Part shown: piece by piece, positions 1 through 64,000 of the stretch | Numbering within the stretch: position 1 is the first letter of the stretch | How the letters are laid out: each line of letters opens with the position of its first letter | Source of the DNA: Alphaproteobacteria bacterium | GTDB lineage: Bacteria; Pseudomonadota; Alphaproteobacteria; UBA828 | Length of the DNA: 64,000 bases | Assembly (NCBI GenBank): GCA_965243375.1 | Contig: CBDEUT010000006.1 | Location: forward strand, 64,131-128,130 | Direction of reading: 5' to 3' | The notes under the pieces: model-generated | What the model was told of the DNA's origin: nothing | Seen by the model: only the letters and a program-made list of their open reading frames with translations | Databases searched by the model: none | Translations under genes and position numbers: made by a program

Positions 1-49
1 AGTTAATCGACGGTCTGGCTGGGAAGCTGTTCGGGACGAGATAGACGCA

Positions 50-595
50 GTGCGCAAATGGTTGATCACGAAGCTTGGTACGTTAAAGACGAAGTGGAAG
101 AGTGATATTAACACTCAAGCCATAGAAAACTTAGTTGAGTTAGCAAGTGGTGGCGTAGCAGTAACAACAGAACGAAACGGAATTCGATATAGGACCATCC
201 TACAAATCGATGGTGATGTTATACAAAAATGCGATATCCCTTCGGGAGTAGAGGGGGAGTATATTGATTCAGTATGGTTGGAACATTTGGCAAGGGTAAA
301 TGCTAATCTCCAAGGCGTCAGAGAAGTAGTAGATCGTTTGATTGGGAAATTGGTCTATATCGTCTCGGTGGCACTTACGCTATTGGGGATGGGTACGGCG
401 TTTGGCTTGGTAAGCGATGGTCTTGCGGAGGTCACGGTAGAAAGTGCTATATGGTCAATAGTGGGTGGGGTGCCGGGATTGGTGTTCCTGAGGTTGGGTA
501 AACGCGTCACCGCCATTGTATTCCGAAGACTTCTGGCTCGTCGGTTAGAAGCGGTCGGTGCGAGGATGACGGGACAGTCATTGGCTGCGCAGTAG
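50..595 (+). CDS. hypothetical membrane protein (hydrophobic segments) in low-GC segment
   Basis: 181-aa ORF. The region is about 45% GC against about 68% elsewhere. The central stretch VALTLLGMGTAFGL...IVGGVPGLVFL is hydrophobic. No family recognised. Confidence 0.4.
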   Translation: MRKWLITKLGTLKTKWKSDINTQAIENLVELASGGVAVTTERNGIRYRTILQIDGDVIQKCDIPSGVEGEYIDSVWLEHLARVNANLQGVREVVDRLIGKLVYIVSVALTLLGMGTAFGLVSDGLAEVTVESAIWSIVGGVPGLVFLRLGKRVTAIVFRRLLARRLEAVGARMTGQSLAAQ

Positions 596-889
596 ATGTG
601 AGACCGAAGTTTTTGGTCGATACACGAGGTTGCTCCGATCGCAAACGTAGGGAATTGTCTGGCAGTGGCCGCTTCAAACGAAGGTCTGGCGCGGGCGAAC
701 TTCTCTATCTTGTCCTTCCTCCACGCTCTATGTTTGTCTAATTTAACTAAAGCGAATTGGATGCAAAAGGTGTGTAGTGGGTGGTCATCTTCACCTTCGG
801 TGGTTGGGCATCTTGCAGATCATGGGCAGGTTCTTGGCCAGCCTGTACAAGGGGACGAGATGGGAATCTATGTCCCAACCTGCGCGCGT

Positions 890-2074
890 TCATTGCCCAG
901 TGGCTTTGTCAGCACCCTGAACGGGCGACAGATTCCCACCGATGCTTCCGGTGATCCGCGCCGCGGCGTTCTGGATGGAATCCCGGGCAAGGTGAGCGTA
1001 CCGGGCGGTGGTCTGCACCTGCGTGTGGCCGAGCAGCTTGCCGATCATCGTGAGGCTCTCGCCGAGCGCCAGCGCCCTTGAAGCATACGAATGACGAAGG
1101 TCGTGGATTCGCACGTCCTCCAGCTCGGCCCGCGCACGAATGCGGCGCCAGGGGCGCTGGAGATCGGTGATGTGGGATCCCGGCAGCTTGCCGCGGATGA
1201 CCCAGGGATTGCCCTCCTCGCGGGGCAGGTCCGCCAGCACGGCGCGGGCCTCGGGACCGAGCGGGACGATCCTGCCGCCAGTCTTCGCGTCCGGTAGCTC
1301 GATGCAGTCGTTCTTGACGTGCTCCCAGCGGAGGAACTGGATCTCCGACAGCCGGCAGCCGGTCAGCAGCAAGAGGCGGAGGGCGGCGACCGCCGAGGGC
1401 ATCTCGCTTTCGGCCTCGCGGAGGACCTCGCCCAGCCGCTCGGTCTCCTCGGGTGACAGGAACCGCTCGCGCTTGTTCTCCTTGTAGCGCTTGACGTGGC
1501 GACAGGGATTCGACCCGTCCGGCCGCAGGCCCCAGACCTCGGCGAGCGAGAACATCTTGGAGAGCACGCCCAGCGTCCGGTTCGCCTGGTAGGGCCTGTC
1601 GCGCAGGTCGAAGTGCAGCTTGGCGATGTCCTTCCGCTCGACTTCGGCGATCCGCATCTCGCCGATCGCGGGGTCGATGAAGAGCGTCACCGACCGGCGG
1701 TATTCCCCCTGGGTGCTGGGCTTGCAGTGGGTCGGGACATACTCCTCGAGGAACCGCCTGCCGAGCTCGGTCATGACCGGCTCGGCCTTCCGCTTCGCGT
1801 CGGCGTCGCGGGGATCGACCCCCGCTTTGGCCTGAGCCAGGATCTCGAGCGCCGCGACCCTTGCCTCGTCCGGGGTGATGGGTCCGTGCTGGCCGATGGT
1901 GAACCAGCGCAGCTTTCCGCGCACGCGGGTCTGGAGGACGTAGTTCTTCCGGCCCGACTTCCGGACCCGGACGCCGAAGCCGGTCAGCTCGCCGTCCCAG
2001 TAGACGGTATCGGCGCCGTTGGCCTTGAGGGCCTCGACGGCGCGCCTGGTGAGTTTCGGAATGCGGTTTGCCAT
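890..2074 (-). CDS. int: tyrosine-type site-specific integrase (P4-like, N-terminal arm-binding domain)
   Basis: C-terminal HDLRHSYASRALALGESLTMIGKLLGHTQVQTTARYAHL motif. N-terminus has the LTRRAVEAL...YWDGELTGFGVRV arm-binding fold. ATG at 2072-2074; an upstream in-frame ATG at 2131 is also possible. Confidence 0.85.
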   Translation of the reverse strand: MANRIPKLTRRAVEALKANGADTVYWDGELTGFGVRVRKSGRKNYVLQTRVRGKLRWFTIGQHGPITPDEARVAALEILAQAKAGVDPRDADAKRKAEPVMTELGRRFLEEYVPTHCKPSTQGEYRRSVTLFIDPAIGEMRIAEVERKDIAKLHFDLRDRPYQANRTLGVLSKMFSLAEVWGLRPDGSNPCRHVKRYKENKRERFLSPEETERLGEVLREAESEMPSAVAALRLLLLTGCRLSEIQFLRWEHVKNDCIELPDAKTGGRIVPLGPEARAVLADLPREEGNPWVIRGKLPGSHITDLQRPWRRIRARAELEDVRIHDLRHSYASRALALGESLTMIGKLLGHTQVQTTARYAHLARDSIQNAAARITGSIGGNLSPVQGADKATGQ

Positions 2075-2257
2075 GGCCGGAAATCCTTGACGCCGGAGGG
2101 GCGTTCTAGCAAGCTGGCAAACTATTGGCAAACACTTTGCATCTACTCGTGGCTTACCTCAGGCGGCGCATGCGTATGATGGAGACCATGAAAGGACTGT
2201 AAATCAACGCTTTATCATCAGTCAGCTTACGTCAGCTTACCTGAGACGCAGATTGTA

Positions 2258-2308
2258 GCCAAACTCATAACCTGAAGGTCGCAGGTTCAAATCCTGCCCC
2301 CGCTACCA
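2258..2308 (+). other. 3' half of initiator tRNA-Met (anticodon loop to CCA), likely att direct repeat of the island to the left
   Basis: Sequence ctcataacctgaaggtcgcaggttcaaatcctgcccccgctacca matches the tRNA-fMet 3' half: CAT anticodon loop, GCAGG/CCTGC T-stem, TTCAAAT T-loop, acceptor CCCCGCT, then A and CCA. No matching 5' half or D-arm upstream, so it is a partial copy. Confidence 0.6.
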
Positions 2309-3486
2309 CCGAGACCGACATTCCCGACCTGGGAGTGTCGGTCGCCCCTTTCCCCCTGCCGTTTCCGGCCCATTCGAGGATGGTGCCGAGGTCGCCATGG
2401 AGCGCGGCGGCCATCTCGCCGCGCTTCGCGCCGGGGGTGAGCACGATGCGCTCGATCAGCCCCCGGATCGCGTCCGCCGCCTCGTCGCGGTCGCGCGGGT
2501 CGGCCAGCGCCTCGGCCAGCCGCTCCACCTTGCGCCGGTAGACGGTGGCGATGTTCGGGTGGATGTCGGGAAGATCGACCGGAGCGGCTGACAGCCGTTC
2601 GGCGATCTCGTCCTGGCGGGCTTCCAGCTCGCGCAGCCTGTCGGACATGCCACGTACATAGCCGCCTTCCTCGATGGCCGCGATCATCGACGCGATCCGT
2701 TTCTCGATGTCGGCCAATTCCTTCCGGTCCGTCGCGCCCGACGCGCGCCGCTCGCGGTTGAGCCGGTTGGTCTCCTCGGCATACGCCGTCATCGCCTCGG
2801 CGGCGGCCTCGGGAGCCATCAGCTTCTCCCGGAGCCCCGCCATGACCCGCTCCTCGATCTCGACGCGCCGGACGGTCCGGCTGTTGGAACACGAACCCGA
2901 CATGATGTAGTTGGAACAGGCGTAGCGGTCCTGGCCGCGCTTGGCGTAGGAGCCGCCGCACATGCCGCACTCCAGAAGACCGGACAGCAGATAGCGGGGC
3001 CGGTGGGTGCTGTTGAGGTAGTTGGCCTGGGCCGCGCGGGTCGCCGCGATGGATGTGGCGTATTTCTCCGATATCTCGCCCTGCCGGGCCTTCGCCGCCT
3101 GCCACAGTTCGTCGTCCACGATGCGGAGTTCGGGAACCTCGACGATTATCCACTCCTCGGGCGGGTTGAGGCGCGCGACCCGCTTGCCGGTGTCGGGGTT
3201 CTTCAGGAAGCGCTGCCGGTTCCATACCAGCCGGCCGATATAGAGCTCGTTGTTGAGCAATCCGGTTCCCCGCTTCGCGTGGCCGCGCAGGACGGAATCG
3301 GTCCACAGCTTGCCGGATGCGCCGGGGATGCCGTCCTCGTTGAGACGCCGCGCGATGGCGCGCGGACTGGTGCCTTGCGCGAACTCCCGGAAGATGCGCC
3401 GGACGATCTCCGCCTCGGCCTCGTCGATCTCCCGCTCGCCCCGAATGCGCTCGCCGGCGGCGTCGTGCAGCTTCACCACGTCGTAG
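2265..3486 (-). pseudogene. large serine recombinase, C-terminal part (recombinase domain, zinc ribbon, coiled coil), separated from its N-terminal part by transposon copy A
   Basis: VVKLHDAAGERIRGEREI...LLECGMCGGSYAKRG...CSNY (zinc ribbon) followed by a long coiled-coil region. Rejoins in frame with 7867-8337 across the 4-bp duplication CTAC. The 3' end reads into the tRNA-like repeat. Confidence 0.75.
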
Positions 3487-3812
3487 TGTTGTTTCCCAGA
3501 TTAGCTGACCGCAGATTTGCCGGATTATTTCGCGCGGCGGCGAGGCGGATTTCCCACGCTGTTTGGTCATTGTCGGAAGGAAGAGAGGGGGTGGGGGGGT
3601 GTCGGCCGGCCGTCGGCGCGTCAAGCCGCTACGCGGCTCCTTCGCTGCGCTACGGCCCTTCGGGTGACCCGCCGCCGTCCGCCCGACTGAGTGCATCCAT
3701 GGCCGTAAGCGGAGCTTTCGGCCATGGGCCGATCGCTCGACGCCTTGTCGTGGCCGGAGCCTGACGAGCGGTTTGCGAGGGTGGTTCCCGTGAGCGGTTC
3801 CCCCTCGAACCC

Positions 3813-4865
3813 CTAGGGATGGGCGGAACCGGGAACCGGGAACCGGGCGTTGTCGGGGTGGCTGCCGTTGGCGGCCGGGGAGGCCTTTTCGGCCTGGCCC
3901 GCGGCGAGGCCGTAGTGCCCCTCGGCGTCGTGCCGGACGCGTCCTTCGCGGACGAGCTTTTTGAGGACGACGCCGACGGTCTTGTGCCGGGTCGCGGCGC
4001 GTTCGCGGATCTGGCGCTGCGACAGCGGCGTCCCGGCTTCGGCGAGCGCCTTGAGGATGCGCCGTTCGGCGGTTTCGGGCTCGGGCGCGGCCTCGGCAGT
4101 ATCCACTTGGCGGAGGCGCAGCGCGGGCCCCTTGCCGTCATCGGCGAGTTCGATCTCGATGTCATTGAGGCCGGGGGCGGCGCGGTGCTCGACGGTCATG
4201 ACGATCTGCCTGTCGCGTCGGCGCAGGTAGAGATTCGAATCGCCCCACGCGTGCAGTTCCGAGCTTCCGCGCAGGGCCTGGCCGGGCCTTGTGGCGCCGC
4301 TCTTGCGGGCGTGGTGGACGAGCAGGACGGCGGCTCCGAAGCGGCGCTGGATGTCGCGTAGGAAGCCGAGGATGGGGGCGACCTCGGCGACGGTGTTCTC
4401 GTCGACGCCGTGCAGCCGGACCAGGGGGTCGAGGACGACGAGGCGGGGCCGGATGCGTTGCACCGTCTCGACCAGCCGCCGGCGGTCGGCGCGATGATCG
4501 AGGCGCAGCGCGGGCACGTCGATGACTGCGATGTCGAGGCTCTCGAACCGGGCGCCTGCGGCGCTCGCGATACCCTGGAGCCGGGCACGCACGATGTGGC
4601 CGGCGTCCTCGGCGGCGAACAGCAGGACGGGTCCTGGCTCGTCGGCGGCGAAGCGGCGCAGGCAGGGGACGCCGGCGGCGACCGCGACGGCGAGGTCGAG
4701 CGCCAGGAAGGACTTGCCGCACTTGGGCTCGCCGCCGACGATGCCGACCGCCTGGCGCCCCCACAGCCCGTCGATGAGCCACTGCTGCTGGCGCGGCCGG
4801 TCCTCCAGCTCCACCGGCGCCCGCGTCGGGAAGCCGTTCGCCGCCGCGTCCCCGGTGCCGGTCAC
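3813..4865 (-). CDS. RecA-fold AAA_25 (RepA-like) ATPase with C-terminal winged-helix domain, transposon-encoded
   Basis: Walker A GIVGGEPKCGKSFLALDLAVAVAAG and Walker B-like RLVVLDPLVRLHG; LLVHHARKSG. C-terminal ERRILKALAEAGTPLSQRQIRERAA winged-helix-like. GTG start overlaps the stop of the upstream ATPase gene. Mirror of 32921-33973. Confidence 0.7.
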   Translation of the reverse strand: MTGTGDAAANGFPTRAPVELEDRPRQQQWLIDGLWGRQAVGIVGGEPKCGKSFLALDLAVAVAAGVPCLRRFAADEPGPVLLFAAEDAGHIVRARLQGIASAAGARFESLDIAVIDVPALRLDHRADRRRLVETVQRIRPRLVVLDPLVRLHGVDENTVAEVAPILGFLRDIQRRFGAAVLLVHHARKSGATRPGQALRGSSELHAWGDSNLYLRRRDRQIVMTVEHRAAPGLNDIEIELADDGKGPALRLRQVDTAEAAPEPETAERRILKALAEAGTPLSQRQIRERAATRHKTVGVVLKKLVREGRVRHDAEGHYGLAAGQAEKASPAANGSHPDNARFPVPGSAHP

Positions 4866-5662
4866 GGCTTGAGCTCCTCGATGGCATTCTGGAGGTGGCC
4901 GGCGTTGACCGTCTTCGCCTTCTCCAGGGCGGCGGCCGACAGCGCGTAGTGGGCGAGGCGGTTGACCTGGCGCGGCAGGCCGCGGGTTCCCTGGAACAGG
5001 GCCTCGACGGCGGCGTCCTCGAACAGCGGCAGCTCGCATCCGGCGAGGCGCAGGCGGTGGGTCAGATAGGCCTCGACCTCGTCGCGGTCGAGGCCGGTGA
5101 GGTGGTGGCGGACGACGACGCGCTGGGAGAGCGATTCGTGCACCGCCATCGACAGCCGCCGCCTGAGCTCGGTCAGCCCGACCAGGATCAGGCACATGCG
5201 GTTCTCGGAGTCCATCGCGAAGTTGGTCAGCAGGCGGAGGTCCTCCAGCACGTCGTTGCGCAGATGATGGGCCTCGTCGACGACCAGCACCGGGAACTGC
5301 CTGGCCTCGGTCGCGAGGCGCGAGATCTCGGTCCTGATCGCGTGGTGGGCCGAGGATCGCGAGCGCTCGACGGTGATGCCGATCTCCCAGGCGATGGACT
5401 TGTACATGTCGAGCACGTTGCCGGTGGTCAGCGAGACGTAGTGGACTCGGAACAGGCCGGGGTGGAGCTGGGCGGTAAGATGCCGGCACACGGTTGTCTT
5501 GCCGGCACCGACCTCACCGGTGAGCATGCCGATGCCCTTGAGCTCGATGAGGTGGCCGAGCCGGGCCTCGGCCTCGCGGCGCGCGCTGGATTCGAACAGC
5601 TCGTCGGTCTCCGCCACGGTCTCGAAGGGCATGCGGGTGAAGGCGAAGTGGCGCTGGTACAT
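4862..5662 (-). CDS. TniB/MuB/ExeA-like AAA+ ATPase (transposition helper)
   Basis: MYQRHFAFTRMPF...GIGMLTGEVGAGKTTVCRHL (Walker A) and VLVVDEAHHL (Walker B). ATG overlaps the transposase stop by 1 nt, with an AGGAGGA Shine-Dalgarno. Mirror of 32124-32924. Confidence 0.75.
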   Translation of the reverse strand: MYQRHFAFTRMPFETVAETDELFESSARREAEARLGHLIELKGIGMLTGEVGAGKTTVCRHLTAQLHPGLFRVHYVSLTTGNVLDMYKSIAWEIGITVERSRSSAHHAIRTEISRLATEARQFPVLVVDEAHHLRNDVLEDLRLLTNFAMDSENRMCLILVGLTELRRRLSMAVHESLSQRVVVRHHLTGLDRDEVEAYLTHRLRLAGCELPLFEDAAVEALFQGTRGLPRQVNRLAHYALSAAALEKAKTVNAGHLQNAIEELKP

Positions 5663-7023
5663 CAGTCGTCCTCCTTGAACTTGCGCATCTTGAGCGGCGA
5701 GGGCGGCGGCTCTGGGGCCGGGTCGTCGGGTTCGATCTTCTTGGAGTAGTGGCCGCGCTTCACCGCGGTGTTGGCGTAGGCGTCGAGGCGGGTTGCCTGG
5801 CCGACAGGCTTGCCGTCGTGCACCACGCCGAGCGGCCGCGACGGCGGCGCATCCGGGTCGTAGCGCAGCACCACCCTGTGGCCGACCAGCAGGGCGTCGA
5901 CCTCGTAGACGCGGCCGTTCAGGCTGACGGTGCGGTCCTTGTGGACCAGCCGCTTGGCCTCGAAGAGGAAGATATCGTCGAGGTCCAGCGTGGCGTCGGG
6001 GTAGCGGACCGCGGCCGAGGCGAGTGCCCATTGCTCGAGCGGGGTGCGCCCCTCAAGGCCGCGATGCGGACTGTTGTGATACTCGCCCTCGATCCACGCC
6101 CACAGGCTGCGGTTGAGCGTCTGGAGGCTGTCCAGGACCGGCGCATCGAGATGGGCGAGCCAGCCGGCGCGAAGCGTTCTGAACCACCGTTCGATCTTGC
6201 CCTTTCCCGCTGGTTGATACGGCCTGGCATGCACCAGCACGATGCCCAGCTTCGCGCAGATCAGGGCGAGCTGGCGGGAGCGGTAGGCGGCGCCGTTGTC
6301 GACATAGAGGCGCTGCGGCAGGCCGCGGCGGATCAGCGCGTTCTTGAACACGGGCAGGAAGGCCTGGACGCTCTCGGCCATGGCGAAGGCGGCGAAGGGC
6401 ACGACCCGGGTGGCGTCGTCGATGAAGGCGATCAGGTAGGTCTTGCGTCGGCTCCGGCCGTGCCGGACCTTCGGCCCGTGCATGACGTCGCTCATCCACA
6501 GCTCGCCGGCGTCCCGGAAGGCGAAGCGGCGGCGGTCGGCGCCGTCCGGCGGCTTGCCGTCGAACAGCCCCTCGCGGCTCAGCAGCCGGTGCACGGTGGA
6601 TGGAGCGAGCGGGTGATCGATGCCCTCCTCGACGGCCGCGCGGATGATCGCGCGCACCGGCCAGGTCGGGTTGTCGACCTTCAGCGTGACCAGGCGCTCG
6701 GCGACCTCGGCCGGCAGCCGCCGGGGCTTCCCGCGGTCGCTACGTGGTCTGGGGTAGAGCGCCTCGAAGCCGCCATCGCGATAATGCCTGATCCAGTCCC
6801 GCATGGTGTCGGCGGCGACACGGGTCCGGTCGGTTCCGGGGATGGCATAGGTCTGGCTCGCCTTCTCGCGAAGCTTGTCGCCGACGCCCTTGGCGCCCAT
6901 CGGCAGATGCACCAGATCGGCGATGACGCCGTATCGGAACAGCGCGATCGCCTGGCGAAGGTCGTCGTCGGATTCCTTCATGTCATGGTCCTCGTTGCTG
7001 GGGCTCTTCGGCCCCGGGACCAT
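5662..7023 (-). CDS. DDE transposase, Mu/Tn552 orf480/TniA-like (rve integrase core)
   Basis: 453 aa. N-terminal HTH-like region. Core WMSDVMHG...YLIAFIDDATR...LYVDNGAAYRS...HARPYQPAGKGKIERWF is the typical rve DDE catalytic domain. Mirror of 30763-32124. Confidence 0.8.
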   Translation of the reverse strand: MVPGPKSPSNEDHDMKESDDDLRQAIALFRYGVIADLVHLPMGAKGVGDKLREKASQTYAIPGTDRTRVAADTMRDWIRHYRDGGFEALYPRPRSDRGKPRRLPAEVAERLVTLKVDNPTWPVRAIIRAAVEEGIDHPLAPSTVHRLLSREGLFDGKPPDGADRRRFAFRDAGELWMSDVMHGPKVRHGRSRRKTYLIAFIDDATRVVPFAAFAMAESVQAFLPVFKNALIRRGLPQRLYVDNGAAYRSRQLALICAKLGIVLVHARPYQPAGKGKIERWFRTLRAGWLAHLDAPVLDSLQTLNRSLWAWIEGEYHNSPHRGLEGRTPLEQWALASAAVRYPDATLDLDDIFLFEAKRLVHKDRTVSLNGRVYEVDALLVGHRVVLRYDPDAPPSRPLGVVHDGKPVGQATRLDAYANTAVKRGHYSKKIEPDDPAPEPPPSPLKMRKFKEDD

Positions 7024-7027
7024 GACG

Positions 7028-7672
7028 CTACGCCGCCGCCGGAGGGGGATCAGGCCCCATCGAGTGTTGGAAGCCCGCCTTGCGACTCATCGTGCCGATT
7101 CCGTGGGGTTGGAAGCCCAATGGGGCGGGCAGCATCTGCAGTTGCTCAGACACCAGGCCACGCAGCGCCATCAAGGCGCTGTCGCTGTTGAGACGCTCGC
7201 GAACCGCCACCATGGTGGCCGCGCAGCCCGCCAGCCGGTCGGGGATCAGGCCGATGACACGGACAAGAACGTTGTGGACCAGGCGAAGCCGGTGGCGCAC
7301 CCAGCGCATCGCGCCGGGAAGCTCGATCGCGTCTTCGTCCTCGGGGCAGCGCACCTCGTTCGCTGCCTCCTCCAGGCTGCCGGCTTTCTCCGCCGCCACA
7401 ACAACCGCTTCCAGATCGTCGAGCGTGCCCGGCAGCCGCGACGACAGGCAGTCGGCCAGCATGCTGATCGTCGTATGGCTCTCACGGCAATACCAGCGGG
7501 GAACCTTCGCACCGGGCGGGGTCTTCCGCCCGTAGGTGCCGTGGCTGCCCACGGAACATCCGCCGTGCGGGTGATTCGGGCAGCGCTCAAGCCTTGCCTC
7601 GCGCCACGCCTCGGTCTTAACGTATTCCTCGCCGGTAAGCCCCGTCTCGTAACGAAGCTGCAAACCGGCCAT
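7028..7672 (-). CDS. Cys/His-rich hypothetical protein, first gene of the transposon operon
   Basis: 214 aa with a CPNHPHGGCSVGSHG...WYCRESH metal-binding-like motif. Ends 5 nt before the transposase start. A diverged homolog occupies the same position in copy C. Mirror of 30114-30758. Confidence 0.55.
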   Translation of the reverse strand: MAGLQLRYETGLTGEEYVKTEAWREARLERCPNHPHGGCSVGSHGTYGRKTPPGAKVPRWYCRESHTTISMLADCLSSRLPGTLDDLEAVVVAAEKAGSLEEAANEVRCPEDEDAIELPGAMRWVRHRLRLVHNVLVRVIGLIPDRLAGCAATMVAVRERLNSDSALMALRGLVSEQLQMLPAPLGFQPHGIGTMSRKAGFQHSMGPDPPPAAA

Positions 7673-7866
7673 GGCCCGGCGGGGATCAGCCCGTGCGGGC
7701 CTCTTCCTTGTTGTTCCTCGTCAGTCCGAGACTACGAAACCGCCCCGGCGACGCAAAGCCGCCAGGTCCACCCATCCCACGCTCGGCCACAATCCCGGGG
7801 AATTCACCGGCAGCCCAATGTGGGAAAAAAACCCGAGTTCCTATCGGGCTAAACCGCGAGACAACA

Positions 7867-8337
7867 GTAGCCATAGCAGATGCCGCCGCCCGACTTGCCG
7901 GCCTCGACCCGGCCCCTCAATCCCCGGTGGGTCTTCGCCGCAAGGTCCTTCAGGAACAGCGCGTTCATCGTGCCCTTGAGGCCGACATGCAGCTCGTTGA
8001 TCTCGCCTTCGCCTGCCGAGAGCGTGAAGATCTTCACGCCGGCGAAGCGCAAATGCTTGTAGAGGGTCGCAACGTCGGCCTGGTCGCGGCTCACCCGGTC
8101 CAGCGCCTCGGCGACGACGATCTCGAACGCGCCCCGCCGCGCGTCCTCAAGCAGCGCCTGGACGCCGGGCCGGAGGATCACGCTGTCGCCCGAGATGGCG
8201 GAATCCTTGTAGGTCCCGACGACCTTCCAGCCTTCGCGCTCGGCGCGCTCGCGGCAGACCCGGAACTGGTCCTCGATGGAAGCGGCCCGCTGCTGGTCGG
8301 ACGAATAGCGGGCATAGAGTGCGCAGCGCAGGGTCAT
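7867..8337 (-). pseudogene. large serine recombinase, N-terminal catalytic (resolvase) domain, cut by transposon copy A
   Basis: MTLRCALYARYSSDQQ (catalytic Ser region)...GKSGGGICYGY. Stops at the transposon end. Continues in frame at 3486 downwards. Confidence 0.75.
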
Positions 8338-8368
8338 GGTCCAGGGTCTCCTATCGGTCGTGCGCCGA

Positions 8369-8779
8369 TCATGCGGATCGCGGCGCTTCCAGGTCGAACA
8401 GCGGAATATCCATCGCGCGGGCCACATCGTTCATCCGCCGGTCGTAGCTCGCCAACGCGACCCCCTGCCCGTGTTCGGCCAGATAGGCGCACGACGCCAG
8501 ATGCAGGGCGTCGAGGGTGCGCAGCGCGCCGGGGCCGGGAAAGGCGTCCAGCGCCCGCGCCAGCACCGAAGGCGATAGCTCCAGCATCGCCACCCGCCCG
8601 GTCAGCCAGCGCGCCGCCTCGCCGTAGGACTCCGCGAGCCCGCGCGCATGCAGCGGGGTCCATATCTCGTATTCCAGCAGCCGGCTGGAAAACAGCGTCT
8701 CGTCCCACAGCGAAGCGGGCGGCTGCCGGTTCTCGGCCAGAAGATGCGCGAGCGCGACGGACGAATCGAGGTAGATCAC
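8369..8779 (-). CDS. vapC: PIN-domain toxin VapC
   Basis: MIYLDSSVALAHLL... PIN-fold acidic residues. 4-bp overlap with the upstream antitoxin gene. Confidence 0.8.
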   Translation of the reverse strand: MIYLDSSVALAHLLAENRQPPASLWDETLFSSRLLEYEIWTPLHARGLAESYGEAARWLTGRVAMLELSPSVLARALDAFPGPGALRTLDALHLASCAYLAEHGQGVALASYDRRMNDVARAMDIPLFDLEAPRSA

Positions 8780-9069
8780 CGGTCGCGCCGGCTCTCGTCC
8801 AGATCGGCCAGGATTTCTTCCAGCGTGGCGACGGGCTTGGGCTTGGGCGGCGGTCCCGAAGCGGTCAGCCTCGGCGGCGTCAGCACGCCGGACCGCACCG
8901 CTTCGGCCAGAAAGGCGTCGGCGAGGATCGGGCTCCGGGTCTCCCGGAGCGGTCCGAGCTCCGCCACCACCTGATCCCGGTCAGTGACCAAGATCGTCTC
9001 GCCGGAGGACGCAAGCCGGACGTATTCGCTCAGCTTGTTGTTCAGAACCTTGATGCCGACCGATCTCAT
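8776..9069 (-). CDS. type II antitoxin, Phd/YefM-like
   Basis: 97 aa: VGIKVLNNKLSEYVRLASSGETILVTDRDQVVAELGPL matches the Phd/YefM pattern. Lies immediately upstream of and overlapping vapC. Confidence 0.7.
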   Translation of the reverse strand: MRSVGIKVLNNKLSEYVRLASSGETILVTDRDQVVAELGPLRETRSPILADAFLAEAVRSGVLTPPRLTASGPPPKPKPVATLEEILADLDESRRDR

Positions 9070-9900
9070 GCCGGGAAGGTAGCAACCGCTCCCTACCGCG
9101 TCAACCCGGCTCGCATCATGGCCGCCGCGCCCTACTGAATCGGTCAGCGGAGGCCGGACCCGGCCGCGCGGCGACGGAGCCGCTGTCGCGCGTCCTGGGT
9201 CGGCCCGAAGGGGACAGGAGTATCATGGAAAAGTCGTGATCGCCGGGCGCGGCGGCGTGTATCGGTGCGACATGCGCCGGGAAGCCGCCGGGAGCCACGG
9301 TTCTCCAGGGAAGCGCACCGGAAGCCTCTAACCCGTTGAAATTCCGCGATGTGTTCGTAGCGTGTTACATCGCAATACGGCGTGTCGCGCCAGAGCATGC
9401 GCACTTTTCCAAGGGTTCTCCGGAGAATTATCGGGGACATGAGGCGACAGGGGGGAGCTTGGGGGAGCCACAGGGTGACAGGGGATGACAGGGCACCATG
9501 GTGCGGCAGGTGTGTAACCCTTAACGCCCGAAGGGCGTCGAGCAACGCCCCTCCACACGCAAGCGCTTCGGGCCGAGGAAACCATGCGGTTCCCACAGTT
9601 TAGCCCGAGCGGCGCTTGAGCGCCCGGCCTCGCCGCGCATGCGATGAAGACGGTTCCGGACCCGCCGCGCAGCTTACCGGGTCATTATAGGAAGCACGCC
9701 TGGCGGCGCAAGCGCGCTGTTGGCGGTCGTGGTCGACGGGACGGAGGTTGTCCCGGTAGTCAATAGGGGGGACCCGCGCGGCTTCGCGTAGCGCCTCGCG
9801 TTACGCGGAGCGAAGACGCGCGGGGGGTGCCTGTTGACCCACCGGGGCAACCGGGCCGCGTGCTCGTGCCGGCGCCACGACGACACCGGCGGCGATGCCG

Positions 9901-11076
9901 TCACGGATCGGACGCGCCGGGGGCGAGCGACATCGCCTCGGCGATGATGCTGCCGACATGCTCGGCCGCCGCGACGAGGTGGTCGTCGGCCAGATGCGCA
10001 TAGCCGGCGGTCGTGGACTGGCGGCGATGCCCGAGCAGCTTGCCGACCAGGGGCAGGTTCTCGCCGGACATGACGGCGTGACTCGCTACGGCGTGTCGCA
10101 GATCGTGGAGCCGCGCCCGGCCGATCCCGGCGTCGGCGCAGATCGCGTGCCATCGGACCCGCACCTGGTCCTGCCACCATGCGCTTCGGGCGTGCTCGGG
10201 GAACACGAACGCGTCGGGCCGCCGCTCGCCGGGGAGCGCATCGAGGATCGCGCGCGCGGGCGAACCCAGCGGCACGGTGCGCGGCCCGGCCTTGGCGTCG
10301 TCGAGCTGGATCGTGTCCCGCCCGATGTTGCGCCAGCGCAGTGTCAGCACCTCGCCGCGCCGGCAACCGGTAAGCGCGAGCAGCCGGATCGCGGCGACGG
10401 TCTCGGGCCAGTCGGCGGCGCGCGCGTCGAGCGCACGGCCGAGCCGTTCGAGCTCGCCGGTGTCGAGGAAGCGCGCGACCGGCTTCTTCGGGTTCATCCT
10501 GATCCCGAGACAGGGGTTGGTGCCGGGCGCCCGCCATCCCCACTCCTCGGCCCGGAACATCATCGCGCGCAGGATCTCCAGCGCCCGGTTCGCCGCGCCG
10601 GGCCAGTCGCGGCTCGCGGCGTCGAACCAGGCGGCCACGTCTTCGGGGCCGAGCATGTCGAGCCGCATGGCGCCGAACGCGGGCAGGATGCGCGCCTTGA
10701 GATAGATGTGCACGGTCCGGCGTCCCGACGGCTTCAGGCCGGGGCCGCAACAGCGCAGATACTCGTCGGCGAAGTCCTTCACCGTCGGCGCGGCCCTCGC
10801 CTTGCGGGCCTCCTCGGCGGGATCGTCGCCCGCGCGGATACGCGCCAGCATCTCGCGGGCGCGGCGCCGCGCTTCGGCCAGCGCGATCTCGCCGTGCCGG
10901 GCTAGGCCCAGGCGCCGGGTCCGGCCGTCGATGCGCGCCTGGACGATCCACACCTTGCGCCCGCTCGGATGGATGCGCAGCCCGAAGCCCGGCAGCGCCC
11001 GGTCGAACAGGATGGTCTCCTTCTCGCCGGGCCGGCTGTCGCGGGCGAGCTTCGCGGTCAGGTCAACCGTCGGCAT
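9901..11076 (-). CDS. tyrosine integrase (second gene of tandem pair), 391 aa
   Basis: HDLRHAVASHAVMSGENLPLVGKLLGHRRQSTTAGYAHL catalytic region. N-terminal LPGFGLRIHPSGRKVW arm-type domain. Start overlaps the upstream integrase gene by 14 nt. Confidence 0.85.
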   Translation of the reverse strand: MPTVDLTAKLARDSRPGEKETILFDRALPGFGLRIHPSGRKVWIVQARIDGRTRRLGLARHGEIALAEARRRAREMLARIRAGDDPAEEARKARAAPTVKDFADEYLRCCGPGLKPSGRRTVHIYLKARILPAFGAMRLDMLGPEDVAAWFDAASRDWPGAANRALEILRAMMFRAEEWGWRAPGTNPCLGIRMNPKKPVARFLDTGELERLGRALDARAADWPETVAAIRLLALTGCRRGEVLTLRWRNIGRDTIQLDDAKAGPRTVPLGSPARAILDALPGERRPDAFVFPEHARSAWWQDQVRVRWHAICADAGIGRARLHDLRHAVASHAVMSGENLPLVGKLLGHRRQSTTAGYAHLADDHLVAAAEHVGSIIAEAMSLAPGASDP

Positions 11077-12259
11077 GGCCGCCCCCTCCCTCCCGCTCCC
11101 GGCCGCTTCCGGCCAGCGCCGCCTGGATGCGCCCGGAGACGCGCTCGGCGGCCTCCGCGACCGACCGGTCCGACAGGTGGACGTAGCGCTCGGTGGTCTC
11201 GACCAGGGCGTGGCCGAGCAGCTTGGCGATGGTCACCATGTCCACGCCGTTCATGGCGGCGACGGAGGCCCAGCTATGCCGGCAGTCATGCAGGCGCACG
11301 TCGAACAGCCCGGCCTCGCGGCGGATACGGCCCCACTGCACGTCGATGTTCCGGATCGGCCGGGTCGGCGGGCGGCCCGGAAACAGATACGGGCAGTCCT
11401 CGCCGTAGCGCGGGATCGCATCGATCACCGCGCGCGCGGCTCCCGACAGCCACACCGTGCGCGGCCCCGACTTCGAATCGGGAAGCATGATGCGCTTGTC
11501 CCTGATCCAGTCCCATTCGAGCGCGAGGACCTCGCCGACCCGGCAGCCGGTCAGCAGCAGCAGGCGAATGACGGCGACGACATGCGGGCACCAGAACTCG
11601 TCGCGGGTGAGCACGGCGTTGAGCCGGGCGAACTCCTCGGGCGTGAGATAGCGTTCCTTGGGCGCCATCGGGTAGCGCCGGGTGTTCCGGCAGGGGTTGG
11701 TGTTGTGGAGGCGATAGCCCCACAGTTCGGCCGTCTTCATCATCACCGACAGCACCGGCATCGCCCGGTTGGCGGTGCCGGGCCGGTTGGCCATGGAGGC
11801 GAACCAGTCCTGAACGTGCTCGACCGCGATGGCGTCCACGGTCATGTCCCCGAAGGCGGGCAGGATGACGTCGCGGATGAAGCGCCGGTTGCCCGCCAGC
11901 GTGCTCGGCTTCCAGTGACGCGCGTGACGTTCGATGAACTCCTCGGCGAACTCCGTCATGGGACGGCCGGGATATCGGGGGCCGTCCCCCGTCTCCGGCG
12001 TCTCAACCAAGGTCGTGAGCGCCCGGCGCGCCTGGTTGCGCGCCTCGGGCAGGCTCATCCGGTCGGCAGGTCCGAGGGTGACCGAACGCACCCCGCCGTC
12101 GGGCAGCCGGCGGCGCAGGAAGAAGCGCCGGGCGCCGTTCGGGTAGATGCGCACACCGAGCCCGGAGATCGCGTCGTCCCAGACGGCATACTCCTTCTCG
12201 CGGGGCCGGGCCGCCGCGATGCGACGGGCGAAGGAAGGGCGGGAATCTGGCTTTGCCAT
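11063..12259 (-). CDS. tyrosine integrase (first gene of tandem pair), 398 aa
   Basis: HDCRHSWASVAAMNGVDMVTIAKLLGHALVETTERYVHL. An identical protein is encoded at 62575-63771 on the plus strand. Confidence 0.85.
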   Translation of the reverse strand: MAKPDSRPSFARRIAAARPREKEYAVWDDAISGLGVRIYPNGARRFFLRRRLPDGGVRSVTLGPADRMSLPEARNQARRALTTLVETPETGDGPRYPGRPMTEFAEEFIERHARHWKPSTLAGNRRFIRDVILPAFGDMTVDAIAVEHVQDWFASMANRPGTANRAMPVLSVMMKTAELWGYRLHNTNPCRNTRRYPMAPKERYLTPEEFARLNAVLTRDEFWCPHVVAVIRLLLLTGCRVGEVLALEWDWIRDKRIMLPDSKSGPRTVWLSGAARAVIDAIPRYGEDCPYLFPGRPPTRPIRNIDVQWGRIRREAGLFDVRLHDCRHSWASVAAMNGVDMVTIAKLLGHALVETTERYVHLSDRSVAEAAERVSGRIQAALAGSGREREGGGGHADG

Positions 12260-13128
12260 GTGGCGGCTCCTTAGTCAGGGGCCGCGCGGCAGCGGGTCAA
12301 TATAGGAAGCGGCCGCGGCGGCGATTGCACAGGCAAGCCACGGGGCCGGAAGAGACAGGGTGTACCCTAACCCGCTCTAACTACGGAACTTTCTCTCCAT
12401 CCATGCATCGGCGAGACCAGGCAGAAATTGCGCGGTACGGGCGGCAGGTGTGAAGACCTTAACTCGCGTCAGCGAGTCAATTGGAATTGGGCGTTCAGCC
12501 TCAATGTCGGACGATGGCAACAAGGCGGTTCAAGGCTTTAGCCCAAGTGGCGCTTGAACGGGAATCGGCCCGAACGCGTGAGGGATTGACGCTGCGATCC
12601 GCAAGCGGCTTGCAGAGGGTCACTATAGGAAGCGCGGAAGACGATCCGGTGCACCGAGACAGGCACGAGGTCCATCACGGCATCCGTCTGCACTGTCGGC
12701 GCATCTGCCACGAACGATGACGGGACCGGCTGCACCGGGCTCGGCATCACTGCGGACCGTCCTGTCGGCGATGCTGTCGGCCGGGTCGTCGATGCTGTCG
12801 TCGCCGGTGACGGCGAGCGCGCGGCGCCGGGCGTTGGTGTCGCGGTCGCCTTTGCCGGCGATGTCCGGGCGGCGGACAGCGGCGAGGGGATCGCCGAAGA
12901 CGCGCAGACGCGACCGGTTGTTGCCTTGCGCTCCAGGCGGTTGCGGCTTACGGTACGCGAAATCGGAACAGGCGACGCTCGGCAGAAGTGCGCGCCGCAC
13001 GGGGTGCCATGCCGGGCGACAGGTGCGGAGGCGACGCGATGAACCCGATGACCATGTTGAGCGACGGTGTGGCGGCGTTTCGCGCGATGACGGCGAGCGG
13101 GCTGGAACGCTGGTCCGGCGTTTTGCGC

Positions 13129-13160
13129 TTGACTTCCGCAACTGACGCTCCGGGTATAAT
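13129..13160 (+). promoter_or_regulatory. sigma70-like -35 TTGACT and -10 TATAAT upstream of the repeat tract and the Calx-beta gene
   Basis: Near-consensus hexamers in 68% GC DNA, but the spacer is 20 nt, which is non-optimal. Speculative. Confidence 0.3.
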
Positions 13161-13161
13161 G

Positions 13162-13249
13162 CCGGGTCGCCGGGTCGCCGGGTCGCCGGGTCGCCGGGTC
13201 GCCGGGTCGCCGGGTCGCCGGGTCGCCGGGTCGCCGGGTCGCCGGGTCG
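13162..13249 (+). repeat. tandem octanucleotide repeat (CCGGGTCG) x 11
   Basis: Perfect 8-bp units directly downstream of the TATAAT hexamer. Ends 24 nt before the ATG of the 889-aa surface protein gene. Confidence 0.9.
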
Positions 13250-13273
13250 CCCTTCCTGTGCGCGCGTTTAGTC

Positions 13274-15943
13274 ATGAGCGCGCCCGCATCGCGGGACCGC
13301 TCCCGCCCGCCGGCCTCCCCGCCTGAGTTTTCCGCCTCCGGCCGGCGCTGCGATACAGCCCGGTCCGCTTCTTCCTCCGACAGCTTCGGTTCTTCCTCCG
13401 CCCGCACGGCCGCGGGCGTCCGCCCTGCCGCCCGCAGCCTGCGGCGCGGCTTTGCCGCCGCGCTGCTCTGCCTGCCGCTGCTCGCCCCCTTCGCCCTGCC
13501 CGCCGCCGCGCAGACGGCGACGGCGTTCGTCAGCAACCTCGGTCAGACGACTATTTCTACCGAAGCTGAACTCAACGACGACGCCGCTCAGGATTTCACC
13601 ACCGGCCGCCACGCATCGGGCTACAAACTGACCGGCGTTGATATGGAATTCGGCACCGTAAGTCAGGCAGGCACCCATTCGACCTTCACCGTCGCCATCC
13701 ATGAAGATTCCAGCGGCAGTCCGGGCACCCTGGTCGGCACCCTGACGGTTCCCTCCATCTCGACGGGGAGCGACCAGACAATCAGCTTCGCGGCGTCCGG
13801 CGATGGCCTCGACCTTGCGCCGAACACCCGATACTGGATCGTGTTCGACGTTACCGCAGCCGGGATTGGTAGTGGTTCTGAAGGTTTGTCTCTTGTGACT
13901 GTGAACTCGGAGGATGCCGGCGCCGCGTCCGGCTGGGAAATCGGCAACAACTCACTTTATCGCAACTGGGATGCCAGCTCCTGGAATACCGACTCCAACA
14001 GCCTCCAGTTCCAGGTCAACGGCACGGCGAACCCCGTCGCCACCCTCTCCATAACCGCCCCTGGGGACGCAGCCGAGGGCAACGCGGACACGCGTGACCT
14101 GACCTTCACGGTGACCCTGAGCGAGCCGGTGTTGGTAACCGTCAGCTATCAGGTCTGCTTCTCGGGCACCGCGACCATCGATCTGACCGGTGCCGCGACG
14201 ATACCCGCCAGCGCGGATTACCAGCCTCGCTATGTTGCTGTGACCAACAACCCAAGCGCCTCGGCCTGCATCACCGGCGGGAACATCGCACCCGGGCAGG
14301 TCACCAGCAAACATGTCGGCATCCGCGTCAAGGGCGACACCGAGGGCGAGTTCGACGAGTCGGTGATCGCGACGCTGTCGTTTTTCGGCACCCCGCGTCC
14401 GGGCGTTGAGCTTGGCACGTCGGAGGCGACGCACTGGATCCGCGACGACGACGGTGCGGCGCTGACGCTCCGCTACGGCGCGGGGCGGGCCAACGCGCCG
14501 GAGGGCAGCACGACGGGGTACGGGGAGTTCTACCTGTACCCGTTCAACCGGGCGCTCGGCTCGGGCGAGACGGTGACCGTGCCGCTGTCCTTCACGGGCG
14601 GGACGCTGGGGACGGACTTCACGCTCTCGGTCGACCCCAACCACGGGTTCGCGTCGGCGGTGCTGAGCGGGAGCACGGTGACGATCACCGGCCCCGGGCC
14701 GAGGAGGCTGCTCTATCTGCGCGTCTTCGCGCCCGACGACACCGACACGACGGACGAGACTGTGACGCTGGGCGTCGGGGCGGCGACCAGCACCGTCGGC
14801 ACGGTCAGGCCCGACAAGCAAGGCAACGCCCAGGTCACGCTGTACGACGACGACGTCTCGCAGTCGCTCACGGTCGAGTTCACCCGGTCCGCGTTCACGG
14901 TCGACGAGCCCGACGATCCGTCGCAGCCGGTGCTGCGGCTCTCCGAGGTGCCGCGCAGCGACATCGCGATACCGGTGACGGTGAGCGACGGCACGGCGGT
15001 GCGCGGCGAGGACTATACGAGTGCGGCGACGCGGACCGTGACCTTCCCGGCCGGGAGTGCGGCGAGCCGGAGTTTCGATATCACGATCATCGACGACGCC
15101 GACTACGAGCCGGTCGACGAGACCTTCACGGTGGCCATCGACACTTCCTCGCTGCCCGCCGGGGTGACGGCGAAGGCGGGGGGCAACCTCCAGGCGACGG
15201 TGACCATCGTGAGCGAGGACCCGGAGGCGGACCCGATCTCCGACAGCGACTTCCTCGTCCTGGGGACCTTCGAGGAGCTCCAGTACGAGGAGCACGACCG
15301 CCGGGGCCCGGACTTCGCGGTGCACCGGCTGAGGAAGGCCAACAACGGCACCATCCCCGACGCCTGGGGGTTCCGGCTCTGCTTCGCCGGCACGGCGACC
15401 TGGGGCGCGGACTACCGGGTGAAGGCCCGCAACGGCAGGGTGCTGACGCTGGACGGCAACGGCTGCACGGCGCGCAACAGCGCGGCCTATGGCACCGCGG
15501 TGCCGGCGGGCAGCGACCGGTCGTGGTTCTCCGTCGAGCCCATCGACGACGCCCACGAGGATTCGGGCGAGACCATCGTGATCTCGGTCTCCAAGCCGTA
15601 CAACACCAACCTGTTCGGCGGCGGCCCGGCCGGCGAACCCAAGGTCAGCTACGGCAAGGACAGCCTCACCTTCGTCATCCTGAACCACGAGATCGTGGAG
15701 CATGCCAAGGCGGAGCCGGCGGTGCAGGTCTCCTCCGGGACCGGGGGCACGGAGGGCGAGGCGGTCCAGTTCACGCTCCAGGCGGTGCCGGCGCCGGCCT
15801 CGCCGTTCGACGTGACGCTGACGGTGAGCCAGGAGGGCGACCATGTGGCGGCAAAGGACCTCGGTCCGCGCACGGTGACGGTGCCCGTGAGCGGCACGGT
15901 GACGGTGAGCGTCCCGACGGTTGAGCGCGCTCTCGGTATCTGA
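13274..15943 (+). CDS. large secreted protein with Calx-beta repeats (surface or adhesin-like), possibly C-terminally truncated
   Basis: Signal-peptide-like RRGFAAALLCLPLLAPFALPAAAQTA. Repeated TFxxGxxxxxFxIxIxDDxxxExxExFTV Calx-beta motifs; Thr/Gly/Asp-rich. The stop lies immediately before the degenerate end of transposon copy C. Confidence 0.7.
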   Translation: MSAPASRDRSRPPASPPEFSASGRRCDTARSASSSDSFGSSSARTAAGVRPAARSLRRGFAAALLCLPLLAPFALPAAAQTATAFVSNLGQTTISTEAELNDDAAQDFTTGRHASGYKLTGVDMEFGTVSQAGTHSTFTVAIHEDSSGSPGTLVGTLTVPSISTGSDQTISFAASGDGLDLAPNTRYWIVFDVTAAGIGSGSEGLSLVTVNSEDAGAASGWEIGNNSLYRNWDASSWNTDSNSLQFQVNGTANPVATLSITAPGDAAEGNADTRDLTFTVTLSEPVLVTVSYQVCFSGTATIDLTGAATIPASADYQPRYVAVTNNPSASACITGGNIAPGQVTSKHVGIRVKGDTEGEFDESVIATLSFFGTPRPGVELGTSEATHWIRDDDGAALTLRYGAGRANAPEGSTTGYGEFYLYPFNRALGSGETVTVPLSFTGGTLGTDFTLSVDPNHGFASAVLSGSTVTITGPGPRRLLYLRVFAPDDTDTTDETVTLGVGAATSTVGTVRPDKQGNAQVTLYDDDVSQSLTVEFTRSAFTVDEPDDPSQPVLRLSEVPRSDIAIPVTVSDGTAVRGEDYTSAATRTVTFPAGSAASRSFDITIIDDADYEPVDETFTVAIDTSSLPAGVTAKAGGNLQATVTIVSEDPEADPISDSDFLVLGTFEELQYEEHDRRGPDFAVHRLRKANNGTIPDAWGFRLCFAGTATWGADYRVKARNGRVLTLDGNGCTARNSAAYGTAVPAGSDRSWFSVEPIDDAHEDSGETIVISVSKPYNTNLFGGGPAGEPKVSYGKDSLTFVILNHEIVEHAKAEPAVQVSSGTGGTEGEAVQFTLQAVPAPASPFDVTLTVSQEGDHVAAKDLGPRTVTVPVSGTVTVSVPTVERALGI

Positions 15944-16200
15944 TGGCGCGGTGATCGGTTTGTTTGATGGGCATCGTTCGCGGCTGGTGGGGTGACCGGG
16001 GGTGTCGGACGGCCGTCGGCGGGTCAAGCCGCTACGCGGCTCCTCCGCTTCGCTCCGGCCCTTCGGGTGACCCCCCGCCGTCCATCCGACGGAGTGCATC
16101 CATGGCCGTAAGCAAGCTTCCGGCCACGGGCCGATCGCTCGACGCAGTGCGGCAACGGGGGCTGGCGAGGGGTGTTACCCGTTACCGTTACCCTGCCTCC

Positions 16201-16767
16201 CTAGGGGTTCGAGGCGGTAACGGTTTTCGGTAACGCGTCGTTGCGGCCCGCGTGGTTGACGGCGGCCGGCGGCGCCGCGTTTTCGGCGGCGAGGCGGTAA
16301 CCGCCCTGGGGTGCGCGTTCGACGCGCCCGGCGCGGACGAGCTTGCTCAGCGCTTCGGCGACGGTTGCGGGCCGGGTTGCCGCGCGCTCGCGGATCTGGC
16401 GCTGCGAGAGCGGTGCATCGGCGTCGGCGAGGGCTTGGAGGATGCGCCGTTCGGGTGTTTCCGGCTCCGGCGCGGCCTCGGCCGGCACCGGCCGCCGCAA
16501 GCGCAGGGCGGGTCCCTCGCCGTCATCGGCGAGTTCGATCTCGATGTCGGCGAGGCCTGGAGCGGCGCGATGCTCGACGGTCATGACGATCTGCTTGTCG
16601 CGGCGGCGCAGATAGAGGTTGCTGTCGCCCCAGGCATGGAGCTCGGACGACCCCCTGAGCGCCTGGCCCGGCCGGCTGGCACCGCTCTTGCGGGCATGGT
16701 GGACGAGCAGGACGGCGGTCTCGAAGCGGCGCTGGAGGTCGCGCAGGAAGCCGAGTATGGGAGCGAC
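16201..16767 (-). pseudogene. AAA_25 RecA-like ATPase gene of copy C, C-terminal fragment (split by IS66)
   Basis: APILGFLRDLQRRFETAVLLVHHARKSG... near-identical to the C-terminal half of the copy A/B protein. Confidence 0.7.
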
Positions 16768-16877
16768 GTAAGCATCCGGCGGGGACCGTCTGTGCGATAA
16801 GCTGAAAATCGGCGAGTGTTCGCGATCGGTGGTGGGCACCGTGGTGCCCACCGTGGAGCAGACGGAGGCGATCGCGG

Positions 16878-17282
16878 ATGTCGAATGAACAGCAGGCGAA
16901 TTTGGGTGCCGAGGCCGAGGCCGGGAAACGCCGCCGGGCCCGGAAGTGGAGCGACGCCGACAAGCGGCGGATCGTTGCGGAGAGCTACGCGCCCGGCGCC
17001 ACGGTGACGGCGGTGGCGAAGCGCAACGACGTGCGCGCCAATCTGGTGTTCGATTGGCGACGTCGGTTTCGCGAGGAGGATGGCGAGGCCGGGGGCGGCG
17101 GGTTCGTGCCGGTGATTGTCACGCCGTCGGGCGATGCACCGCCGGAGGACGGCTACTTCGGCGCAGCGCCGGCGGCCGGGCGGATCGAGATCGCGCTTTC
17201 CGGTGGCGTGCGGGTGACGGTTGACGGAACGGTGGATGCCCCTGCGCTGGCGCGGGTGCTTGCGGTCGTGGAGCGCCGATGA
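16878..17282 (+). CDS. tnpA: IS66 TnpA (Orf1)
   Basis: 134 aa; ...RRIVAESYAPGATVTAVAKRNDVRANLVFDWRRRF... typical IS66 Orf1. Confidence 0.85.
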   Translation: MSNEQQANLGAEAEAGKRRRARKWSDADKRRIVAESYAPGATVTAVAKRNDVRANLVFDWRRRFREEDGEAGGGGFVPVIVTPSGDAPPEDGYFGAAPAAGRIEIALSGGVRVTVDGTVDAPALARVLAVVERR

Positions 17283-17626
17283 TCCCGGTCCCGGGCAGCG
17301 TGCGGGTGTGGTTGGCGACCGGGGTGACGGACATGCGCCGTGGCATGAACACGCTGGCGCTTCAGGTTCAGGAGGGTCTCGGCCGCGATCCCCACGCGGG
17401 GGATCTCTACGTGTTCCGCGGACGCCGCGGCGATCTCGTCAAAATTTTGTGGCATGACGGTCTCGGGTTCTCGCTCTACGCCAAGCGCCTGGAGCGGGGC
17501 CGGTTCACTTGGCCGTCGGCATCGGGCGGCGCACTGTCGATCAGCTCGGCGCAGCTCGCCTACCTGCTTGAGGGGATCGAGTGGCGCAACCCGGTTCGCA
17601 CTTGGCGCCCGTCGCGGGTGGGCTGA
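17279..17626 (+). CDS. tnpB: IS66 TnpB (Orf2)
   Basis: 115 aa; MIPVPGSVRVWLATGVTDMRRGMNTLA...DLYVFRGRRGDLVKILWHDGLGFSLYAKRLERGRF; 4-nt overlap with tnpA. Confidence 0.85.
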   Translation: MIPVPGSVRVWLATGVTDMRRGMNTLALQVQEGLGRDPHAGDLYVFRGRRGDLVKILWHDGLGFSLYAKRLERGRFTWPSASGGALSISSAQLAYLLEGIEWRNPVRTWRPSRVG

Positions 17627-17693
17627 GGCCGGGCGAATCACCCTGCGCGATTGGCAATTGCCGTGAGGCTGCGAATCTGATTCATTCCCGGCC

Positions 17694-19280
17694 ATGACGG
17701 TCACGGCCCGACGCGACGTTGAAACTCTCGAGGCGGCGCTTGCGGCCTCGGAGGCTCGGGCAACGGCGGCCGAGGAGCAGATCACCTCGCTGAAGCTGAT
17801 GGTCGAGAAGCTGCGCCGTGCGCTCTACGGGCAGCGCTCGGAGCGCACGGTGCGTCTCCTCAACCAACTGGAGCTTGCGCTCGACGAGCTGACGGCGGAC
17901 GCGACGGAGGACGATCTCGCGGCCGAGCAAGCCGCGGCCGAGACCACCCAGGTCAAGGGGTTCACGCGCCGCAAGCCGTCGCGCAAGCCCTTCCCCGAGC
18001 ATCTGCCGCGCGAGCGGGTGGTGGTTCCTGCACCGACATCGTGCGCGTGCTGCGGGTCGGAGCGGCTGTCGAAGATCGGCGAGGACGTGACCGAGACGCT
18101 TGAGGTGATCCCGCGCCGGTGGAAGGTGATCCAGACGATCCGCGAGAAGTTCACCTGCCGCGATTGCGAGAAGGTCTCGCAGCCGCCGGCGCCGTTCCAC
18201 GCGGTGCCGCGAGGTTGGGCGGGTCCGAACCTTCTGGCGACGATCGTGTTCGAGAAATATGGCCAGCACCAGCCGTTGAACCGGCAGCGCGAGCGCTACG
18301 CGCGCGAGGGGGTCGACCTGAGCCTGTCGACGCTGGCCGATCAGGTCGGGGCCTGCGCCGTGGCGCTGAAACCGCTGCATGACCTGATCGCCGATCACGT
18401 GCTTGCGGCCCGGCGCTTGCACGGCGACGACACTCCCGTCCCGGTGCTGGCCAAGGGCAAGACCGTCACCGGGCGGGCTTGGGCCTATGTGCGTGACGAC
18501 AGGCCGTTCGGCGGTCCGGATCCGCCGGCCGTGCTGTTCCGATACTCCCGCGACCGTTCGGGCAATCACCCGGTCGAGCACCTGAAGACCTTTGCCGGGG
18601 TGCTTCAAGCCGATGCCTATGCTGGCTTCAACCGGCTCTATGTGCCGGGCCGCTCGCCGGGAGCCGTGATCGAGGCCCTGTGCTGGGCTCACAGTCGGAG
18701 GAAGTTCTACGAGCTTGCCGATATCGCGGCGAGCAAGAGGCGCGGCGAGCAGGCGCCGCCGATCTCGCCGCTGGCGATGGAGGCGGTGAAGCGGACCGAC
18801 GCGCTGTTCGACATCGAACGCGAGATCAACGGCAAGAGTGCCGATCAGCGCCTTGCCGTGCGCCGGGAGGCGAGCGCGCCGCTCGTCGCCGATCTCGAGG
18901 ACTGGATGCGCACGGAGCGTGCCAGGCTGTCGCGCCACGCCTCTGTCGCCAAGGCGATGGATTACATGCTCAGACGCTGGGACGGCTTCACCCGTTTCCT
19001 CGATGACGGCCAGATCTGCCTCACGAACAACGCTGTCGAGAGGGCGCTTCGGGTCATCGCTTTGGGACGAAAATCCTGGCTGTTCTGCGGCTCCGATCGC
19101 GGCGGAGTGCGGGCGGCGGCGATGTACACCCTCATCGGCACCGCCAAGCTCAACGATGTCGATCCCCAGGCCTGGCTCGCCGATGTTCTCGGACAGATTG
19201 CCGATCTGCCGCAAAGCGACCTGCACCAGCTCCTGCCCTGGAACTGGAAGACAGCCCAGCACCAGGCCCTGGCCGCCTAA
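17694..19280 (+). CDS. tnpC: IS66 transposase TnpC
   Basis: 528 aa with leucine zipper, CxxC...CxxC zinc finger (CACCGSERL...CRDCEKV), DDE core and conserved C-terminal region. Confidence 0.9.
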   Translation: MTVTARRDVETLEAALAASEARATAAEEQITSLKLMVEKLRRALYGQRSERTVRLLNQLELALDELTADATEDDLAAEQAAAETTQVKGFTRRKPSRKPFPEHLPRERVVVPAPTSCACCGSERLSKIGEDVTETLEVIPRRWKVIQTIREKFTCRDCEKVSQPPAPFHAVPRGWAGPNLLATIVFEKYGQHQPLNRQRERYAREGVDLSLSTLADQVGACAVALKPLHDLIADHVLAARRLHGDDTPVPVLAKGKTVTGRAWAYVRDDRPFGGPDPPAVLFRYSRDRSGNHPVEHLKTFAGVLQADAYAGFNRLYVPGRSPGAVIEALCWAHSRRKFYELADIAASKRRGEQAPPISPLAMEAVKRTDALFDIEREINGKSADQRLAVRREASAPLVADLEDWMRTERARLSRHASVAKAMDYMLRRWDGFTRFLDDGQICLTNNAVERALRVIALGRKSWLFCGSDRGGVRAAAMYTLIGTAKLNDVDPQAWLADVLGQIADLPQSDLHQLLPWNWKTAQHQALAA

Positions 19281-19443
19281 GCCGGACCTCACCAGAGACA
19301 CCGTCTTCCCTGCGGCCGAGGCCGCGTCTCTGCGCGGTCCACCGTGAGCGTCACCGTGGGGCTGAGCGTCACTCGCCTGCCCACCTTGGAACTCCCCGTC
19401 ACGTTCCGCGATTCACCGTCTGCGGTCCCCGCCGGATGCTTAC

Positions 19444-19910
19444 GGAGCGACCTCGGCGACGGTGTTTTCATCGACGCCGTGCAGGCGGACCAGGGGGTCG
19501 AGGACCACGAGGCGTGGCGCGATGCGCTGCACGGTCTCGCGCAGACGCTGCCGGTCGTTGGCATGGTCGAGGCGCAGGATGGGAGCGTCGATGACGGCGA
19601 TGTCGAGCGTCTCGAAGCTGGCGCCGGCTGCCCGGGCGATGCCCTCAAGCCGGGCGCGCACGATGTGGCCGGCGTCCTCGGCCGCGAACAGCAGGACCGG
19701 TCCGGGCTGTTTGGCGGCGAAGCGGCGCAGACAGGGAACGCCGGCGGCGACGGCCACGGCGAGGTCCAGAGCCAGGAAGGATTTGCCGCACTTGGGTTCG
19801 CCGCCGACGATGCCGACGGCTTGGCGTCCCCAGAGGCCGTCGACCAGCCACTGCTGCCGGCTCGGGCGGTCCTCAAGGTCGGCCGGGCTTCGGGTCGGGA
19901 AGCCCTTCAC
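19444..19910 (-). pseudogene. AAA_25 RecA-like ATPase gene of copy C, N-terminal fragment (split by IS66)
   Basis: MKGFPTRSPADLEDRPSRQQWLVDGLWGRQAVGIVGGEPKCGKSFLALDL...; ends at the IS66 boundary. Confidence 0.7.
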
Positions 19911-20740
19911 CGGCGCGCTCTCCTGGTCTTGGTGGGCTCCCCCCAGGTCTCCAGGAAGAGCTTTTCGTCGAGCACTTCACGATCCTGATCGGCGCCGGCG
20001 GCGAGCAGCGCATCGGCCATGACGGTGAGCGTCCTGGGGTTGCCGCCGGCATGGGCGACGAGGGTGTCCTTGAGGCCGGCGGTCATCAGGGCGGGGTTGC
20101 CGGCCTCCTCCAGCAGGTGGTCGAGGAGGCGCAGTAGATCCTCGTCTTCGGGACGCGTCATGAGGAGGCGCTGGCGGATGCGGGAGTCGATGGGATGCAG
20201 CTCCGGCGTGCGCAGTTTTGCGAGCAGCCGGTTGTCACCGGCCAGCACCACGCCAAGGATGGTGCGCGAGTCGAAGTCGGTCGAGGAGAGCAGGCGCATC
20301 TCGGTCAGCACCGCGTTGGGCAGCTCCTGTGCCTCGTCGACCAGCAGGAGTGGGCGCATGCGCGTGTCGTCGAGGTGGTCGAGCCAGCGCTGCCGCAGTC
20401 CCTTGATCCCATTCCAGCGATTGTTGTGGGCCATGGTGATGGCGAAGCGGTCGGAGATCTCGTGGTAGAAGTCGGCGACGCTGGAGGACGGATGGGTGAG
20501 GACCGCGACGCTCAACCTGTCGATGCGCTCAAGGCGCTCGGCGAGCAACCGCAGCGCCACGCTCTTGCCGATGCCGGGCGGGCCGCCGATCAGGGCGAAG
20601 CCGCCCTGGCGCACCAGATGCCGTTCGACCCTGCGGCAGAAGTTCTCGACGGCGGGTGTGGTCATCAGGCCATCGACCGGGAGGTCGGTGGAGAAGGGGT
20701 TCCACTTGAGGCCGTACAGCGTGAGCATTTCGCGGTTCAT
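19907..20740 (-). CDS. TniB/MuB-like AAA+ ATPase, copy C paralog
   Basis: MNREMLTLYGLKWNPF...ALIGGPPGIGKSVALRLL...LLVDEAQELP; same architecture as 4862-5662, diverged. Confidence 0.7.
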   Translation of the reverse strand: MNREMLTLYGLKWNPFSTDLPVDGLMTTPAVENFCRRVERHLVRQGGFALIGGPPGIGKSVALRLLAERLERIDRLSVAVLTHPSSSVADFYHEISDRFAITMAHNNRWNGIKGLRQRWLDHLDDTRMRPLLLVDEAQELPNAVLTEMRLLSSTDFDSRTILGVVLAGDNRLLAKLRTPELHPIDSRIRQRLLMTRPEDEDLLRLLDHLLEEAGNPALMTAGLKDTLVAHAGGNPRTLTVMADALLAAGADQDREVLDEKLFLETWGEPTKTRRARR

Positions 20741-22254
20741 GAGGGGTCTCCCCGATCGTCGTCTTCGCCCGGCCCGGGGCTTTCGGCGTGAGGCAGCCAG
20801 GCCGGCGGCAGGCCCGTCGCGGCCTGGTCGTCGAGGATGCGCCTGAGCAGCGGCGCGGCTTCGCCCCCGCCGGCGCTGCCGCCGCCATCGTTGTCGCCGG
20901 GCCCGGCCGGGCGGCGCATACCGCCGGCATTGCCGCGCCGGTCGAGCGGGTAGAGGGTGCACAGCCGCTCGCCGCTTCGGCCGTCGACCAGATCAACGCT
21001 GGCCAGGTCCCAGCGCGCATAGCGGATCCACAGCGTGCTCAGGTGGCGCCACGGCGCGGGAACCTGATAGCGGATGCCCTCGAGCGACACGGTTCCGTCC
21101 GAGCGCCGCAGCGTGCGCTTCACGGTGATGCGGAACGCCGCCCTGAGCTCGTCGCGGCCGAGGCAGGGCCTCGACGCATCGTCGCTGTCGAGCAGGCGCT
21201 TGAGCGGCGTGGTGCCGAGCTCGCGGTGCACCCGGCGGTGGTAGTCCTGCTCGACCCAGGCGACGGTCGCGTCGTTGAGCGTCTTCAGGGTGAGCGGCTC
21301 GACGCCTTCGAGCATGGCCATCAGGCGGCCCTCGACCGAGGCCCACAGGACCTCCATCTTGCCATTCTGATGAGGCGCCCCCGCGAGGGTCCTGGAGTGG
21401 ATGATGCCGAGCCGGTGCAGCCCCTCCTCGACCTCCCCCGCCATCATCGGCGAGCCGTTGTCGCTCATGAGCGCGCGCGGCAGGCCGCGCTTCATGAAGG
21501 CCTGGCAGAGCCCGTGGACGAAGACCTCGGCGGTCTCCTCCAGGTACCACTGCAGGTGGCAACCCACCCGCGAGTGGTCGTCGAGGAAGCCGAGCATGAT
21601 CGGCGTGCGCCAGGCGCCGGACGCGGTCAGCACCCGGCACCGGGCATGATGGAAGTCGGTGTGCCAGAGCGCATGGCTGCGCGAGACCTCGAAGCTCAGC
21701 ACCTCGCGCGGCTCGACCGGCGCCCGCTCGGGTTCCCGGTCGAAGCGCCGCCGGCGGCGCTGGCGCACCAACCCGCGATTGCGCATTGCCCGGGTCAGCG
21801 TCGCGTAGGAGGGCATCGGGCCGAGCGCCGGATCGACCTCGACCAGCGCCCGCAGGTTGTCGTAATGCAGCTGCCCCGACCACGACGGATGCGCCCGGTA
21901 CTGGCCGCGCAGCGCCTCGATCAGCGCCGGCGACATCGCCCGCTCGCGGCCGGCATCGGTGCGCGGCCGGCGGCGCAGCGCCTTGACCGGATCCCGGTCC
22001 GCCGCCCGTGCCTGGTAGTACCAGCGTTCGATCGTCGACACCGAGAAGCGCACCGGCCCCTTGCCGGACGGGTGATCCCAGTCGCGTTGCGACAGCCGCT
22101 CCAGCTCCGCCCGCAACTGCCCCGTGGGCGGCGGCGAGGCCAGCAACGGCCCGACGACCGCGAAGCGCAGCCGCGCCCACCGGTCGCGGTCGCCCCCTCC
22201 GTTGTTGCTGTCCATGGCGGCATCTCTCCCTGGCCGTGTCGGGGAGATGCCCAT
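20737..22254 (-). CDS. DDE transposase (rve), copy C paralog
   Basis: ...LWHTDFHHARCRVLTASG...FLDDHSRV...LMSDNGSPMMAGE...HSRTLAGAPHQNGKMEVLW DDE core. Confidence 0.7.
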   Translation of the reverse strand: MGISPTRPGRDAAMDSNNGGGDRDRWARLRFAVVGPLLASPPPTGQLRAELERLSQRDWDHPSGKGPVRFSVSTIERWYYQARAADRDPVKALRRRPRTDAGRERAMSPALIEALRGQYRAHPSWSGQLHYDNLRALVEVDPALGPMPSYATLTRAMRNRGLVRQRRRRRFDREPERAPVEPREVLSFEVSRSHALWHTDFHHARCRVLTASGAWRTPIMLGFLDDHSRVGCHLQWYLEETAEVFVHGLCQAFMKRGLPRALMSDNGSPMMAGEVEEGLHRLGIIHSRTLAGAPHQNGKMEVLWASVEGRLMAMLEGVEPLTLKTLNDATVAWVEQDYHRRVHRELGTTPLKRLLDSDDASRPCLGRDELRAAFRITVKRTLRRSDGTVSLEGIRYQVPAPWRHLSTLWIRYARWDLASVDLVDGRSGERLCTLYPLDRRGNAGGMRRPAGPGDNDGGGSAGGGEAAPLLRRILDDQAATGLPPAWLPHAESPGPGEDDDRGDPS

Positions 22255-22264
22255 GTAGAGCGCC

Positions 22265-22879
22265 CTATCCGTTCATGACAGAAACGTTTTCTGCGGGCGC
22301 CGCCGGCCCGGCGCCGAGCGCGCAAAAGCCGGTCCACGGCATCAGCCAGACCAGGCTGCGCAACAGCCGCGAGCGGAAGCCGCGGCCCCGCATGGTGCGC
22401 AGCAGCCAGCGCAGCGGCACGTCGGCGGGGGGCGCCGCCAGCGCGCCCCGCTTCGCCCCCCACTCCCGGGTCAGCGGGAAGACTTCCAGCCACCAGCGCC
22501 GCCAGCGCTTCAGCGTCGAGGCCGGAACCCCGCACCGCCGCGCGATCGTCTGCAACCGCACGCCGCCGGCCACAGCCAGCGCGCTCACCACCAGGAACAG
22601 CGCCCCGACGTAGAAGCGGCGCCCGAAGAAACGCACCGACGGCGGCTTCACGCGGCGCCGGCATGACGAACAGCACAAGCTGAAGCGCCGCGCGTCGTCC
22701 CGAAGATCCACCGCCAGACCGTAGGGCTTGCGCGGGTAGGTCGCGCTGTGAAGCGTGCCGCCGCAGCGCGGACAGCCGGCCGCTCGGCAGGCCTCCGCCT
22801 CCGCCGCATCGACGCGCTTGAGAAAAGCCCAGACCCGGGCATTCGAATGGATGGAGTGCCGGAACAGCTTGTGCGACAT
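22265..22879 (-). CDS. Cys-rich hypothetical, copy C homolog of the transposon first gene
   Basis: 204 aa with CPRCGG...CCSSC motifs. Same position relative to the transposase as 7028-7672. Confidence 0.5.
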   Translation of the reverse strand: MSHKLFRHSIHSNARVWAFLKRVDAAEAEACRAAGCPRCGGTLHSATYPRKPYGLAVDLRDDARRFSLCCSSCRRRVKPPSVRFFGRRFYVGALFLVVSALAVAGGVRLQTIARRCGVPASTLKRWRRWWLEVFPLTREWGAKRGALAAPPADVPLRWLLRTMRGRGFRSRLLRSLVWLMPWTGFCALGAGPAAPAENVSVMNG

Positions 22880-22988
22880 TGGGGCCGTCTCAGGTTGATA
22901 TCACCGTCACCGAGACAAGCCCTCCGGCGGCCTTCATGCAAGATCGCCGGGGGGCAACCACCCCAAATCCTCGATTAATTCGAGCGGA

Positions 22989-23204
22989 TCAGCCCTGATT
23001 CCCCGCTGAAATTCTGCGCCCTCTCACCGGGTCGTGCCGGCCGTTGGCGGGTCCCCGGTAGTTGTAACGGAACCCGTAATGCTGCACGCGGCGGCTGAGA
23101 TCGGTGAGCCAGGGGGCCTGGGAGATGCGCAGCAGGATGCGCTCTTCCTCGGCCTCGGTGATGACGTCGGGCACCAGCGCGGCGCCGTGATCGAAGATGC
23201 TCAT
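22989..23204 (-). pseudogene. N-terminal fragment of AlkB-like 2OG-Fe(II) oxygenase
   Basis: VPDVITEAEEERILLRISQAPWLTDLSRRVQHYGFRYNY matches the AlkB-family N-terminal region. The reading frame ends after about 65 aa, close to the approximate end of copy C. No HxD...H core follows. Confidence 0.4.
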
Positions 23205-23332
23205 GGTGTCCTCCCCAGTGGAACGCTACCCGGGCCGGAGTCCTCTCTCCTTCCGGACGGATCGCCCTTCTCCGGGCTGACCTCTGCCTCGAACGCGCTT
23301 GCCGGGAGGGTGCGCGCGCTATTTGCAGACTG

Positions 23333-23770
23333 TCAGGACCAGGCCTGGGCGCGGGTCGCGGCGTCGTAGATGGCGCTGTAGGGCGGGTTCTCGGAGGAGG
23401 CGAGCACCGTCCTGGCGGGGTTGCGGTAGCGCAGCAGGACCGTGCGGGCGTCGGTGTGGAGCAGGGCCTCGTGGAAGGCGGACCAGGCGGCACTCTCGTC
23501 GTGGTGAACGGAGAAGACCTGCTCGGTCTCGATATCGGGGCAGTCGGGGTAGAGGCCCACGAGTTCGTAGCGTGGCGGGAGCGAGGGCTCGTGCCGGCAG
23601 GGCGTGACGCCGGTGCTGCTGTCGATCAGCAGGGTGCCCCTGCGCGGGCGGTCGGCGCCGCGGCGCCGGGTGCTCCGCGATGCCACGTGGCCGCGGTCGG
23701 TGGGGCCGGGCAGCGGCAACACGTCGGCACGATTCTGGGCGACGGTGCGCGCGAGATGGCGGCAGGGCAT
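23333..23770 (-). CDS. hypothetical protein
   Basis: 145-aa ORF in a very GC-rich region with ORFs in all frames. No family recognised. Confidence 0.25.
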   Translation of the reverse strand: MPCRHLARTVAQNRADVLPLPGPTDRGHVASRSTRRRGADRPRRGTLLIDSSTGVTPCRHEPSLPPRYELVGLYPDCPDIETEQVFSVHHDESAAWSAFHEALLHTDARTVLLRYRNPARTVLASSENPPYSAIYDAATRAQAWS

Positions 23771-24561
23771 GGGATTGCCTCCGGTGTAGGGTGGGACGGG
23801 GTGGCGCAGGCGGCGAGCGTTTCGCCGGTCGCGCCGGAGGTGAACGGCCGCCCGCTCGGGTCACCCTCCCGCCTGCGGGCGCTTCGCCCCCTTTCCCGGC
23901 CGGCCTCCGGCTCGAACGGGTGCGATCGACAGGCTGAGCGCGCAGCAGGTGTTGATCGGCGCACGGGCTTGGTGTCGATCCGCGCGGTAACCCATTGACC
24001 CAGCTGGATTGTGGGGGTCAACAAAGCGTGCTTAACAACAGACCAGACCGTGCGCTGCCGCGCCGGATATGTGCGCCGGACGGCGTCGGCTGTACCGGCG
24101 ACCCACCCTTCGGTAGCGCAAGCGAGTCAAGGCCGGCTCCAAGTCTCATCGTGTCACAAAGCAACACCAGTGCGTGGCACGCTCTACGCCGCATTTTCTC
24201 TGCCAGGTCAAGTAGAGAAATCATGAATTCCTGCGGCAGCAACGGAATAATCAAAGACATCGTTGGACCATAAACTACTATCGCGAAAGTGATCGTCGTT
24301 TCTATGGTTGTAGGGGGAACGTACTGGAGGAGTATGCAAGAGCGGTATATGGTATGTATTTTGGTCTATTTTTGCTTGCCTTTGGGAAACTAGAGGCTCT
24401 TGACTTCGCATGCGTATCGACGACTGCTCATTACAGCACTTATTATAATTTCCAAAGTGGGGCGTTATGGTGGCCGATTCTTGCGGACCTATAAGGAAAA
24501 TGTATAGTGTATTATGGAATTCATGAGTGAGTTTATCCGGGGTTTCATGGAGCCTTATTAG

Positions 24562-27051
24562 GTGAGAAATTCGGGTGTTGGGCGACCTGCTAGACCGGTT
24601 GTTCTAAACGATGAAGAACGGGCGTTCCTTCGGAGCGTTGTTTGCACCGTCCGCGCCAATAGAGCGGTTCAAACGCGTTGCCGCGCCATTCTACTTTGCG
24701 CCGAGGGACTGAGTAATTCCCAAGTAAGCAAGAGACTTGGCATATCGGATAGCTCAGTCTCGACAATGCGGAGCGGCTTTCTCAGGAGTCGCCGTCAGCT
24801 GAAGTCGAACATATATGCAAACCAGATAGTCTACAGTCCGGACGACGAAATACCGACCACGCTGAGGCGCTGGGTCTACAGCAGTCGAGGCTACCGTCCG
24901 AGACCCATTGAACTGGACGAAGAAGAGCGTTTTGTGCTAGAACACTATATTCGTAATTCCAGCGTAACCAGCACCATTACGGCTCGTTGTCGCATGATCC
25001 TGCATTGCGCCGAAGGCCTGAGTAACCGAGCGATCGCGAAAGAACTAGGCTTGAGCGACAACACGGTAAGGGATTGGCGCGCCAGCTTTCTCGAGGACCG
25101 CATCGATGGACTGCTGGGCAAGAGAAGAGCGGTCCGGGGGCATCGCCTTACGGGCAGGATGGGAGGTCCAGCTCTCGATCTCGTTGAAGGCGGTCGGGCC
25201 GGAGGTCGGCCGACGGTTGTCCTGGACGAGGATGAACAGGTGTCATTGAGAAGTCTTGCTCTTGGCCTGCAAGGCACGGGGACGAGATCGGATCGCTGCC
25301 GCATGATTCTGCTCTGTGCCGACGGCCTGACCGACGAGGCGGTGGCGGCAAAGCTCGGTGTGGGGCGCAAGACTGTCGGCAAATGGCGCCGTCGCTTTCT
25401 TGACGAGGGGGTTTGGGGGCTGATGGGTAAGCCCTGGCTCGGCCTCGGTCCCCCTCTGACCGACAAGCAGGCAGCAGAAATCCTCGAGCGTTCGCTCAGC
25501 AACGCGCCGGATGGACCGGTCCGCTGGACCGCGCAGGCGATGAGCGACGCAACCGGTCTATCGAAAACAACAATCCAGCGCACGCGGTCGGCCCTCGGTG
25601 CGTACCCACGCCGCTGGAAAATGCTCGAGCTCTCCAACGATCCCCTGTTCGTGGAGAGGGTGCGCGGCATCGCCGGGCTCTATATGCAGCCTCCGCTTCG
25701 CGCGATGGTGCTCTGTATCGGCAACGGCGCGCGCGCGGGCGCCGCCCTCCCAAGAGACGAAGCGGACCGGGGCCGGGAACCCGGCCGCGCGCAACCGGTT
25801 GCGCCGATCATGCCGGTGGTGTCGCGTACCCGAGATAGCAGGGTTCTCGGGACCAACTCGCTCCTCTTCGCCCTCGACGCCGCCGCAGGCTTCGACAGGA
25901 CTGCGGAGCTCGCGCGATTCCGCGCCGAGGAGGTTCACGAGTTCCTGCGGCAGATCGACCGGAGTGTCCCTGACGATCTGCCTCTGCACATCATTCTCGA
26001 CTACTGCGTCAAGTATGAGAACGCGACGATCAGGCACTGGCTGGCGCGGCGTCCGCGCTGGCATGTCCACGTCGCGCCAACCCCGGCCGCGTGGGTCTAT
26101 CAAGCCGAGCACTGGTTCGCCGAACTGACGCGCAGGCAGTCAAGGATCGGCGAGAGTGCCTCCACGCATTGCCTCACGGCCGATATCCGCGCCTTCGTCG
26201 ACGGACACTTCGATGGGCCCGAGCCCTTCATATGGCCTGTGTCCACCGATGACCGTCTCGCCGCCGTCGCACATCCTGGCCGGCTCATCGCGCCAACCCG
26301 TACCGCCGCGAGTATCGGAGGCAACGGGCTCGGTCAGCGGAATGGACCGCCGCCGGCACTTGAGCGCAGCCAAGACCGCAATTCGGTCCGTGCCTCAAGC
26401 GCCGGGCAGGCGAGCACACGGCAGGAGGCAAACGCTGAGAAAGGCTCCGGCGAGGCCGCGGAAACGGACGCCGGGTCCGGAGAGGGCTGCGACAGCTCAT
26501 GGCTCGATTGCGCTCTGCAGCACTTTCAAATGGAGACGCTCAGCGAGCTGATAATCATGCTCGGTTCCGTCGACCGCGATGTCCTCGATCGCGTGACCCA
26601 GGCGCTGATGGACGCGCGCCACGTGCTCGTCGCCAGCCGGGACAGGGATCAAATCTGCGCTATTCACATGCAACGTATCGCAGCCAGGCGGTTTCGCAAT
26701 TGGCAACATGTGAGATGCAATAGTTCGGAGACGGTTGAATCCCCGACCCGTCTTACGCCCGGCGATGTCGTGGTCGGAATTGCACTCGGGCCGTTCAACC
26801 ACTCCAGCTCGTTCGATGACCACACCCTCCGGCTTGCCGAACGTGCCCGAGCCGTAGGCGCGCGGGTGATCGGCATTACCGACTGGCGAGAGTCGACCTT
26901 GGCCGCCTACGCAGACGATGTCCTACACGCTCCGGGCCTGGGACCCGTCTCATTTCCGTCCTGTGTGCCCGCGATGGTCCTCGTCGAAGCGCTGATCGAA
27001 ATCCTGGGAGCGCGCATCGACGGCTGCGGCTGTGGGACGCCGGACGAATGA
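24562..27051 (+). CDS. fusion protein: three tandem IS630-type HTH modules, a catalytically dead IS630 (DDE_3) transposase core and a C-terminal SIS (sugar isomerase) domain
   Basis: Three repeats of LxDEExxxL...RCRxILxCAEGLSNxxxAKxLGxSxxTV. LYMQPPLRAMVLCIGNG...LHIILDYCVKYE...APTPAAWVYQAEHWF aligns to the IS630 DDE_3 core with the first catalytic D replaced (SVDEKS to CIGNGA). C-terminus has ARHVLVASRDRDQICAIHMQRI...GDVVVGIALGPFNHSS...ARVIGITDWRESTLAAYADDVL, an RpiR/MurR-type SIS domain. GC is lower than the surroundings and an AT-rich tract lies upstream. GTG start. Confidence 0.75.
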   Translation: MRNSGVGRPARPVVLNDEERAFLRSVVCTVRANRAVQTRCRAILLCAEGLSNSQVSKRLGISDSSVSTMRSGFLRSRRQLKSNIYANQIVYSPDDEIPTTLRRWVYSSRGYRPRPIELDEEERFVLEHYIRNSSVTSTITARCRMILHCAEGLSNRAIAKELGLSDNTVRDWRASFLEDRIDGLLGKRRAVRGHRLTGRMGGPALDLVEGGRAGGRPTVVLDEDEQVSLRSLALGLQGTGTRSDRCRMILLCADGLTDEAVAAKLGVGRKTVGKWRRRFLDEGVWGLMGKPWLGLGPPLTDKQAAEILERSLSNAPDGPVRWTAQAMSDATGLSKTTIQRTRSALGAYPRRWKMLELSNDPLFVERVRGIAGLYMQPPLRAMVLCIGNGARAGAALPRDEADRGREPGRAQPVAPIMPVVSRTRDSRVLGTNSLLFALDAAAGFDRTAELARFRAEEVHEFLRQIDRSVPDDLPLHIILDYCVKYENATIRHWLARRPRWHVHVAPTPAAWVYQAEHWFAELTRRQSRIGESASTHCLTADIRAFVDGHFDGPEPFIWPVSTDDRLAAVAHPGRLIAPTRTAASIGGNGLGQRNGPPPALERSQDRNSVRASSAGQASTRQEANAEKGSGEAAETDAGSGEGCDSSWLDCALQHFQMETLSELIIMLGSVDRDVLDRVTQALMDARHVLVASRDRDQICAIHMQRIAARRFRNWQHVRCNSSETVESPTRLTPGDVVVGIALGPFNHSSSFDDHTLRLAERARAVGARVIGITDWRESTLAAYADDVLHAPGLGPVSFPSCVPAMVLVEALIEILGARIDGCGCGTPDE

Positions 27052-27104
27052 ACGATCGAGCGGAACAACCCGGGTCGATGGCCCGCCCGTAAGGAGAGAG
27101 ATAC

Positions 27105-27407
27105 ATGAACGATTCCAGCAACGAGCCGGTCACCGACGATTCCGACAACAAGCTGATCGCCGATCTGGCGACAGGCTTGATGTTGGCCGTGGCCGCAACC
27201 GGCGCCCTGAAGGGAGCCAACGCCGAGACCAAAGAGTACGCGGGAGAGGTTCTGGAAAGCGAGTTGGCGAAGTTTCGTGAGGGCGAAGGGGAGTACGGCG
27301 TCAACCATGAGCGCGTCGACGCGGGCAGCATGAGCGTGGCGGATTCGCTCGCCACGTTGGTCGCCAATTGCACCGAGAAGATCGCCCTCTTCAAGGTGCC
27401 TGCCTGA
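27105..27407 (+). CDS. small acidic hypothetical protein
   Basis: 100 aa with a good Shine-Dalgarno (AAGGAGAGAGATAC ATG). 3' end overlaps the IS5 remnant. Confidence 0.4.
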   Translation: MNDSSNEPVTDDSDNKLIADLATGLMLAVAATGALKGANAETKEYAGEVLESELAKFREGEGEYGVNHERVDAGSMSVADSLATLVANCTEKIALFKVPA

Positions 27408-27880
27408 ACGAGCGTGCGCGCCATTCGCCATCATTTTGATCATGGCGACGTAGTTGGCGGCGAGTTTCCCGTAGCGTGTTGCGATGCGCCGGAGCTGTTT
27501 GAGTGTGTTGAAGAAACGCTCGACCAGGTTGCGCATGCGGTAGAGCACACGGCTGAAGGCATGGGGCGTCTTGGCGCTGCCGCGGTCGGGGATGATCGGG
27601 ACCGCATCCTGGGCCTCGATCATTGCCCTCATCCATTCCGCGTCATAGGCCTTGTCGGCGAGCACGAAGCAATCTGGCGGCAGGCGATCGTCGAGCAAAG
27701 CTCCGGCAGGCTTGCTGTCGTGGGCCTGGCCTGGACTCAAGGCGAAGCGGAGCGGCAGGCCGCTGGTGTCGCGCGGCCACGCGCGCGGAGCGCACGATGA
27801 CCACGGTATGGGACTTCGTCGTCAGTCCGCCTCGAGAACGACTGTTATTCGGCGACCAACCCTGATCCCTCTGAATCACA
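27390..27880 (-). mobile_element. IS5-family (IS427-group) transposase remnant, 5'-truncated and frameshifted
   Basis: ...RGGLTTKSHTVV then frameshift ...SPGQAHDSKPAGALLDDRLPPDCFVLADKAYDAEWMRAMIEAQDAVPIIPDRGSAKTPHAFSRVLYRMRNLVERFFNTLKQLRRIATRYGKLAANYVAMIKMMA, typical of IS427-group transposases. The N-terminal roughly 100 aa are absent. Confidence 0.7.
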
Positions 27881-28292
27881 TAAAATCACCGGGTTGCCTT
27901 GCCGATCGGCGTCCAATCGACGTGCCGATCAACACCTTTCGGCGGCGTTCGTGGAGTATGCCCGTCGCGATGTCGCTGCAATTTTGTCAGCCGTCGCGGC
28001 TGCGCAGTCCGGTGCAGTTGTCCATTTCGGCTTGCGCGGGGGCACATCGGTCGCGACGCCCGAAACGACTTCCTGACCGTTGTGCAGCTTCGTACGTCAC
28101 TGTCGAATGGTCAAAACCAACCTGCCCCGCAGTCTGACGCGATCACGAACAATCGGACATACGGGAACGTGATTCTGCGCGAGCCGGGCGACCGGCCGGG
28201 GCGGAGATGCTTGGCGCCTGCCGCTCTGAACCCCGTCCGCAGATGGCGGCATGGACGAATCGTCACTCCAGGATTTCAAGCGGGAATGGATC

Positions 28293-29396
28293 ATGGTGAA
28301 GGGAACCGGCTACAAGACTCTCTGCGCTGCGGTTGCAGGCGGGAACCGGGACACGCTGCAGCTGGCTGCGGCGGCGGACCCGGAAGCGGCCCGGCATTGG
28401 AAGCCCGTCATGGACGCCGCATTCGCCGGGCGCGCGGACATGATCGAGGCGCTTCTGGATGTGGGGGCCGATCCGAATGCGATCGCCGGTTCGTCCAACC
28501 GTCACACGCCGTTGGTACGGGCGATTCAGCCACACGCAAGCATTCCGAAACACGCCGGTCACGGCGCGGCCGTGGACCTACTGTTGGCCCGAGGCGCGGA
28601 TCCGGACCTGGCCGCCGGTCCCCATGGCATGCCGCCGCTGGCCTACGCCGCGATGGGCGGTTTCCAGGGGTTCTTGACGAAGCTGCTCGATGCCGGTGCG
28701 GCCGTCGACATCTACGGTGCGGCCATGCTCTACGACCTGGAAGCCTTGCAGGGCGAGATCGCTCGCGTAGGCGTCAATTGCCCGGACGGACGCGGACGAA
28801 CGGCACTCCATTACCTCGCCTGGTCCGGCATGTGGAAGCTGCCCCACATCGGATCGGCTCCCGCGCTGGATTGCCTCAACCTGCTGATCGAGGCTGGCGC
28901 GGACGTCAACCTCCACGAGACAATCGTCGACGGGGACGAGTTATTCGAAGCGACGGCGCTCTGGCGAGCCACTGCGTGGCAGAAACACACTGCGCTGGTT
29001 TACGCCTTGCTCGAGGCCGGGGCGCTCCCGGCGCAAACGGTGTTCGGTGCCGCCTTCGCCGGTGACGAGGAGGTCCTCGCCGCGCTCGACGCCTTCGGTG
29101 CCGACTGGAACCTGCGGTTGAACGGAAGGACACCTCTCCTTGACCTCATGCACTTCCGGAAGCCGGGCGCTGTCCCCTGGCTGCTGCGACACGGCGCCGA
29201 TTCTTGTGCGAGAGACCGGGAGGGGCGAACCGCACTGCACCTCGGCGCACTGCAGGGCGTGAGGGTCGCCTACCTCCAAGCCCTGGTGGCCCATGGAGCC
29301 GATCCGCGACAGCGCGACAACTCCGGGCAGACCGCACTCGATCTTGCGCGCCGGAAGCGTCATGGCAGGACCATCGCCTGGCTTGAGGGCCTGTAA
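28293..29396 (+). CDS. ankyrin-repeat protein
   Basis: At least 6 ankyrin repeats (GADPNA..., TPLxxAxxxGHxxxVxxLLxxGAD). An alternative upstream start lies at 28251. Confidence 0.8.
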   Translation: MVKGTGYKTLCAAVAGGNRDTLQLAAAADPEAARHWKPVMDAAFAGRADMIEALLDVGADPNAIAGSSNRHTPLVRAIQPHASIPKHAGHGAAVDLLLARGADPDLAAGPHGMPPLAYAAMGGFQGFLTKLLDAGAAVDIYGAAMLYDLEALQGEIARVGVNCPDGRGRTALHYLAWSGMWKLPHIGSAPALDCLNLLIEAGADVNLHETIVDGDELFEATALWRATAWQKHTALVYALLEAGALPAQTVFGAAFAGDEEVLAALDAFGADWNLRLNGRTPLLDLMHFRKPGAVPWLLRHGADSCARDREGRTALHLGALQGVRVAYLQALVAHGADPRQRDNSGQTALDLARRKRHGRTIAWLEGL

Positions 29397-29654
29397 AACG
29401 TGATCTCCATGCTGTTTGTCCGCAGCGTCGAAGCCTCGGGGAAGCCTACCCCTTGCCTGCCGACGACGAACTGTGCGGCGCCTGTCTGCACGAGCTGCAG
29501 AATCTTGCAGCCGGGAACCGCGGCGAACCGTCGTTCGCCCTCGGGCTCGGCGGGTTCGAGACCCGGCGCTGCTGGGCGCTCGCCCGGCCCACGCCTGTCA
29601 ATCGGCTTCGAAGATTGATCCCCGATAGGAATGGGCCCATGGGGTCGGACAGTT

Positions 29655-29919
29655 TCATGGGGCGTTTTTGACCGGGGTGCGGGAGTGTTCCACCTCGAAG
29701 CGGTTGGGACTGAGATAGCCGAGAGCCGGGTGTAGGCGTCTCTCATTATGGATGTCGATGAAGCTTGGCAGGTGGAAGGCGACATCCTCCGCGCTCTCGA
29801 AGGCCATGGGATAGACAACCTGGACCTTCAGCGTCTTCATGAAACTCTCGAACATGGCGTTGTCGCAGGGGTTGCCGCGCCGCGCCATCGAGCCGATCAG
29901 GCCACGGTCGTGTAGCAGG
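29655..29919 (-). pseudogene. IS3-family transposase OrfB C-terminal fragment, interrupted by transposon copy B (continues at 34300-34341)
   Basis: ...SMARRGNPCDNAMFESFMKTLK...LGYLSPNRFE is the IS3 OrfB C-terminus. Rejoining across copy B gives DRDSQYAAQAYRSLLHDRGLIGSMARRGNPCDNA, continuous through the 4-bp duplication CAGG. Confidence 0.7.
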
Positions 29920-30113
29920 TGTTGTCTCGCGGTTTAGCCCGATAGGAACTCGGGTTTTTTTCCCACATTGGGCTGCCGGTGAATTCCCCGGGATTGTGGC
30001 CGAGCGTGGGATGGGTGGACCTGGCGGCTTTGCGTCGCCGGGGCGGTTTCGTAGTCTCGGACTGACGAGGAACAACAAGGAAGAGGCCCGCACGGGCTGA
30101 TCCCCGCCGGGCC

Positions 30114-30758
30114 ATGGCCGGTTTGCAGCTTCGTTACGAGACGGGGCTTACCGGCGAGGAATACGTTAAGACCGAGGCGTGGCGCGAGGCAAGGCTTGAG
30201 CGCTGCCCGAATCACCCGCACGGCGGATGTTCCGTGGGCAGCCACGGCACCTACGGGCGGAAGACCCCGCCCGGTGCGAAGGTTCCCCGCTGGTATTGCC
30301 GTGAGAGCCATACGACGATCAGCATGCTGGCCGACTGCCTGTCGTCGCGGCTGCCGGGCACGCTCGACGATCTGGAAGCGGTTGTTGTGGCGGCGGAGAA
30401 AGCCGGCAGCCTGGAGGAGGCAGCGAACGAGGTGCGCTGCCCCGAGGACGAAGACGCGATCGAGCTTCCCGGCGCGATGCGCTGGGTGCGCCACCGGCTT
30501 CGCCTGGTCCACAACGTTCTTGTCCGTGTCATCGGCCTGATCCCCGACCGGCTGGCGGGCTGCGCGGCCACCATGGTGGCGGTTCGCGAGCGTCTCAACA
30601 GCGACAGCGCCTTGATGGCGCTGCGTGGCCTGGTGTCTGAGCAACTGCAGATGCTGCCCGCCCCATTGGGCTTCCAACCCCACGGAATCGGCACGATGAG
30701 TCGCAAGGCGGGCTTCCAACACTCGATGGGGCCTGATCCCCCTCCGGCGGCGGCGTAG
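30114..30758 (+). CDS. Cys/His-rich hypothetical protein (transposon gene 1)
   Basis: Identical to 7028-7672. Confidence 0.55.
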   Translation: MAGLQLRYETGLTGEEYVKTEAWREARLERCPNHPHGGCSVGSHGTYGRKTPPGAKVPRWYCRESHTTISMLADCLSSRLPGTLDDLEAVVVAAEKAGSLEEAANEVRCPEDEDAIELPGAMRWVRHRLRLVHNVLVRVIGLIPDRLAGCAATMVAVRERLNSDSALMALRGLVSEQLQMLPAPLGFQPHGIGTMSRKAGFQHSMGPDPPPAAA

Positions 30759-30762
30759 CGTC

Positions 30763-32124
30763 ATGGTCCCGGGGCCGAAGAGCCCCAGCAACGAGGACCA
30801 TGACATGAAGGAATCCGACGACGACCTTCGCCAGGCGATCGCGCTGTTCCGATACGGCGTCATCGCCGATCTGGTGCATCTGCCGATGGGCGCCAAGGGC
30901 GTCGGCGACAAGCTTCGCGAGAAGGCGAGCCAGACCTATGCCATCCCCGGAACCGACCGGACCCGTGTCGCCGCCGACACCATGCGGGACTGGATCAGGC
31001 ATTATCGCGATGGCGGCTTCGAGGCGCTCTACCCCAGACCACGTAGCGACCGCGGGAAGCCCCGGCGGCTGCCGGCCGAGGTCGCCGAGCGCCTGGTCAC
31101 GCTGAAGGTCGACAACCCGACCTGGCCGGTGCGCGCGATCATCCGCGCGGCCGTCGAGGAGGGCATCGATCACCCGCTCGCTCCATCCACCGTGCACCGG
31201 CTGCTGAGCCGCGAGGGGCTGTTCGACGGCAAGCCGCCGGACGGCGCCGACCGCCGCCGCTTCGCCTTCCGGGACGCCGGCGAGCTGTGGATGAGCGACG
31301 TCATGCACGGGCCGAAGGTCCGGCACGGCCGGAGCCGACGCAAGACCTACCTGATCGCCTTCATCGACGACGCCACCCGGGTCGTGCCCTTCGCCGCCTT
31401 CGCCATGGCCGAGAGCGTCCAGGCCTTCCTGCCCGTGTTCAAGAACGCGCTGATCCGCCGCGGCCTGCCGCAGCGCCTCTATGTCGACAACGGCGCCGCC
31501 TACCGCTCCCGCCAGCTCGCCCTGATCTGCGCGAAGCTGGGCATCGTGCTGGTGCATGCCAGGCCGTATCAACCAGCGGGAAAGGGCAAGATCGAACGGT
31601 GGTTCAGAACGCTTCGCGCCGGCTGGCTCGCCCATCTCGATGCGCCGGTCCTGGACAGCCTCCAGACGCTCAACCGCAGCCTGTGGGCGTGGATCGAGGG
31701 CGAGTATCACAACAGTCCGCATCGCGGCCTTGAGGGGCGCACCCCGCTCGAGCAATGGGCACTCGCCTCGGCCGCGGTCCGCTACCCCGACGCCACGCTG
31801 GACCTCGACGATATCTTCCTCTTCGAGGCCAAGCGGCTGGTCCACAAGGACCGCACCGTCAGCCTGAACGGCCGCGTCTACGAGGTCGACGCCCTGCTGG
31901 TCGGCCACAGGGTGGTGCTGCGCTACGACCCGGATGCGCCGCCGTCGCGGCCGCTCGGCGTGGTGCACGACGGCAAGCCTGTCGGCCAGGCAACCCGCCT
32001 CGACGCCTACGCCAACACCGCGGTGAAGCGCGGCCACTACTCCAAGAAGATCGAACCCGACGACCCGGCCCCAGAGCCGCCGCCCTCGCCGCTCAAGATG
32101 CGCAAGTTCAAGGAGGACGACTGA
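30763..32124 (+). CDS. DDE transposase, Mu/Tn552/TniA-like
   Basis: Identical to 5662-7023; an alternative start lies at 30802. Confidence 0.8.
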   Translation: MVPGPKSPSNEDHDMKESDDDLRQAIALFRYGVIADLVHLPMGAKGVGDKLREKASQTYAIPGTDRTRVAADTMRDWIRHYRDGGFEALYPRPRSDRGKPRRLPAEVAERLVTLKVDNPTWPVRAIIRAAVEEGIDHPLAPSTVHRLLSREGLFDGKPPDGADRRRFAFRDAGELWMSDVMHGPKVRHGRSRRKTYLIAFIDDATRVVPFAAFAMAESVQAFLPVFKNALIRRGLPQRLYVDNGAAYRSRQLALICAKLGIVLVHARPYQPAGKGKIERWFRTLRAGWLAHLDAPVLDSLQTLNRSLWAWIEGEYHNSPHRGLEGRTPLEQWALASAAVRYPDATLDLDDIFLFEAKRLVHKDRTVSLNGRVYEVDALLVGHRVVLRYDPDAPPSRPLGVVHDGKPVGQATRLDAYANTAVKRGHYSKKIEPDDPAPEPPPSPLKMRKFKEDD

Positions 32125-32924
32125 TGTACCAGCGCCACTTCGCCTTCACCCGCATGCCCTTCGAGACCGTGGCGGAGACCGACGAGCTGTTCGAATCCAG
32201 CGCGCGCCGCGAGGCCGAGGCCCGGCTCGGCCACCTCATCGAGCTCAAGGGCATCGGCATGCTCACCGGTGAGGTCGGTGCCGGCAAGACAACCGTGTGC
32301 CGGCATCTTACCGCCCAGCTCCACCCCGGCCTGTTCCGAGTCCACTACGTCTCGCTGACCACCGGCAACGTGCTCGACATGTACAAGTCCATCGCCTGGG
32401 AGATCGGCATCACCGTCGAGCGCTCGCGATCCTCGGCCCACCACGCGATCAGGACCGAGATCTCGCGCCTCGCGACCGAGGCCAGGCAGTTCCCGGTGCT
32501 GGTCGTCGACGAGGCCCATCATCTGCGCAACGACGTGCTGGAGGACCTCCGCCTGCTGACCAACTTCGCGATGGACTCCGAGAACCGCATGTGCCTGATC
32601 CTGGTCGGGCTGACCGAGCTCAGGCGGCGGCTGTCGATGGCGGTGCACGAATCGCTCTCCCAGCGCGTCGTCGTCCGCCACCACCTCACCGGCCTCGACC
32701 GCGACGAGGTCGAGGCCTATCTGACCCACCGCCTGCGCCTCGCCGGATGCGAGCTGCCGCTGTTCGAGGACGCCGCCGTCGAGGCCCTGTTCCAGGGAAC
32801 CCGCGGCCTGCCGCGCCAGGTCAACCGCCTCGCCCACTACGCGCTGTCGGCCGCCGCCCTGGAGAAGGCGAAGACGGTCAACGCCGGCCACCTCCAGAAT
32901 GCCATCGAGGAGCTCAAGCCGTGA
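32124..32924 (+). CDS. TniB/MuB-like AAA+ ATPase
   Basis: Identical to 4862-5662. ATG at 32124 overlaps the TGA of the transposase gene. Confidence 0.75.
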   Translation: MYQRHFAFTRMPFETVAETDELFESSARREAEARLGHLIELKGIGMLTGEVGAGKTTVCRHLTAQLHPGLFRVHYVSLTTGNVLDMYKSIAWEIGITVERSRSSAHHAIRTEISRLATEARQFPVLVVDEAHHLRNDVLEDLRLLTNFAMDSENRMCLILVGLTELRRRLSMAVHESLSQRVVVRHHLTGLDRDEVEAYLTHRLRLAGCELPLFEDAAVEALFQGTRGLPRQVNRLAHYALSAAALEKAKTVNAGHLQNAIEELKP

Positions 32925-33973
32925 CCGGCACCGGGGACGCGGCGGCGAACGGCTTCCCGACGCGGGCGCCGGTGGAGCTGGAGGACCGGCCGCGCCAGCA
33001 GCAGTGGCTCATCGACGGGCTGTGGGGGCGCCAGGCGGTCGGCATCGTCGGCGGCGAGCCCAAGTGCGGCAAGTCCTTCCTGGCGCTCGACCTCGCCGTC
33101 GCGGTCGCCGCCGGCGTCCCCTGCCTGCGCCGCTTCGCCGCCGACGAGCCAGGACCCGTCCTGCTGTTCGCCGCCGAGGACGCCGGCCACATCGTGCGTG
33201 CCCGGCTCCAGGGTATCGCGAGCGCCGCAGGCGCCCGGTTCGAGAGCCTCGACATCGCAGTCATCGACGTGCCCGCGCTGCGCCTCGATCATCGCGCCGA
33301 CCGCCGGCGGCTGGTCGAGACGGTGCAACGCATCCGGCCCCGCCTCGTCGTCCTCGACCCCCTGGTCCGGCTGCACGGCGTCGACGAGAACACCGTCGCC
33401 GAGGTCGCCCCCATCCTCGGCTTCCTACGCGACATCCAGCGCCGCTTCGGAGCCGCCGTCCTGCTCGTCCACCACGCCCGCAAGAGCGGCGCCACAAGGC
33501 CCGGCCAGGCCCTGCGCGGAAGCTCGGAACTGCACGCGTGGGGCGATTCGAATCTCTACCTGCGCCGACGCGACAGGCAGATCGTCATGACCGTCGAGCA
33601 CCGCGCCGCCCCCGGCCTCAATGACATCGAGATCGAACTCGCCGATGACGGCAAGGGGCCCGCGCTGCGCCTCCGCCAAGTGGATACTGCCGAGGCCGCG
33701 CCCGAGCCCGAAACCGCCGAACGGCGCATCCTCAAGGCGCTCGCCGAAGCCGGGACGCCGCTGTCGCAGCGCCAGATCCGCGAACGCGCCGCGACCCGGC
33801 ACAAGACCGTCGGCGTCGTCCTCAAAAAGCTCGTCCGCGAAGGACGCGTCCGGCACGACGCCGAGGGGCACTACGGCCTCGCCGCGGGCCAGGCCGAAAA
33901 GGCCTCCCCGGCCGCCAACGGCAGCCACCCCGACAACGCCCGGTTCCCGGTTCCCGGTTCCGCCCATCCCTAG
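32921..33973 (+). CDS. RecA-fold AAA_25 ATPase with winged helix (transposon gene 4)
   Basis: Identical to 3813-4865. GTG start overlaps the upstream stop codon. Confidence 0.7.
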   Translation: MTGTGDAAANGFPTRAPVELEDRPRQQQWLIDGLWGRQAVGIVGGEPKCGKSFLALDLAVAVAAGVPCLRRFAADEPGPVLLFAAEDAGHIVRARLQGIASAAGARFESLDIAVIDVPALRLDHRADRRRLVETVQRIRPRLVVLDPLVRLHGVDENTVAEVAPILGFLRDIQRRFGAAVLLVHHARKSGATRPGQALRGSSELHAWGDSNLYLRRRDRQIVMTVEHRAAPGLNDIEIELADDGKGPALRLRQVDTAEAAPEPETAERRILKALAEAGTPLSQRQIRERAATRHKTVGVVLKKLVREGRVRHDAEGHYGLAAGQAEKASPAANGSHPDNARFPVPGSAHP

Positions 33974-34299
33974 GGGTTCGAGGGGGAACCGCTCACGGGA
34001 ACCACCCTCGCAAACCGCTCGTCAGGCTCCGGCCACGACAAGGCGTCGAGCGATCGGCCCATGGCCGAAAGCTCCGCTTACGGCCATGGATGCACTCAGT
34101 CGGGCGGACGGCGGCGGGTCACCCGAAGGGCCGTAGCGCAGCGAAGGAGCCGCGTAGCGGCTTGACGCGCCGACGGCCGGCCGACACCCCCCCACCCCCT
34201 CTCTTCCTTCCGACAATGACCAAACAGCGTGGGAAATCCGCCTCGCCGCCGCGCGAAATAATCCGGCAAATCTGCGGTCAGCTAATCTGGGAAACAACA

Positions 34300-34731
34300 C
34301 AGGGACCGATAGGCTTGGGCGGCGTATTGCGAATCCCTGTCTGTGAGATTGAGCAGATCCGACGCGAAGCGCCGGCGGGTGTCCGGGCCTGCCGCGCAGA
34401 GCCCGCTGTCGTGAGCCTCGGAGACGGCGACGATGTGCTCGATATCGGACTCACGAATGCTCCGGAAATGCCGCCCCGTGTAGGGCCCGTAAACGTGTTC
34501 GCCCATGGCGGCGACGATCTTGCGCTCGACCGAGCGCGGATAGGGGTAGTGGGTCCGGTCGTAGGGCGCGCAGCGGTGCTCGGGCGCGACGATGAGGCCG
34601 TTCCAGGTTTCGGCGCCCAGCGCCGGGGGGTGAACGGCGAGGCTGGCCGCGACGACGGCAGCAGCGAGCGCGAGGGCGCCAAAGGGGATCGCCGCCGGGC
34701 GCTGCCGGGGCGGGGTCGATCTTCCTGTCAT
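34300..34731 (-). pseudogene. secreted His-Me finger (DUF1524/GmrSD C-terminal-like) nuclease gene, 3' end replaced by an IS3 remnant (34300-34341) that is itself cut by transposon copy B
   Basis: Signal peptide AIPFGALALAAAVVAASLA. The ...YGPYTG...DIEHIVAVSEAHDSGL...RRRFASDLLNLT motif is typical of DUF1524 nucleases. From DRDSQY onward the frame is IS3 OrfB. Confidence 0.55.
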
Positions 34732-34848
34732 GGCGATATCCTTCCCGCGACGAGCGGATCGAATGATCCGTACGCGGGGCGCGAAGCGTCTATCGACTTC
34801 TGCTCGCGATGGTTTGAGAATTTCTAAGTGCAGGAGCCGGAGGCGGTG

Positions 34849-35109
34849 TCAGTGGAGCGGCTCGCCGCCCCGGGCGGCGGCCATGGAGCGGGCAACCAGC
34901 CTGCTCCACGCCTCGCGGTCGAGACCGAGGCGGCGGTTCAGGCGGTCGCACAGCCGCTCCGCATCGTCGAGCGACAAGGCTACGAGCGCGGTGGGGATGT
35001 AGCCGTCGATCCCCTCGAAGACGATGCGGATCTGCTGCGGCTGGTCGGGGAGGTCGTATTCGGGCGAGAAAGCGAAGACCGGCTCGTCGGGAAGCTCGTG
35101 CGTGGTCAT
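34849..35109 (-). CDS. hypothetical small protein
   Basis: 86-aa ORF immediately downstream of the 1511-aa gene on the same strand. No family recognised. Confidence 0.35.
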   Translation of the reverse strand: MTTHELPDEPVFAFSPEYDLPDQPQQIRIVFEGIDGYIPTALVALSLDDAERLCDRLNRRLGLDREAWSRLVARSMAAARGGEPLH

Positions 35110-35202
35110 CGAAGGTATCCTCGTTGCGGTGGGGCGGAGCCGCCCGCGCGGAGGCGGGCGGCAAGGTGCGCCGGCGGTGGGAACGACGCCGGAGGCGGGC
35201 GG

Positions 35203-38200
35203 TCAGGACGCTTCCGGCTGCGCGATCGGCCAGCGCTCCGTGATGCGCTCCAGAGTCGCGTGGTCGGGCGCGAACAGGCGGGTGCGCCAGGTGACGATCT
35301 CGGCGACACACCCCATGCGCTTGAGCGTGTCGGTGTCGCCGTCCGTGGGGCCCTGGATCTCGATGCGGAAGGCGCCCATGGCGCGGCGCCGCGCGAGCTT
35401 CCAGCCGTTGGAAAGACGGAAGGAGGCGCCGCGTGCCATGATCTCGTCGTGCACCTCGGCGGCGGTGAGGCCGGGGCCGCCGTCGAGGCCGAGCGCGGCG
35501 CGGAACTCGCTGACCTCTGCGGGGCCGAGCACGCGGCCGACCAGGTGCTCGCCGTCGTCGGCGAGGAGACGGCGCACCCGCATGGTCTCGTCGGGCAGCC
35601 GGTCCCAGATCGGCAGCAGCAGGCCGCTGACCAGCCAGAAGCGGGATGCCCGGTGCGACGGCAGCCCCGCGATCTCGGCGTCCCAGAGGGCGCGCCATCG
35701 GTACTCGTCTGCGGCGCGCCACTGCGAGGCGTCCAGTGCCGCCCTGGCCACGGTCTCGCGGACTGCGGGGCGCACCAGGCGCACGCGCTCCTGCACGTCG
35801 CCGTCGTCGAGCGTGCGCGACGGCGCGTCCATAACCAGCGCCGCGCGGTTCGACTGGCCGTTGACCATGAGGAGCGGTGGGTCGCCGGAGGTCTGGGCGT
35901 GCAGGGCGAGGACGCCGTCGGCGCCGAGCGGCTCCAGCCGATCCTTGCGCGCGATCTCGACGATCTCGGTCTCGGCGCCGGAGCCCTCGTGCGTGAACAC
36001 GGTTTCGCGGGAGGCGACGGAGAGCGAGTCGGCAACGATGGTCTCGACGCCGCGCTCGAAGGTGCCGGCCTCGACGGCGATCTCGATATTGGCCTCGATG
36101 CGGGTCTCCAGCGCGCCGAAGAGCTGGTTCTGCTCGTCGATGGGAAGTGCCAGCAGCCGGTTGAGGAACTGCGGCATGGGCGGCAGGTCCTCCTTGAGGT
36201 TGCCCTCCCAGGTGAGCTTGAGCCCGGTGGCCTCCTCGAAGTCCTTGAGGGACCAGCCCTCGATGTGGCCGCGCCAAAGCGCGATGTAGAACTGGCGCAA
36301 CGCCGACTTGGCGTAGAGGCTTTCCAGGTTGTCGCTGGCCCTGAACAGCGCGGTGTCGTCGCCGCCCATGGCGGTCTGCGAATCGCGCTGACCGCGCGTG
36401 ATGGCGCCGAGCGAGTCCAGCCTCCGCGCGATGGTGGCGATGAACCTGCGCTCTCCCTTCACGTCGGTGGCGACGGGGCGGAACAGCGGCGCGGAGGCCT
36501 GGTGCGTGCGGTGGGTGCGGCCCAGCCCCTGGATCGCCTGGTCGGCCCGCCAGCCGGGCTCCAGCAGGTAGTGGGTGCGGCGCTCGGTGTTGGAACAGCC
36601 GAGATCGGCGTGGTAGCTGCGGCCGATGCCGCCCGCCATCGAGAACACCAGTATCTTCTTCTGGCCGTCCATGAAGGCGGCGGTCTCGGCGAGGTTGGCG
36701 GAAGCCGGCCGGGAGCGGAGCGCGAGGCGCTCGCCCTTCGCGTCGACGATCCTGAGCACGCGGCGCGAGCGGCCGGTGATCTCGGCCACGGCGTCGTGCC
36801 CGAAACGGTGAATGATCTGATCGAGCGCGGACTGTACCGGCGGCAGCGCGCCGAGCTTCTGGATCAGCGCGTCGCGCTTCGCCAGTGCCTCCTGGCACAG
36901 CACCGGGTTGTTGTGGGCATCGAAGACGGGGCGGGACATGAGGTTGCCGTCATCGTCCTCGAAAGGCTCCTGCAGCTGCACCGGGAAGGCGTGCTCCAGG
37001 AAGTCGAGCACGTACTCGCGGGGCGTCAGGTCGATGGAGAGATCGTCCCACTCGGACGCCGGGATCTCGGCGATGCGGCGTTCCATGAGTGCCTCGCCGG
37101 TGGAGACCAGCTGCACGACTGCTGAGCGCCCGGCATCGAGGTCCGCCTCGATGGCGCGGATCAGCGAGGGGCACTTCATCGAGGTCAGGAGGTGGCCGAA
37201 GAAGCGTTGCTTGGCGCCCTCGAAGGCGGAGAGCGCGGCGCCCTTGGCGTTCTTGTTGAGGGTCTTGTCGCCCTCCGTGATTCCGGTCGCCTTCAGCGCC
37301 TCCTGGATGTTCTGGTGGATGATCTTGAAGGCGCCCGCGTATGAGTCGTAGATGCGCCGCTGCTCCGGCGTGAGCGGGTGCTCCAGAATGTCCACCTCGA
37401 CCCCGTCGTAGGAGAGCGCCCGGGCCTGGTAGAGACCGAGGGCCTTGAGGTCGCGCGCCACCACCTCCATGGCTGCGACGCCGCCCGCCTCCATGGCGGC
37501 GACGAAGGCGGTGCGGGTCTCGAACGGGGTCTCGCCGGAGGCCCAGAGTCCGAGGCGGCGCGCGTAGGCGAGGCCGGGGACGGTGGTGGCGCCGGTGGCG
37601 GAGACGTAGAGGATGCGCGCATCGGGCAGCGCGTTCTGAAGCCGCAGCCCAGCGCGTCCCTGCTGCGACGGCTTGACCTCGCCACGCGAGCCCTTCGACC
37701 CCGCGGCGTTGGCCATGGCGTGGGCCTCGTCGAAGACGATGACGCCCTGGTATGCGTGGCGCTCGTGCTCACCGTCTCCGTCCGCGAGCCAGGCCACGAT
37801 CTGGTCGAGGCGCGACGGCTTGCCCTGCCGCGCGGGCGAGCGCAGCGTCGCATAGGTGGCGAACAGGATTCCCTGCGCATGGGGGATGCCGGCCCCCTGA
37901 CGCACCTTGCCGAGCGGAAACACGTCGTCCTCGCGCCCGCCGACGCCGCACCAGTCGCGGCGCGCGTCGTCCAGCAGCGTGTCGGACTGCGAGAGCCAGA
38001 GGGCACGCTTCCGGCCCCTCAGCCACTGGTCGAGGAGGATGGCAGCGACCTGCCGGCCCTTGCCGCAGCCCGTGCCGTCGCCCAGCATCCAGCCGCGCCG
38101 GAAGCGGACCGGAGCGGACAGCGGCTCGGCGGCGTCGACGTTTTTGCTCTCGTCGTCGGAGGCCGGAGCGGCTTCATCGTTGACGTCATCGCCGTCATCG

Positions 38201-39738
38201 CCGAGGCGCCGGATCGTCTCCCAGCCGGCGCCGATGCGGTACTCGGCGGCGAGATGGCGCTGGTGGGCCTGGCCGGCGAGGATGACGCTCTCGAGCTGGG
38301 CGTCGGACAGCAGGCCCTCGGTCACCACCTTCTCCGGCAGCATCGGACGGTATGACGGCATGGGGTGGGTGACCGCTGCCATGGCGCCCGACTGCACCAG
38401 CGGCGTCGGGTGCGGGGCGGTTCCCGGCACATGGAAGGTCGACGCCCGCCATCGCGTGTAGGGTCCGGAGGGTTGCGCGGCCCCAGCGGGACCGGCGCCG
38501 GACGGCACCGCCCGGTAGGCCAGCTCGGCGACCGGGCCCCAGTCGTGCTCGCCCGCGGGCGTCTCCTGCCGAGTGGTGCGGGTCCGCCTGGCCCGCCTGG
38601 GCCGGGGCGCGGGCGGCTGGCCGAACAGGTCCGCGCCCGGCACGGGCTCGACACTCGTGCCGGAGACGGGACGCCGCGCCGGCACGTTCGAGGTGACGAC
38701 CTGGAGGAGGTGGCCGGCGTCGCGCACGGGGTGCCCGGCGTAGACTTGGCCCGGCTTCTCGCCGCCCCGGTCGAGTACGGTGAGGCGGGTGTCGAAGCTG
38801 GTGCCGCGCCGCGCATAGGCGCGCCCGTCGATGGGCGCGGTGAAGGCGACCTGCGCGGGCGGGTCGAGGGACGCGAAGGCGTCCGCCCACGCGGTATCGC
38901 CGGGGACGCAGTGGGCCGAGGAGATGGTGACCAGGCGTCCACCCGGCGGCACCATCGAGAAGGCCGAGCGGATGTGATGCAGATCGGCGTGATGGCGAAT
39001 GCGCTCGACCCCGGGGCTCGCCGAGAACGGCGGGTTCATCAGGACCACGGTGGGGCGCAGCTCGGGCAGCCGGTCCCTGATCGATTCGGCGTTGTGACGG
39101 GTGACCGTGCTGCCCGGAAACAGGCGCGCGAGGAGGGCGGCGCGGATGGGGGCGATTTCGTTGAGATGCAGCGCGCCGGCATCGGCGTTGCCGAGCGCAA
39201 GCTGCGCCATCACCGCCAGCATCCCGGTGCCTGCCGAGGGTTCGAGCACCACGTCGCCGGGCCGGATCATGGCGGCCTGCAGCGCGGCATAGGCCATGGG
39301 CAGCGGTGTCGAGAATTGCTGATACCTGAGCTGCTGCTCGGAGCGCCTGGTCTGCGAGGGTTCGAGCGCCGCGAGGGTCTCCAGCATGCGCAGCATCGCG
39401 GCGGGGCCGCCCGTACCGGCGCCGGCCTCGCGGCGCATGGCGCGGCCGTAGCGCTGGAGGAAGAGCACCAGCGCCGCCTCGGCCGCCTCGTAGGCGTCCT
39501 TCCAGAGCCATGCGCCGTCCGCGTCGGAGGCGCCGAATGCCCCCGTCATCGCCTCGCGCAACGTGCGGGCATCGAGCGGCCGGCCGGATTCGAGGACCGG
39601 CAGCAGGGTGCGGGCGGCGGTCAGCAGCGCGGCGGGTGTGGAGGTGGGCTGCGGCGCTGAGGGTTCGGCGACCGATGGAGCGGAGACGGCGGCGGGCGCG
39701 CGCGCGGGTGCGGCCGGCGCCGGGTAGGCGTCGAGCAT
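35203..39738 (-). CDS. N6-adenine DNA methyltransferase fused to SNF2/strawberry-notch-like helicase (1511 aa)
   Basis: N-terminus has VLEPSAGTGMLAV (SAM motif I) and VVLMNPPFS (NPPF motif IV). Middle has GDGTGCGKGRQVAA (helicase motif I) and VIVFDEAHAMAN (DEAH). C-terminal helicase region has KILVFSMAGGIGRSYH. A long ORF of this kind is typical of conjugative-element anti-restriction genes. Confidence 0.8.
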   Translation of the reverse strand: MLDAYPAPAAPARAPAAVSAPSVAEPSAPQPTSTPAALLTAARTLLPVLESGRPLDARTLREAMTGAFGASDADGAWLWKDAYEAAEAALVLFLQRYGRAMRREAGAGTGGPAAMLRMLETLAALEPSQTRRSEQQLRYQQFSTPLPMAYAALQAAMIRPGDVVLEPSAGTGMLAVMAQLALGNADAGALHLNEIAPIRAALLARLFPGSTVTRHNAESIRDRLPELRPTVVLMNPPFSASPGVERIRHHADLHHIRSAFSMVPPGGRLVTISSAHCVPGDTAWADAFASLDPPAQVAFTAPIDGRAYARRGTSFDTRLTVLDRGGEKPGQVYAGHPVRDAGHLLQVVTSNVPARRPVSGTSVEPVPGADLFGQPPAPRPRRARRTRTTRQETPAGEHDWGPVAELAYRAVPSGAGPAGAAQPSGPYTRWRASTFHVPGTAPHPTPLVQSGAMAAVTHPMPSYRPMLPEKVVTEGLLSDAQLESVILAGQAHQRHLAAEYRIGAGWETIRRLGDDGDDVNDEAAPASDDESKNVDAAEPLSAPVRFRRGWMLGDGTGCGKGRQVAAILLDQWLRGRKRALWLSQSDTLLDDARRDWCGVGGREDDVFPLGKVRQGAGIPHAQGILFATYATLRSPARQGKPSRLDQIVAWLADGDGEHERHAYQGVIVFDEAHAMANAAGSKGSRGEVKPSQQGRAGLRLQNALPDARILYVSATGATTVPGLAYARRLGLWASGETPFETRTAFVAAMEAGGVAAMEVVARDLKALGLYQARALSYDGVEVDILEHPLTPEQRRIYDSYAGAFKIIHQNIQEALKATGITEGDKTLNKNAKGAALSAFEGAKQRFFGHLLTSMKCPSLIRAIEADLDAGRSAVVQLVSTGEALMERRIAEIPASEWDDLSIDLTPREYVLDFLEHAFPVQLQEPFEDDDGNLMSRPVFDAHNNPVLCQEALAKRDALIQKLGALPPVQSALDQIIHRFGHDAVAEITGRSRRVLRIVDAKGERLALRSRPASANLAETAAFMDGQKKILVFSMAGGIGRSYHADLGCSNTERRTHYLLEPGWRADQAIQGLGRTHRTHQASAPLFRPVATDVKGERRFIATIARRLDSLGAITRGQRDSQTAMGGDDTALFRASDNLESLYAKSALRQFYIALWRGHIEGWSLKDFEEATGLKLTWEGNLKEDLPPMPQFLNRLLALPIDEQNQLFGALETRIEANIEIAVEAGTFERGVETIVADSLSVASRETVFTHEGSGAETEIVEIARKDRLEPLGADGVLALHAQTSGDPPLLMVNGQSNRAALVMDAPSRTLDDGDVQERVRLVRPAVRETVARAALDASQWRAADEYRWRALWDAEIAGLPSHRASRFWLVSGLLLPIWDRLPDETMRVRRLLADDGEHLVGRVLGPAEVSEFRAALGLDGGPGLTAAEVHDEIMARGASFRLSNGWKLARRRAMGAFRIEIQGPTDGDTDTLKRMGCVAEIVTWRTRLFAPDHATLERITERWPIAQPEAS

Positions 39739-39997
39739 GGGGCAGGCTCCGATGACGAGGGTGCGGGAAGGGCCGCAGCGTCACGGCGCAGGGCACTGCC
39801 CCCCACGCCGCTCCGTCCGGCCTGCCCGACCGCTGCCACCCGTCCTCGTGGTGGCAAAGCGCGATGCGGCGGTCAGGCCGCGCGGCCGGTCAGAGGCGGG
39901 AATTCCGGTCCGGCCGGCGTCGGCTGGTTGGACTCGGGGTGGCGAGAGGCGCGGAGATGCGGGGAGGAGAAGACCGAGGCCGCCGGGCGGCCGGGGA

Positions 39998-40690
39998 TCA
40001 GGCCGGAGGGACGGGCTCGACGCAGCGCGGGTCGTCGTTGGCCGGCCGGTTGACCAGCGTGCTGACCGGATGGGCGGTCATGTCGTCCGCCGGATACGGT
40101 GCGAGCGGCACGTCCTCGCCTGCGAGCCAGGGGCCGTAGGCCTCCGGCGGTAGCATGACCGGCATGCGTCCGTGGACCGGCGTCACCGTCTCGTTGGCGG
40201 CGGTGGTGAGGATGGTGCAGGTCTCGACGGCATCACCGGGGCTGCGTTCGGCGAGCGAGCCGGTGAGGGCCGTATCCGCCGGCACCGTCCAGCCCTCCCA
40301 GAGGCCGGCGAAGGCGAAGGGCTCGCCGTCGCGGAGGCCGAACAGCCAGGGCTGGCGGGTCTTGCCCTTGCGCTTCCATTCGTAGAACCCGTCGGCCGGG
40401 ATCAGGCAGCGCCGGTGGCGGTAGGCCGAGCGGAAGGTGGGTTTTTCCGCCGCCGTCTCTGCCCGGGCGTTGATCAGCTTGTAGCCGATATTGGGCTCCC
40501 TGGCCCACGCGGGAATCAGCCCCCAGCGCAGCATGGCGAGGGTGCGTCCGTGACCGGCGGCACGCACGACGGCGACATCCTGGCTTGGTGCGACGTTGTA
40601 GCGGGGCCGCAGGTTGAGCGGCGTGCCGATGAGGTCCATCAGCTCGTGCAACTCCCGCCATGTCAAGCGTTGGGTGAATCTGCCGCACAT
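39998..40690 (-). CDS. SOS-response-associated peptidase (SRAP/YedK/HMCES family)
   Basis: MCGRF start (catalytic Cys2), ...YNVAPSQ...PADGFYEW motif set. Confidence 0.85.
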   Translation of the reverse strand: MCGRFTQRLTWRELHELMDLIGTPLNLRPRYNVAPSQDVAVVRAAGHGRTLAMLRWGLIPAWAREPNIGYKLINARAETAAEKPTFRSAYRHRRCLIPADGFYEWKRKGKTRQPWLFGLRDGEPFAFAGLWEGWTVPADTALTGSLAERSPGDAVETCTILTTAANETVTPVHGRMPVMLPPEAYGPWLAGEDVPLAPYPADDMTAHPVSTLVNRPANDDPRCVEPVPPA

Positions 40691-40763
40691 TCCGCGAACC
40701 TACCCGCAGCGGCGGCCGGCTGTCGCGTTGTTCTCTAAATGTTCCTGTGGCAGCATTCGCCGC

Positions 40764-41057
40764 ATGGACGAGAATTACGACGGCCCGGTCTCGCGGGGCG
40801 ACCTGCTGTTCACCGTCGAGATGGCGTTGCGCAAGGCGGAGCGCTTCTGGCCGAAGAAGCGCGTGCCTGGCGACCACGACCGGCTCAAGCCGGTGGCGCG
40901 GAGGGTGCTCGAACATCTGGAGCTCTGCGGCATACGCTGCTTTTCGAAGGCGCCGAGGCCGCCTCACATTACGCCCGACCCCTGGGGGGCGTCGGGACAG
41001 CGGAGCGACGACGAGCGCGCGGCGCCACCGGAGGTCAAAGGAGACCCTTCTGCCTGA
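40764..41057 (+). CDS. hypothetical protein
   Basis: 97-aa ORF on the opposite strand between the SRAP and RadC genes. No clear Shine-Dalgarno. Confidence 0.25.
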   Translation: MDENYDGPVSRGDLLFTVEMALRKAERFWPKKRVPGDHDRLKPVARRVLEHLELCGIRCFSKAPRPPHITPDPWGASGQRSDDERAAPPEVKGDPSA

Positions 41058-41778
41058 AGCTAAACGCGTCGCCCGGCGCGACGACGATGTGATCGTGGAG
41101 GTCGACGTCGATCGTCTTGAGGGCGTCGCGCAGCCGGTTGGTCATCTCGACGTCCGCTCTCGACGGGGTGGGATCGTTCGAGGGGTGGTTGTGCAGGACG
41201 AGGACGGCCGTTGCGCGAACCTCCAACGCGCGGACGCAGACCTGACGGGGATAGACCGGGGTGTGGTTGACCGTGCCGGTTTGCAGCAGCTCGTCGCGGA
41301 TCAGCCGGTTCTTGGTGTCGAGATACAACGCGTGGAATTCCTCGACGTCGCGGTGCGCCGCCAGCGTGCGGCAATAATCGACGATCTTGTCGTAGGTCGC
41401 GAGCTGCGGATGGAACGTCTCGGGCTGCGCTGCTCTCGCCATCGCGACACCCAGCGCCTCGGCGGTTTTGACGGCGGCGATGCCGGCCTCGGCCAGCCCG
41501 GCGACCGTGCGCAGCGTGTCGGTCCGCGCGGCGAGGACGCGGGCGGGCGAGCCGAAGGTGTCCAGCAGAACCCCAGCGAGTCTCTCGGCTTCGGCGGCGG
41601 AGTGCGATTCGGCGAGCAGGAGTTGTAGAAGCTCTCGGTCATCGACGGCCTCACGCCCGGCGCGGAGAAAGCGCGCGCGCAGTCCGTTCTGACCGGTGCC
41701 GGTGGAGTGCTGCGCGGAGGACGCGGGGAACGGCGCCACGTCGCGCAGGCCGGGGGCGGACGATTCGGAGAGGCTCAT
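41035..41778 (-). CDS. radC: RadC-like JAB/MPN domain protein
   Basis: ...VLVLHNHPSNDPTPSRADVEMTNRL... (JAMM-like HNHPSG motif), with an N-terminal helix-hairpin-helix region. Confidence 0.8.
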   Translation of the reverse strand: MSLSESSAPGLRDVAPFPASSAQHSTGTGQNGLRARFLRAGREAVDDRELLQLLLAESHSAAEAERLAGVLLDTFGSPARVLAARTDTLRTVAGLAEAGIAAVKTAEALGVAMARAAQPETFHPQLATYDKIVDYCRTLAAHRDVEEFHALYLDTKNRLIRDELLQTGTVNHTPVYPRQVCVRALEVRATAVLVLHNHPSNDPTPSRADVEMTNRLRDALKTIDVDLHDHIVVAPGDAFSFRQKGLL

Positions 41779-42119
41779 TGCCCGGCCCTCCGGAGTTTGG
41801 CCACCAGGGCATCGACCGTGTCCGGGCTGGCGTCGCAGGCCTCGCCCCAGCCACGCAGGTTGCGGTCGAAGTGCTCCAGCGAGCCCAGATGGGCGTTGAA
41901 CAGCGGATCGTCGCTGGTGGCGGCAAGGACCGAGTTGCCGGAGACGGCGATGGCGGTGATCGCCGGATCGGTCATCGGTTCCATGCCCAGCAGCCAGCAC
42001 AGGAACGCGGCGAACATCGGCGACAGGTTCTCGCCGCGGCGCGGGTCCATGGGGTGCCTGGAGGGCGGCGGTGCGGGCGGCATGTCGGGGATTGCGAGGG
42101 CGGCGCTCGAATGGGGCAT
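41775..42119 (-). CDS. hypothetical protein (overlaps radC start by 4 nt)
   Basis: 114-aa ORF translationally coupled to radC. Confidence 0.4.
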   Translation of the reverse strand: MPHSSAALAIPDMPPAPPPSRHPMDPRRGENLSPMFAAFLCWLLGMEPMTDPAITAIAVSGNSVLAATSDDPLFNAHLGSLEHFDRNLRGWGEACDASPDTVDALVAKLRRAGQ

Positions 42120-42386
42120 GGCACGGCTCCATGACGGGGAATGGAAACGCCCCGCCGGGGGCGGAGAGACCGCGGCGGGGCGTCGAGGAGAGCGGGAGGC
42201 GGCGCTGGAGGCCTCCAGGTTCCGCGCCGCTCGCCCGACCCGAGCGCCACCCCGCTCCTGGCGGCGCCGGAGAGGCCGGGGCGGGGAAGGCGTGATCGGT
42301 CGTCTTCGGCAAAGATGACGGTGATGACCGGCCCGCGGGCGTCGCCGGCGCCGCGCGCGACGATGCGGAAGTGCTTGCGGAGCGGG

Positions 42387-42620
42387 TTAGCGCAGGGCGC
42401 GGGCGAGATGGCCCGCGTAGACGCCGACGGCCCGCCAGTAGCAGGCCATGGGCGCCTTGTGGCGGCGCCACTGGAGCTCGGCGCGGTGCAGCGCGTCCTT
42501 GCGGAGGTCGAGGAGAGCGAGCCGCAGCGCCTCCCGGGTGGCGGGCGGCAGGGCGCGGAAGCGGCTGCGCCAGGCCTGCTTGACGTCCGCGTCGGCGCGG
42601 TGGATGGTGGAGTTCTGCAT
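42387..42620 (-). CDS. hypothetical small protein
   Basis: 77 aa from MQNSTIHRADADVKQAWRSRF... Confidence 0.3.
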   Translation of the reverse strand: MQNSTIHRADADVKQAWRSRFRALPPATREALRLALLDLRKDALHRAELQWRRHKAPMACYWRAVGVYAGHLARALR

Positions 42621-42637
42621 GGTGGCAGCGTGCCGGG

Positions 42638-43132
42638 TCAGCTGGTCCGTAATCGCGCCGCATCGAGGTGGTCGACGACGGCCCGGGCGAGGCTCTGGAT
42701 TTGCGGGAAGGTGCGCTCGGACTGGTCGTTCCACTCGATGACGGCTTCGAGATAGGGCTCGAAGGTGTCGTGGAACAGCAGGTGCCGGTGCAGGTTGCCG
42801 ACGTTCACGTAGACCATGCAGATCTGCTCGATCAGGTCGCCGAGGGAAGAGGGATCGCAGCCTGCGATGGCGCCGGTGTGGATCCGGATGGCGCCGGCGA
42901 GGCAGAAGCAGCGCTGGGCGTCGGGGGGCCGCATGCGGAGCGCCGGGGTGTGGCGCCTGCCGTTCTCGTCCTCGACGTGGAACCCGCCGTCGAAGGAGAG
43001 CCTGTAGCCGTCATCGTCGCGGCCCCAGCTTCCCTTGTGCCAGCGCTCGGGCGCGTCGAAGGTGTCCGCGACGCGGCGGGTGATTTCGAGGAGCTGCTCG
43101 GGCGAGAGGGTTTGCATGGGGGCTGTCTCCAA
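42638..43132 (-). CDS. hypothetical protein
   Basis: 159-164 aa (METAPMQTLSPEQLLEITRR...). Same strand as neighbouring genes, short intergenic gaps. Confidence 0.4.
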   Translation of the reverse strand: METAPMQTLSPEQLLEITRRVADTFDAPERWHKGSWGRDDDGYRLSFDGGFHVEDENGRRHTPALRMRPPDAQRCFCLAGAIRIHTGAIAGCDPSSLGDLIEQICMVYVNVGNLHRHLLFHDTFEPYLEAVIEWNDQSERTFPQIQSLARAVVDHLDAARLRTS

Positions 43133-43165
43133 GGCAGTGGCGGGGACGAAGAGCGCGGGGGGCGC

Positions 43166-43588
43166 TCAGTCGTCCTCGGGGAACATGATGGTGATGACGG
43201 GCCCGCCCCCGTCGCCGGCGCCGATCGCCACGATGGGGAAGTGCTTGCGGGGCGCGCGGTTGCTGTCGCGGAGGTCCTTGCGGACGTCGCGCACCAGCAC
43301 GCACATCCTCACACGGTCGCTGTCGGAGGCGCGGAGCGCGTAGTGGCGCGCCATCCAGAGGACGTCCCACAGGCGCCCGCGCTCGTCCTGGAAACCGCGG
43401 TAGCCCTGGGGCAGAGCGACGAGTCGGTCCCAGACCGCGCGCGTGACCGCGACGGGAATCTGAAAACCGGCTTCGCGCGCGGTTTCGGAGACGTCGACGA
43501 GGAAGCCGTCCTCGATCGCCTGGGCGCGGGTATAGACAGAGAGCACGGGACCGAATGCGGCGGCGTTGCCGGGATCAGGCTTGGGCAT
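43166..43588 (-). CDS. hypothetical protein; its last 80 bp are duplicated at 42303-42387
   Basis: 140 aa ending ...PIVAIGAGDGGGPVITIMFPEDD. Start overlaps the upstream gene. Confidence 0.45.
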   Translation of the reverse strand: MPKPDPGNAAAFGPVLSVYTRAQAIEDGFLVDVSETAREAGFQIPVAVTRAVWDRLVALPQGYRGFQDERGRLWDVLWMARHYALRASDSDRVRMCVLVRDVRKDLRDSNRAPRKHFPIVAIGAGDGGGPVITIMFPEDD

Positions 43589-44063
43589 GGTCGCCTCCTT
43601 CCCAACCCTCGACGCGAACGAGGGCCTTGCCGCCGCGAACCTCGATGTCGGGAGCTCCGTCGGGTCTCCGCCGGACGATGACCACCGGCTTGTTGCCGGG
43701 GGGTGGCGGCGGATCGCAAACCTCGGTGGTCACGGTCGCTGCGCGATCGGCGAAGCGGATGCGCACGGTGCCGCCTTTCACCTCGACACCCCCGGGCGGG
43801 CGTGGACCGGTCAGGGTGACGACCGGCGGCTCGCCCTTCTCGCTGAAGCGGGCGGGCACGGGCAGGCTGGTGTTGCTGTCCCACGGATCCTCGTCGCGGC
43901 CCATGCAACAGGAGTCGATAAATGTCGGTCCGCAATGGTCCACGCTCTTCCAGTTGGGATCCTGGTTGGCCGCCTCGATGGCCTTCTCGAGGGTCTCCGC
44001 TTCGAGGGAGACCGTATTTGCGTAGTACGCCGGATACCCGCACTGCACCGTGTAGGCGGTCAT
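43575..44063 (-). CDS. hypothetical protein (Cys-containing)
   Basis: 162 aa. 4-nt overlap with the upstream GHKL gene stop and 14-nt overlap with the downstream gene. Confidence 0.45.
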   Translation of the reverse strand: MTAYTVQCGYPAYYANTVSLEAETLEKAIEAANQDPNWKSVDHCGPTFIDSCCMGRDEDPWDSNTSLPVPARFSEKGEPPVVTLTGPRPPGGVEVKGGTVRIRFADRAATVTTEVCDPPPPPGNKPVVIVRRRPDGAPDIEVRGGKALVRVEGWEGGDHAQA

Positions 44064-45823
44064 GCCGCGGCCCCCTCGGGCTGAGGAATCTCGGGCCCGA
44101 ATTCGACGGCGACCTTGCCGCCCGCGACCTTGATGGAGACCTCGCGGTCGCGCGGCATCACCCAGAGGATCTCCCGCCAGACGGCTTCCGCGATGGTGTG
44201 CTTGCGGGCCTCGTCCTCGGACGCCAGCAGCTTGATCGCCATGTGCGTCGCGTCCTCGCGGAAGCGCCGGCGCTGGGTTTCGTGACTGTCCGCGTCCGGG
44301 TCGTCGGAGGCCGAGAAGTACGCGGCCTCAAGGAGCTGGCAGAGCCCGGCGGGCTGGAGGTCGCTGTCCCTGGTGACCAGCGGGTGCGCGTCCTCGACCC
44401 AGGTGCCTTCCTCTCCGATGAAGACGACGTCGGCGGGGACGGCGATGGTCTCGGGCGGCCCGTCCCAGCTCAGTACTTTAAGGTGCATGTGGATGGCGTC
44501 GGGCCGGGCGAGCGTGTCCGGGAGGCCCGGCGCGGTGGCGGCGTCGGCGCTCGGCTCGTCGCCGGCTCGCAGGGCATCGAGCGGATGGGTGACGCCGGCC
44601 CCGGTGACGTCGATGCGCACGTCCGATACCCGCGCCAGCGCGTCGTACCAGTCGTAGCCTTTGAGGCGCTTGTCGGCCTCGAACAGACGGCCTGCGATCC
44701 CTGCCCGTTCCGCTGCGCGCCAGAGGCACTGCTGGTCCTGGGTCTCCGCATCGGCCGCCATGACCAGGGTGCCGGGGCGGACAGGCTCAGGGTTCGGCGT
44801 ATCCCGCCAGTCGTCGATATCGGCGATGCCGGGGCGCCAGGGACGCAGGACGGCAGGCGCGATCGGCATGTCGATGCCCGCCTCGCGGGCCGCCGTGAAG
44901 TGGGCGTGGGCGAGCGCTGGGGTGCGGTCGGCGCGGCGCATGGCCCGGTAGATGGCGATACGCGCGGCCTTGCGCATCTCGTCCAGGAAGGGCGTCTGCA
45001 CCGCCTCCCGGCGGGCGGGCAGCACCAGCTCCAGCTCGGGGCAGGCGTCGACGTCGCCCAGCACCGACCAGGTGCCGCCGTCGATGGTGTCCACCGTCGG
45101 CAGGCGGACGGAGAGCGTGAGCCCGTGGAAGTTCAGGTCGGAGTCGTTGAAGCCGGCGAACCTGCTGTCGAAGACGCCGAAGGCGAGACCCTGCCAGCGT
45201 TCGACGTGGACGGCGCCGTCGAGGAAGGCCTTGCGCTCGACGACCTCGCCGTTGACGGTCACGGCGAGCGGACAGTAGCGCGCGGCGGCGGCGAAGGCGG
45301 CACGGATGCCTTCCCGGCCCTCGTCCGCGCGGAAGGTGATCGCGGTGCCGCTGGGCAGGGGGGCACCCTCGCAGCCGACGATGCGGGCCTCCTGCTTTCC
45401 GAGAAAGCAGTCGGGCGTGAGCTGGACGCTCCAGCCGGGCATGGGCGCGATACCGGCGGTGGCGGGCCGCGAAGAAATGGCGCAGCCGCGCTTGGACAGC
45501 GCATAGACACCCATGCCTGCGGGGTCCTCGCGCTTCGCCGTGGCGGCGTCCCAGCCGCTCTCGCCGAATGAGAGCAGGACGGCCGGGTCGGCGATTCCGA
45601 AGCCGTCGTCGGTGACGGTGACGACGGTGCCGCCGCAAGCCTCGGCTTCGGGCACGGCCTCGGTGACGACGTCGAGGCGGGTGGCGCCGCTGCGGCGCGA
45701 ATTCTGGATCAGCTCGGCCGCCGCGTCCGCGGCGGAGGCATTGAAGAATCGCGAGACCCGGTCGATGGCGCCGTCATGGACGCGCGCCCGGATGGTAGCG
45801 GGCAGTGCGGAAGGATCGCTCAT
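44060..45823 (-). CDS. GHKL-superfamily (HATPase_c, MORC/MutL-like) ATPase, 587 aa
   Basis: N-terminal FNASAADAAAELIQNSRRSGATRLDVV (N-box) ...GTVVTVTDDGFGIADP (G1 box) ...GMGVYALS (G2-like). Long C-terminal region without recognisable domains. Confidence 0.7.
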   Translation of the reverse strand: MSDPSALPATIRARVHDGAIDRVSRFFNASAADAAAELIQNSRRSGATRLDVVTEAVPEAEACGGTVVTVTDDGFGIADPAVLLSFGESGWDAATAKREDPAGMGVYALSKRGCAISSRPATAGIAPMPGWSVQLTPDCFLGKQEARIVGCEGAPLPSGTAITFRADEGREGIRAAFAAAARYCPLAVTVNGEVVERKAFLDGAVHVERWQGLAFGVFDSRFAGFNDSDLNFHGLTLSVRLPTVDTIDGGTWSVLGDVDACPELELVLPARREAVQTPFLDEMRKAARIAIYRAMRRADRTPALAHAHFTAAREAGIDMPIAPAVLRPWRPGIADIDDWRDTPNPEPVRPGTLVMAADAETQDQQCLWRAAERAGIAGRLFEADKRLKGYDWYDALARVSDVRIDVTGAGVTHPLDALRAGDEPSADAATAPGLPDTLARPDAIHMHLKVLSWDGPPETIAVPADVVFIGEEGTWVEDAHPLVTRDSDLQPAGLCQLLEAAYFSASDDPDADSHETQRRRFREDATHMAIKLLASEDEARKHTIAEAVWREILWVMPRDREVSIKVAGGKVAVEFGPEIPQPEGAAA

Positions 45824-45926
45824 GGCGTTGATCTCCCATGTATGGGTGAAAGGGAAGCGCGCCCCGCCAGCGGTGCCGGCGGGGCGCGTCGTGTCGGGGG
45901 CTGGGACGAGACCCGGCTTGGTGCTG

Positions 45927-48479
45927 CTAGCGGCGCAGGAAGGCGGGGATGTCCAGCGCATCGCCGCCGCTGTCCGAGACAGTGTCCGAGACACCGTCGT
46001 GGCCGTTGCCGGAGACGGGCGGCGCCGACGGATCGGCGTCCGGAGAAGCGTCGCCGTTATCGCCGTTCTCGAAGCCCACGGTGTTGACGATCACCCTGGG
46101 TCCGCCGCCCGCGACGGGCACGGCGTTCATGGCGTCGACCGGCTCAACGCCGGTGGGGGCGACGGTCGTCGCGTCCGGAACCCTCGGGCCGGAGACGCCG
46201 GTCGATCCGGTGGTTTCCGGGTCAGGGGTGCCGTCGGACGCTTCGGAGGGCGCAGGCCGTTCGGCATCGCCCGCATCGGCCGCGTGTCCCTCGGGGGCTT
46301 CGGCGTCGGCGGCCGGCTCGGGCTGTTCCGCCGGGGCCTCCTGCCGGGCGCCGGACTGAGCTTCGTCCGAAGCTGCCGCGTCCTGGGACGGCTGGTCCGC
46401 AGGCGGAGCTTCGGCTTGCGGTGCGGCCGCGTCTTCGTCGTCGACGTGGCCCGAGTCGAAGGCGGCGAAGCCGGGCGGCACCCAGGCCAGCGCGGCGGCG
46501 CGGCCTTCCTTCGGGACGCCCAGAGGCACCGCGTCTCCGGCCGCGAAGGCGGTCTCCATCGCGGTGGCGAGCACCGCCTTCTTGTCCTTGCGGTGGGTGT
46601 GCGCCCACTCGATGCCGAGGGTGCGGCGGGCGACGTCCATCATGCGGTCCTTGCGCACCCGCGACCAGAACATCTCGGCGCCCGGCCGGACGTGTTCCGC
46701 GAACTCGATGTCGAGCCGCGCCACCGTCGCTTCCGTCTCGGGCCGCGCATTCGCCTCGAAGGCGAGCTGGCCCACGAGCGTGCGCGCGACGCAGGCGGCG
46801 AACAGCCGCTTCTTGTCCTTGGGGGCAAGCGCCCTCAGGGCGGCGAAGGATTCGGCGCGGTCCTCGATCTCCAGCCAGTCGAAGCGGAGCGAGGAGCGGT
46901 CGGCCAGCATGGCCTCGCCGGGGCTCCAGTCGCCGAAGGCGTCGTCGTTGACGCGGAGCGGCGGCCGGTCCGGGGTCTCGCGCACCGCGATGTCGAGCGC
47001 GTCGTCGTGGTAGCCGGGAGTGAACACCGCGCGCCCCATCTGGAACAGCATGAGGTCGAAGGCGGCCCCGAATTCCTCCGCCAGATGCGCCTTGACCAGC
47101 GTCGTCCTGACGGCGCGGAGGTCGTCGGCGAGGCCGATGCCGACACCGGCCTCCTTGCGCGCCTCCGCCTCCGGGTCGGGCCTGGCGCGGGGCATGGCCG
47201 GGCCGGAGACGGCGGGAGACTGGATGCCGGAGGTGGCCTGCTGGCCATCCTGCTGCGCGCTACCGCCCTGGGCAGAGGCGTCAGGGGTGCCCGCGGCGGT
47301 GTCGGCTGCGGGCATGTCCTCGGGCTTCACCAGGCCGTTCACGACCTGGAGCGCGCCGTCGTTGCCGACGGTGACGATGCAGCCCGAGATCGCGATGTCC
47401 TCGGGCTTGAAGACGGCGCGGGCCTTGACGGCTTCCTCGATCTCGGTGAGGCGCGTCCCGATTGAATCGCTCTCATCGACAAGCTCTTCAGTCCATTCGT
47501 CGTCGTCCAGGTCGGCAAGCTCTTCCTGGCGAGCGTGTAGGCGCCCGATCTCGGCCTTCTCCTCGTCCGTGGGCTCGGCCGGGGTGGGATGAACCCGCCC
47601 GAACCGCGCGAGGTCGGACCAGTCGACGTCGAGCCTGGCCTCCGCCCACTTCCAGCGGGTCGCCAGCTCGTCGGCCGCGACCTGGAGCCGGTCGAGGGCG
47701 AGTTTCATCAGCAGCGCCGGGTCTTCCAGCCAGACGCCGTTCTCGTGCTCGTCGGCGAAGAGGTCGCGGAGCACGGGACCGCCGGCTGCCTCGTAGGCGT
47801 CCACGCCGACGTAGCGGGCGAGCGCGGCGCCGGCCGGAATGCGGTCTTCGGTCAGCATGCGCCTGATCTGCCAGTCGGTGGGCCGGTAGCCCTGCTCGCT
47901 CACCTGCTCCCACACGGCCAGCTGGCGCGCGCGGTCGATGGTCACGGTGAAGGCCTTGAGCGTGGCGAGGTCGATCCTGTTCTCGCGGTACGCGTCCAGC
48001 AGCTCGGGCGCGACGTGTCCGAGGCGGAGCCGCTGCTCCACGATGCGCTCGGAGACCCCGAAGCGGGCGGCGATGTCGAGGACGGTGGCGCCTGCGAGCG
48101 CCAGTGCGCCGAAGGCCTCGACTTGGTCCGCCGGATGCATGGCGACGCGGACCACGTTCTCGGCGAGAGACAACTCGCCGTCGATGGCGCCGTTGGCGAC
48201 GATGCGGCAAGGGACGGGATGGTCGGCCTCGATGACGCCCTCGCTTGCGAGCTGGTTCATCGCGGCGAGGCGCCTGGCGCCGGCGATGACGGCGAAGCGC
48301 TCGCCGCCGTCCTCGCCAGGTTCGGCGGAGCGCGCCACGAGGTTCTCGATCAGGCCGTGGGAGGCGATGGAGGCCTTGAGCTCGTCGAAGGCGGCCTTGC
48401 CGGAGGGCGTCTTGCGGACGTTGGCGGGCGAGGGCTCAAGCCGGTCGAGGGGTATGGATCGGATGACGGGTTCGGTCAT
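45927..48479 (-). CDS. large ParB/Sulfiredoxin-domain (ParB-like nuclease) protein, 850 aa
   Basis: N-terminal IPLDRLEPSPANVRK...HGLIENLVAR...FAVIAGARRLAA ParB N-domain. Long acidic C-terminal extension, common in plasmid and integrative-element leading regions. Confidence 0.8.
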   Translation of the reverse strand: MTEPVIRSIPLDRLEPSPANVRKTPSGKAAFDELKASIASHGLIENLVARSAEPGEDGGERFAVIAGARRLAAMNQLASEGVIEADHPVPCRIVANGAIDGELSLAENVVRVAMHPADQVEAFGALALAGATVLDIAARFGVSERIVEQRLRLGHVAPELLDAYRENRIDLATLKAFTVTIDRARQLAVWEQVSEQGYRPTDWQIRRMLTEDRIPAGAALARYVGVDAYEAAGGPVLRDLFADEHENGVWLEDPALLMKLALDRLQVAADELATRWKWAEARLDVDWSDLARFGRVHPTPAEPTDEEKAEIGRLHARQEELADLDDDEWTEELVDESDSIGTRLTEIEEAVKARAVFKPEDIAISGCIVTVGNDGALQVVNGLVKPEDMPAADTAAGTPDASAQGGSAQQDGQQATSGIQSPAVSGPAMPRARPDPEAEARKEAGVGIGLADDLRAVRTTLVKAHLAEEFGAAFDLMLFQMGRAVFTPGYHDDALDIAVRETPDRPPLRVNDDAFGDWSPGEAMLADRSSLRFDWLEIEDRAESFAALRALAPKDKKRLFAACVARTLVGQLAFEANARPETEATVARLDIEFAEHVRPGAEMFWSRVRKDRMMDVARRTLGIEWAHTHRKDKKAVLATAMETAFAAGDAVPLGVPKEGRAAALAWVPPGFAAFDSGHVDDEDAAAPQAEAPPADQPSQDAAASDEAQSGARQEAPAEQPEPAADAEAPEGHAADAGDAERPAPSEASDGTPDPETTGSTGVSGPRVPDATTVAPTGVEPVDAMNAVPVAGGGPRVIVNTVGFENGDNGDASPDADPSAPPVSGNGHDGVSDTVSDSGGDALDIPAFLRR

Positions 48480-48839
48480 CGGCTTCTCCGGAGGTGGGCC
48501 GCGGTCGGGCGGCGTGTGGACGGGACGGGCGGCCAGGCGCGACCGCGCGCGCATGAAGAAGAGCCGCGGGCGTTCTCTCGGTCGCCCGGGACCCTCGGAA
48601 GCCGGTCGCCGGACTCGAACTCTCCGCGTGGCGGGGCCGGCGGGCGCGGTTCTGCGGTCAGTCGGTGCAGAGGCAGTCGAGGGAGCCGGTGTCGGCGTTC
48701 TCGCCGGACAGGGTCTCGGCCTCGTCGAACAGGTCGCGGTGGGCGAGCAGACGAGGCGGATGAGCCTGGGGATTGAGGGCGGCGGCGCGGGGATGCCGGG
48801 CGGAGTGGCGCCGGGTCGAGACCGTGCTGGCGGCCATGG

Positions 48840-49577
48840 TCACGCCTCCCTCGGCTCGCGGGCCGCTTCGGGGCGCGCCATGTCGAAGGCGTGATCGAAC
48901 ATGGCGACGACACGGGCGTGGGTGTCGTGCTCGTTGAGGCCGATGTGGCTCTCGTACTCGCCGATCTTGAACGCGGCGCAGTCCAGCAACCAGGAAACCT
49001 GGTTCACCGTGGGGCCGATCCGGTCGCGGCCGGCGTCGTCCGCGCCGAGCACGTGGGCGGCAAGTCCGACAGCGCCTGCGGCACAGAGGCGGCACCCGCC
49101 GTGGAAGGAGACGAGCGCCCGGCCGAAGCGGTCGAGCGCGATGGCGCCCTGCGCCCAGCGGTCGGGGCGGGCGATGATCGTGCGGGCGACGACGAGAATG
49201 TCCGGCGCGGTCGGCGCCTCCGGCTTCGGCGCCAAGCGAATCGCGCCGTCGAATATCGCGATGGTCGCAGTGTGGCCGGGTTCCAGGTCGAGCGCCTGCA
49301 CCGTTGCCGGTCTGGCGGGTGCGGTCTCCGAGGCCGCGCGATACATCAACGACCTCGCTTCCGCGACGGCGCCCTGCGCGGCATTCGCCTCGGCGGCCAC
49401 GCGATCGAGGGCGCCGAGCGCGCCCCAACGGACGGCGCTGCTGGCCCGGCCCTGGCACGGGGTGCCGTCCCGGTCGAGCGCCTCCGGCCAGGCGCACCAG
49501 CGCGCGGGATCGGCCACCACGGTCCGGGCGGCCACGACCAGGGCAGTGACTTCGATGACATCGGTGCGTGCGTCCAT
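48840..49577 (-). CDS. hypothetical protein with internal duplication
   Basis: 245 aa from MDARTDVIEV... Two related halves (...ARPARWCAWPEALDRDGTPC... and ...ARPDRWAQGAIALDRFGRAL...). Confidence 0.45.
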   Translation of the reverse strand: MDARTDVIEVTALVVAARTVVADPARWCAWPEALDRDGTPCQGRASSAVRWGALGALDRVAAEANAAQGAVAEARSLMYRAASETAPARPATVQALDLEPGHTATIAIFDGAIRLAPKPEAPTAPDILVVARTIIARPDRWAQGAIALDRFGRALVSFHGGCRLCAAGAVGLAAHVLGADDAGRDRIGPTVNQVSWLLDCAAFKIGEYESHIGLNEHDTHARVVAMFDHAFDMARPEAAREPREA

Positions 49578-49642
49578 GACGTCCTCGCTGATGCGGGTTC
49601 GGGCGGTCGACGAGAGGGGGGCCGCGCCCCGGTGGAATGGGA

Positions 49643-50308
49643 TCAGGCCTGCAACGACGGCAGGCTCACGGGGTAAGGGCGCCGCACGAGGCGGAAGCCG
49701 CCCTTGCAGGGCTCGATCGCAATGGTGTCCTGGCTCTCGGCGTCGTGACACTTGAGCGACGCGAGAGCGGCCATCTGGTCGGCGTGGACCGGGACTGTCG
49801 CGTCGAGCCGGTCCGCGACCGCGAGCCACCAGGCGACGATCTCGCTCACCATGACGGGCGCCAACGGAGGCTTGCCGAACGCCGCGGTCCCGTCGCCCGC
49901 GAACATGCGATCGCCGTGAGGGCCGCCCCATATGCCGGGGTGCCGCTCCGCCCAGCGCTTCAACGCGGGGGCGTGCATGAATCCCAGGTCGCGGGCGAGA
50001 ACGTGGGCGCCGTCGTGGTACATGAGATGGGTGACTTTCCCATCCAGCGTGAGCGCCATCATCGTCTCGCCGGGGTCGGCATAGAACGTCTCGTCGTGCA
50101 GCCAGCGGACCGCGGGGTGCTCCATGAAGCGGGCGAGCGTGTACCAGCCGGCATGGCAGGCGGTGGTGCGGCATCCGTGGCGGTGGATGATGCCCCAGTC
50201 CATGGGGACCTGCTGGTCGCCGCCGTGCGCGTGGACGGCGTTCCGGATGCGCGACATGGCGAGGCGGATCGCCACGGGCGACGGGTGGACGGTCTGCATG
50301 GCTTTCAC
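49643..50308 (-). CDS. hypothetical protein
   Basis: 221-aa ORF on the same strand. No family recognised. Confidence 0.4.
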   Translation of the reverse strand: MKAMQTVHPSPVAIRLAMSRIRNAVHAHGGDQQVPMDWGIIHRHGCRTTACHAGWYTLARFMEHPAVRWLHDETFYADPGETMMALTLDGKVTHLMYHDGAHVLARDLGFMHAPALKRWAERHPGIWGGPHGDRMFAGDGTAAFGKPPLAPVMVSEIVAWWLAVADRLDATVPVHADQMAALASLKCHDAESQDTIAIEPCKGGFRLVRRPYPVSLPSLQA

Positions 50309-50509
50309 TCCTCGGGTGTTGTGCCTGGAGCGCGCCGGAGCGGCCGCTCTCCGCGTCCCCGGCGGGTCGCCCCAGGCCTAGCCGTCCCTCCCCTCGTGCC
50401 GGCGAGAGGCGGACGACGGGAGACGGGCGCCGGGGGTGGGTCGCGGCCGCTACCGATCACGGAGAGCGGCGGCGCCCGGACCGCAGGATCAGGTGGGGGA
50501 GATCATGGG

Positions 50510-50827
50510 CTAGTGCGCCCAGGGGCAGCGTTCCCACAGCTTGCGCAGGGTGCGCGGCATGCCGCCCCACTCGCCGTCGTTGTGGTTGTAGGACGGCCAG
50601 TCCTCGTGGCGCATCCAGGTGGAGCCGTCGATCCAGTAGGCGCCGCCGGGGCAGCTGCGGCGGATCGGCCTGCCGTCGGTGCGCCGCCATTCGTAGCCGA
50701 CCAGGCGATGGTCGTGGTGGGGGGAGCGGTAGAGGGTGAGCCGCCACTCGTGCTTGCCGATCTTCATGGGCTCCGACTGGCGGATGATGCGGTTACCGCA
50801 GAAGTCGAACGCGCTCCTGTCCCTCAT
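50510..50827 (-). CDS. hypothetical protein
   Basis: 105 aa from MRDRSAFDFCGN... ATGA start/stop overlap with the upstream gene. Confidence 0.4.
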   Translation of the reverse strand: MRDRSAFDFCGNRIIRQSEPMKIGKHEWRLTLYRSPHHDHRLVGYEWRRTDGRPIRRSCPGGAYWIDGSTWMRHEDWPSYNHNDGEWGGMPRTLRKLWERCPWAH

Positions 50828-51348
50828 GACTCGGTCTCCGCGACGGGCTTCATCGTGTAGGCGCACTCGATGTCGCAATCGGCGCAGATCGCGGTGGCCT
50901 CGCAGACCTCGTGCAGCTCCCAGCGCTGCCAGTGCGTGTCCCAGCGTGCCCATGCGTCGATCCGGACGCCGCTCCCGCCGCACGTGACGCAGACGGGCTG
51001 CATCGGCGGACACTCGTGCCGGAGCCCCGCCGCGAGCGCCTTGCGGGCGGAATCGGCGAGGTGCTTGATGTAGGTGCCGACGGGAGCGCGCAGCCTGCCG
51101 GAGTAGATGTTGCGGTGGAGCCGGTCGAGGTCGAGCATGAGCGCCTTCATCTCCGGGCGGAGGTCGACCACGGGCTCGCGGTCCTCGTCGAGCATGGCCA
51201 GGCCGCCGCAGCCCTCTTGCGGGCATTGGCCGGCGGGCATGATGTCGCCGGGCAACACCCGGTCCCAGAAATCGCGAAGCTCCCTGGTGTTCTCCACCGG
51301 ACCGGTCCAGCCGCAGTCCCGGCAGGTGGCGGTCTCCGTTCTGCTCAT
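50824..51348 (-). CDS. Cys-rich (zinc-ribbon) hypothetical protein
   Basis: 174 aa: TCRDCGWTGP...MPAGQCPQEGCGG...CVTCGGSG...CADCDIEC. Its N-terminal module is paralogous to 51868-52254. Confidence 0.5.
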   Translation of the reverse strand: MSRTETATCRDCGWTGPVENTRELRDFWDRVLPGDIMPAGQCPQEGCGGLAMLDEDREPVVDLRPEMKALMLDLDRLHRNIYSGRLRAPVGTYIKHLADSARKALAAGLRHECPPMQPVCVTCGGSGVRIDAWARWDTHWQRWELHEVCEATAICADCDIECAYTMKPVAETES

Positions 51349-51374
51349 GGCAGTGCTCCTCGTATTGAAGGGAA

Positions 51375-51432
51375 TCGGCGGGGCGGGCGGGATTCGAACC
51401 CGCGAGGCTGCGCCCTCCACATGACCCCGGCT
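51375..51432 (-). other. tRNA-like remnant (D-arm-like, T-arm and acceptor 3' strand)
   Basis: Minus-strand reading GGCGCAGCCTC GCGGG TTCGAAT CCCGC CCGCCCCGCC: a perfect T-stem-loop and acceptor-like 3' end. No 5' acceptor or anticodon arm present. Confidence 0.35.
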
Positions 51433-51530
51433 GCTTCCGCGCGAGGCGCGCGTTCTGACTATCGCCGGAGGCTCACGCCCCGATGCTCAGGATGGAACGG
51501 CGAGGCCGGAGCGCGGCCGCCTGGTCGGGG

Positions 51531-51851
51531 TCAGGGCGGCCGGTGCTGCATGAGCGCCCGGCAGGCCGCGACGCGCTCTTCCTCGAAGGTCGCGATCGCG
51601 TCGCGCTCGCGCTGCGCGACATCGGGGAATCCGAGGCGGTCCATGATCGCCCTGTGCACCCGTGTACCGGACTTCAGCTCCCTGCCGTTGGCCGGGCCGT
51701 ACACGACCACGGCGTCGTCGCCGTAGCCGTGCGCGAAGTTGGCGTCGAACGGATAGCTGCGGCCGTTGTCGAAGGTGGCCCGGCCGCGCGCGTAGCAGGG
51801 CAAATGGGTGACGTTCACGATCTCGTCGATCCGGATGTCGGTGAGATGCAT
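51531..51851 (-). CDS. hypothetical protein
   Basis: 106 aa from MHLTDIRIDEIVNV... Confidence 0.4.
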   Translation of the reverse strand: MHLTDIRIDEIVNVTHLPCYARGRATFDNGRSYPFDANFAHGYGDDAVVVYGPANGRELKSGTRVHRAIMDRLGFPDVAQRERDAIATFEEERVAACRALMQHRPP

Positions 51852-51867
51852 GCGCTCCTCCCCGGCT

Positions 51868-52254
51868 TCATGCCCGCTTGATCCGCAGATAGCCGTGCGG
51901 GTCCGGACCGGCGCCCGGGGTGTCGCGGTGGACGGCGACGCGGAAGCCGGAGCGGTCGAGATCCTGCACGCGGTAGCTCCAGGGATGGGAGTGATGCCAC
52001 ATGACGTCGGCGAGGCTCTGGGCGGTGGAGCGGACGCCGAACTTCGTGGCGCGCTCGGGCGCAAGCGTGGTGTGGACCTTGATGCAGGGCCCGTGCCGGG
52101 TCTCGTCGAGCAGCGCGGAGGCGTTGCACTTCGGGCATTCGCCCGCCGGCATGACATCGCCCGGCTCGACGCGCTCCCAGGCGTTCTTGAGCGGGCCGCA
52201 CCGATCGGCGGGACCGTTCCAGCCGCAGTACTGGCAGGTGGCGGTGGGCATCAT
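51868..52254 (-). CDS. zinc-ribbon hypothetical protein (paralog of the N-terminus of 50824-51348)
   Basis: MMPTATCQYCGWNGPADRCGPLKNAWERVEPGDVMPAGECPKCNASALLDE parallels MSRTETATCRDCGWTGPVENTRELRDFWDRVLPGDIMPAGQCPQEGCGGLAMLDE. Confidence 0.5.
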   Translation of the reverse strand: MMPTATCQYCGWNGPADRCGPLKNAWERVEPGDVMPAGECPKCNASALLDETRHGPCIKVHTTLAPERATKFGVRSTAQSLADVMWHHSHPWSYRVQDLDRSGFRVAVHRDTPGAGPDPHGYLRIKRA

Positions 52255-52313
52255 GGCGTGCTCCTGGCGTTGGAGTTGGTTGCGTGGCGAAGGGGCCAGC
52301 CCTCCGGCGCGGA

Positions 52314-53657
52314 TCAATCCCCGATCCTGATGTGCTCGCCCCAGGGCGGCGGTTGCCCCCAGGGGGCGTCCCGCGGCGACCAGTCGATCCACGCCACAGG
52401 GAACGGGGGCTCGGCCTCGGGGTAGCGGTCGCAGTCCATGTCCGTGAAATAAAGGCAGCACGCAGGTTGCTCGCCGCGCTCGGCGAGGCGGGCGAACCCC
52501 GGCCTGAAATCCGTGCCCCACCGACCCTTGACGACGATCCGCTCGGGCAGCTCGCCGGGCGCGTGGTCCTGCTCGTCCTGCACGGCGGCGTCGACCTGGA
52601 GCACGATGACGCGCTCGGGCTCGATCTCGGCCGCGACCTCGCGGACCTCCGACCAGAACGCCGCGAGGGCATCGCTGTCGACCGAACCGGAGGTGTCGAT
52701 GATGACCGCGAGCGTGCCCATCCCTTCGGTGCGCATCGAGGGGAGGTAGAGGCCCTCGTCGATGAAGCGCCGGTTGGGGACGCTCCAGGAGTAGTCGCGG
52801 GGTGCGGCGTCGGTCATGTAGCGGCGCAGCAGCGAGCGCCAGTCGAGGGTGCTGCGGTGCGCGTCCCGGATCGCCTCCTCGACCGCGCCGGGCGCCAAGC
52901 CTTGCGCCCTGGCGAGGTTGAGGGCCTGGTGCATGGCCTCGTCCCAGGCCTGCTCCTCGGCGTTGACGTCGATCGGTGCCTCTGCGCTATCCGCGTCGGC
53001 AGCATTGCGCGCACCGGCATCCATGATCTCGCCGGTGCCGGCGGGATCGACGCTCGGGGTCTCGCCGGTCCCGTCGTCCTCGCCCCGATCGTCCCGGTCC
53101 GGCCGATCGCCGTCGGCGGACGGGTCGGTGTCGTCATCAGACCGATCATCGGCGTCATGGCCCTCGGTCTGCGCATCGTCGTCGCCACCGGTGCCGCCGC
53201 CCGGAGACGGAGGCGGGCTGTCCTCGCCTCCACCCTGGCCGCCGTCGTCCTGCGGCTCGGGCAGGCGGTCGTAGGCCTGCTCGACGCTGATCCCGTCCCA
53301 GGCCTCGGCCTCGGGCGGCAGCTTGAATCCCGCGTCGCGCAGCAGGCCGTGGGTGACGAATTGCGAGGCCATCTGCCAGCGCGCGGGCTCGCGCTCGCCC
53401 CGGCGGGTGTGGTGCTTGAGCGCGCAGGCCAGCACCACGCGCCCGATGGCGGTCTTGACCAGGTCCGCACCGGTATCCGCCACCCACTCGGGCGAGTAGC
53501 GGATTTCGTGGCCGTCGCTCGCCAGCGTCTCGCGGGCGGCGTCGGCGCGTATCGGCAGCCGGAGCGCGAGGCTGCCGAAGAAGGGCTGGTCCTGGAGCAG
53601 CGCCGTCACGCAGTCGCTGACCCGGCGGGCCGATTCCGCGCGGGCACGGCGGGACAT
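52314..53657 (-). CDS. VWA-domain protein with N-terminal DUF2201_N-like (degenerate metallopeptidase-like) domain
   Basis: N-terminal ...QPFFGSLALRL...LASDGHEIRYSPEW... Acidic low-complexity linker. C-terminal LAVIIDTSGSVDSDALAAFWSEV... (MIDAS DxSxS). Confidence 0.7.
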   Translation of the reverse strand: MSRRARAESARRVSDCVTALLQDQPFFGSLALRLPIRADAARETLASDGHEIRYSPEWVADTGADLVKTAIGRVVLACALKHHTRRGEREPARWQMASQFVTHGLLRDAGFKLPPEAEAWDGISVEQAYDRLPEPQDDGGQGGGEDSPPPSPGGGTGGDDDAQTEGHDADDRSDDDTDPSADGDRPDRDDRGEDDGTGETPSVDPAGTGEIMDAGARNAADADSAEAPIDVNAEEQAWDEAMHQALNLARAQGLAPGAVEEAIRDAHRSTLDWRSLLRRYMTDAAPRDYSWSVPNRRFIDEGLYLPSMRTEGMGTLAVIIDTSGSVDSDALAAFWSEVREVAAEIEPERVIVLQVDAAVQDEQDHAPGELPERIVVKGRWGTDFRPGFARLAERGEQPACCLYFTDMDCDRYPEAEPPFPVAWIDWSPRDAPWGQPPPWGEHIRIGD

Positions 53658-54556
53658 CACGCCGCCTCCCGCTGAGCCTGGGTGCCGTCCCCGAAGTAGC
53701 CGGCGAACTGCTGCGCGAGGGCATCGGCATCGCGCTTCACCTGGCGGCGGACGTTGGGGTCGAAGCCGGGCGAGGGCCGCAGCGTCTCGGGATCGGCGCT
53801 CGCGATCCGGTCCTTCACCTCCTGGCACAGCATCGCGAGCCGGTGGTCCCCGAAAATGTTGAGGCGGGGCACCACGTCCACCAGCTCGCGGATGTTCGAG
53901 ATCATGGAGTCCCGGAACACCAGCGGCTTGCCGTCGTCGCCTGACTGGAGGCGCTCGGAGACTCGCTCTACGGCCTCGCCGAGGCGCCGGTAGAGGTCGC
54001 CGACGGCGTCGTGCAGCTTCTCCTCGACCTGGCTCTCGATGTCGCGCTTGACGCGGTCGGTGTCGTGGGCCGCGAGCTGCGCCATGAAGTGATCCGCGTC
54101 CGGCACCGGCGTTATGCGGTAGCGGACGGAGAACTTGCCTTGCAGCGCCTCCTTCGAGGGGTAGTCGTCGATGCGGAAGAGCCGGCCGAGGTCGAGCCGG
54201 GCCTGGTCGACGTTGTCGTCGTAGTCCTCGATGAAGCGGGCGCGCTCGCGCACCATGCGCTCCTGAAGGCCGTCCATGAGCTCCGTGTAGCGCTCGTAGT
54301 TGGAGACCGTCAGCAGCCGCGCGCCCTTGTCGTCCCAGGGAAGCGACTGCTCGTAGTGCGTGCTCCTGCATGCGCTCACGGTGGCGGTAAGCGCGGCGAA
54401 GGCGGCCTTGGGCAGCAGGCGCTTGTTGTACCTGCCGGCGCTGGCCGCGGCGTCGTGGTGGACGGCGACGTGGTTGGAGGCCTCGCGGTCGTAGAGCCGG
54501 CCGGACCAGGCGGTGATCCGCAAGGAGACCAGCATCGCGTCGCGGGTGAGGTTCAT
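53657..54556 (-). CDS. hypothetical protein (DUF) in MoxR-VWA operon
   Basis: 299 aa. Stop overlaps the start of the VWA gene. Confidence 0.45.
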   Translation of the reverse strand: MNLTRDAMLVSLRITAWSGRLYDREASNHVAVHHDAAASAGRYNKRLLPKAAFAALTATVSACRSTHYEQSLPWDDKGARLLTVSNYERYTELMDGLQERMVRERARFIEDYDDNVDQARLDLGRLFRIDDYPSKEALQGKFSVRYRITPVPDADHFMAQLAAHDTDRVKRDIESQVEEKLHDAVGDLYRRLGEAVERVSERLQSGDDGKPLVFRDSMISNIRELVDVVPRLNIFGDHRLAMLCQEVKDRIASADPETLRPSPGFDPNVRRQVKRDADALAQQFAGYFGDGTQAQREAA

Positions 54557-54635
54557 CGTGTGTCCTTTCGTGATGGGTCGACGTCGGACGCCACGCGGCC
54601 GCTATCGGCGCGGTGCACCCGACTGGACGGCGGTG

Positions 54636-54860
54636 TCACCAGTCGCAGGTGTCGAGGAAGCGGAAGCGCCCGTCCTGGCAGAGCCAGGTCGAGGAGACGC
54701 TGCGGCCTCGGTAGGTGTCGCGGCGGACGACGTTGAGCCCGCCCGCGAAGGTGTCCGGCACCACCTTCGGAAAGCGCGCCGTGCGGCATTCCCCGGCGGC
54801 CTCGGCGGCTGCCTCGCGGTCGGGGAAGATGCGCAGGCGGTTGTCGTGTGGCTTGGGCAT
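54636..54860 (-). CDS. small hypothetical protein
   Basis: 74 aa, lies between the AAA+ and DUF genes. Confidence 0.3.
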   Translation of the reverse strand: MPKPHDNRLRIFPDREAAAEAAGECRTARFPKVVPDTFAGGLNVVRRDTYRGRSVSSTWLCQDGRFRFLDTCDW

Positions 54861-54873
54861 GATGCGTCCCCGG

Positions 54874-55899
54874 TCACTGCGTCCGGGCGGCGGCCCAGCG
54901 AATGAAGGCGTCGGTGTGCTGGAGGTCGGGCTCGCGGCGGATGCACGAGCCCACCAGGAACTCCCCCACCTCGCGCCTGAGCCTCATGGCGTAAGAGACG
55001 ATCGAGCTGAGGTTGACGTCGTTGGCCATGCGGTAGAGCGAGCCGCAGAGCGCGAGCAGCGCGCTCGCATTCTCGGGCACGGCGGCGTTCTCCGGATCGT
55101 CGATGACGGCCTTGGGGTGGGGCAGCTCGCGCCAGATCTTGAGGAAGGCTGCGAACTCGACGGCAGCGGCCTCGCCCACGGTGCCCTGGAAGAGCGAGCG
55201 CTCGAGGTTGGCGTCTAGCCCTGAGCGCCGGTGCACGATGTTGGACGCTATCTCCCAGCTCCGGGGCGTCGGGAACGCCTTCTCGCTCGACTGGGGGTCG
55301 AACTGGTACAGCAGGTCCTGGTCGTACTGGATGAAGAACAGCACCTCGGGGGCGATTCCGTTCGCCGCGCCCCAGGCCAGCCAGTCCTGGGCGTCCGTCC
55401 GGAGCTCGAGGTGGACGAAGCGGTTGGCGAGAGGAGTCGGCATGCGGTGGACGACGCCGCGGTCGTTCTCGCGGTTGCTGCAGGCGATGATCGAGGCGCC
55501 CTCGGGCAGCGTGTACTCCCCGCATTTCCGTTCCAGGGTGAGCTGGTAGAGCGCGGCCTGGACCATGGGCACGCAGGAGGCGAGCTCCTCCAGGTTGAGG
55601 AGCCAGCGTGCCGTGCTGTCGGTGGGCGGCAGGAACGAAGGCGGCGCCCACCTGGTGCGGCCGTGCTCGTCGCGCCAGGGGATGCCCCTGAGATCGACGG
55701 GATCGAGGAGGAGCGCCCGGATGTCGACGTAGCGGTAGCCGTCCTCGCTGGCCACCTGCTGCGCGATCTGGCTCTTGCCGCAGCCGGGCGGACTCCAGAC
55801 GATCACGGGCTGCCTGGCCTCGACCAGGACCTTGAGGGTGGCGGCCAGCTCGGCGGGGCGAATCGTGTAGTCGGCGGAGATGGTGTCGGGATCGGTCAT
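54874..55899 (-). CDS. MoxR/CbbQ-like AAA_5 ATPase
   Basis: PVIVWSPPGCGKSQIAQQVA (Walker A), ...LLNLEELASC... (Walker B region), 341 aa. Confidence 0.75.
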   Translation of the reverse strand: MTDPDTISADYTIRPAELAATLKVLVEARQPVIVWSPPGCGKSQIAQQVASEDGYRYVDIRALLLDPVDLRGIPWRDEHGRTRWAPPSFLPPTDSTARWLLNLEELASCVPMVQAALYQLTLERKCGEYTLPEGASIIACSNRENDRGVVHRMPTPLANRFVHLELRTDAQDWLAWGAANGIAPEVLFFIQYDQDLLYQFDPQSSEKAFPTPRSWEIASNIVHRRSGLDANLERSLFQGTVGEAAAVEFAAFLKIWRELPHPKAVIDDPENAAVPENASALLALCGSLYRMANDVNLSSIVSYAMRLRREVGEFLVGSCIRREPDLQHTDAFIRWAAARTQ

Positions 55900-56034
55900 G
55901 GGCGCCTCCGGATGGCAGGAAGACGGCGCGGACATCTCTCGTCGTCCGGCCTCACCCAGGCCCGAGCGTCACATTCCTCCTGGCGCCTGGGTGCAACCGG
56001 CGAGCTGGTTCAGGCGAAGGTGGCGGACAGCCGG

Positions 56035-56610
56035 TCAGGCGCTCTGCGGCGGCGCAGGCGGCGCGGTGACGGTTTCGGACAGGCGGCCGACGCGGATGCG
56101 GCCGGCCCAGGCGCCGGAGAGGCAGGCCGAGTCGGCTTCGCGAAGGTGCTGCCGCAGTTCCATCCAGAGCCGGCCGAGGACGTTGTTGCCCTCGTAGCGG
56201 TCGCCGACGGGCCGTGCGCCCCACCAGGTGTCGCGGGTCGAGACCTCGACGATGGGGCGCTCGCCTGTCGCGGCGAGCAGCGCGTCGATCTCGTCCCGGT
56301 TCGCCTCGCGCTTCATGCGCAGCACCCAGCGCATGACGTCCACGCGCTGCGCGTTCCAGCCGGGGTGGATGCCGAGACCGGGGGTGCGGCCGATGACGGC
56401 TGCTTGCCGCGCTGTCGGGGCTGCGGCGATGCGTTGCTGGACATCGGGGTGCGACGGGAACTTGCAGGCCTGGTAGGCGGCCTCGGAGGTGCCGAACGAC
56501 CACGGGCCGGCCAGGATCGGGACGGCGAGCGGCTGGAAGTTGCTGAGGGCGCCCCACGTCGCTTTGGTGAAGCGAAAAGCGCAGGCCCGGTCTCTCGAGT
56601 AGACGCGCAT
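56035..56610 (-). CDS. NADAR (YbiA/DUF1768) domain protein
   Basis: MRVYSRDRACAFRFTKATWGALSNFQPLAVPILAGPWSFGTSEAAYQACKF...WNAQRVDVMRWVLRMK matches the NADAR consensus. Confidence 0.6.
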   Translation of the reverse strand: MRVYSRDRACAFRFTKATWGALSNFQPLAVPILAGPWSFGTSEAAYQACKFPSHPDVQQRIAAAPTARQAAVIGRTPGLGIHPGWNAQRVDVMRWVLRMKREANRDEIDALLAATGERPIVEVSTRDTWWGARPVGDRYEGNNVLGRLWMELRQHLREADSACLSGAWAGRIRVGRLSETVTAPPAPPQSA

Positions 56611-56862
56611 GGGTTCTTCCCTCTCGGGCAGCTGCCTCCGCGGCGGGGGACTCGCTCCCCTGTCGCGGGCTTGCCCCTCCCGGTCCCGACTATTCCTCCT
56701 GGCGCCGGGAATGCTCGCCGACGGCGTTGGAAGCCCAGGTGCTGCGGCGCCGGGACGGACCGTGGGACTTGCCGCGAAACGGCGGGTTATGCTCGCAGGC
56801 GTGAAGCGGCGGCGGCCGTGGGGCTGCGGCGAGAAAGCCGCGCGACGGGAGGGAGCGGGCAC

Positions 56863-58047
56863 ATGAACAAGGCGGCAATCGTCTCCCGCGTGGCCAAGCG
56901 GATGAAGCTGGACAAGTTCACCGCGGAAGGAGCGGTCGATACCGTTCTGGACGCGATCGCCGAGGGACTCGCGAAGGAAGAGGACGTGCGGATCGCGGGG
57001 TTCGGCACCTTCAGGACAAAGCACCGCGCTGCGAGGACGGGCAGGAATCCGAAGACGGGTGAGAGCGTGCAGATACCGGCCTCGAAGATACCGTCCTTCA
57101 AGGCGGCAAATGGTCTCAGGGAGGCGGTGAAGCGGGGCTGGCAACCGGAAGCGGCGCAGCGGGCGGACGACAGCGACGGCGAGCCCGGCAGGGCAGCCGC
57201 GATGCTGGAGATGTCGCACTGGCCGGGCGGCGTCGAGCCGGTGTGGACGGTGCTGGAGCCGGAGAGCATGGAGGCGCTGCGGGCGGAACCGGCGGCGGAC
57301 AACCCGACGCTGCGGCTTGCGGCAGACCTTCCGGACGAAGCGTTGGGAGAAGCGGCGTTTGTGCGCAATGCCCTGATCGCGCTGGAGCTGATCGGAAACG
57401 AGTTCTTGCCGAGCCTCACCGAGAAGGGGCGTTTCGGACGCGACATGGTCGCGTCGATGCGCGAGGCGATGACCTGGCCGGGGATGGAGGCCACCGAGCA
57501 GTACCGCGCGGGAAAGGCGCTCCGCGAGGGCGACATATGGGAACTTCATCTGCTGCATCGGCTGATGGAGCTGGCCGGGCTCATCGAGGGGTATGCGTTC
57601 CTGGGTCAGTTGACCTCTCTGGCGCACGAGATGCGCGAACCCGGACGACTGGGCGCTCTCCAGGCGGTGCTGTTCAGACACCTCTTCTGGCGCGCGGATC
57701 TCTCGGACTTTGTGGAGACGTTTCCCAGAGGGCTGCCGGGGCGGTGGCCGCAGGACGATATCGGGGTCATTCTCTGGAGACTCTCCAAGGTGGCCGGCGA
57801 GTGGCAGAGCGTGGATACGCTCAGGACGTTGACCACGGTTCGCGACGAGGCGGTCGCGAAGATGCACTGGAATGCGGAGGGTTCGATGTTCGCAGGCCGC
57901 GTTCTGGGACCGTTGCGCTGGTTCGGGCTTCTCGAATACCGGGGGCCTCCCGAAGGGGCGGAGGTGGGCTGGCGCAAGACCGCGCTGTTCGACCGCTTCC
58001 TGTCGTTCGATGTCCGGTTCACGGACGGCCGCGCCGGTGGGCACTGA
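56863..58047 (+). CDS. HU/IHF-like DNA-binding domain fused to a roughly 300-aa C-terminal domain of unknown function
   Basis: N-terminal MNKAAIVSRVAKRMKLDKFTAEGAVDTVLDAIAEGLAKEEDVRIAGFGTFRTKHRAARTGRNPKTGESVQIPASKIPSFKA is a complete HU-family fold. It is followed by 300 residues with no recognised domain. Confidence 0.65.
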   Translation: MNKAAIVSRVAKRMKLDKFTAEGAVDTVLDAIAEGLAKEEDVRIAGFGTFRTKHRAARTGRNPKTGESVQIPASKIPSFKAANGLREAVKRGWQPEAAQRADDSDGEPGRAAAMLEMSHWPGGVEPVWTVLEPESMEALRAEPAADNPTLRLAADLPDEALGEAAFVRNALIALELIGNEFLPSLTEKGRFGRDMVASMREAMTWPGMEATEQYRAGKALREGDIWELHLLHRLMELAGLIEGYAFLGQLTSLAHEMREPGRLGALQAVLFRHLFWRADLSDFVETFPRGLPGRWPQDDIGVILWRLSKVAGEWQSVDTLRTLTTVRDEAVAKMHWNAEGSMFAGRVLGPLRWFGLLEYRGPPEGAEVGWRKTALFDRFLSFDVRFTDGRAGGH

Positions 58048-58219
58048 CGGGGATGTCGCGGGCGCTGCGGGGGTAAGCGAGAGGGTTGGCGAGAGCGGGA
58101 AACCGAACCGCGAGGCGCAGGACGCGAGCCGATCAAGTGTGCGCGTCCTGGGTGGAATGCCGGACCGTCGTCGGCGGCCGGTCTCGTTGCCGTGTAGGCG
58201 TTGAGGCGGGGAGTGGCGA

Positions 58220-58684
58220 GTGCTGGTCATCGATCGAACGCTGTTCACCATGGCCTTCGGTCGGGACGTGGACTTCCACGATTCGTATCCCCAATCGACC
58301 TTCCTCGACCGGCGCACGGGCGTGTTGATCTGGCTGTACGAGGACGATGAGGACGCCTACGCGGAAGCCGGGATACCGGCCGAGATGAACAGACAGGGCT
58401 GCGAACGCGTCGCGGCGGATCCCGAACGCTACCTGGAGATTCCCGGCTTCGATCACGGCGAACACCACCAGATCCTCCGGCAGTTCCTGCGTTCGGACTG
58501 GACTGGCGATGATGCGCGTTGGCGCCGTGCGGAGGCGGCGTATTCGGGCTCGATCGGGAAATGGAAGCGGGATGTGCGCGACGAAGGGGCTGTGCATGCC
58601 TTCTATGATTTCCAGGAAAAGCGCATAGCGGAGCTGGCGGAAGAATTCCTGCGGGAGAACGGAATAATCCCGGCATGGAAGTGA
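58220..58684 (+). CDS. hypothetical protein
   Basis: 154-aa ORF. Confidence 0.4.
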   Translation: MLVIDRTLFTMAFGRDVDFHDSYPQSTFLDRRTGVLIWLYEDDEDAYAEAGIPAEMNRQGCERVAADPERYLEIPGFDHGEHHQILRQFLRSDWTGDDARWRRAEAAYSGSIGKWKRDVRDEGAVHAFYDFQEKRIAELAEEFLRENGIIPAWK

Positions 58685-58754
58685 TCGTCGGGAGACGGCC
58701 CTCCCCGCGACGGTTTCTCGCGAGTGCCCTGCGCCGGGTTGCGGTCCCTGTGTC

Positions 58755-60197
58755 TCAGGCAACCAGGTCCCAGAAAGACGGTTGGCGAGCGTATTCGCGC
58801 CTGAGCCGGGCTTCGTAGGCTTGGTGGGTCTCGAAGGCTCCGAAATCCTGGATGGCCGGGGACAGGCTGGAACATTCCAGCAGGTGGCGGGCCGCATGCT
58901 TGTAGCGGGCAGACTCTCGCTCGCTGAGCGTGAAGTGGATCATGGACCGCAGGACCAGGGTCGCGGCAAGCGGATGTCTGGCCGCCAGGGCGTCGGCCGC
59001 GGGGATCAATACCTCATGGAACGCGCCCGCGAGGTCTCCCGCCTCTTCGATCACCAACGCGGCGGCCCTGTCCAGGGCCGGCCAGGACACGAGGAACGAC
59101 AGCGCGGTTAGCCGGTTGTCGAAGCCCTGGGCGTGGTCGAGAGCCCTTTCTTCGGCCTCGATGTCGTCGAAGTCGGGAAATCTCTTCAAGTATGCCCGGA
59201 GATGGGGCGCCGACAGAGAGTGCTCGAAACAGCTCCACCTGAGCTCCTGGGCCTGATCCGATCGTCCGAGCGCGTCCAGGGCATCGATCCGGGCGTCTTC
59301 CAACTTGTAGTCGAGCCAGGCGGGATTGACGCCTTCATCGTACTCGGCCGCTTCCGTGACCTTCAGGGCCTCCTCCGCCCGTCCGGCCGCCAGGAGCCTG
59401 CGAGCAATGCCGGTGGCGACCTTGGGGCGTTTCATATCGTCGTCGTCATGCTGGAGGATGAAGGAATCAACGTCGCCCTGGGCATCGGCGATATCCTTCA
59501 ATGCGGCGCTTGCGATGCGGAGCCGCCTGCGGTCTGCGGTCTGTTCTTCGTCGGCCATCTCCGAGAATGGCCAGGGTGTCCTCGGCCGGTGCGCTTCGGG
59601 CAGCTCTGCAAGGGGCGTGTTGGAGAGCTCGATAATCCGCTGCTTCAGCCGTTCCAGGCCTTGCGGGCCCAAGGCCGGCGTCAGAGTCCCGATGAGACCG
59701 TCGTACTGCCCGTGGGCGTTCTGAGTGAGCGCCTCCAACGCCCGGTCGGCCAGCTCGTGCGGATCGGGCCTGGTGGCACAGGCGATGTCGCCGACGTCGG
59801 CGGCGGCGCGAAACACGTCGACGACCGAGCCGGCATAGTCATGGCAGCGGTCCAGGGTCGAGTTCGCTATCCCCATGTACTGCCACATCAGGTCGAGAGC
59901 CTCGGTGGCATCCTCCGGGCCGATGCGTCGAACGATGATCTTTCGGAGGACTTGCAACTCGTCGTCCAGCTCCCGGATCTTCTGCAAGTCGAGGCTCCCG
60001 CGCGACCGGCCGATCGTCGCCAGCCTATGCCGCACTTCCCTGGCAAGCTCGGCCGTGCCTTCCGCGCCCGCCAGCTCGAGCCGGAGCAAGCGCCTGGCCC
60101 CGCTCTTGCCCGTGCTGATTTCGATCAGCAGCTCGGCCAGGCGCTCCGCTCCGAGAGCCTCCAGGTTCCTGGCGTTGAGAGCTTTCTTCGATGCCAT
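58755..60197 (-). CDS. hypothetical protein, 480 aa, alpha-helical
   Basis: Long ORF from MASKKALNARNLEALGAERLAELLIE... No family recognised. Confidence 0.5.
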   Translation of the reverse strand: MASKKALNARNLEALGAERLAELLIEISTGKSGARRLLRLELAGAEGTAELAREVRHRLATIGRSRGSLDLQKIRELDDELQVLRKIIVRRIGPEDATEALDLMWQYMGIANSTLDRCHDYAGSVVDVFRAAADVGDIACATRPDPHELADRALEALTQNAHGQYDGLIGTLTPALGPQGLERLKQRIIELSNTPLAELPEAHRPRTPWPFSEMADEEQTADRRRLRIASAALKDIADAQGDVDSFILQHDDDDMKRPKVATGIARRLLAAGRAEEALKVTEAAEYDEGVNPAWLDYKLEDARIDALDALGRSDQAQELRWSCFEHSLSAPHLRAYLKRFPDFDDIEAEERALDHAQGFDNRLTALSFLVSWPALDRAAALVIEEAGDLAGAFHEVLIPAADALAARHPLAATLVLRSMIHFTLSERESARYKHAARHLLECSSLSPAIQDFGAFETHQAYEARLRREYARQPSFWDLVA

Positions 60198-60648
60198 ATC
60201 GCAGCCGGGCCGCATTGCCGTGTGGATGACGATGACCTTGATCCGTTGTTCCACATCGCGCAATAGAGGCCATGCTCGTCGGCGGTTCCCGGGCAATTCG
60301 GGGCCCAGACAGGGCGCGTGACGGGGACTGCGGCGTCATGATCGGCAGTGCCAGCGTCACTGCCCGGAATGACTGCTGCCGCAAGCACCTTGACCGGGCC
60401 GGCAAATGTAAGGGTTCGCTCACGACAACAATCCAAGGTGAGCCAATGTGGGGCACAGTGATCGCTCGCTGGGATCCTGAATCGGTAGAGACTCAGTCGT
60501 TGCAGGACGGAATGTCGGCACTTCCGCTTGCCGGAATCGCTCCCCACGCCCCCGGCCAAACCATGAGGCTGCGGGGCCGGGGGTGTCGGGTCACGGAGCA
60601 GAACGCGGGTTGGTTTGGACTGAACTCTGTTGGGCACCCCAACGCCGC

Positions 60649-61146
60649 TTACTTTATCATGGAGAAGATGATCGCCGGCACCAGCGGCTCGCCGGCGGGC
60701 TGAATCGCCTCGATGCAGATGTTCGCCTCGGGGTTGCTGGCAGACATCATGACTTCCAGCATGTCACCCGCCTCCATGGGAACGATGCCCTGGGAGATGA
60801 TGACGTCCTTGGCCATGCTGCCTTCGTCCTGACAAAGCTGGACATTCGAGTTGGCCACGTCTGCTCCGTTGATGCGAAGCCACAGGTCGAAGCACCCGTA
60901 AGGCCCGCCGCCTTCGCGACCGACCTGGGGAGCGGCGACGATCAGATAAGGCCCGGATTCGCCGACGGTGATCTGATTGTTAGCGAGCGTGACGCCTTCC
61001 GCCGCGTCGACGATATCCATCTCGACCAGCGTTGGCGTGGTGCCCGGGCACTGCGTCACGGACGAGGACGCCTGCAGGTACTGCGCAGCGTTCCCTACGC
61101 TCGCCGACGTGACGAGAACGACCAGTGTAAGTACGAGTTTCTTCAT
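60649..61146 (-). CDS. secreted hypothetical protein (signal peptide), lower GC
   Basis: MKKLVLTLVVLVTSASVGNAAQ signal peptide. GGAGGACTGAAAC Shine-Dalgarno before the ATG. Confidence 0.6.
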   Translation of the reverse strand: MKKLVLTLVVLVTSASVGNAAQYLQASSSVTQCPGTTPTLVEMDIVDAAEGVTLANNQITVGESGPYLIVAAPQVGREGGGPYGCFDLWLRINGADVANSNVQLCQDEGSMAKDVIISQGIVPMEAGDMLEVMMSASNPEANICIEAIQPAGEPLVPAIIFSMIK

Positions 61147-61323
61147 GTTTCAGTCCTCCAAGTTTTGCCCAGCTCCTGTTTGTTGTTGGCGTGGCCTGGC
61201 TGCCAGGCGGTGCGGGCGGAAAGGCTCTCCTTTGGGCTGGCCATTGTTTCGTACACCGAGCTAAAATTTCGCATCGTCCTCCCAGACGCCCGGCCTCTCT
61301 GCCAGAGAGACCGTTGATGATCG

Positions 61324-61578
61324 TCAGCGGCAGGTCACCACGAACTGAACCTGCGTGCACTCATGATCAAGGCAAGAGCGTGTAACAGGCGTCGTCGGGC
61401 CTCGGGCGTAGCGGGAGCACGCCCTTGCGGCAGCGTCGAGCACATCCGCGTAAGGTGTGTTCGGCGTACCTTGGATCACCGCTTTGTCCTCAGAGGCGTC
61501 GGTCATTACGGCGGGCTCTGGTGATGGCGCGCAGCCCACTGCTGTGCCTAGCATGAGAACGGCTATGACTGATCGCAT
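61324..61578 (-). CDS. small putative lipoprotein
   Basis: MRSVIAVLMLGTAVGCAPSP lipobox-like signal. Confidence 0.4.
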   Translation of the reverse strand: MRSVIAVLMLGTAVGCAPSPEPAVMTDASEDKAVIQGTPNTPYADVLDAAARACSRYARGPTTPVTRSCLDHECTQVQFVVTCR

Positions 61579-61907
61579 GGGCCAAATCACCTCTTCAGGC
61601 TCGTATTCAACAATTCGCCTCACGCAGATAGCCGATGAAGGCGAGAGCCTTAGTTGCGGCAGTCTCGCCGGGAAGCGCTCCGCCCCGAACGACGTGTGCC
61701 GGTACGCTCATGAATCGCCCTCGACGGAAATCCTGCCTTCGATCTTTCGTGGGCTGGTTCACCGTGAAACTTTAGCGAAATCACGTTGGCGGCTCCTTCG
61801 TCACCGAATGAGCGAACGGATACTCCCAGGGGCTGCCCATCAGGGAGCCGCAGCGCTCGCTCGGTCTCGCAGGTCAGGAAATTCGACCCGACCCCACCGA
61901 AAGCCCA

Positions 61908-62375
61908 TCAGTTATCGTGGGCAGACTCAGCATGCGCTCCGAACGAGCCGGCTAAACCGTTCGTGCCGTTGGTGGAGCCGAAGGCGCCGGCGATCGATGT
62001 CGGATGATCGCCGGGCTCTTCGCCGTTGCCGTAAAACACGCCGCTCCAGTGGCCCTGCCAGTCTTCTCCGTTTACGCTCGCAGAGGTTATGCCGTCGATC
62101 CATCCCCCCGGATCGGCCTCGGAAGAACCCGCATAATCCCTGTCAAAGATATTGGTGTCACCCTGCTGAACTCCGAAGTCCCGCGCGCGCGACTCGTATA
62201 TGTCCCGGGTCAATTCCACCGACGTCGGAAATGCGGAGGCTACGTCGCGACCGAAGTTGAACCCGGATACTTCGCCCCAAACCGTACCCATCTCGCTCAT
62301 CGTGCCGAAGTCGGCCGTCAATGCCACTTGGGCGGTGAACTCTCCGATGACCGGGTCATCGCCCGATCGTTCCAT
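61908..62375 (-). CDS. hypothetical protein located immediately beside the integrase-module junction core
   Basis: ATG at 62373-62375 (MERSGDDPVIGEF...). The six-frame track extended it to a GTG at 62384 inside the repeat boundary. Confidence 0.4.
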   Translation of the reverse strand: MERSGDDPVIGEFTAQVALTADFGTMSEMGTVWGEVSGFNFGRDVASAFPTSVELTRDIYESRARDFGVQQGDTNIFDRDYAGSSEADPGGWIDGITSASVNGEDWQGHWSGVFYGNGEEPGDHPTSIAGAFGSTNGTNGLAGSFGAHAESAHDN

Positions 62376-62574
62376 GTAGTACACACCTGCCGCCCGTACC
62401 GCGCAATTTCTGCCTGGTCTCGCCGATGCATGGATGGAGAGAAAGTTCCGTAGTTAGAGCGGGTTAGGGTACACCCTGTCTCTTCCGGCCCCGTGGCTTG
62501 CCTGTGCAATCGCCGCCGCGGCCGCTTCCTATATTGACCCGCTGCCGCGCGGCCCCTGACTAAGGAGCCGCCAC

Positions 62575-63771
62575 ATGGCAAAGCCAGATTCCCGCCCTTC
62601 CTTCGCCCGTCGCATCGCGGCGGCCCGGCCCCGCGAGAAGGAGTATGCCGTCTGGGACGACGCGATCTCCGGGCTCGGTGTGCGCATCTACCCGAACGGC
62701 GCCCGGCGCTTCTTCCTGCGCCGCCGGCTGCCCGACGGCGGGGTGCGTTCGGTCACCCTCGGACCTGCCGACCGGATGAGCCTGCCCGAGGCGCGCAACC
62801 AGGCGCGCCGGGCGCTCACGACCTTGGTTGAGACGCCGGAGACGGGGGACGGCCCCCGATATCCCGGCCGTCCCATGACGGAGTTCGCCGAGGAGTTCAT
62901 CGAACGTCACGCGCGTCACTGGAAGCCGAGCACGCTGGCGGGCAACCGGCGCTTCATCCGCGACGTCATCCTGCCCGCCTTCGGGGACATGACCGTGGAC
63001 GCCATCGCGGTCGAGCACGTTCAGGACTGGTTCGCCTCCATGGCCAACCGGCCCGGCACCGCCAACCGGGCGATGCCGGTGCTGTCGGTGATGATGAAGA
63101 CGGCCGAACTGTGGGGCTATCGCCTCCACAACACCAACCCCTGCCGGAACACCCGGCGCTACCCGATGGCGCCCAAGGAACGCTATCTCACGCCCGAGGA
63201 GTTCGCCCGGCTCAACGCCGTGCTCACCCGCGACGAGTTCTGGTGCCCGCATGTCGTCGCCGTCATTCGCCTGCTGCTGCTGACCGGCTGCCGGGTCGGC
63301 GAGGTCCTCGCGCTCGAATGGGACTGGATCAGGGACAAGCGCATCATGCTTCCCGATTCGAAGTCGGGGCCGCGCACGGTGTGGCTGTCGGGAGCCGCGC
63401 GCGCGGTGATCGATGCGATCCCGCGCTACGGCGAGGACTGCCCGTATCTGTTTCCGGGCCGCCCGCCGACCCGGCCGATCCGGAACATCGACGTGCAGTG
63501 GGGCCGTATCCGCCGCGAGGCCGGGCTGTTCGACGTGCGCCTGCATGACTGCCGGCATAGCTGGGCCTCCGTCGCCGCCATGAACGGCGTGGACATGGTG
63601 ACCATCGCCAAGCTGCTCGGCCACGCCCTGGTCGAGACCACCGAGCGCTACGTCCACCTGTCGGACCGGTCGGTCGCGGAGGCCGCCGAGCGCGTCTCCG
63701 GGCGCATCCAGGCGGCGCTGGCCGGAAGCGGCCGGGAGCGGGAGGGAGGGGGCGGCCATGCCGACGGTTGA
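62575..63771 (+). CDS. tyrosine integrase, 398 aa (identical copy of 11063-12259)
   Basis: Identical protein sequence; part of an inverted repeat longer than 1.7 kb. Confidence 0.85.
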   Translation: MAKPDSRPSFARRIAAARPREKEYAVWDDAISGLGVRIYPNGARRFFLRRRLPDGGVRSVTLGPADRMSLPEARNQARRALTTLVETPETGDGPRYPGRPMTEFAEEFIERHARHWKPSTLAGNRRFIRDVILPAFGDMTVDAIAVEHVQDWFASMANRPGTANRAMPVLSVMMKTAELWGYRLHNTNPCRNTRRYPMAPKERYLTPEEFARLNAVLTRDEFWCPHVVAVIRLLLLTGCRVGEVLALEWDWIRDKRIMLPDSKSGPRTVWLSGAARAVIDAIPRYGEDCPYLFPGRPPTRPIRNIDVQWGRIRREAGLFDVRLHDCRHSWASVAAMNGVDMVTIAKLLGHALVETTERYVHLSDRSVAEAAERVSGRIQAALAGSGREREGGGGHADG

Positions 63772-64000
63772 CCTGACCGCGAAGCTCGCCCGCGACAGCC
63801 GGCCCGGCGAGAAGGAGACCATCCTGTTCGACCGGGCGCTGCCGGGCTTCGGGCTGCGCATCCATCCGAGCGGGCGCAAGGTGTGGATCGTCCAGGCGCG
63901 CATCGACGGCCGGACCCGGCGCCTGGGCCTAGCCCGGCACGGCGAGATCGCGCTGGCCGAAGCGCGGCGCCGCGCCCGCGAGATGCTGGCGCGTATCCGC
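63761..64000 (+). CDS. tyrosine integrase, 391-aa type, 5' part (runs off the window)
   Basis: MPTVDLTAKLARDSRPGEKETILFDRALPGFGLRIHPSGRKVW... identical to the N-terminus of 9901-11076. Confidence 0.8.

What the first reader, a model, noticed from the sequence alone, without database searches (positions are those of the whole stretch)
3487..7866. Apparently undescribed four-gene transposon with a RecA-fold AAA_25 ATPase, present in three copies
A 4380-bp unit with TGTTGT...ACAACA imperfect terminal inverted repeats and 4-bp target duplications (GTAG for copy A, CAGG for copy B). It encodes, in one operon, a Cys/His-rich 214-aa protein, a 453-aa Mu/Tn552-like DDE transposase, a 266-aa TniB/MuB-like AAA+ ATPase and a 350-aa RecA-fold AAA_25 (RepA-like) ATPase with a C-terminal winged helix. 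Gene boundaries overlap, indicating translational coupling. The transposase plus ATPase core resembles Tn552 or Tn5053, but I do not recognise the flanking Zn-binding protein and RecA-like ATPase from described transposon families. A RecA-fold ATPase could act in target selection or in copy-out replication. Two copies are 100% identical and a third is diverged, so this is an active family.
Basis: partly seen in the sequence, partly recalled or inferred. Interest (0 to 1): 0.8.

Follow-up and report, generated by a model that had tools for sequence, protein, structure and literature searches.

The report
Tn6049-like transposon carrying a helicase module
This is a real, active four-gene jumping gene whose three core genes belong to an already named but unstudied transposon type (Tn6049), and whose unusual extra is a swappable end module holding a replication-type helicase and a conserved hairpin-rich DNA/RNA motif that unrelated insertion sequences also carry.

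Summary
The 4380-bp unit is real. It has TGTTGT...ACAACA ends and 4-bp target duplications (GTAG, CAGG). Removing copy A restores a serine recombinase gene. Two copies are identical.

The "third copy" is a different lineage. Its three core proteins match Tn6049 at 40-50% but match copy A only at 25-27% or not at all. It shares only gene 4 and about 215 nt downstream, and an IS66 disrupts it.

The core is a Zn-ribbon/HTH protein, a Mu/TnsB-like DDE transposase and a MuB/ExeA-like AAA+ ATPase. This is the architecture of Tn6049 and many unnamed three-gene elements, so gene 1 is a divergent DUF6431 protein and not new.

Gene 4, an RSF1010-RepA-like ATPase with a winged helix, is a lineage-specific accessory. 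It is always linked to the transposon (80/80 genome loci) and under purifying selection. Two lineages have exchanged it. One relative carries a Toprim primase-like gene in the same slot.

Next to gene 4 lies an undescribed 148-nt structured motif with strong covariation, GNA mini-hairpins and no Rfam match. It also sits inside IS30- and IS110-type elements and near a plasmid origin.

Best reading: an accessory replication (helicase plus priming-signal) module. This is inferred, not shown.

The parts
3487..7866 (-). Copy A of the four-gene transposon (4380 bp), inserted in a serine recombinase gene
3483..3486 (.). Target-site duplication GTAG (second copy at 7867-7870)
   Evidence: removing the element plus 4 bp restores a 593-aa ORF
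7848..7866 (-). Left terminal inverted repeat TGTTGTCTCGCGGTTTAGC (gene-1 side)
3487..3505 (-). Right terminal inverted repeat (reverse complement TGTTGTTTCCCAGATTAGC)
7830..7850 (-). Terminator-like hairpin plus T-run inside the left end. It could block read-in transcription. The block is conserved among type-A elements.
7028..7672 (-). g1, 214 aa: Zn-ribbon (C31-x2-H34, C39, H44, C62, H66) plus helical HTH-like domain; a divergent DUF6431-type protein
5662..7023 (-). g2, 453 aa: DDE transposase (HTH_32, rve, Mu-transpos_C), TnsB/MuA-like
4862..5662 (-). g3, 266 aa: AAA_22 (ExeA/GspA-like) AAA+ ATPase, MuB-like
3813..4865 (-). g4, 350 aa: RSF1010-RepA-like RecA-fold ATPase (AAA_25) plus C-terminal winged helix
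3596..3743 (-). 148-nt structured motif (model R1): a three-way junction with GNA triloops inside a long closing stem, plus a 5' hairpin
29920..34299 (+). Copy B, 100% identical and inverted; TSD CAGG at 29916-29919 and 34300-34303. Genes: g1 30114-30758, g2 30763-32124, g3 32124-32924, g4 32921-33973. Motif at 34043-34190.
15922..23026 (-). Copy C: an element of the Tn6049-proper lineage (ends TGAGAG...CGCTCA) carrying the same g4 module; disrupted by IS66; no clean TSD
22265..22879 (-). Copy C g1', 204 aa: CxxC Zn-ribbon plus HTH_23; 40% identical to Tn6049 ORF1
20737..22254 (-). Copy C g2', 505 aa: DDE transposase; 50% identical to the Tn6049 transposase
19907..20740 (-). Copy C g3', 277 aa: AAA_22 ATPase; 49% identical to Tn6049 GspA
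16201..19910 (-). Copy C g4', split into an N-terminal part (19440-19910) and a C-terminal part (16201-about 16770) by an IS66-family insertion (transposase 17694-19280, + strand)
15999..16145 (-). Structured motif of copy C

Best explanation
The unit is an autonomous DDE transposon of the Tn6049 superfamily. Shown by sequence: it has a Mu/TnsB-like DDE transposase (g2) and a MuB/ExeA-like AAA+ ATPase (g3). It has a small Zn-ribbon/HTH DNA-binding protein (g1) that always precedes them in this superfamily. It has TGT...ACA ends with several conserved subterminal blocks, and staggered target cuts that leave 4-6-bp (mostly 5-bp) duplications at unrelated sites. Inferred from Mu, Tn7, Tn552 and IS21: g2 cuts and joins the 3' ends, g3 captures and presents target DNA and regulates g2, and g1 binds DNA as an end- or target-recognition or regulatory partner. 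The novelty is a swappable accessory module at the right end. It consists of g4, a RepA(RSF1010)-like, probably hexameric, ATPase fused to a winged helix, and a 148-nt hairpin-rich motif built from GNA mini-hairpins. I propose, as inference, that this module serves the DNA-synthesis step of transposition, meaning replication of the strand-transfer or copy-out intermediate. The motif would act as a single-strand initiation (priming or loading) signal. g4 would act as an element-encoded helicase, making the element less dependent on host restart proteins across many phyla.
For: Transposon status. Two identical copies have different TSDs, and an empty site can be reconstituted. There are dozens of near-identical copies per genome at unrelated sites in MAGs. 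Among the copies scored, the TSD was 5 bp in 42, 4 bp in 16 and 6 bp in 2. One pair of copies has swapped TSD halves, the signature of an inversion between copies.

Core homology. g2 hits TnsB (E 2e-6) and a PHROG transposase family (E 4e-44). g3 hits MuB 8xvb (E 3e-4) and the PHROG 'DNA transposition protein' family (E 5e-30). g1 matches DUF6431-type proteins with hhalign probability 96.7%. The same gene order occurs in Tn6049, pBB2, pGS18 and an Acidithiobacillus caldus plasmid.

All four genes have dN/dS of 0.2-0.4.

g4 as a helicase. The only PDB sequence hit is the RSF1010 RepA hexameric helicase (E 3.8e-10), with Walker A, Walker B, the HHA(R/S)K motif and the RGSS arginine-finger region aligned. 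PHROG hits are primase-helicase and DnaB-like families, and phage homologues are annotated as primase/helicase.

g4 as part of the element. In 80 of 80 genome loci g4 follows the element's g3. It is 80% identical between two lineages whose core proteins are only about 25% identical, and the shared DNA includes the motif.

The slot holds replication functions more than once. A related element with a 5-bp TSD carries a DUF3991/Toprim primase-like gene in the same position.

Motif. 34 of 47 pairs show compensatory changes; 92% of cells are paired against 73% after shuffling. It is the best conserved stretch of the element at 93-97% nt identity. It has invariant C-G-closed GNA triloops. It folds as ssDNA with z = -5.35. 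Such mini-hairpins are known in ssDNA priming signals, including RSF1010 ssiA, which works with the RepA helicase (PMC13037366). The motif core also lies about 220 bp from the iterons of a 4-kb Rep_3 plasmid.
Against: No function was tested; the replication role is inference.

Three-gene relatives without g4 or the motif are themselves multi-copy. Tn6049 has 12 copies in CH34 (PMC2864759), so the module is not needed for transposition as such. One type-A element (L033) lacks the motif.

The helicase-type elements encode no primase, and the element has no resolvase.

The motif's orientation relative to the nearest element end differs between the g4 transposons and the IS30/IS110 elements.

G.U (43) versus A.C (26) counts do not settle strand or chemistry, so an RNA role is not excluded.

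The g4 structure model is poor (pLDDT 57). It matches KaiC, Rad51 and DnaB about as well as RepA.

The plasmid-origin association rests on one plasmid.
Confidence: 0.5

Rival explanations
1. g4 (with or without the motif) is cargo, not part of the transposition machinery. It could be an addiction, defence, anti-defence or host-benefit gene that hitch-hikes in the variable slot at the right end.
For: The slot is variable across the superfamily: empty, a 65-133-aa ORF, a Toprim protein, or g4. g4 moved between lineages as a cassette. Three-gene relatives transpose without it (PMC2864759).
Against: g4 overlaps g3 by GTGA in a coupled operon. Linkage is 80/80 and no stand-alone close homologues were seen. 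There are no PADLOC or NCBIfam hits. Its relatives are replication helicases. The alternative occupant of the slot is also a replication-type protein, Toprim.
Confidence: 0.22
2. g4 is a target selector or regulator. It would be a RecA-fold ATPase with a winged helix that directs or restrains insertion, analogous to TnsD/TnsE/TniQ or to target immunity, rather than a helicase working in replication.
For: Heteromeric transposons of this kind typically add a target-selection protein. g4 has a DNA-binding winged helix. Many insertions lie in mobile or conjugative DNA: a serine recombinase gene, TraG, and regions beside relaxases and other IS.
Against: The TSDs and flanks show no common target sequence. 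There is no similarity to TniQ, TnsD or TnsE. The three-gene relatives also insert at diverse sites. The g4 motifs are those of translocating hexameric helicases.
Confidence: 0.13
3. The 148-nt motif works as RNA, not as single-stranded DNA. It could be a 3'-UTR or stand-alone ncRNA that stabilises or terminates transcripts, insulates the element from outside transcription, or regulates transposition.
For: In the g4 transposons it lies on the coding strand 70 nt after the g4 stop codon. The RNA fold gives z = -3.2 on the sense strand against -2.0 on the antisense strand. G.U pairs (43) slightly outnumber A.C pairs (26). The covariation is as strong as in curated RNA families.
Against: It is antisense to the transposase gene in the IS30- and IS110-type carriers. 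The wobble content is very low, at 2.8% of paired cells. The three triloops are GNA closed by C-G, the DNA mini-hairpin signature, and not GNRA or UNCG (PMC13037366). There is no U-tract after the structure. There is no Rfam match.
Confidence: 0.3
4. The motif is a bridge/seek-RNA-like guide, as in the IS110 family, and the element is RNA-guided.
For: The motif lies inside IS110-type elements downstream of the DEDD transposase gene. It is about the size of a bridge RNA.
Against: Its core sequence is invariant across three unrelated IS families and isolated copies. There are no element-specific loops matching ends or targets. By the GNA strand it is antisense to the IS110 transposase. The g4 transposons insert at unrelated sequences.
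Confidence: 0.03

Closest known systems
Tn6049 (Cupriavidus metallidurans CH34; also on Pseudomonas aeruginosa pHS87a)
   Same: Same gene order: small Zn-ribbon/HTH protein, DDE transposase, GspA/ExeA-like AAA_22 ATPase. Ends are TGT...ACA. TSD is 4 bp on pHS87a (PMC4739549) and 5 bp (TATGG) on pMOL28. It is multi-copy. Window copy C is 40/50/49% identical to its three proteins; copy A g2 and g3 are 27-28% identical.
   Different: Tn6049 is 3.5 kb. It has only a 71-aa fourth ORF, no AAA_25 gene and no R1 motif. Its mechanism has never been studied, so the name explains little.
Unnamed 'DUF6431 + DDE + AAA ATPase' elements on plasmids (C. necator pBB2, Geobacillus pGS18, Acidithiobacillus caldus mpAca1.1)
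   Same: These are the closest sequenced relatives of copy A's core: g2 is 40% identical and g3 31-35% identical. The three-gene order is the same.
   Different: Their g1 has canonical CxxC knuckles; copy A has CxxH / Cx3H variants. They have no g4 and no motif.
Mu (MuA/MuB), Tn552, Tn5053/Tn402 (TniA/TniB/TniQ), Tn7 (TnsB/TnsC)
   Same: They combine a DDE transposase carrying the Mu-type C-terminal domain with an AAA+ partner. They have TG...CA ends with several internal binding blocks and about 5-bp TSDs.
   Different: There is no resolvase or res site, no TnsA and no TniQ/TnsD. The ATPase falls in AAA_22/ExeA rather than the TniB or TnsC families. A Zn-ribbon/HTH gene sits upstream. None of these elements encodes a helicase.
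RSF1010 (IncQ) replication module: RepA helicase, ssiA/ssiB and RepB' primase
   Same: g4's only solved homologue by sequence is RepA. The adjacent motif contains C-GAA-G / GCGNAGC mini-hairpins like ssiA (PMC13037366). The idea is host-independent unwinding and priming.
   Different: g4 has an added winged helix. The helicase-type element has no primase and no RepC/iteron system. The motif is 148 nt with a three-way junction, far larger than the 40-nt ssiA. Function is untested.
IS481 family (ISfinder / NCBIfam NF033577)
   Same: It is the best NCBIfam model for g2 (213 bits). RefSeq labels the relatives this way.
   Different: The score is below the family cut-off of 224. IS481 members are about 1-kb single-gene IS without an ATPase partner.

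Membership tests
Tn6049-type transposons | DDE transposase homologous to the Tn6049 transposase | tested here: met
   Copy C g2' is 50% identical (E 3e-149). Copy A g2 is 27% identical (E 1e-26).
Tn6049-type transposons | GspA/ExeA-like AAA_22 ATPase gene directly after, and coupled to, the transposase gene | tested here: met
   AAA_22 E 2e-25; TGATG overlap. 28% (copy A) and 49% (copy C) identical to Tn6049 GspA.
Tn6049-type transposons | Small Zn-ribbon/HTH (DUF6431-like) gene upstream of the transposase | tested here: met
   hhalign probability 96.7%, E 3.5e-10 between the g1 family and a set of DUF6431 proteins plus copy-C-type g1'. Copy C g1' is 40% identical to Tn6049 ORF1.
Tn6049-type transposons | TGT...ACA imperfect terminal repeats and short (4-5 bp) target duplications | tested here: met
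   PMC4739549.
Tn6049-type transposons | About 3.5 kb, with no large fourth gene | tested here: not met
   The element is 4380 bp with a 350-aa AAA_25 gene and a 148-nt motif. Tn6049 has a 71-aa ORF in that place.
IS481 family | Transposase reaches the NCBIfam NF033577 cut-off | tested here: not met
   213.3 bits against a cut-off of 224 for g2; 109 bits for copy C g2'.
IS481 family | Single-gene IS of about 1 kb | tested here: not met
   Four coupled genes, 4.4 kb.
Tn5053/Tn402 and Tn552 families | Resolvase and res site (TniR / BinL); TniQ for Tn5053 | tested here: not met
Tn5053/Tn402 and Tn552 families | TniB/p271-type ATPase | tested here: inconclusive
   Pfam gives AAA_22 and not TniB. 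There is weak MuB similarity (E 3e-4) and a PHROG 'DNA transposition protein' hit (E 5e-30).
DUF6431 (PF20020), for g1 | Match to the Pfam model | tested here: inconclusive
   g1 itself gets no hit even at E 10. 8 of 38 family members hit weakly, best E 0.006. The profile-profile match is significant.
RepA (RSF1010)-type hexameric helicases, for g4 | RecA-fold core with Walker A, Walker B, the HHA(S/R)K motif and the RGSS arginine-finger region | tested here: met
   Residue-level alignment to 1g8y, E 3.8e-10. These columns are invariant in 31 homologues.
RepA (RSF1010)-type hexameric helicases, for g4 | Hexamer formation and 5'-3' unwinding | not testable with these tools
   The model is of low confidence (pLDDT 57). 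Fold hits do not discriminate RepA from KaiC, Rad51 or DnaB.
Single-strand initiation (ssi) signals / DNA mini-hairpins, for the motif | C-G-closed GNA triloop mini-hairpins within a stable ssDNA fold | tested here: met
   GAA is invariant in one loop. GNA occurs in the other two loops and in both strands of an internal loop. ssDNA fold z = -5.35. The definition is from PMC13037366.
Single-strand initiation (ssi) signals / DNA mini-hairpins, for the motif | Supports primer synthesis or helicase loading on ssDNA | not testable with these tools
   Needs an M13 origin-deleted ssi assay or in vitro priming.
Any Rfam family, for the motif | Covariance-model match | tested here: not met
   Nothing above noise at E up to 10 on 271 nt, both strands.
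IS110-family bridge/seek RNA, for the motif | Element-specific guide loops complementary to donor ends and target | tested here: not met
   The core and loops are invariant across IS110-, IS30- and g4-associated copies and isolated copies.

The most novel reading that the evidence does not exclude
The right-end slot of these DDE transposons holds portable replication-initiation modules: a RepA-like helicase with a new class of single-strand initiation signal in one lineage, and a Toprim primase in another. The same 148-nt ssDNA signal has been captured independently by IS30- and IS110-type elements. On this reading, copy-out or replicative transposons of unrelated families solve the problem of replicating their transposition intermediate with a shared, exchangeable cis element, sometimes backed by their own replisome protein.
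Probability: 0.3. Interest if true: 0.8.

Novelty: new variant of a known kind. Interest (0 to 1): 0.62.

Why it matters
How transposons that need DNA synthesis recruit a replisome to their intermediate is understood in detail only for Mu, through host PriA-dependent restart. This applies to replicative, Mu-like elements and to copy-out-paste-in elements such as IS3, IS30 and IS110.

This DDE transposon family places a replicative-type helicase or a Toprim primase-like protein in one swappable slot. It pairs the helicase with a conserved hairpin motif that IS30- and IS110-type elements also carry. That gives a concrete, testable handle on the question.

The family is also very successful. Some uncultured Alphaproteobacteria carry 18 or more copies per genome. 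Close relatives occur in Acidobacteria, Chloroflexota/Dehalococcoidia, Poribacteria, Acidimicrobiales and Gemmatimonadota MAGs. It is therefore relevant to genome plasticity in those organisms.

Independently of the mechanism, the 148-nt motif is a well-supported structured nucleic-acid family with no Rfam counterpart.

If the module turns out to be mere cargo, the finding reduces to a new member-rich branch of the Tn6049 group.

Tried and rejected
- Near-identity DNA search of the whole element against 72,556 plasmids found nothing.
- g4 tblastn against plasmids gave nothing at 1e-5 and only fragments at E up to 1, so no annotated plasmid carries the four-gene form.
- NCBIfam and PADLOC gave nothing for g1 or g4. 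A defence-system reading has no support.
- Pfam gave nothing for g1 directly. The question was settled only by profile-profile comparison.
- The afdb50 fold library was unavailable.
- The g4 structure came out at low confidence from a shallow alignment, so fold hits add little beyond the sequence hit.
- Literature searches for AAA_25/AAA_22 transposons, ExeA+IS481, a MuB/TniB/IstB+helicase combination, DUF6431 and DUF3991 found no description of such an element.
- The C. necator pBB2 element was checked as a possible Tn6049 copy. It is a different branch.
- The motif as a known RNA: no Rfam hit.
- The motif as a bridge RNA, or as a mere IS target site: rejected. It lies inside the IS30- and IS110-type elements and its core does not vary with the carrier.
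- A sigma-70 promoter scan found nothing in the element.
- ISfinder and TnCentral could not be queried.

Full report
**1. The observation**

Window 3487-7866 is a discrete 4380-bp unit. An exact inverted copy lies at 29920-34299 (the tool's 4381 nt includes one chance base). Read on the gene strand, the unit starts TGTTGTCTCGCGGTTTAGC and ends with the complement of TGTTGTTTCCCAGATTAGC, so about 15 of 19 terminal bases are inverted-repeated. Copy A is flanked by GTAG on both sides and copy B by CAGG.

Copy A sits in a serine-recombinase gene. Removing the element plus 4 bp restores one 593-aa ORF, whereas removing 3 or 5 bp does not restore the frame. The junctions are TAG-4 nt-ATG for g1/g2, TGATG preceded by AAGGAGG for g2/g3, and GTGA for g3/g4. 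These fit one translationally coupled operon.

**2. The 'third copy' is a different element**

The repeat finder linked 16286-16767 and 19444-19917 to copy A at 79-84% identity. That region is a second four-gene element on the minus strand, at 15922-23026. Its ends are TGAGAG...CGCTCA.

Its proteins relate to copy A as follows:
- The Zn-ribbon/HTH protein (204 aa) shows no BLAST similarity.
- The transposase (505 aa) is 25% identical.
- The ATPase (277 aa) is 27% identical.

The g4 of this lineage, read from the complete metagenomic element L005, is 80% identical to copy A's g4. DNA similarity between the two lineages covers g4 and about 215 nt downstream, and stops about 110 nt before the right end.

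In the window this element's g4 is split by an IS66-family insertion. I found no clean target duplication. I call the finding's element type A and this one type C.

**3. Both types are real, active families**

g4 has thousands of homologues above 70% identity in public assemblies. Contigs carrying them show the full four-gene cassette of either type at many unrelated places. Examples include an insertion inside a traG gene and sites next to relaxases, integrases and other IS.

A scan of one genome per GTDB species found 327 loci. All 80 retrieved loci have the element's own g3 directly upstream of g4: 43 of type A and 37 of type C. The hosts are almost all uncultured. They are mainly Alphaproteobacteria MAGs, plus Acidobacteria, Poribacteria, Dehalococcoidia/Chloroflexota and Acidimicrobiales. 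Some genomes hold 10 to at least 18 copies.

Target duplications across these copies:

| Type | 5 bp | 4 bp | 6 bp | None |
|---|---|---|---|---|
| A | 23 | 5 | 1 | 5 |
| C | 19 | 11 | 1 | 6 |

The duplicated sequences have nothing in common. Two type-A copies in one contig carry each other's half-duplications (CCCTC/CGGGG), which marks an inversion by recombination between copies. Between diverged type-A elements all four genes have dN/dS of 0.2-0.4.

**4. What the core is**

- **g2** has HTH_32, rve and Mu-transpos_C domains. It hits TnsB and IS21 IstA structures and a PHROG transposase family at E 4e-44. It scores just under the NCBIfam IS481 cut-off (213 against 224 bits).
- **g3** is an AAA_22 (ExeA/GspA-like) ATPase. 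It shows weak but specific similarity to MuB (8xvb, E 3e-4) and hits the PHROG 'DNA transposition protein' family at E 5e-30.
- **g1** has no Pfam hit, but its family is large: 948 clusters at 50% identity. Conserved residues are CPxH, C39, H44 and C62. A profile of the family matches a small set of DUF6431 proteins and type-C g1' proteins with 96.7% probability (E 3.5e-10). The match lies over the Zn-ribbon, where the usual CxxC knuckles are replaced by CxxH and Cx3H. Eight of 38 members weakly hit PF20020.

**5. The core is a known type**

Protein searches of plasmids found the same order on C. necator pBB2, Geobacillus pGS18 and an Acidithiobacillus caldus megaplasmid: a DUF6431 protein, a DDE transposase and an AAA ATPase. 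These are about 40% (g2) and 31-35% (g3) identical to copy A.

The named representative is Tn6049 of C. metallidurans CH34. It is 3.5 kb and present in 12 copies, 'all carrying the same ATPase gene, gspA' (PMC2864759). It has 12-bp imperfect repeats TGTGCaTaAGCA and 4-bp direct repeats on pHS87a (PMC4739549).

I located Tn6049 on pMOL28 (L014 22252-25768, 3517 bp). There it has a 5-bp duplication, TATGG. It encodes a 181-aa ORF, a 479-aa transposase, a 277-aa ATPase and a 71-aa ORF. Window copy C is 40, 50 and 49% identical to its first three proteins. Copy A is a more distant branch at 27-28%.

So the Zn-binding gene is a standard core gene, and the element is a Tn6049-superfamily transposon. 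None of these relatives has an AAA_25 gene.

**6. Gene 4**

g4's only sequence match among solved structures is the hexameric helicase RepA of RSF1010 (E 3.8e-10). The alignment runs through Walker A (GEPKCGKS), Walker B (LVVLD), HHARK and RGSS, which corresponds to the arginine-finger region. These columns are invariant among homologues. PHROG matches are the helicase halves of primase-helicases and DnaB-like helicases. Phage homologues are annotated likewise.

The C-terminal 55 residues form a winged helix, with weak MarR_2 and Z-alpha similarity. The structure model is poor (pLDDT 57). Its fold hits (KaiC, Rad51, DnaB, RepA) only confirm the RecA superfamily; RepA is best by target-normalised TM and identity.

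g4 trees do not separate cleanly by element type. Between-type identity (65-80%) is close to within-type identity. The cassette has therefore moved between lineages whose core genes are only about 25% identical.

**7. The fourth slot is variable**

I followed distant g1 homologues to their contigs:
- One element (L191 5768-9753; 3986 bp; TGTTGT...ACAACA ends; 5-bp TSD CATGC) carries a 280-aa DUF3991/Toprim_2 protein where g4 would be.
- One has three genes only.
- Two have an overlapping 133-aa ORF of unknown family.

Together with the 65-71-aa ORFs of pBB2 and Tn6049, this shows that g1-g2-g3 are the conserved core. Slot 4 is an accessory position, and twice it holds a replisome-type protein.

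**8. A structured motif travels with g4 and is not confined to it**

The stretch after g4 is the best conserved part of the element, at 93-97% nt identity where synonymous sites have diverged by 0.2-0.45. Twenty distinct versions fold into a common structure of 47 pairs. Of these, 98% of cells pair and 7 pairs show compensatory changes; no shuffle out of 500 reached this. There is no Rfam match.

A covariance model finds the motif only in the three elements of the window. It is absent from Tn6049, pBB2, pGS18 and the Toprim variant.

An exact-core scan of metagenome contigs gave 92 stretches, of which 80 were retrieved as loci. Only 12 of these have g4 upstream, and 41 with enough upstream sequence do not. 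Most of those 41 match the full model. On that diverse set, 34 of 47 pairs have changes on both sides, and 92% pair against 73% when shuffled. The alignment was fitted to the model, which inflates the pairing figure somewhat.

Contexts of the motif:
- 16 loci carry it inside an IS30-type element. It lies about 40 nt from the terminal repeat ...GTTCAAGTTTGAACTGCAACAC, next to the 3' end of the transposase gene on the other strand.
- 16 loci carry it inside an IS110-type element, whose end reads CTAACTCT.GCGCTACCTTTAGG.
- Some are solo right ends of g4 transposons.
- Others are isolated between unrelated genes.

The core also occurs on a 4-kb Agrobacterium Rep_3 plasmid, about 220 bp from its 21-bp iterons.

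**9. DNA or RNA?**

Wobble pairs are rare: 43 G.U against 26 A.C among 1554 paired cells. Pairing statistics therefore hardly distinguish the strands.

The loops are asymmetric. One triloop is always GAA. Two more are GNA, and an internal loop is GNA opposite GNA. All are closed by C-G pairs: CCC-GAA-GGG, GC-GNA-GC and GCNGC-GNA-GCNGC. This is the signature of the extraordinarily stable DNA mini-hairpins d(GCGNAGC). A recent review lists these in ssDNA priming and transcription signals. Its examples are the phage G4 complementary-strand origin, RSF1010 ssiA (CCGAAGG, bound by primase RepB') and phage N4 virion-polymerase promoters (PMC13037366).

As ssDNA the motif folds with z = -5.35. As RNA, the sense strand of a longer segment gives z = -3.2.

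I therefore favour a single-stranded-DNA role, but an RNA role is not excluded. A bridge-RNA-like guide is unlikely, because the core does not vary with the carrier.

**10. Mechanism proposed**

Shown: the element is an autonomous, currently active DDE transposon with a Mu-like transposase, an AAA+ partner and a DNA-binding Zn-ribbon protein. It makes 4-6-bp duplications without sequence preference.

Inferred by analogy: the division of labour among g1-g3.

Hypothesis (about 0.4-0.5): g4 and the motif form an RSF1010-like unwinding-plus-priming module that helps replicate the transposition intermediate. Four observations favour it:
- the helicase homology of g4;
- the ssi-like hairpins of the motif;
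- co-transfer of the two as one cassette;
- a Toprim protein in the same slot of a sister element.

The occurrence of the motif in IS30 and IS110 elements also fits. From general knowledge, not tested here, these families are thought to move through replicated circular copies.

Five observations count against it:
- three-gene relatives thrive without the module;
- the helicase-type element has no primase or resolvase;
- the motif's orientation relative to the nearest end differs between carriers;
- one type-A element lacks the motif;
- nothing has been tested.

**11. Verdict**

The interpretation 'undescribed four-gene transposon' is half right.

The frame is Tn6049-like and gene 1 is ordinary for that frame. 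Gene 4 and the adjacent motif are, as far as the available libraries and papers show, undescribed. They make this a new variant of a known kind, with a testable and fairly interesting mechanistic implication.

ISfinder and TnCentral could not be consulted.

Noticed in passing
window 3596-3743 (-), 34043-34190 (+), 15999-16145 (-); loci L095-L174, L188 448-494: A 148-nt structured motif with no Rfam match. It has strong covariation and GNA mini-hairpins. It is shared by the g4 transposons, IS30-type and IS110-type elements, isolated intergenic copies and one small Rep_3 plasmid, where it lies near the iterons.
   Followed up: partly
L191 5768-9753: A sister transposon with the same ends and a 5-bp TSD (CATGC). 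It carries a 280-aa DUF3991/Toprim_2 primase-like gene in the slot where the window element has the RepA-like helicase.
   Followed up: partly
window about 16770-19440 (transposase 17694-19280, + strand): An IS66-family element inserted inside the AAA_25 gene of copy C, splitting it into two ORFs (19440-19910 and 16201-16851).
   Followed up: partly
window 2265-3486 and 7867-8427 (- strand): A large serine recombinase gene (593 aa when rejoined), interrupted by copy A.
   Followed up: yes
window 10834-12452 and 62382-64000: A 1619-nt perfect inverted repeat that includes a tyrosine-integrase ORF (11063-12259). It may be another duplicated mobile element or the arms of an invertible segment.
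   Followed up: no
window 35203-39738, 41035-42663, 45927-48554, 52314-54371, 890-2131: The surroundings look like an integrative or conjugative element. They include an AAA_34/Helicase_C_4 (Strawberry-notch-like) 1511-aa protein, RadC, a ParB_N protein, a DUF2201 metallopeptidase/VWA protein and a further tyrosine integrase. Similar neighbours recur next to copies in the metagenome loci L005 and L011.
   Followed up: no
window 13274-15943 (+): An 889-aa Calx-beta repeat protein whose ORF runs into the right end of copy C. The gene may be truncated by that insertion.
   Followed up: no
L039 and L049 (MAG CBDCRW contig_4): Two type-A copies in inverted orientation carry swapped halves of their target duplications (CCCTC / CGGGG). 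This indicates an inversion of about 48 kb by homologous recombination between the copies.
   Followed up: partly
window 7830-7850 (- strand); conserved in type-A left ends: A terminator-like hairpin followed by a T-run lies 17-45 nt inside the left end. It is positioned to stop transcription entering the element from outside.
   Followed up: partly
protein P0064 (597 aa): A called protein that fuses AAA_22 and AAA_25 domains, meaning g3 and g4 in one frame. It may be a real fusion or a frameshift or annotation artefact.
   Followed up: no
L033; L034/L035: Type-A elements in which the structured motif is deleted (L033, a Dehalococcoidia MAG) or truncated (L034/L035, which look like a segmental duplication, not two insertions).
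   Followed up: partly

Follow-up and report, generated by a model that had tools for sequence, protein, structure and literature searches.

A 2.95-kb element with a conserved pair of tyrosine integrases that most likely accretes in tandem at shared attachment sites

Results

The integrase genes and their products

Two tyrosine integrase genes, encoding IntA (398 aa) and IntB (391 aa) and overlapping by 14 nt, lie in the window (the whole 64-kb stretch of DNA that was analysed) just as the original prediction described them, and the features of the locus are listed in Table 1. IntA and IntB both contain an Arm-DNA-bind_3 domain (PF13356), a SAM-like domain (PF14659) and a Phage_integrase catalytic domain, the last matching PF00589 with E = 4e-19 in IntA and E = 2e-20 in IntB. 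IntA, IntB and three relatives all share R240, K263, H324, R327, H350 and Y359 (numbered as in IntA). Judged from sequence, the two proteins are lambda/P4-type 'complex' tyrosine integrases, each with its arm-binding domain at the N terminus and a complete catalytic set. They are paralogs with an identity of only 37-38%, and the 14-nt overlap suggests that they are translationally coupled. The exact IntA protein is on record as MYI50109.1, 'MAG: Rhodospirillaceae bacterium'.

Against the cut-offs of the Xer family in NCBIfam, which are 220-335 bits, IntA and IntB scored 46-64 bits, and against the integron integrase cut-off of 265 bits they scored 27-34 bits; no cassette array is present at the element. 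The minimal 2.95-kb element contains no recognisable excisionase and codes for the two integrases only, without the relaxase, oriT and T4SS that would make it an ICE or IME.

Table 1. Features of the locus in the window; att, attachment site.
Feature	Position	Strand	Remarks
X arm, target-side core flank	9275..9502	-	P-like; family palindrome ACCATGGTGCC at start; three GCTTCC repeats; no integrase genes after it
att core, IntB-distal end of copy 1 (attR core)	9503..9514	.	GCGGCAGGTGTG on plus strand, CACACCTGCCGC in integrase orientation; exact 12-mer; L002 diverges at 9502/9503
S1 arm, element-borne att arm	9515..9748	-	Conserved block CGCTCAAGCGCCGCTCGGGCTAA; terminal hairpin CGCCC-TTCG-GGCG adjoining core; nhmmer with family S-arm profile, 9748-9502, E = 1e-21
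GCTTCCTATAATGACCC motif in S1 arm, candidate arm-type integrase binding site	9679..9695	-	Motif scan; 165 nt from core
IntB, tyrosine integrase, 391 aa	9901..11076	-	Arm-DNA-bind_3, SAM-like and catalytic domains; R-K-H-R-H-Y intact
IntA, tyrosine integrase, 398 aa	11063..12259	-	3' end overlaps IntB start by 14 nt; catalytic residues intact
P arm, integrase-proximal att arm and IntA leader, 181 nt	12260..12440	-	GCTTCC motif(s), ribosome-binding site, small imperfect palindrome by core; family alignment of upstream regions
GCTTCCTATATTGACCC motif in P arm, candidate arm-type site	12294..12310	-	Motif scan; 131 nt from core
att core, IntA-proximal end of copy 1 (attL core)	12441..12452	.	Outer limit of 100% inverted repeat
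S2 arm, target-side, S-like	12453..12680	-	nhmmer E = 6e-13; third motif, GGGTCACTATAGGAAGC, at 12617-12633
Gene G, 155 aa, outer flank of copy 2	61908..62375	-	No family match; ATG 6 nt from core
att core of copy 2	62382..62393	.	Reverse complement of the 12-mer
P arm of copy 2	62394..62574	+	Inside 100% inverted repeat
IntA of copy 2	62575..63771	+	Identical to IntA of copy 1
IntB of copy 2	63758..64000	+	First 81 codons only; cut by window end

The inverted repeat and the 12-bp core

The large inverted repeat of the integrase pair was confirmed by comparison of 10834-12452 with 62382-64000, which are 100% complementary over 1619 nt and truncated by the window end alone; within the window the second copy takes in the full IntA and only the start of IntB. 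On nucleotide alignment the boundary of identity coincides to the base with the outer edge of the 12-mer GCGGCAGGTGTG, as had been claimed, although the 12-mer of copy 2 lies at 62382-62393 and the claimed position of 62383-62394 was off by one. The 12-mer occurs exactly at 9503-9514 (+), the third occurrence named beforehand, at 12441-12452 (+) and at 62382-62393 (-). With at most one mismatch allowed, 4 matches were found in the window versus 0.91 expected, and 4 was reached in 0/100 shuffles. Exact matches to the 12-mer in about 1.2 Mb of related loci were confined to att-type junctions (15/15), and because of this the 12-mer is not a dispersed repeat scattered over unrelated positions.

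Copy 1 extends from 9503 to 12452, a length of 2,950 bp, and contains the two overlapping integrase genes and attachment-site arms. It is a discrete unit with an integrase adjoining one end and a short core in direct repeat at both ends (9503-9514 and 12441-12452). On inspection the core half-sites were without dyad symmetry. Other repeats and transposons are plentiful in the window.

Arms, motifs and hairpins

The stretches of approximately 200 nt that follow, on the right, the cores ending at 9514 and 12452 had been described as homologous, and this held in an alignment that includes the sequence blocks on which the description was based; both stretches also match the S-arm profile. The block TATAGGAAGC belongs to a 17-mer, GGGTCAnTATAGGAAGC, which is present in 3 copies (9679-9695, 12294-12310 and 12617-12633). 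Across the family, GCTTCC is found in the P arms 140-160 nt from the core in 26/26 and 100-120 nt from it in 22/26, and in element-borne S arms it is enriched about 180 nt from the core (29/46) and also at -40. These GCTTCC motifs are candidate arm-type sites. Between IntB and the S1 arm lies a spacer of 153 nt. The S2 arm, on the target side, would be an attB-derived relic of an earlier related element.

Hairpins by the cores are present as predicted, but their folding energy was not clearly better than that of shuffled sequence, single-sequence folding of the terminal hairpin giving a mean z of -0.75 and no gain over the shuffled controls. RNAalifold gave no consensus RNA structure for the S arm, and with this and the mean z the S arm was ruled out as a structured RNA, a terminator-like hairpin being the more modest reading. 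The S arm contained no tRNA by tRNA scan and no Rfam family at gathering score, the Rfam matches being at chance level only. A simple scan of 9100-12800 for promoters and terminators returned nothing.

Junctions in the window and in related loci

The junctions in the window, X-core-S1, P-core-S2 and P-core-G, have only the 12-mer in common and differ in their arms. Junctions of this kind, with a common 12-mer and different arms, were seen both here and in independent genomes, which agrees with the predicted role of the core as the crossover site. A search with the S-arm profile found no S arm on the gene G side of copy 2, and a copy lacking this outer arm fits insertion at a secondary site. 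A chimeric X-core-G sequence was considered as one interrupted gene and rejected, no open reading frame crossing the junction.

One related locus, L001, is about 95% identical to the window in the flanks and 100% identical across the element, and its X arm is 100% identical down to about 9275. The metagenome contig L002 parts from the window precisely at 9502/9503 and continues there into another integrase pair, IntA'/IntB', which is 43-45% identical to the pair of the window and has its IntA' start 191 nt from the same core. This second element at the same core bears out the tandem accretion of related elements that had been proposed. Homology of the X arm, the P arm and the P' arm of L002 was also considered and rejected, since no clear alignment was obtained past the core and the first few bases. 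In both L001 and L002 the S2 segment is replaced by another S variant (41-63% identity), the DNA around it being 90-100% identical.

An X-like arm comes after the core in each of L008, L026 and L091. In L091, L095 and L096 an S2-like arm, the core, an X-like arm and TrwC were found with no integrases between the arms, and L091 has 83% nucleotide identity to the right flank of L001. The search for an empty site or a circular junction, suggested with the original prediction, gave a candidate for the first and not the second: a syntenic integrase-free site was found, but the relative in question has an identity of only about 80%, and this unoccupied site could be an ancestral att-like site and not a true pre-insertion allele; the junction of an excised circle (S1-core-P) was not found, and scans of viral contigs for P-core and S1-core junctions were empty.

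The 12-mer of the window occurs, identical in sequence, at both ends of an 8.4-kb element in L026, and the same boundary, to the base, recurs in independent assemblies from different samples (L001-L009 and L026). Short-read contigs end at the element ends, as expected for a real multi-copy unit. Many members of the family are located behind another S arm and core. Hybrid cores were found at non-S targets in unrelated DNA (L012, L032, L049, L055 and L056), with the switch at CACACCTG/CCGC. The reconstructed attB sites of seven relatives have long open reading frames across them, but these have low GC3 in GC-rich DNA.

Family and distribution

About 80 related loci were found, nearly all of them in marine metagenome-assembled genomes of several phyla and many of these sponge- or coral-associated. 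An intact IntA followed by IntB is present in 48 related loci, all 48 with two recombinase genes, in the order core, P arm, IntA, IntB, cargo (often restriction-modification), S arm and core. Where the core, CACACCnnnCGC, is recognisable, most intact pairs have it 182-194 nt upstream of the IntA ATG. An S arm and core appear again 0.15-6.3 kb after IntB in the same orientation, which gives elements of 2.95-9 kb. About 30 further loci have the layout of the window with variants of the family core, and S, core and P are contiguous in most related loci.

Proteins in the A position and in the B position fall mostly into separate clades of mirrored topology, and these clades take in plasmid-borne pairs from Shewanella oneidensis MR-1 and Aurantiacibacter atlanticus. 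Genomes have several copies of the element, and near-identical copies occur in bins with different class assignments. Genes for a relaxase and others of conjugative type were found in the flanks of relatives, outside the element, and type-b S arms lie directly downstream of the conjugative-element genes Toprim/DUF7146, SSB, DUF4326 and YAcAr. A literature search on paired or tandem integrases found no description of the IntA-IntB module, and the paired-integrase elements are apparently a large, undescribed family that is common in marine sponge symbionts.

Discussion

Comparison with known systems

Integrative elements of the lambda/P4 type have a single Int, usually Xis, and an attP with arm-type sites. 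The element of the window resembles lambda/P4-type islands in the architecture of its proteins (Arm-DNA-bind_3, SAM-like core-binding and catalytic R-K-H-R-H-Y), in the integrase by one att end, in the short core in direct repeat and in the repeated motifs on both attP arms. It differs from them in its two paralogous and overlapping integrase genes, conserved as a unit, in the minimal element having no recognisable excisionase, and in the usual target of the family, which is the att site of related elements and not a tRNA or housekeeping gene. With XerC/XerD-dif and the elements that exploit it there is a likeness in two different tyrosine recombinases, presumably acting on one asymmetric core, and in the tandem pile-up; unlike XerC and XerD, however, the recombinases of the window are element-encoded, arm-binding and far under the Xer cut-offs, and the att has long arms.

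Elements with several recombinases, as tabulated in PMC10214605, are RIT (RitA/B/C), GInt (GinA-D), strand-biased circularizing elements (IntA-Tfp-IntB-Srap) and Tn554 (TnpA/TnpB/TnpC). Like these, the element of the window has more than one tyrosine recombinase gene in an operon with overlapping frames at one end of a small mobile element. Unlike them, it has two genes only, with no counterpart of Tfp, Srap, GinC/D, RitC or TnpC, its proteins are both arm-binding 'complex' integrases, and its ends are direct core repeats with long dissimilar arms and not short inverted repeats. A RIT element, which requires three consecutive recombinases, was rejected on the two found between the cores and likewise in all 48 intact loci. 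Strand-biased circularizing elements and GInt are defined by intA-tfp-intB and srap (or ginA-D) with short imperfect inverted repeats at the ends (PMC10214605), and they were rejected as there is no gene between IntA and IntB, no fourth gene, and the ends are direct repeats. For the Tn554 type a TnpA, a long TnpB (about 630 aa) and a TnpC are expected, and the locus is set apart by gene content and sizes (398 and 391 aa, with no third gene).

Tandem arrays of ICE, IME and CIME are similar in that related elements with one core lie side by side, with relic arms such as S2 and X, and in that small elements are found immediately past the end of a larger element of conjugative type; the minimal element of the window differs in being without any transfer function. 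The bipartite module (BIM) of Cupriavidus metallidurans is likewise a two-gene module with a tyrosine recombinase, but its second gene encodes an SMC-domain protein and not a recombinase (PMC3414803), and it was rejected as a match.

Proposed mechanism and alternatives

It is very probable that 9503-12452 is a complete minimal site-specific integrative element, of which copy 1 arrived by tandem accretion and copy 2 at a secondary site. The locus is most likely a lambda/P4-type integrative element with a conserved integrase pair that accretes in tandem at shared att sites. In the direction of the genes the element would be ordered as core CACACCTGCCGC, P arm, IntA, IntB, spacer, S1 arm and core, and excision would join S1, core and P in a circle to give an attP of roughly 350 bp, carrying candidate arm-type GCTTCC sites to either side of the core at fixed distances. 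Strand exchange would take place inside the 12-bp core, and in the hybrid cores of the relatives the sequence changes over between positions 8 and 9. Related elements would have left behind an att-like site, S2-core-X, which copy 1 then entered, the outcome S2-core-(P-IntA-IntB-S1-core)-X being tandem accretion, and copy 2 would have entered a secondary site just upstream of gene G. The GC-rich hairpin by the core may act as a transcription terminator and insulate the element's end.

That the copies and their shared 12-mer come from segmental duplication, homologous recombination or an assembly error, with a coincidental 12-mer at the boundary, is scarcely credible. The abundance of other repeats and transposons in the window would favour it, as would the probable origin of the window in a metagenome-assembled genome, the exact proteins having been recorded from such genomes; the evidence base as a whole consists almost wholly of them, and repeats in it may be misjoined or misbinned. 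The boundary is however identical to the base in the independent assemblies, the chance expectation of the 12-mer is below 1 per window, and short-read contigs break at the element ends. A XerCD/dif-like or res-like module for multimer resolution of a plasmid or conjugative element, made up of IntA/IntB and S-core-P and with the cores as resolution sites, would account for the contiguity of S, core and P, the position of type-b S arms directly downstream of conjugative-element genes, the plasmids that carry the pair in cultured relatives, and two different recombinases on one asymmetric site, reminiscent of XerC/XerD. We nevertheless consider it highly improbable in view of the discrete 3-9 kb units between directly repeated cores, the hybrid cores where the flank is unrelated, the existence of a syntenic site without the unit, the N-terminal arm-binding domains of both proteins, which are typical of integrases, the scores far under the Xer cut-offs, and the multiple copies per genome, near-identical ones lying in bins of different classes.

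For an integrative element there remains the division of labour between the two proteins. IntA and IntB may act as a heteromer in which each takes one of the dissimilar core half-sites, in the way of XerC and XerD. By this analogy we tentatively propose, as a plausible though less secure reading, an obligate heteromeric and arm-dependent IntA-IntB integrase (a lambda-type intasome on the XerC/XerD plan), which would be the mark of a previously unnamed 'paired-integrase' class, usually with restriction-modification cargo, whose members home to each other's att sites and so give rise to arrays of defence and mobile elements, the 2.95-kb form being the minimal autonomous unit. One protein only might instead be the integration recombinase of a site-specific integrative element, the other serving in directionality control as a substitute for an excisionase or in recognition of other sites such as secondary targets. 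Such a division would suit a minimal element that codes for no excisionase-like protein and paralogs that are 37-38% identical only and have been kept as separate lineages over a long evolutionary distance. It is rather unlikely, given that every catalytic residue is kept in both proteins, that the overlapping genes are suggestive of a fixed stoichiometry, and that the core half-sites are without the dyad symmetry normally needed by a homotetramer.

Significance

Integrative elements with a single tyrosine integrase are textbook material. RIT, GInt, strand-biased circularizing elements and Tn554 rely on 'simple' recombinases, and their mechanisms are puzzling. Two arm-binding integrases conserved as a pair, with a defined core and arms, would be a tractable model for the way in which paralogs divide synapsis, cleavage and directionality, in a system that possibly works without an excisionase. 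If the heteromeric paired-integrase class is true, the 2.95-kb form would be nearly an insertion sequence, moving by site-specific recombination. The 2.95-kb version could also serve as a compact and self-contained tool for site-specific integration. With close relatives in bins from several phyla the family is a candidate vehicle for the spread of restriction-modification and other cargo, and its targeting of related att sites would be a concrete route to the building of mobile-element and defence islands.

Integrase pair and core site

The window (G+C 68.7%) holds a cargo-less 2.95-kb unit of a family of paired-integrase integrative elements, present in two inverted copies. Its first- and second-position integrases, IntA and IntB, are 37-38% identical, and each has an Arm-DNA-bind_3, a SAM-like core-binding and a Phage_integrase catalytic domain with all six catalytic residues kept. 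The original prediction of an overlapping pair duplicated as an inverted repeat was borne out by 1619 nt at 100% complementarity (10834-12452 / 62382-64000), cut only by the window end. As also predicted, the outer edge of a 12-mer, the core, is precisely where the repeat stops; the three exact copies of the 12-mer were all found, the third one nucleotide away from the 62383-62394 first assigned. Allowing one mismatch, the 12-mer had four matches in the window against 0.91 expected, a number reached by none of 100 shuffles. The arms to the right of both plus-strand cores align over about 200 nt, as had been claimed, and the TATAGGAAGC blocks said to be shared there are real and equal the positional GCTTCC motifs of the family. 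The 17-mer GGGTCAnTATAGGAAGC occurs three times: in S1 (the element-borne arm beyond IntB) and S2 (the target-side arm), each time 165 nt from the core, and on the integrase-proximal (P) side 131 nt from the core, immediately upstream of IntA. A 153-nt spacer lies where larger relatives carry cargo. The observation as a whole was confirmed and its interpretation is supported.

Features of the window and their coordinates
Feature	Position	Strand	Remarks
Third tyrosine integrase, unpaired	890-2131	minus	413 aa; Arm-DNA-bind_3
Split serine recombinase, Recombinase and Zn-ribbon domains	2265-3479	minus
Split serine recombinase, resolvase N-terminal domain	7849-8427	minus
4381-bp transposon, two copies	3486-7866, 29920-34300	inverted	100% identical
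PIN-domain toxin	8369-8779	minus	just outside X arm
Phd/YefM-like antitoxin	8776-9069	minus	just outside X arm
Core 12-mer GCGGCAGGTGTG	9503-9514, 12441-12452, 62382-62393	plus, plus, minus	exact matches
IntB	9901-11076	minus	391 aa; ORF overlaps IntA
IntA	11063-12259	minus	398 aa
8-bp tandem repeat GCCGGGTC	13161-13248		between TATAAT box and Calx-beta / choice-of-anchor-R ATG (13274)
Related rve/AAA_22 transposon	15922-23028		nested IS66, ~16767-19444
Low-GC island	24001-25000		51% versus 69% overall; between transposon end 23028 and second 4381-bp copy
Ankyrin-repeat protein	28251-29396	plus	381 aa
Gene run	35203-48554	minus	between the integrase-pair copies; typical of conjugative-element leading regions

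Limits of the element and a putative unoccupied site

Other contigs with the pair were located by exact-protein look-up. L001, a 1.6-Mb contig, shares about 95% identity with the window in its flanks and 100% from 12452 down to about 9275. Over S2 (12453-12672, 220 nt past the core) identity is only 41-63% and farther out again 90-100%, which marks this arm as an exchanged variant. In L002, a 110-kb metagenome contig, the match ran from 12510 to 9744, was interrupted by a transposon that had duplicated 5 bp of its target (window 9744-9748), and continued from 9748 to 9502; divergence from the window sets in precisely where the core begins on its left side. Past that core lies a second overlapping integrase pair (43-45% protein identity), the first gene of which begins 191 nt from the core, the same spacing as for IntA (193 nt). 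This is the predicted tandem accretion of related elements, directly seen. Six short-read contigs (L003-L008) begin or end near the element ends, as expected of a multi-copy unit.

A metagenome scan with TTAAGGNNNN plus core as query yielded three contigs (L091, L095 and L096) in which an S2-like arm is joined via the core to an X-like arm (X being the other target-side arm), with no integrase genes between the arms. The S2-like arm has a terminal hairpin, CTCGC-TTCG-CGAG, then TTAAGGTCTT; a TrwC relaxase region comes next, its L091 version having 83% nucleotide identity to the right flank of L001. This site is the putative attB (S2-core-X) predicted by the model in which attP is S1-core-P. 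Given how distant the relative is, the contigs may show an ancestral att-like site and not the exact pre-insertion allele. Viral-contig scans for P-core and S1-core junctions found no excised-circle junction.

Family of paired-integrase loci

With one genome per species, about 80 loci were found to encode IntA relatives, most at 65-73% protein identity, and 48 have an intact IntA followed by IntB. Nearly all come from marine metagenome-assembled genomes (MAGs), many sponge- or coral-associated. The taxa assigned to them are Alpha- and Gammaproteobacteria, Binatia, Thermodesulfobacteriota, Acidobacteria, Nitrospirales and Spirochaetia, and some of the genomes have multiple copies. The exact proteins are on record as generic 'tyrosine-type recombinase/integrase' in Rhodospirillaceae MAGs, and 98-99% identical variants in Rhodospirillales and Gammaproteobacteria bins. 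Many loci have a neighbouring, more distant second pair (~40% identical). Such pairs are convergent or divergent to the main pair in L021 (14237-16501), L043 (13628-15868), L019 (3010-5218), L050 (5277-7519) and L052 (3667-5939), in some cases with the IntB end within 20-80 nt of the neighbour's att core. Elements in either orientation thus seem to gather at the att region.

Fourteen pairs were placed in a neighbour-joining tree, including those of the Shewanella oneidensis MR-1 megaplasmid and an Aurantiacibacter atlanticus plasmid (4-nt gene overlap, annotated only as "integrases"). First-position proteins formed one clade, most second-position proteins stood apart, and the subtrees were mirrored; the pair is therefore an old, co-evolving module. 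In one exceptional lineage (L040x, L056x and the third integrase of the window) both positions cluster together.

Layout of the att region

Alignment of the 300 nt upstream of IntA across the family showed a conserved order of S arm (CGCTCAAnCGCCGC..GGCT and GC-rich hairpins), core, small palindrome (GCACC-gat-GGTGC), P arm (two repeats with GCTTCC) and ribosome-binding site. The family core, CACACCnnnCGC, lies 182-194 nt 5′ of the IntA ATG in most pairs. In most loci, an S-arm profile search found a second, like-oriented S arm beyond IntB, with the same core at its end and 0.15-6.3 kb from the IntB stop, giving core-P-IntA-IntB-cargo-S-core units of 2.95-9 kb. One 8.4-kb unit (L026) has an identical 12-mer at either end and an X-like arm outside.

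If the left core is preceded by DNA other than an S arm, the core is hybrid, for example GCGCCAC|CCGC in L012, CACAACAG|ACGC in L032 (attR CACACCCG|AAGC), CATACTCC|ACGC in L049, CAACCGCG|ACGC in L056 and CACACCCG|CCGC in the attR of L055. All these agree with a switch in sequence from core position 8 to 9. The flanks of the crossover lack dyad symmetry, as would suit half-sites that are each read by a different protein. Both integrases may be required jointly. GCTTCC stands at +100 from the core in 22/26 P arms and at +140 in 26/26, at −180 in 29/46 element-borne S arms and inverted at −40 in 32/46, the fixed pattern expected of arm-type sites for arm-binding-domain proteins; these are candidate sites. 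The hairpin beside the core, the role of which is putative, looks terminator-like in many relatives, yet its folding energy is no better than that of shuffled sequence.

Comparison with known systems

The element operates in the manner of lambda/P4-type integrative elements, and IntA and IntB show the hallmarks of the lambda/P4-type integrase family. Membership tests excluded Xer and integron integrases for the proteins and, for the element, RIT, GInt, strand-biased circularizing elements and Tn554 (as defined in PMC10214605) and BIM (PMC3414803). Full-text literature searches turned up no account of arm-binding integrases conserved as a pair, an absence that does not prove novelty.

Cargo and mobile context

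The cargo of larger relatives includes type IIG/ISP-like restriction-modification genes (12 loci), Mrr (4), XRE-type regulators (10) and a 165-aa protein (14), which is missing from the minimal element of the window. This conserved protein (L042 15563-16057, minus strand, and 13 other loci) has no Pfam match. In many larger members its gene lies on the opposite strand just within the S arm, commonly with an XRE-type HTH gene as neighbour, and the protein might act in regulation or as a directionality factor.

The window is a mosaic of mobile DNA. Its two identical Mu/Tn5053-like 4381-bp transposons encode an HTH protein, a Mu/TniA-like rve transposase (with Mu-transpos_C) and an AAA_22 (TniB-like) ATPase. 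The left copy interrupts the large serine recombinase gene, uninterrupted in L001 (670 aa); a 4-nt alignment overlap suggests a 4-5-bp target duplication. The related transposon with nested IS66 cuts short the Calx-beta / choice-of-anchor-R surface-protein gene (889 aa versus 1917 aa in L001); without IS66 it is the transposon at L002 11334-15754, in the S1 att arm. These landings, one in a serine-recombinase gene and one in an att arm, recall Tn5053-type 'res-hunter' behaviour. The GCCGGGTC repeat is present 11 times in the window, against 6 copies in L001 and no fewer than 15 in L002; because close relatives differ in copy number, it may tune or switch surface-protein expression. The third integrase adjoins a low-GC stretch (51% in 1-1000); no tRNA was found. 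The place of the toxin-antitoxin pair is taken in L001 by a TrwC relaxase together with a Gp49/HTH pair. The 35203-48554 run encodes a Strawberry-notch-type helicase (1511 aa), SRAP, DUF6197, DUF6573 and a ParB_N-domain protein (875 aa). The ankyrin-repeat protein is eukaryote-like and of a kind often reported in sponge symbionts, in keeping with the related MAGs, which are marine and in part sponge-associated in origin.

Homologous or site-specific recombination between the two copies could invert the 50 kb that separates them. In the family, 'type b' upstream S arms directly follow conjugative-element genes (Toprim/DUF7146, SSB, DUF4326, YAcAr) and several right flanks hold TrwC, so that the elements typically sit at junctions of bigger mobile elements.

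Follow-up and report, generated by a model that had tools for sequence, protein, structure and literature searches.

The 64,000-nt stretch of DNA analyzed here, referred to as the window, contains a gene whose product is related to IS630 transposases and carries additional N- and C-terminal domains. This locus raises the question of whether such a protein still moves DNA, is decaying, or has been recruited for a different function. The original prediction was that the protein is a domesticated transposase that acts as a ligand-responsive DNA-binding regulator. We examined its domains, its relatives and its surroundings with this question in mind.

An 829-aa protein with a triplicated N-terminal HTH

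The gene occupies positions 24562..27051 (+ strand, as do all coding features below) as a single continuous frame of 829 codons that opens with GTG, exactly as originally predicted, and encodes three HTH modules, HTH_32, a degenerate IS630 DDE core, a linker and a SIS domain. A GGAG sequence is located 9 nt 5´ of the GTG, the start position is kept across six loci, and an estimate from base composition gives a chance of ~1e-10 for an open frame of this length at this GC content. The deposited gene calls begin at M248, so that the first 247 residues are dropped and two HTH modules are hidden. The reduced GC content noted earlier was borne out by measurement, with 62.9% for the gene compared to 68.7% for the window and 45.6% for the AT-rich tract upstream (24130..24561), presumed to be a promoter or regulatory region.

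Pfam HTH_23/HTH_29 matched three stretches of the protein (E 2e-32), each corresponding to a module of 103 aa. Module 1 (aa 1-103, 24562..24870) is of the HTH_23/29 type found at the N-terminus of IS630 transposases and has a pI of 11.2, module 2 (aa 104-206, 24871..25179) has a pI of 9.6, and module 3, which contains M248, forms together with HTH_32 the normal bipartite IS630 DNA-binding domain (aa 207-365, 25180..25656). The three modules align without gaps to one another and to the N-terminus of an active IS630 transposase, and the corresponding direct DNA repeats have an exact period of 309 nt (24599/24908/25217 and 24676/24985/25294). HTH_32, the second HTH of the bipartite domain, occurs once (aa 271-340). 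The prediction of three paired HTH repeats is therefore correct for the number of modules but not for the pairing, as the triplication involves the first HTH alone. The HTH modules are basic (pI 9.4-11.2); the linker, the SIS domain and the product of the adjacent gene described below are acidic.

Catalytic positions are not conserved in the IS630 core

The predicted homology to IS630 transposases was detected. The NCBIfam model transpos_IS630 (NF033545) scored 168.6 bits (cutoff 100) over aa 245-547, which span model positions 2-296 of 299, and the IS630 motifs quoted in support of the prediction (LYMQPPLRAMVLCIGNGA, LHIILDYC and VAPTPAAWVYQAEHWF) are all found in the 829-aa protein. The match to Pfam DDE_3 alone was weak (21 bits, under the cutoff of 28.6). 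The bipartite HTH and the RNase-H-like core are common to the window protein and IS630 transposases (NF033545; HTH_23/HTH_29 + HTH_32 + DDE_3), with 42-47% identity in the core, where 24 columns, mostly structural residues, are invariant with the active enzymes.

Within the degenerate DDE_3 (RNase H-like) core (aa 366-570, 25657..26271), the position of the first catalytic Asp is occupied by Gly in the window protein. A 12-residue insertion (aa 387-398, GNGARAGAALPR, 25720..25755) is found here between strand beta-1 (VLCI) and a retained D399-E400, whereas the active relatives read VLCVD-EK and are insertion-free; insertions of 12-13 residues were detected at the first Asp in 13/13 family members and in 0/7 active IS630 transposases. 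At the second catalytic Asp position, the window protein keeps D480 (25999..26001), five of the 13 family members have Asn, and the THK motif that follows in the active enzymes is gone in all 13. The third position, E516 (26107..26109, in YQAEHW), is kept in 13/13. For clade 2, the first Asp is missing altogether while the ORFs are still conserved and intact. Glu alone is thus invariant, and the catalytic residues are no longer conserved across the family. The universal insertion together with Asn at the second position in 5/13 members points to a conserved function that is independent of DDE catalysis. With respect to the catalytically dead core of the original prediction, the Gly at the first position and the retention of D480 and E516 are as described. 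D399, D480 and E516 can all be aligned, though, and what suggests inactivity of the window protein itself is the insertion; the full-length AF2 model (pLDDT 52, core <50) is too poor for active-site geometry.

These alignable residues and the invariance of E516 could also be expected of an enzyme that still transposes or recombines DNA under control of the SIS domain, moving a larger unit with ends outside the inspected region. Two further observations fit this idea: P0018, a relative with an intact DDE triad, likewise has a duplicated N-terminal HTH, and the L004 locus shares with the window, in a different left context and at 89.6% nt identity, a module of at least 5.4 kb (window positions 24041-29460). 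However, the insertion parts the first Asp from beta-1 in every member, and the members with Asn at the second position or without the first Asp are conserved and intact. The ends and copy number of the gene, described next, also argue against it.

The gene is present once per locus and lacks terminal inverted repeats

The active IS630 elements of Mesorhizobium/Rhizobium (L077, L079 and L081) are ~1166 bp (~1.17 kb) long, encode transposases of ~350 aa and are multi-copy; active relatives are found many times per genome, for example at >10 loci in OZ253557.1. In contrast, the window protein has two extra HTH modules, a linker and a SIS domain, and its gene is present once in the window and once at each orthologous locus, with flanks that differ between loci. 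As predicted, no terminal inverted repeats (TIRs) were detected around the gene or the module, and the TIR of the relatives had no match in the window; the same method, applied as a positive control, found the 31-37-bp TIRs of L077, L079 and L081. The window also contains neither IS630 copies nor IS630 ends. A 14-nt inverted match (23947-23960 / 27924-27937) was treated as chance, given that the right arm is within an IS5 remnant and the left arm is outside the shared module. An ordinary IS630 element carrying a passenger gene was rejected based on the absence of TIRs, the single frame in at least seven assemblies and the one copy per locus. The single copies and the lack of inverted repeats beside gene or module likewise speak against a gated enzyme that moves a larger unit, as does the left boundary at 24041, which is specific to the window, with L003 and L004 sharing sequence further left. 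We consider a working enzyme of this kind very improbable.

Positions 24041-24561 of the window have 49.9% GC, and the 420 nt 5´ of the gene have 45-48% GC at each of seven orthologous loci, including the window tract. No k-mers were common to the upstream regions of four clades, and no conserved operator or repeated site was found between clades in these regions. A single promoter-like site (24417-24446) is no more than expected by chance. We also considered as an operator an 11-nt perfect inverted repeat, TCATGAATTCC (24221) and GGAATTCATGA (24516), which is not conserved even in L004. Rfam and tRNA scans of the region detected nothing.

The C-terminal SIS domain has been exchanged between lineages

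The core is followed by a variable, acidic, low-complexity linker (aa 571-655, 26272..26526), ~50 aa of which are missing in clade 1b, and by an RpiR-like, 'type B' SIS domain (aa 656-829, 26527..27048). With the whole protein, the SIS model (PF01380) scored 24.2 bits against a cutoff of 25; with the C-terminal 190 aa alone the score was 27.9 bits, and PF01380 matched 11/12 family C-termini. The best PDB profile match, over the whole domain, was to the RpiR SIS domain 3sho (E 2.7e-6). Using an AF2 model of the domain (pLDDT 75.5, pTM 0.74), the top Foldseek matches against the PDB were all SIS domains (TM 0.62-0.73, E 1e-9 to 1e-6), and together the model and these matches give the five-stranded alpha/beta SIS fold. 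Among proteins without the fusion, those nearest to this SIS domain are RpiR regulators (HTH_6+SIS) and SIS proteins that stand alone, P0023 and P0027 being the closest; distantly related proteins are ~290 aa long and combine HTH_6 with SIS. A scan of JGI metagenomes with SIS-specific patterns revealed no relative.

The profile matches and the predicted fold agree with the RpiR/MurR-like SIS domain of the original prediction, but its proposed binding of a sugar phosphate is weakened. The SIS phosphate loops (GxGxS after beta-1; SxSGxT after beta-3, as in GlmS ISQSGET) are not conserved. Aligned to 1vim and 3sho, the window loops read S-R-D-R-D-Q and A-L-G-P-F-N-H-S-S-S-F-D-D-H-T, and other clades have G-M-D-L-D-H and G-T-x-P-C-C-D at these positions. 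Compared to typical SIS domains, the Ser/Thr-rich phosphate-binding loops are thus replaced by acidic or other residues, making a phosphosugar ligand doubtful.

A free-standing SIS paralogue of 209 aa is additionally present in one clade (clade 1b). The cores of clades 1a and 1b are 60% identical; the window SIS domain has 34-40% identity to the fused SIS of clade 1b and 67-80% identity to the stand-alone SIS of the same clade. The window fused SIS is therefore orthologous to the free-standing paralogue, indicating that the domain was swapped. A C-terminal SIS domain was retained through this swap, or re-established after it.

An acidic partner gene and an intact, conserved family

A gene encoding a 100-aa acidic protein (27105..27407, pI 4.3) of no known family begins 53 nt past the stop codon of the large gene and has an AAGGAGA ribosome-binding site. 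An acidic gene of ~100 aa is located 3´ of the large gene in every case; its product has no Pfam, PDB or defense-model match. We also note that this obligatory partner gene was absent from the original prediction, as were the SIS paralogue with its domain swap and the insertion that all members have at the first Asp.

A search for orthologues with the same fusion, suggested along with the prediction, returned full-length intact ORFs with 43-82% aa identity and the same architecture from at least seven independent assemblies. The family ORFs are 770-830 codons long and share the same domain order over a range of dS ~1. The family is rare, occurring in 2/185,579 species genomes, and both taxonomically assigned carriers are Alphaproteobacteria. 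PLSDB plasmids gave no nucleotide match, and the protein search of this collection returned ordinary IS630 transposases only. None of the sources checked had a name for the family, and in the full-text literature we found no paper on it, only papers on eukaryotic IS630/Tc1-mariner domestication and none on bacterial cases, which fits the earlier statement that this architecture is undescribed.

All domains have a dN/dS ratio <1, and the lowest values are those of the HTH modules (0.28-0.32 in comparison with L004). The overall values of 0.42-0.56 are fairly high, and the core of the closest pair reaches 0.86, a ratio inflated by low dS in this GC-rich region; such levels are more in keeping with relaxed or conflict-driven evolution than with a housekeeping regulator. 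The core value could also be that of a transposase in decay that became joined to a neighboring SIS gene by accident and has no selected function. The window island, rich in IS debris (an IS5 remnant, IS66 and TniA/B-like transposons), would suit such a remnant, as would the database entries P0006, P0012 and P0013, which are frameshifted or truncated. However, the truncated entries derive from long-read contigs of 2-3x coverage, and elsewhere the long ORFs are intact with their domain order preserved. The conserved start codon and partner gene, the regained C-terminal SIS and the dN/dS of 0.3 in the HTH modules are also at odds with loss of function, and we regard mere decay as quite improbable. 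Collectively, the intact conserved ORF, dN/dS <1, unconserved catalysis, absence of TIRs, one copy per locus and the kept SIS domain favor domestication of an IS630 transposase, which, as originally proposed, is well supported.

The gene is cargo of integrative mobile elements

Wherever the gene was found, it lay in a variable cargo region of an integrative mobile element. Across loci, the neighbors include GmrSD_C/Excalibur, RES, AAA_15/DUF4435, Prok-E2/JAB, Pkinase+UvrD+SMC, SSB, Macro, NADAR and AAA_34 helicase genes, and no candidate target gene other than the partner gene is conserved between loci. PADLOC gave generic HTH matches only and no known defense-system model.

Given this company of defense-type and anti-restriction-type genes, the protein may be a component of a conflict system in which the HTH array recognizes particular DNA, such as resident IS630 ends, the ends of the element itself, or DNA entering on plasmids or phages, and prevents or sets off a response, with the partner as effector or antagonist and roles in transposition immunity or repression, defense or anti-defense. 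The elevated dN/dS (0.4-0.9) and the exchange of SIS cassettes between lineages are consistent with such a role, and Alphaproteobacteria, to which both assigned carriers belong, have an abundance of related active IS630 elements. The partner is small and acidic, which is a general property of DNA mimics such as Ocr and ArdA. Nevertheless, defense models match nothing beyond the generic HTH, the window has no IS630 copies or ends, the defense-type neighbors vary between loci, and the partner protein has no recognizable effector domain. A conflict role is possible but the less favored reading of the context.

Comparison with known regulators and proposed function

The layout of an N-terminal HTH and a C-terminal SIS domain follows the same logic as RpiR/MurR regulators (HTH_6+SIS; 3sho, MurR 7en5-7, NanR 4ivn and RccR 8k3b). 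The window protein differs in that the DNA-binding part is derived from a transposase and ~450 extra residues separate the first HTH from the SIS domain; HTH_6 (PF01418) is not among the best 25 Pfam families for the 829-aa protein, the modules of which are of the HTH_23/29/32 type. The basic HTH array combined with an RpiR-type SIS domain makes a ligand-responsive DNA-binding regulator, as originally suggested, a reasonable inference from the architecture. The absence of an operator conserved between clades, and of conserved targets beyond the partner gene, speaks against such a role.

We therefore propose, with a probability of roughly 55%, that the protein is a domesticated, immobile IS630 transposase that binds specific DNA sequences and has a sensor or oligomerization domain. 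The three HTH modules and HTH_32 would bind DNA, probably at an extended or repeated site, while the RNase-H-like core would serve as a scaffold rather than an enzyme. The SIS domain would dimerize or tetramerize the protein and couple DNA binding to a signal. This signal may be a protein partner (the free SIS paralogue, the small acidic protein or both) or a small molecule that is not a classical phosphosugar. The module, of two genes or, in one clade, three, travels with integrative elements as cargo and probably controls genes that belong to the element or serve it.

Eukaryotes offer well-documented examples, such as CENP-B and SETMAR, of DDE transposases that now serve the cell by binding DNA. 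IS630 belongs to the Tc1/mariner superfamily, and CENP-B, a eukaryotic Tc1/mariner/pogo domesticate, has an N-terminal HTH, an inactive DDE scaffold, an acidic linker and a C-terminal dimerization domain. This appears to be the same layout as that of the window protein, which differs in being bacterial and borne on mobile elements and in having a SIS fold at the C-terminus, a triplicated HTH and a small acidic partner gene. The likeness raises the more speculative, and in our view unlikely, idea of a CENP-B-type bacterial domestication in which the transposase has become a multi-HTH DNA-binding scaffold and the SIS domain responds to a protein partner, either the stand-alone SIS paralogue or the small acidic protein, and not to a sugar phosphate. 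This would give a previously unrecognized two- or three-component switch, carried by integrative elements for control of their own behavior or for conflict with other mobile DNA. In prokaryotes, TldR, a nuclease-dead repressor derived from TnpB, is a precedent for a transposon nuclease reused as a DNA-binding regulator. TldR differs from the window protein in its unrelated fold and mechanism (an RNA-guided RuvC nuclease) and has neither a SIS domain nor an HTH array.

The family provides a clean case of bacterial domestication with visible intermediates, including a relative that has its DDE triad intact and its HTH duplicated, clades with different catalytic losses, and SIS domains that are both fused and free. 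Current annotation hides such proteins: because the NF033545 score is above the curated cutoff, model-based annotation would probably label the protein an IS630 transposase, and the deposited calls lack its first 247 residues. If the protein is truly a regulator or conflict protein of integrative elements, it would represent a new kind of sensor-linked DNA binder, with a testable partner protein.

An 829-aa open reading frame outside an insertion sequence

The 829-aa ORF predicted at 24562..27051(+) was borne out exactly; it has a GTG start codon with GGAG 9 nt 5´ of it, and we estimate from base composition that the chance of an 829-codon open frame at 62.9% GC is ~1e-10. The lower GC content claimed for this large gene was also measured (62.9% vs 68.7% for the window), as was the AT-rich tract 5´ of it (24130-24561, 45.6% GC). 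In all seven orthologous loci, the 420 nt 5´ of the large gene have a GC content of 45-48%, and comparison of these regions between clades revealed no common sequence motif. The database entry identical to the window protein (P0001) was called from M248 (582 aa), as were several orthologues, with the DNA 5´ of M248 in frame and the start position kept in every orthologous locus read. The GTG start and a lower GC content (56.8%) in the first 741 nt probably explain why the deposited calls begin at M248. These calls leave out window 24562-25302, which corresponds to two HTH modules.

As predicted, no inverted repeats were found to flank the large gene or the larger shared module, and nothing resembling the TIR of active relatives was present in the window sequence. 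The same repeat finder recovered 31-37-bp TIRs on three active elements, used as a positive control. The flanks of the large gene vary from locus to locus.

Repeated HTH modules and an altered catalytic site

The NCBIfam IS630 transposase model matched aa 245-547 over nearly its full length (168.6 bits, cutoff 100), and a Pfam scan detected three stretches of HTH_23/HTH_29 (E 2e-32), a single HTH_32 (aa 271-340) and a weak match to DDE_3 (21 bits, cutoff 28.6). Of the three paired IS630-type HTHs in the original prediction, three copies of the first HTH are present, with HTH_32 following only the third copy. The DNA has direct repeats with an exact period of 309 nt (24599/24908/25217 and 24676/24985/25294), and the three 103-aa modules, all strongly basic (pI 9.4-11.2), align without gaps to one another and to the N-terminal part of L077, an active IS630 transposase, with the invariant pattern L..L...RCR..IL..A.G...L...R. 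The N-terminal duplication is not unique to the large-protein family, as P0018, a DDE-intact relative, carries the module twice.

The catalytic site was examined in an alignment of 13 family members and seven active transposases. All seven active proteins read VLCVD-EKSQIQALDR at the first Asp, and exactly at this position 13/13 family members have 12-13 additional residues; the window protein reads VLCI-GNGARAGAALPR-DEADRG. Here, either Gly387 would be substituted for the Asp or D399-E400 would be retained but displaced from strand beta-1. Nor do clade 2 proteins have an Asp at the alternative position after the insertion (R-E-K or E-E). The second Asp is present in eight of the 13 members (D480 in the window protein) and is Asn in the other five, the THK motif after it is gone in all 13, and the Glu at the third position (E516) is invariant. 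The description of the window protein as having the first Asp replaced and the second and third acidic positions kept was accurate. In 24 columns, most of them Trp, Gly or Pro, the residue is the same throughout the family and the active proteins; together with the changed catalytic positions, they indicate that the fold has been maintained and the chemistry has not. Judging from this alignment, the conserved function of the family cannot depend on the DDE triad. That the large protein is an active transposase whose activity is gated fits the comparative data poorly and is most improbable. In the full-length AF2 model, the core has pLDDT <50, too poor for active-site geometry.

A C-terminal SIS domain with divergent phosphate loops

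The predicted SIS domain was supported by a Pfam match, a profile match to RpiR SIS and the predicted fold. The Pfam match was borderline for the full-length protein (24.2 bits, cutoff 25) and over the threshold for the C-terminal 190 aa alone (27.9 bits), with 11 of 12 family C-termini matching. The best PDB match for the family profile was 3sho, an RpiR regulator SIS domain (E 2.7e-6, entire domain covered), followed by other SIS proteins, MurR among them. A PDB search with the AF2 model of the domain (pLDDT 75.5, pTM 0.74) returned only SIS domains as top matches (TM 0.62-0.73), including 1viv, 1vim, 1m3s, 3sho, MurR, NanR and RccR. When 1.84 billion representatives were scanned exhaustively with HMMER, 82 matches were obtained. 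Of ten matches scanned against Pfam, nine have a SIS domain; four of these are canonical RpiR proteins (HTH_6+SIS, ~290 aa) and three have a stand-alone SIS (186-233 aa).

Classical SIS domains, as in GlmS, have the phosphate-binding loops GxGxS after beta-1 and SxSGxT after beta-3. The fold of the domain is SIS, but a phosphosugar ligand is doubtful because these loops are not conserved, reading S-R-D-R-D-Q and A-L-G-P...D-D-H-T in the window protein and G-M-D-L-D-H and G-T-x-P-C-C-D in other clades.

A partner gene and replacement of the SIS domain

A ~100-aa partner gene (27105-27407, + strand, RBS AAGGAGA) begins 53 nt past the stop codon of the large gene, and an equivalent small gene lies 3´ of the large gene in every orthologous locus, with an identity of 81% in L004, 68% in L003 and about 30% in clade 2. 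The 100-aa partner protein is acidic (pI 4.3), matched nothing in Pfam, the PDB or defence models and belongs to no known family. Partner and large gene are equally rare, and several partner clusters share a contig with a member of the large-protein family. The partner has a weak Xre/MqsA-like extension at the C-terminus in L001, L002 and L006. In L090/L091, it forms the N-terminus of a 437-aa ORF.

In the clade 1b loci, a third gene encoding a 209-aa stand-alone SIS protein lies between the large and small genes (L003 3751-4380; L089 10370-10999; L090 9628-10257; L091 4733-5362). Identity is 85% between the copies in L003 and L089, and 87-93% across the SIS domains of the three copies sequenced. 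The first ~8 codons of this gene copy the start of the small gene. The window protein (clade 1a) and clade 1b proteins share 60% identity across the N-terminus and core. The window SIS domain is 34-40% identical to the fused SIS of clade 1b vs 67-80% identical to the stand-alone SIS, and the fused SIS domains of clades 1b and 2 are 57-76% identical. The SIS domain fused in the window protein has its orthologue in the stand-alone SIS of clade 1b. The incongruence between regions indicates that the window lineage swapped its original SIS for the paralogue, most simply by a deletion joining the linker to the second SIS. Retention of a C-terminal SIS through this rearrangement argues that the domain matters, and the swap also suggests a mechanism that involves SIS-SIS or SIS-partner contacts.

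A rare, quickly evolving family

Searching 5.8 billion protein clusters gave only 22 matches, 15 with the large-protein architecture and seven to ordinary IS630 transposases; full-length orthologues (771-828 aa) are encoded in L001/L005, L002, L003, L004, L006, L084 and L085. With one genome per species for 185,579 species, the large gene was found in two, an Alphaproteobacteria MAG and a Rhodospirillales MAG, the remaining loci being ordinary IS630 transposase genes (mostly about 1.05 kb, often multi-copy, 42-47% identity). The fusion was not found on any PLSDB plasmid, nor was a family member found in a JGI metagenome scan with SIS-specific patterns. One metagenomic protein from JGI (P0020, 587 aa) has a TetR_N/AcrR N-terminus joined to a DDE-intact IS630 transposase and may represent a further transposase fusion or an artefact of gene calling.

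dN/dS (Nei-Gojobori) relative to L004 was 0.42 overall, 0.28-0.32 for the HTH modules, 0.42 for the SIS and 0.86 for the core, the last value inflated by a low dS (0.11) where the gene is most GC-rich. More distant pairs gave about 0.5 overall. Even allowing for the core value, the large protein evolves quickly for a bacterial regulator. A decaying remnant is a poor fit to the comparative data and is improbable.

The large gene resides in a mosaic integrative element

The window is a mosaic integrative element containing tyrosine integrases, a serine recombinase, a resolvase and IS66, as well as an AAA_34/Helicase_C_4 giant helicase, SRAP, a ParB-like protein and DUF6880. Two of three TniA/TniB-like transposons form a perfect 4381-nt inverted repeat (3486-7866 and 29920-34300; rve/Mu-transpos_C 453 aa, AAA_22 389 aa and a 214-aa gene) enclosing 22 kb that include the large gene; the third copy (19907-22879) is diverged. 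The 22-kb segment could be invertible by recombination, or the repeat could be an assembly problem. A perfect 1619-nt inverted repeat (10834-12452 and 62382-64000, the right copy reaching the window end) carries a 398-aa tyrosine integrase gene, and an 889-aa protein with a Calx-beta domain (13274-15943, + strand) is also encoded within the mosaic. An IS5-family transposase remnant (27435-28137, - strand; DDE_Tnp_1, C-terminal part) is common to L004, where a spurious 210-aa ORF is called on the opposite strand. A 381-aa ankyrin-repeat protein (28251-29396, + strand) shares 96% identity with the corresponding L004 protein and matches PDC-M72A, a candidate defence model of PADLOC (E 6e-21).

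L001 has the backbone genes of the window plus SSB, Toprim, Macro and a TrwC relaxase, which points to a conjugative element. In both, the module has the helicase on one side and an AlkB-like (2OG-FeII_Oxy_2) backbone segment on the other, but its orientation is opposite in the two. This segment (window 23029-23334 vs L001 13482-13786, 89.5% identity) is inverted relative to the large gene; related elements therefore carry the module in the same variable region, in one orientation or the other. At other loci, the module is found among defence-type genes (RES, AAA_15/DUF4435, Prok-E2/JAB and kinase+UvrD+SMC). As the main alternative reading, the large protein might be a DNA-binding machine that serves conflict between mobile elements rather than ordinary transcription control, a possibility that we regard as tentative and rather unlikely.

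No source checked gave a name for the large-protein family, and full-text literature searching, in agreement with the claim that the architecture is undescribed, gave only eukaryotic IS630/Tc1-mariner domestication. Both transposase domestication and SIS-gated regulators are known, but not their combination, nor the triple HTH or the partner gene. In the order of HTH then SIS, the large protein resembles RpiR regulators, and as an HTH, dead DDE, acidic linker and oligomerisation domain, it resembles CENP-B. We favor, with a probability of roughly 55%, a domesticated IS630 transposase that acts as a sensor-linked DNA-binding protein.
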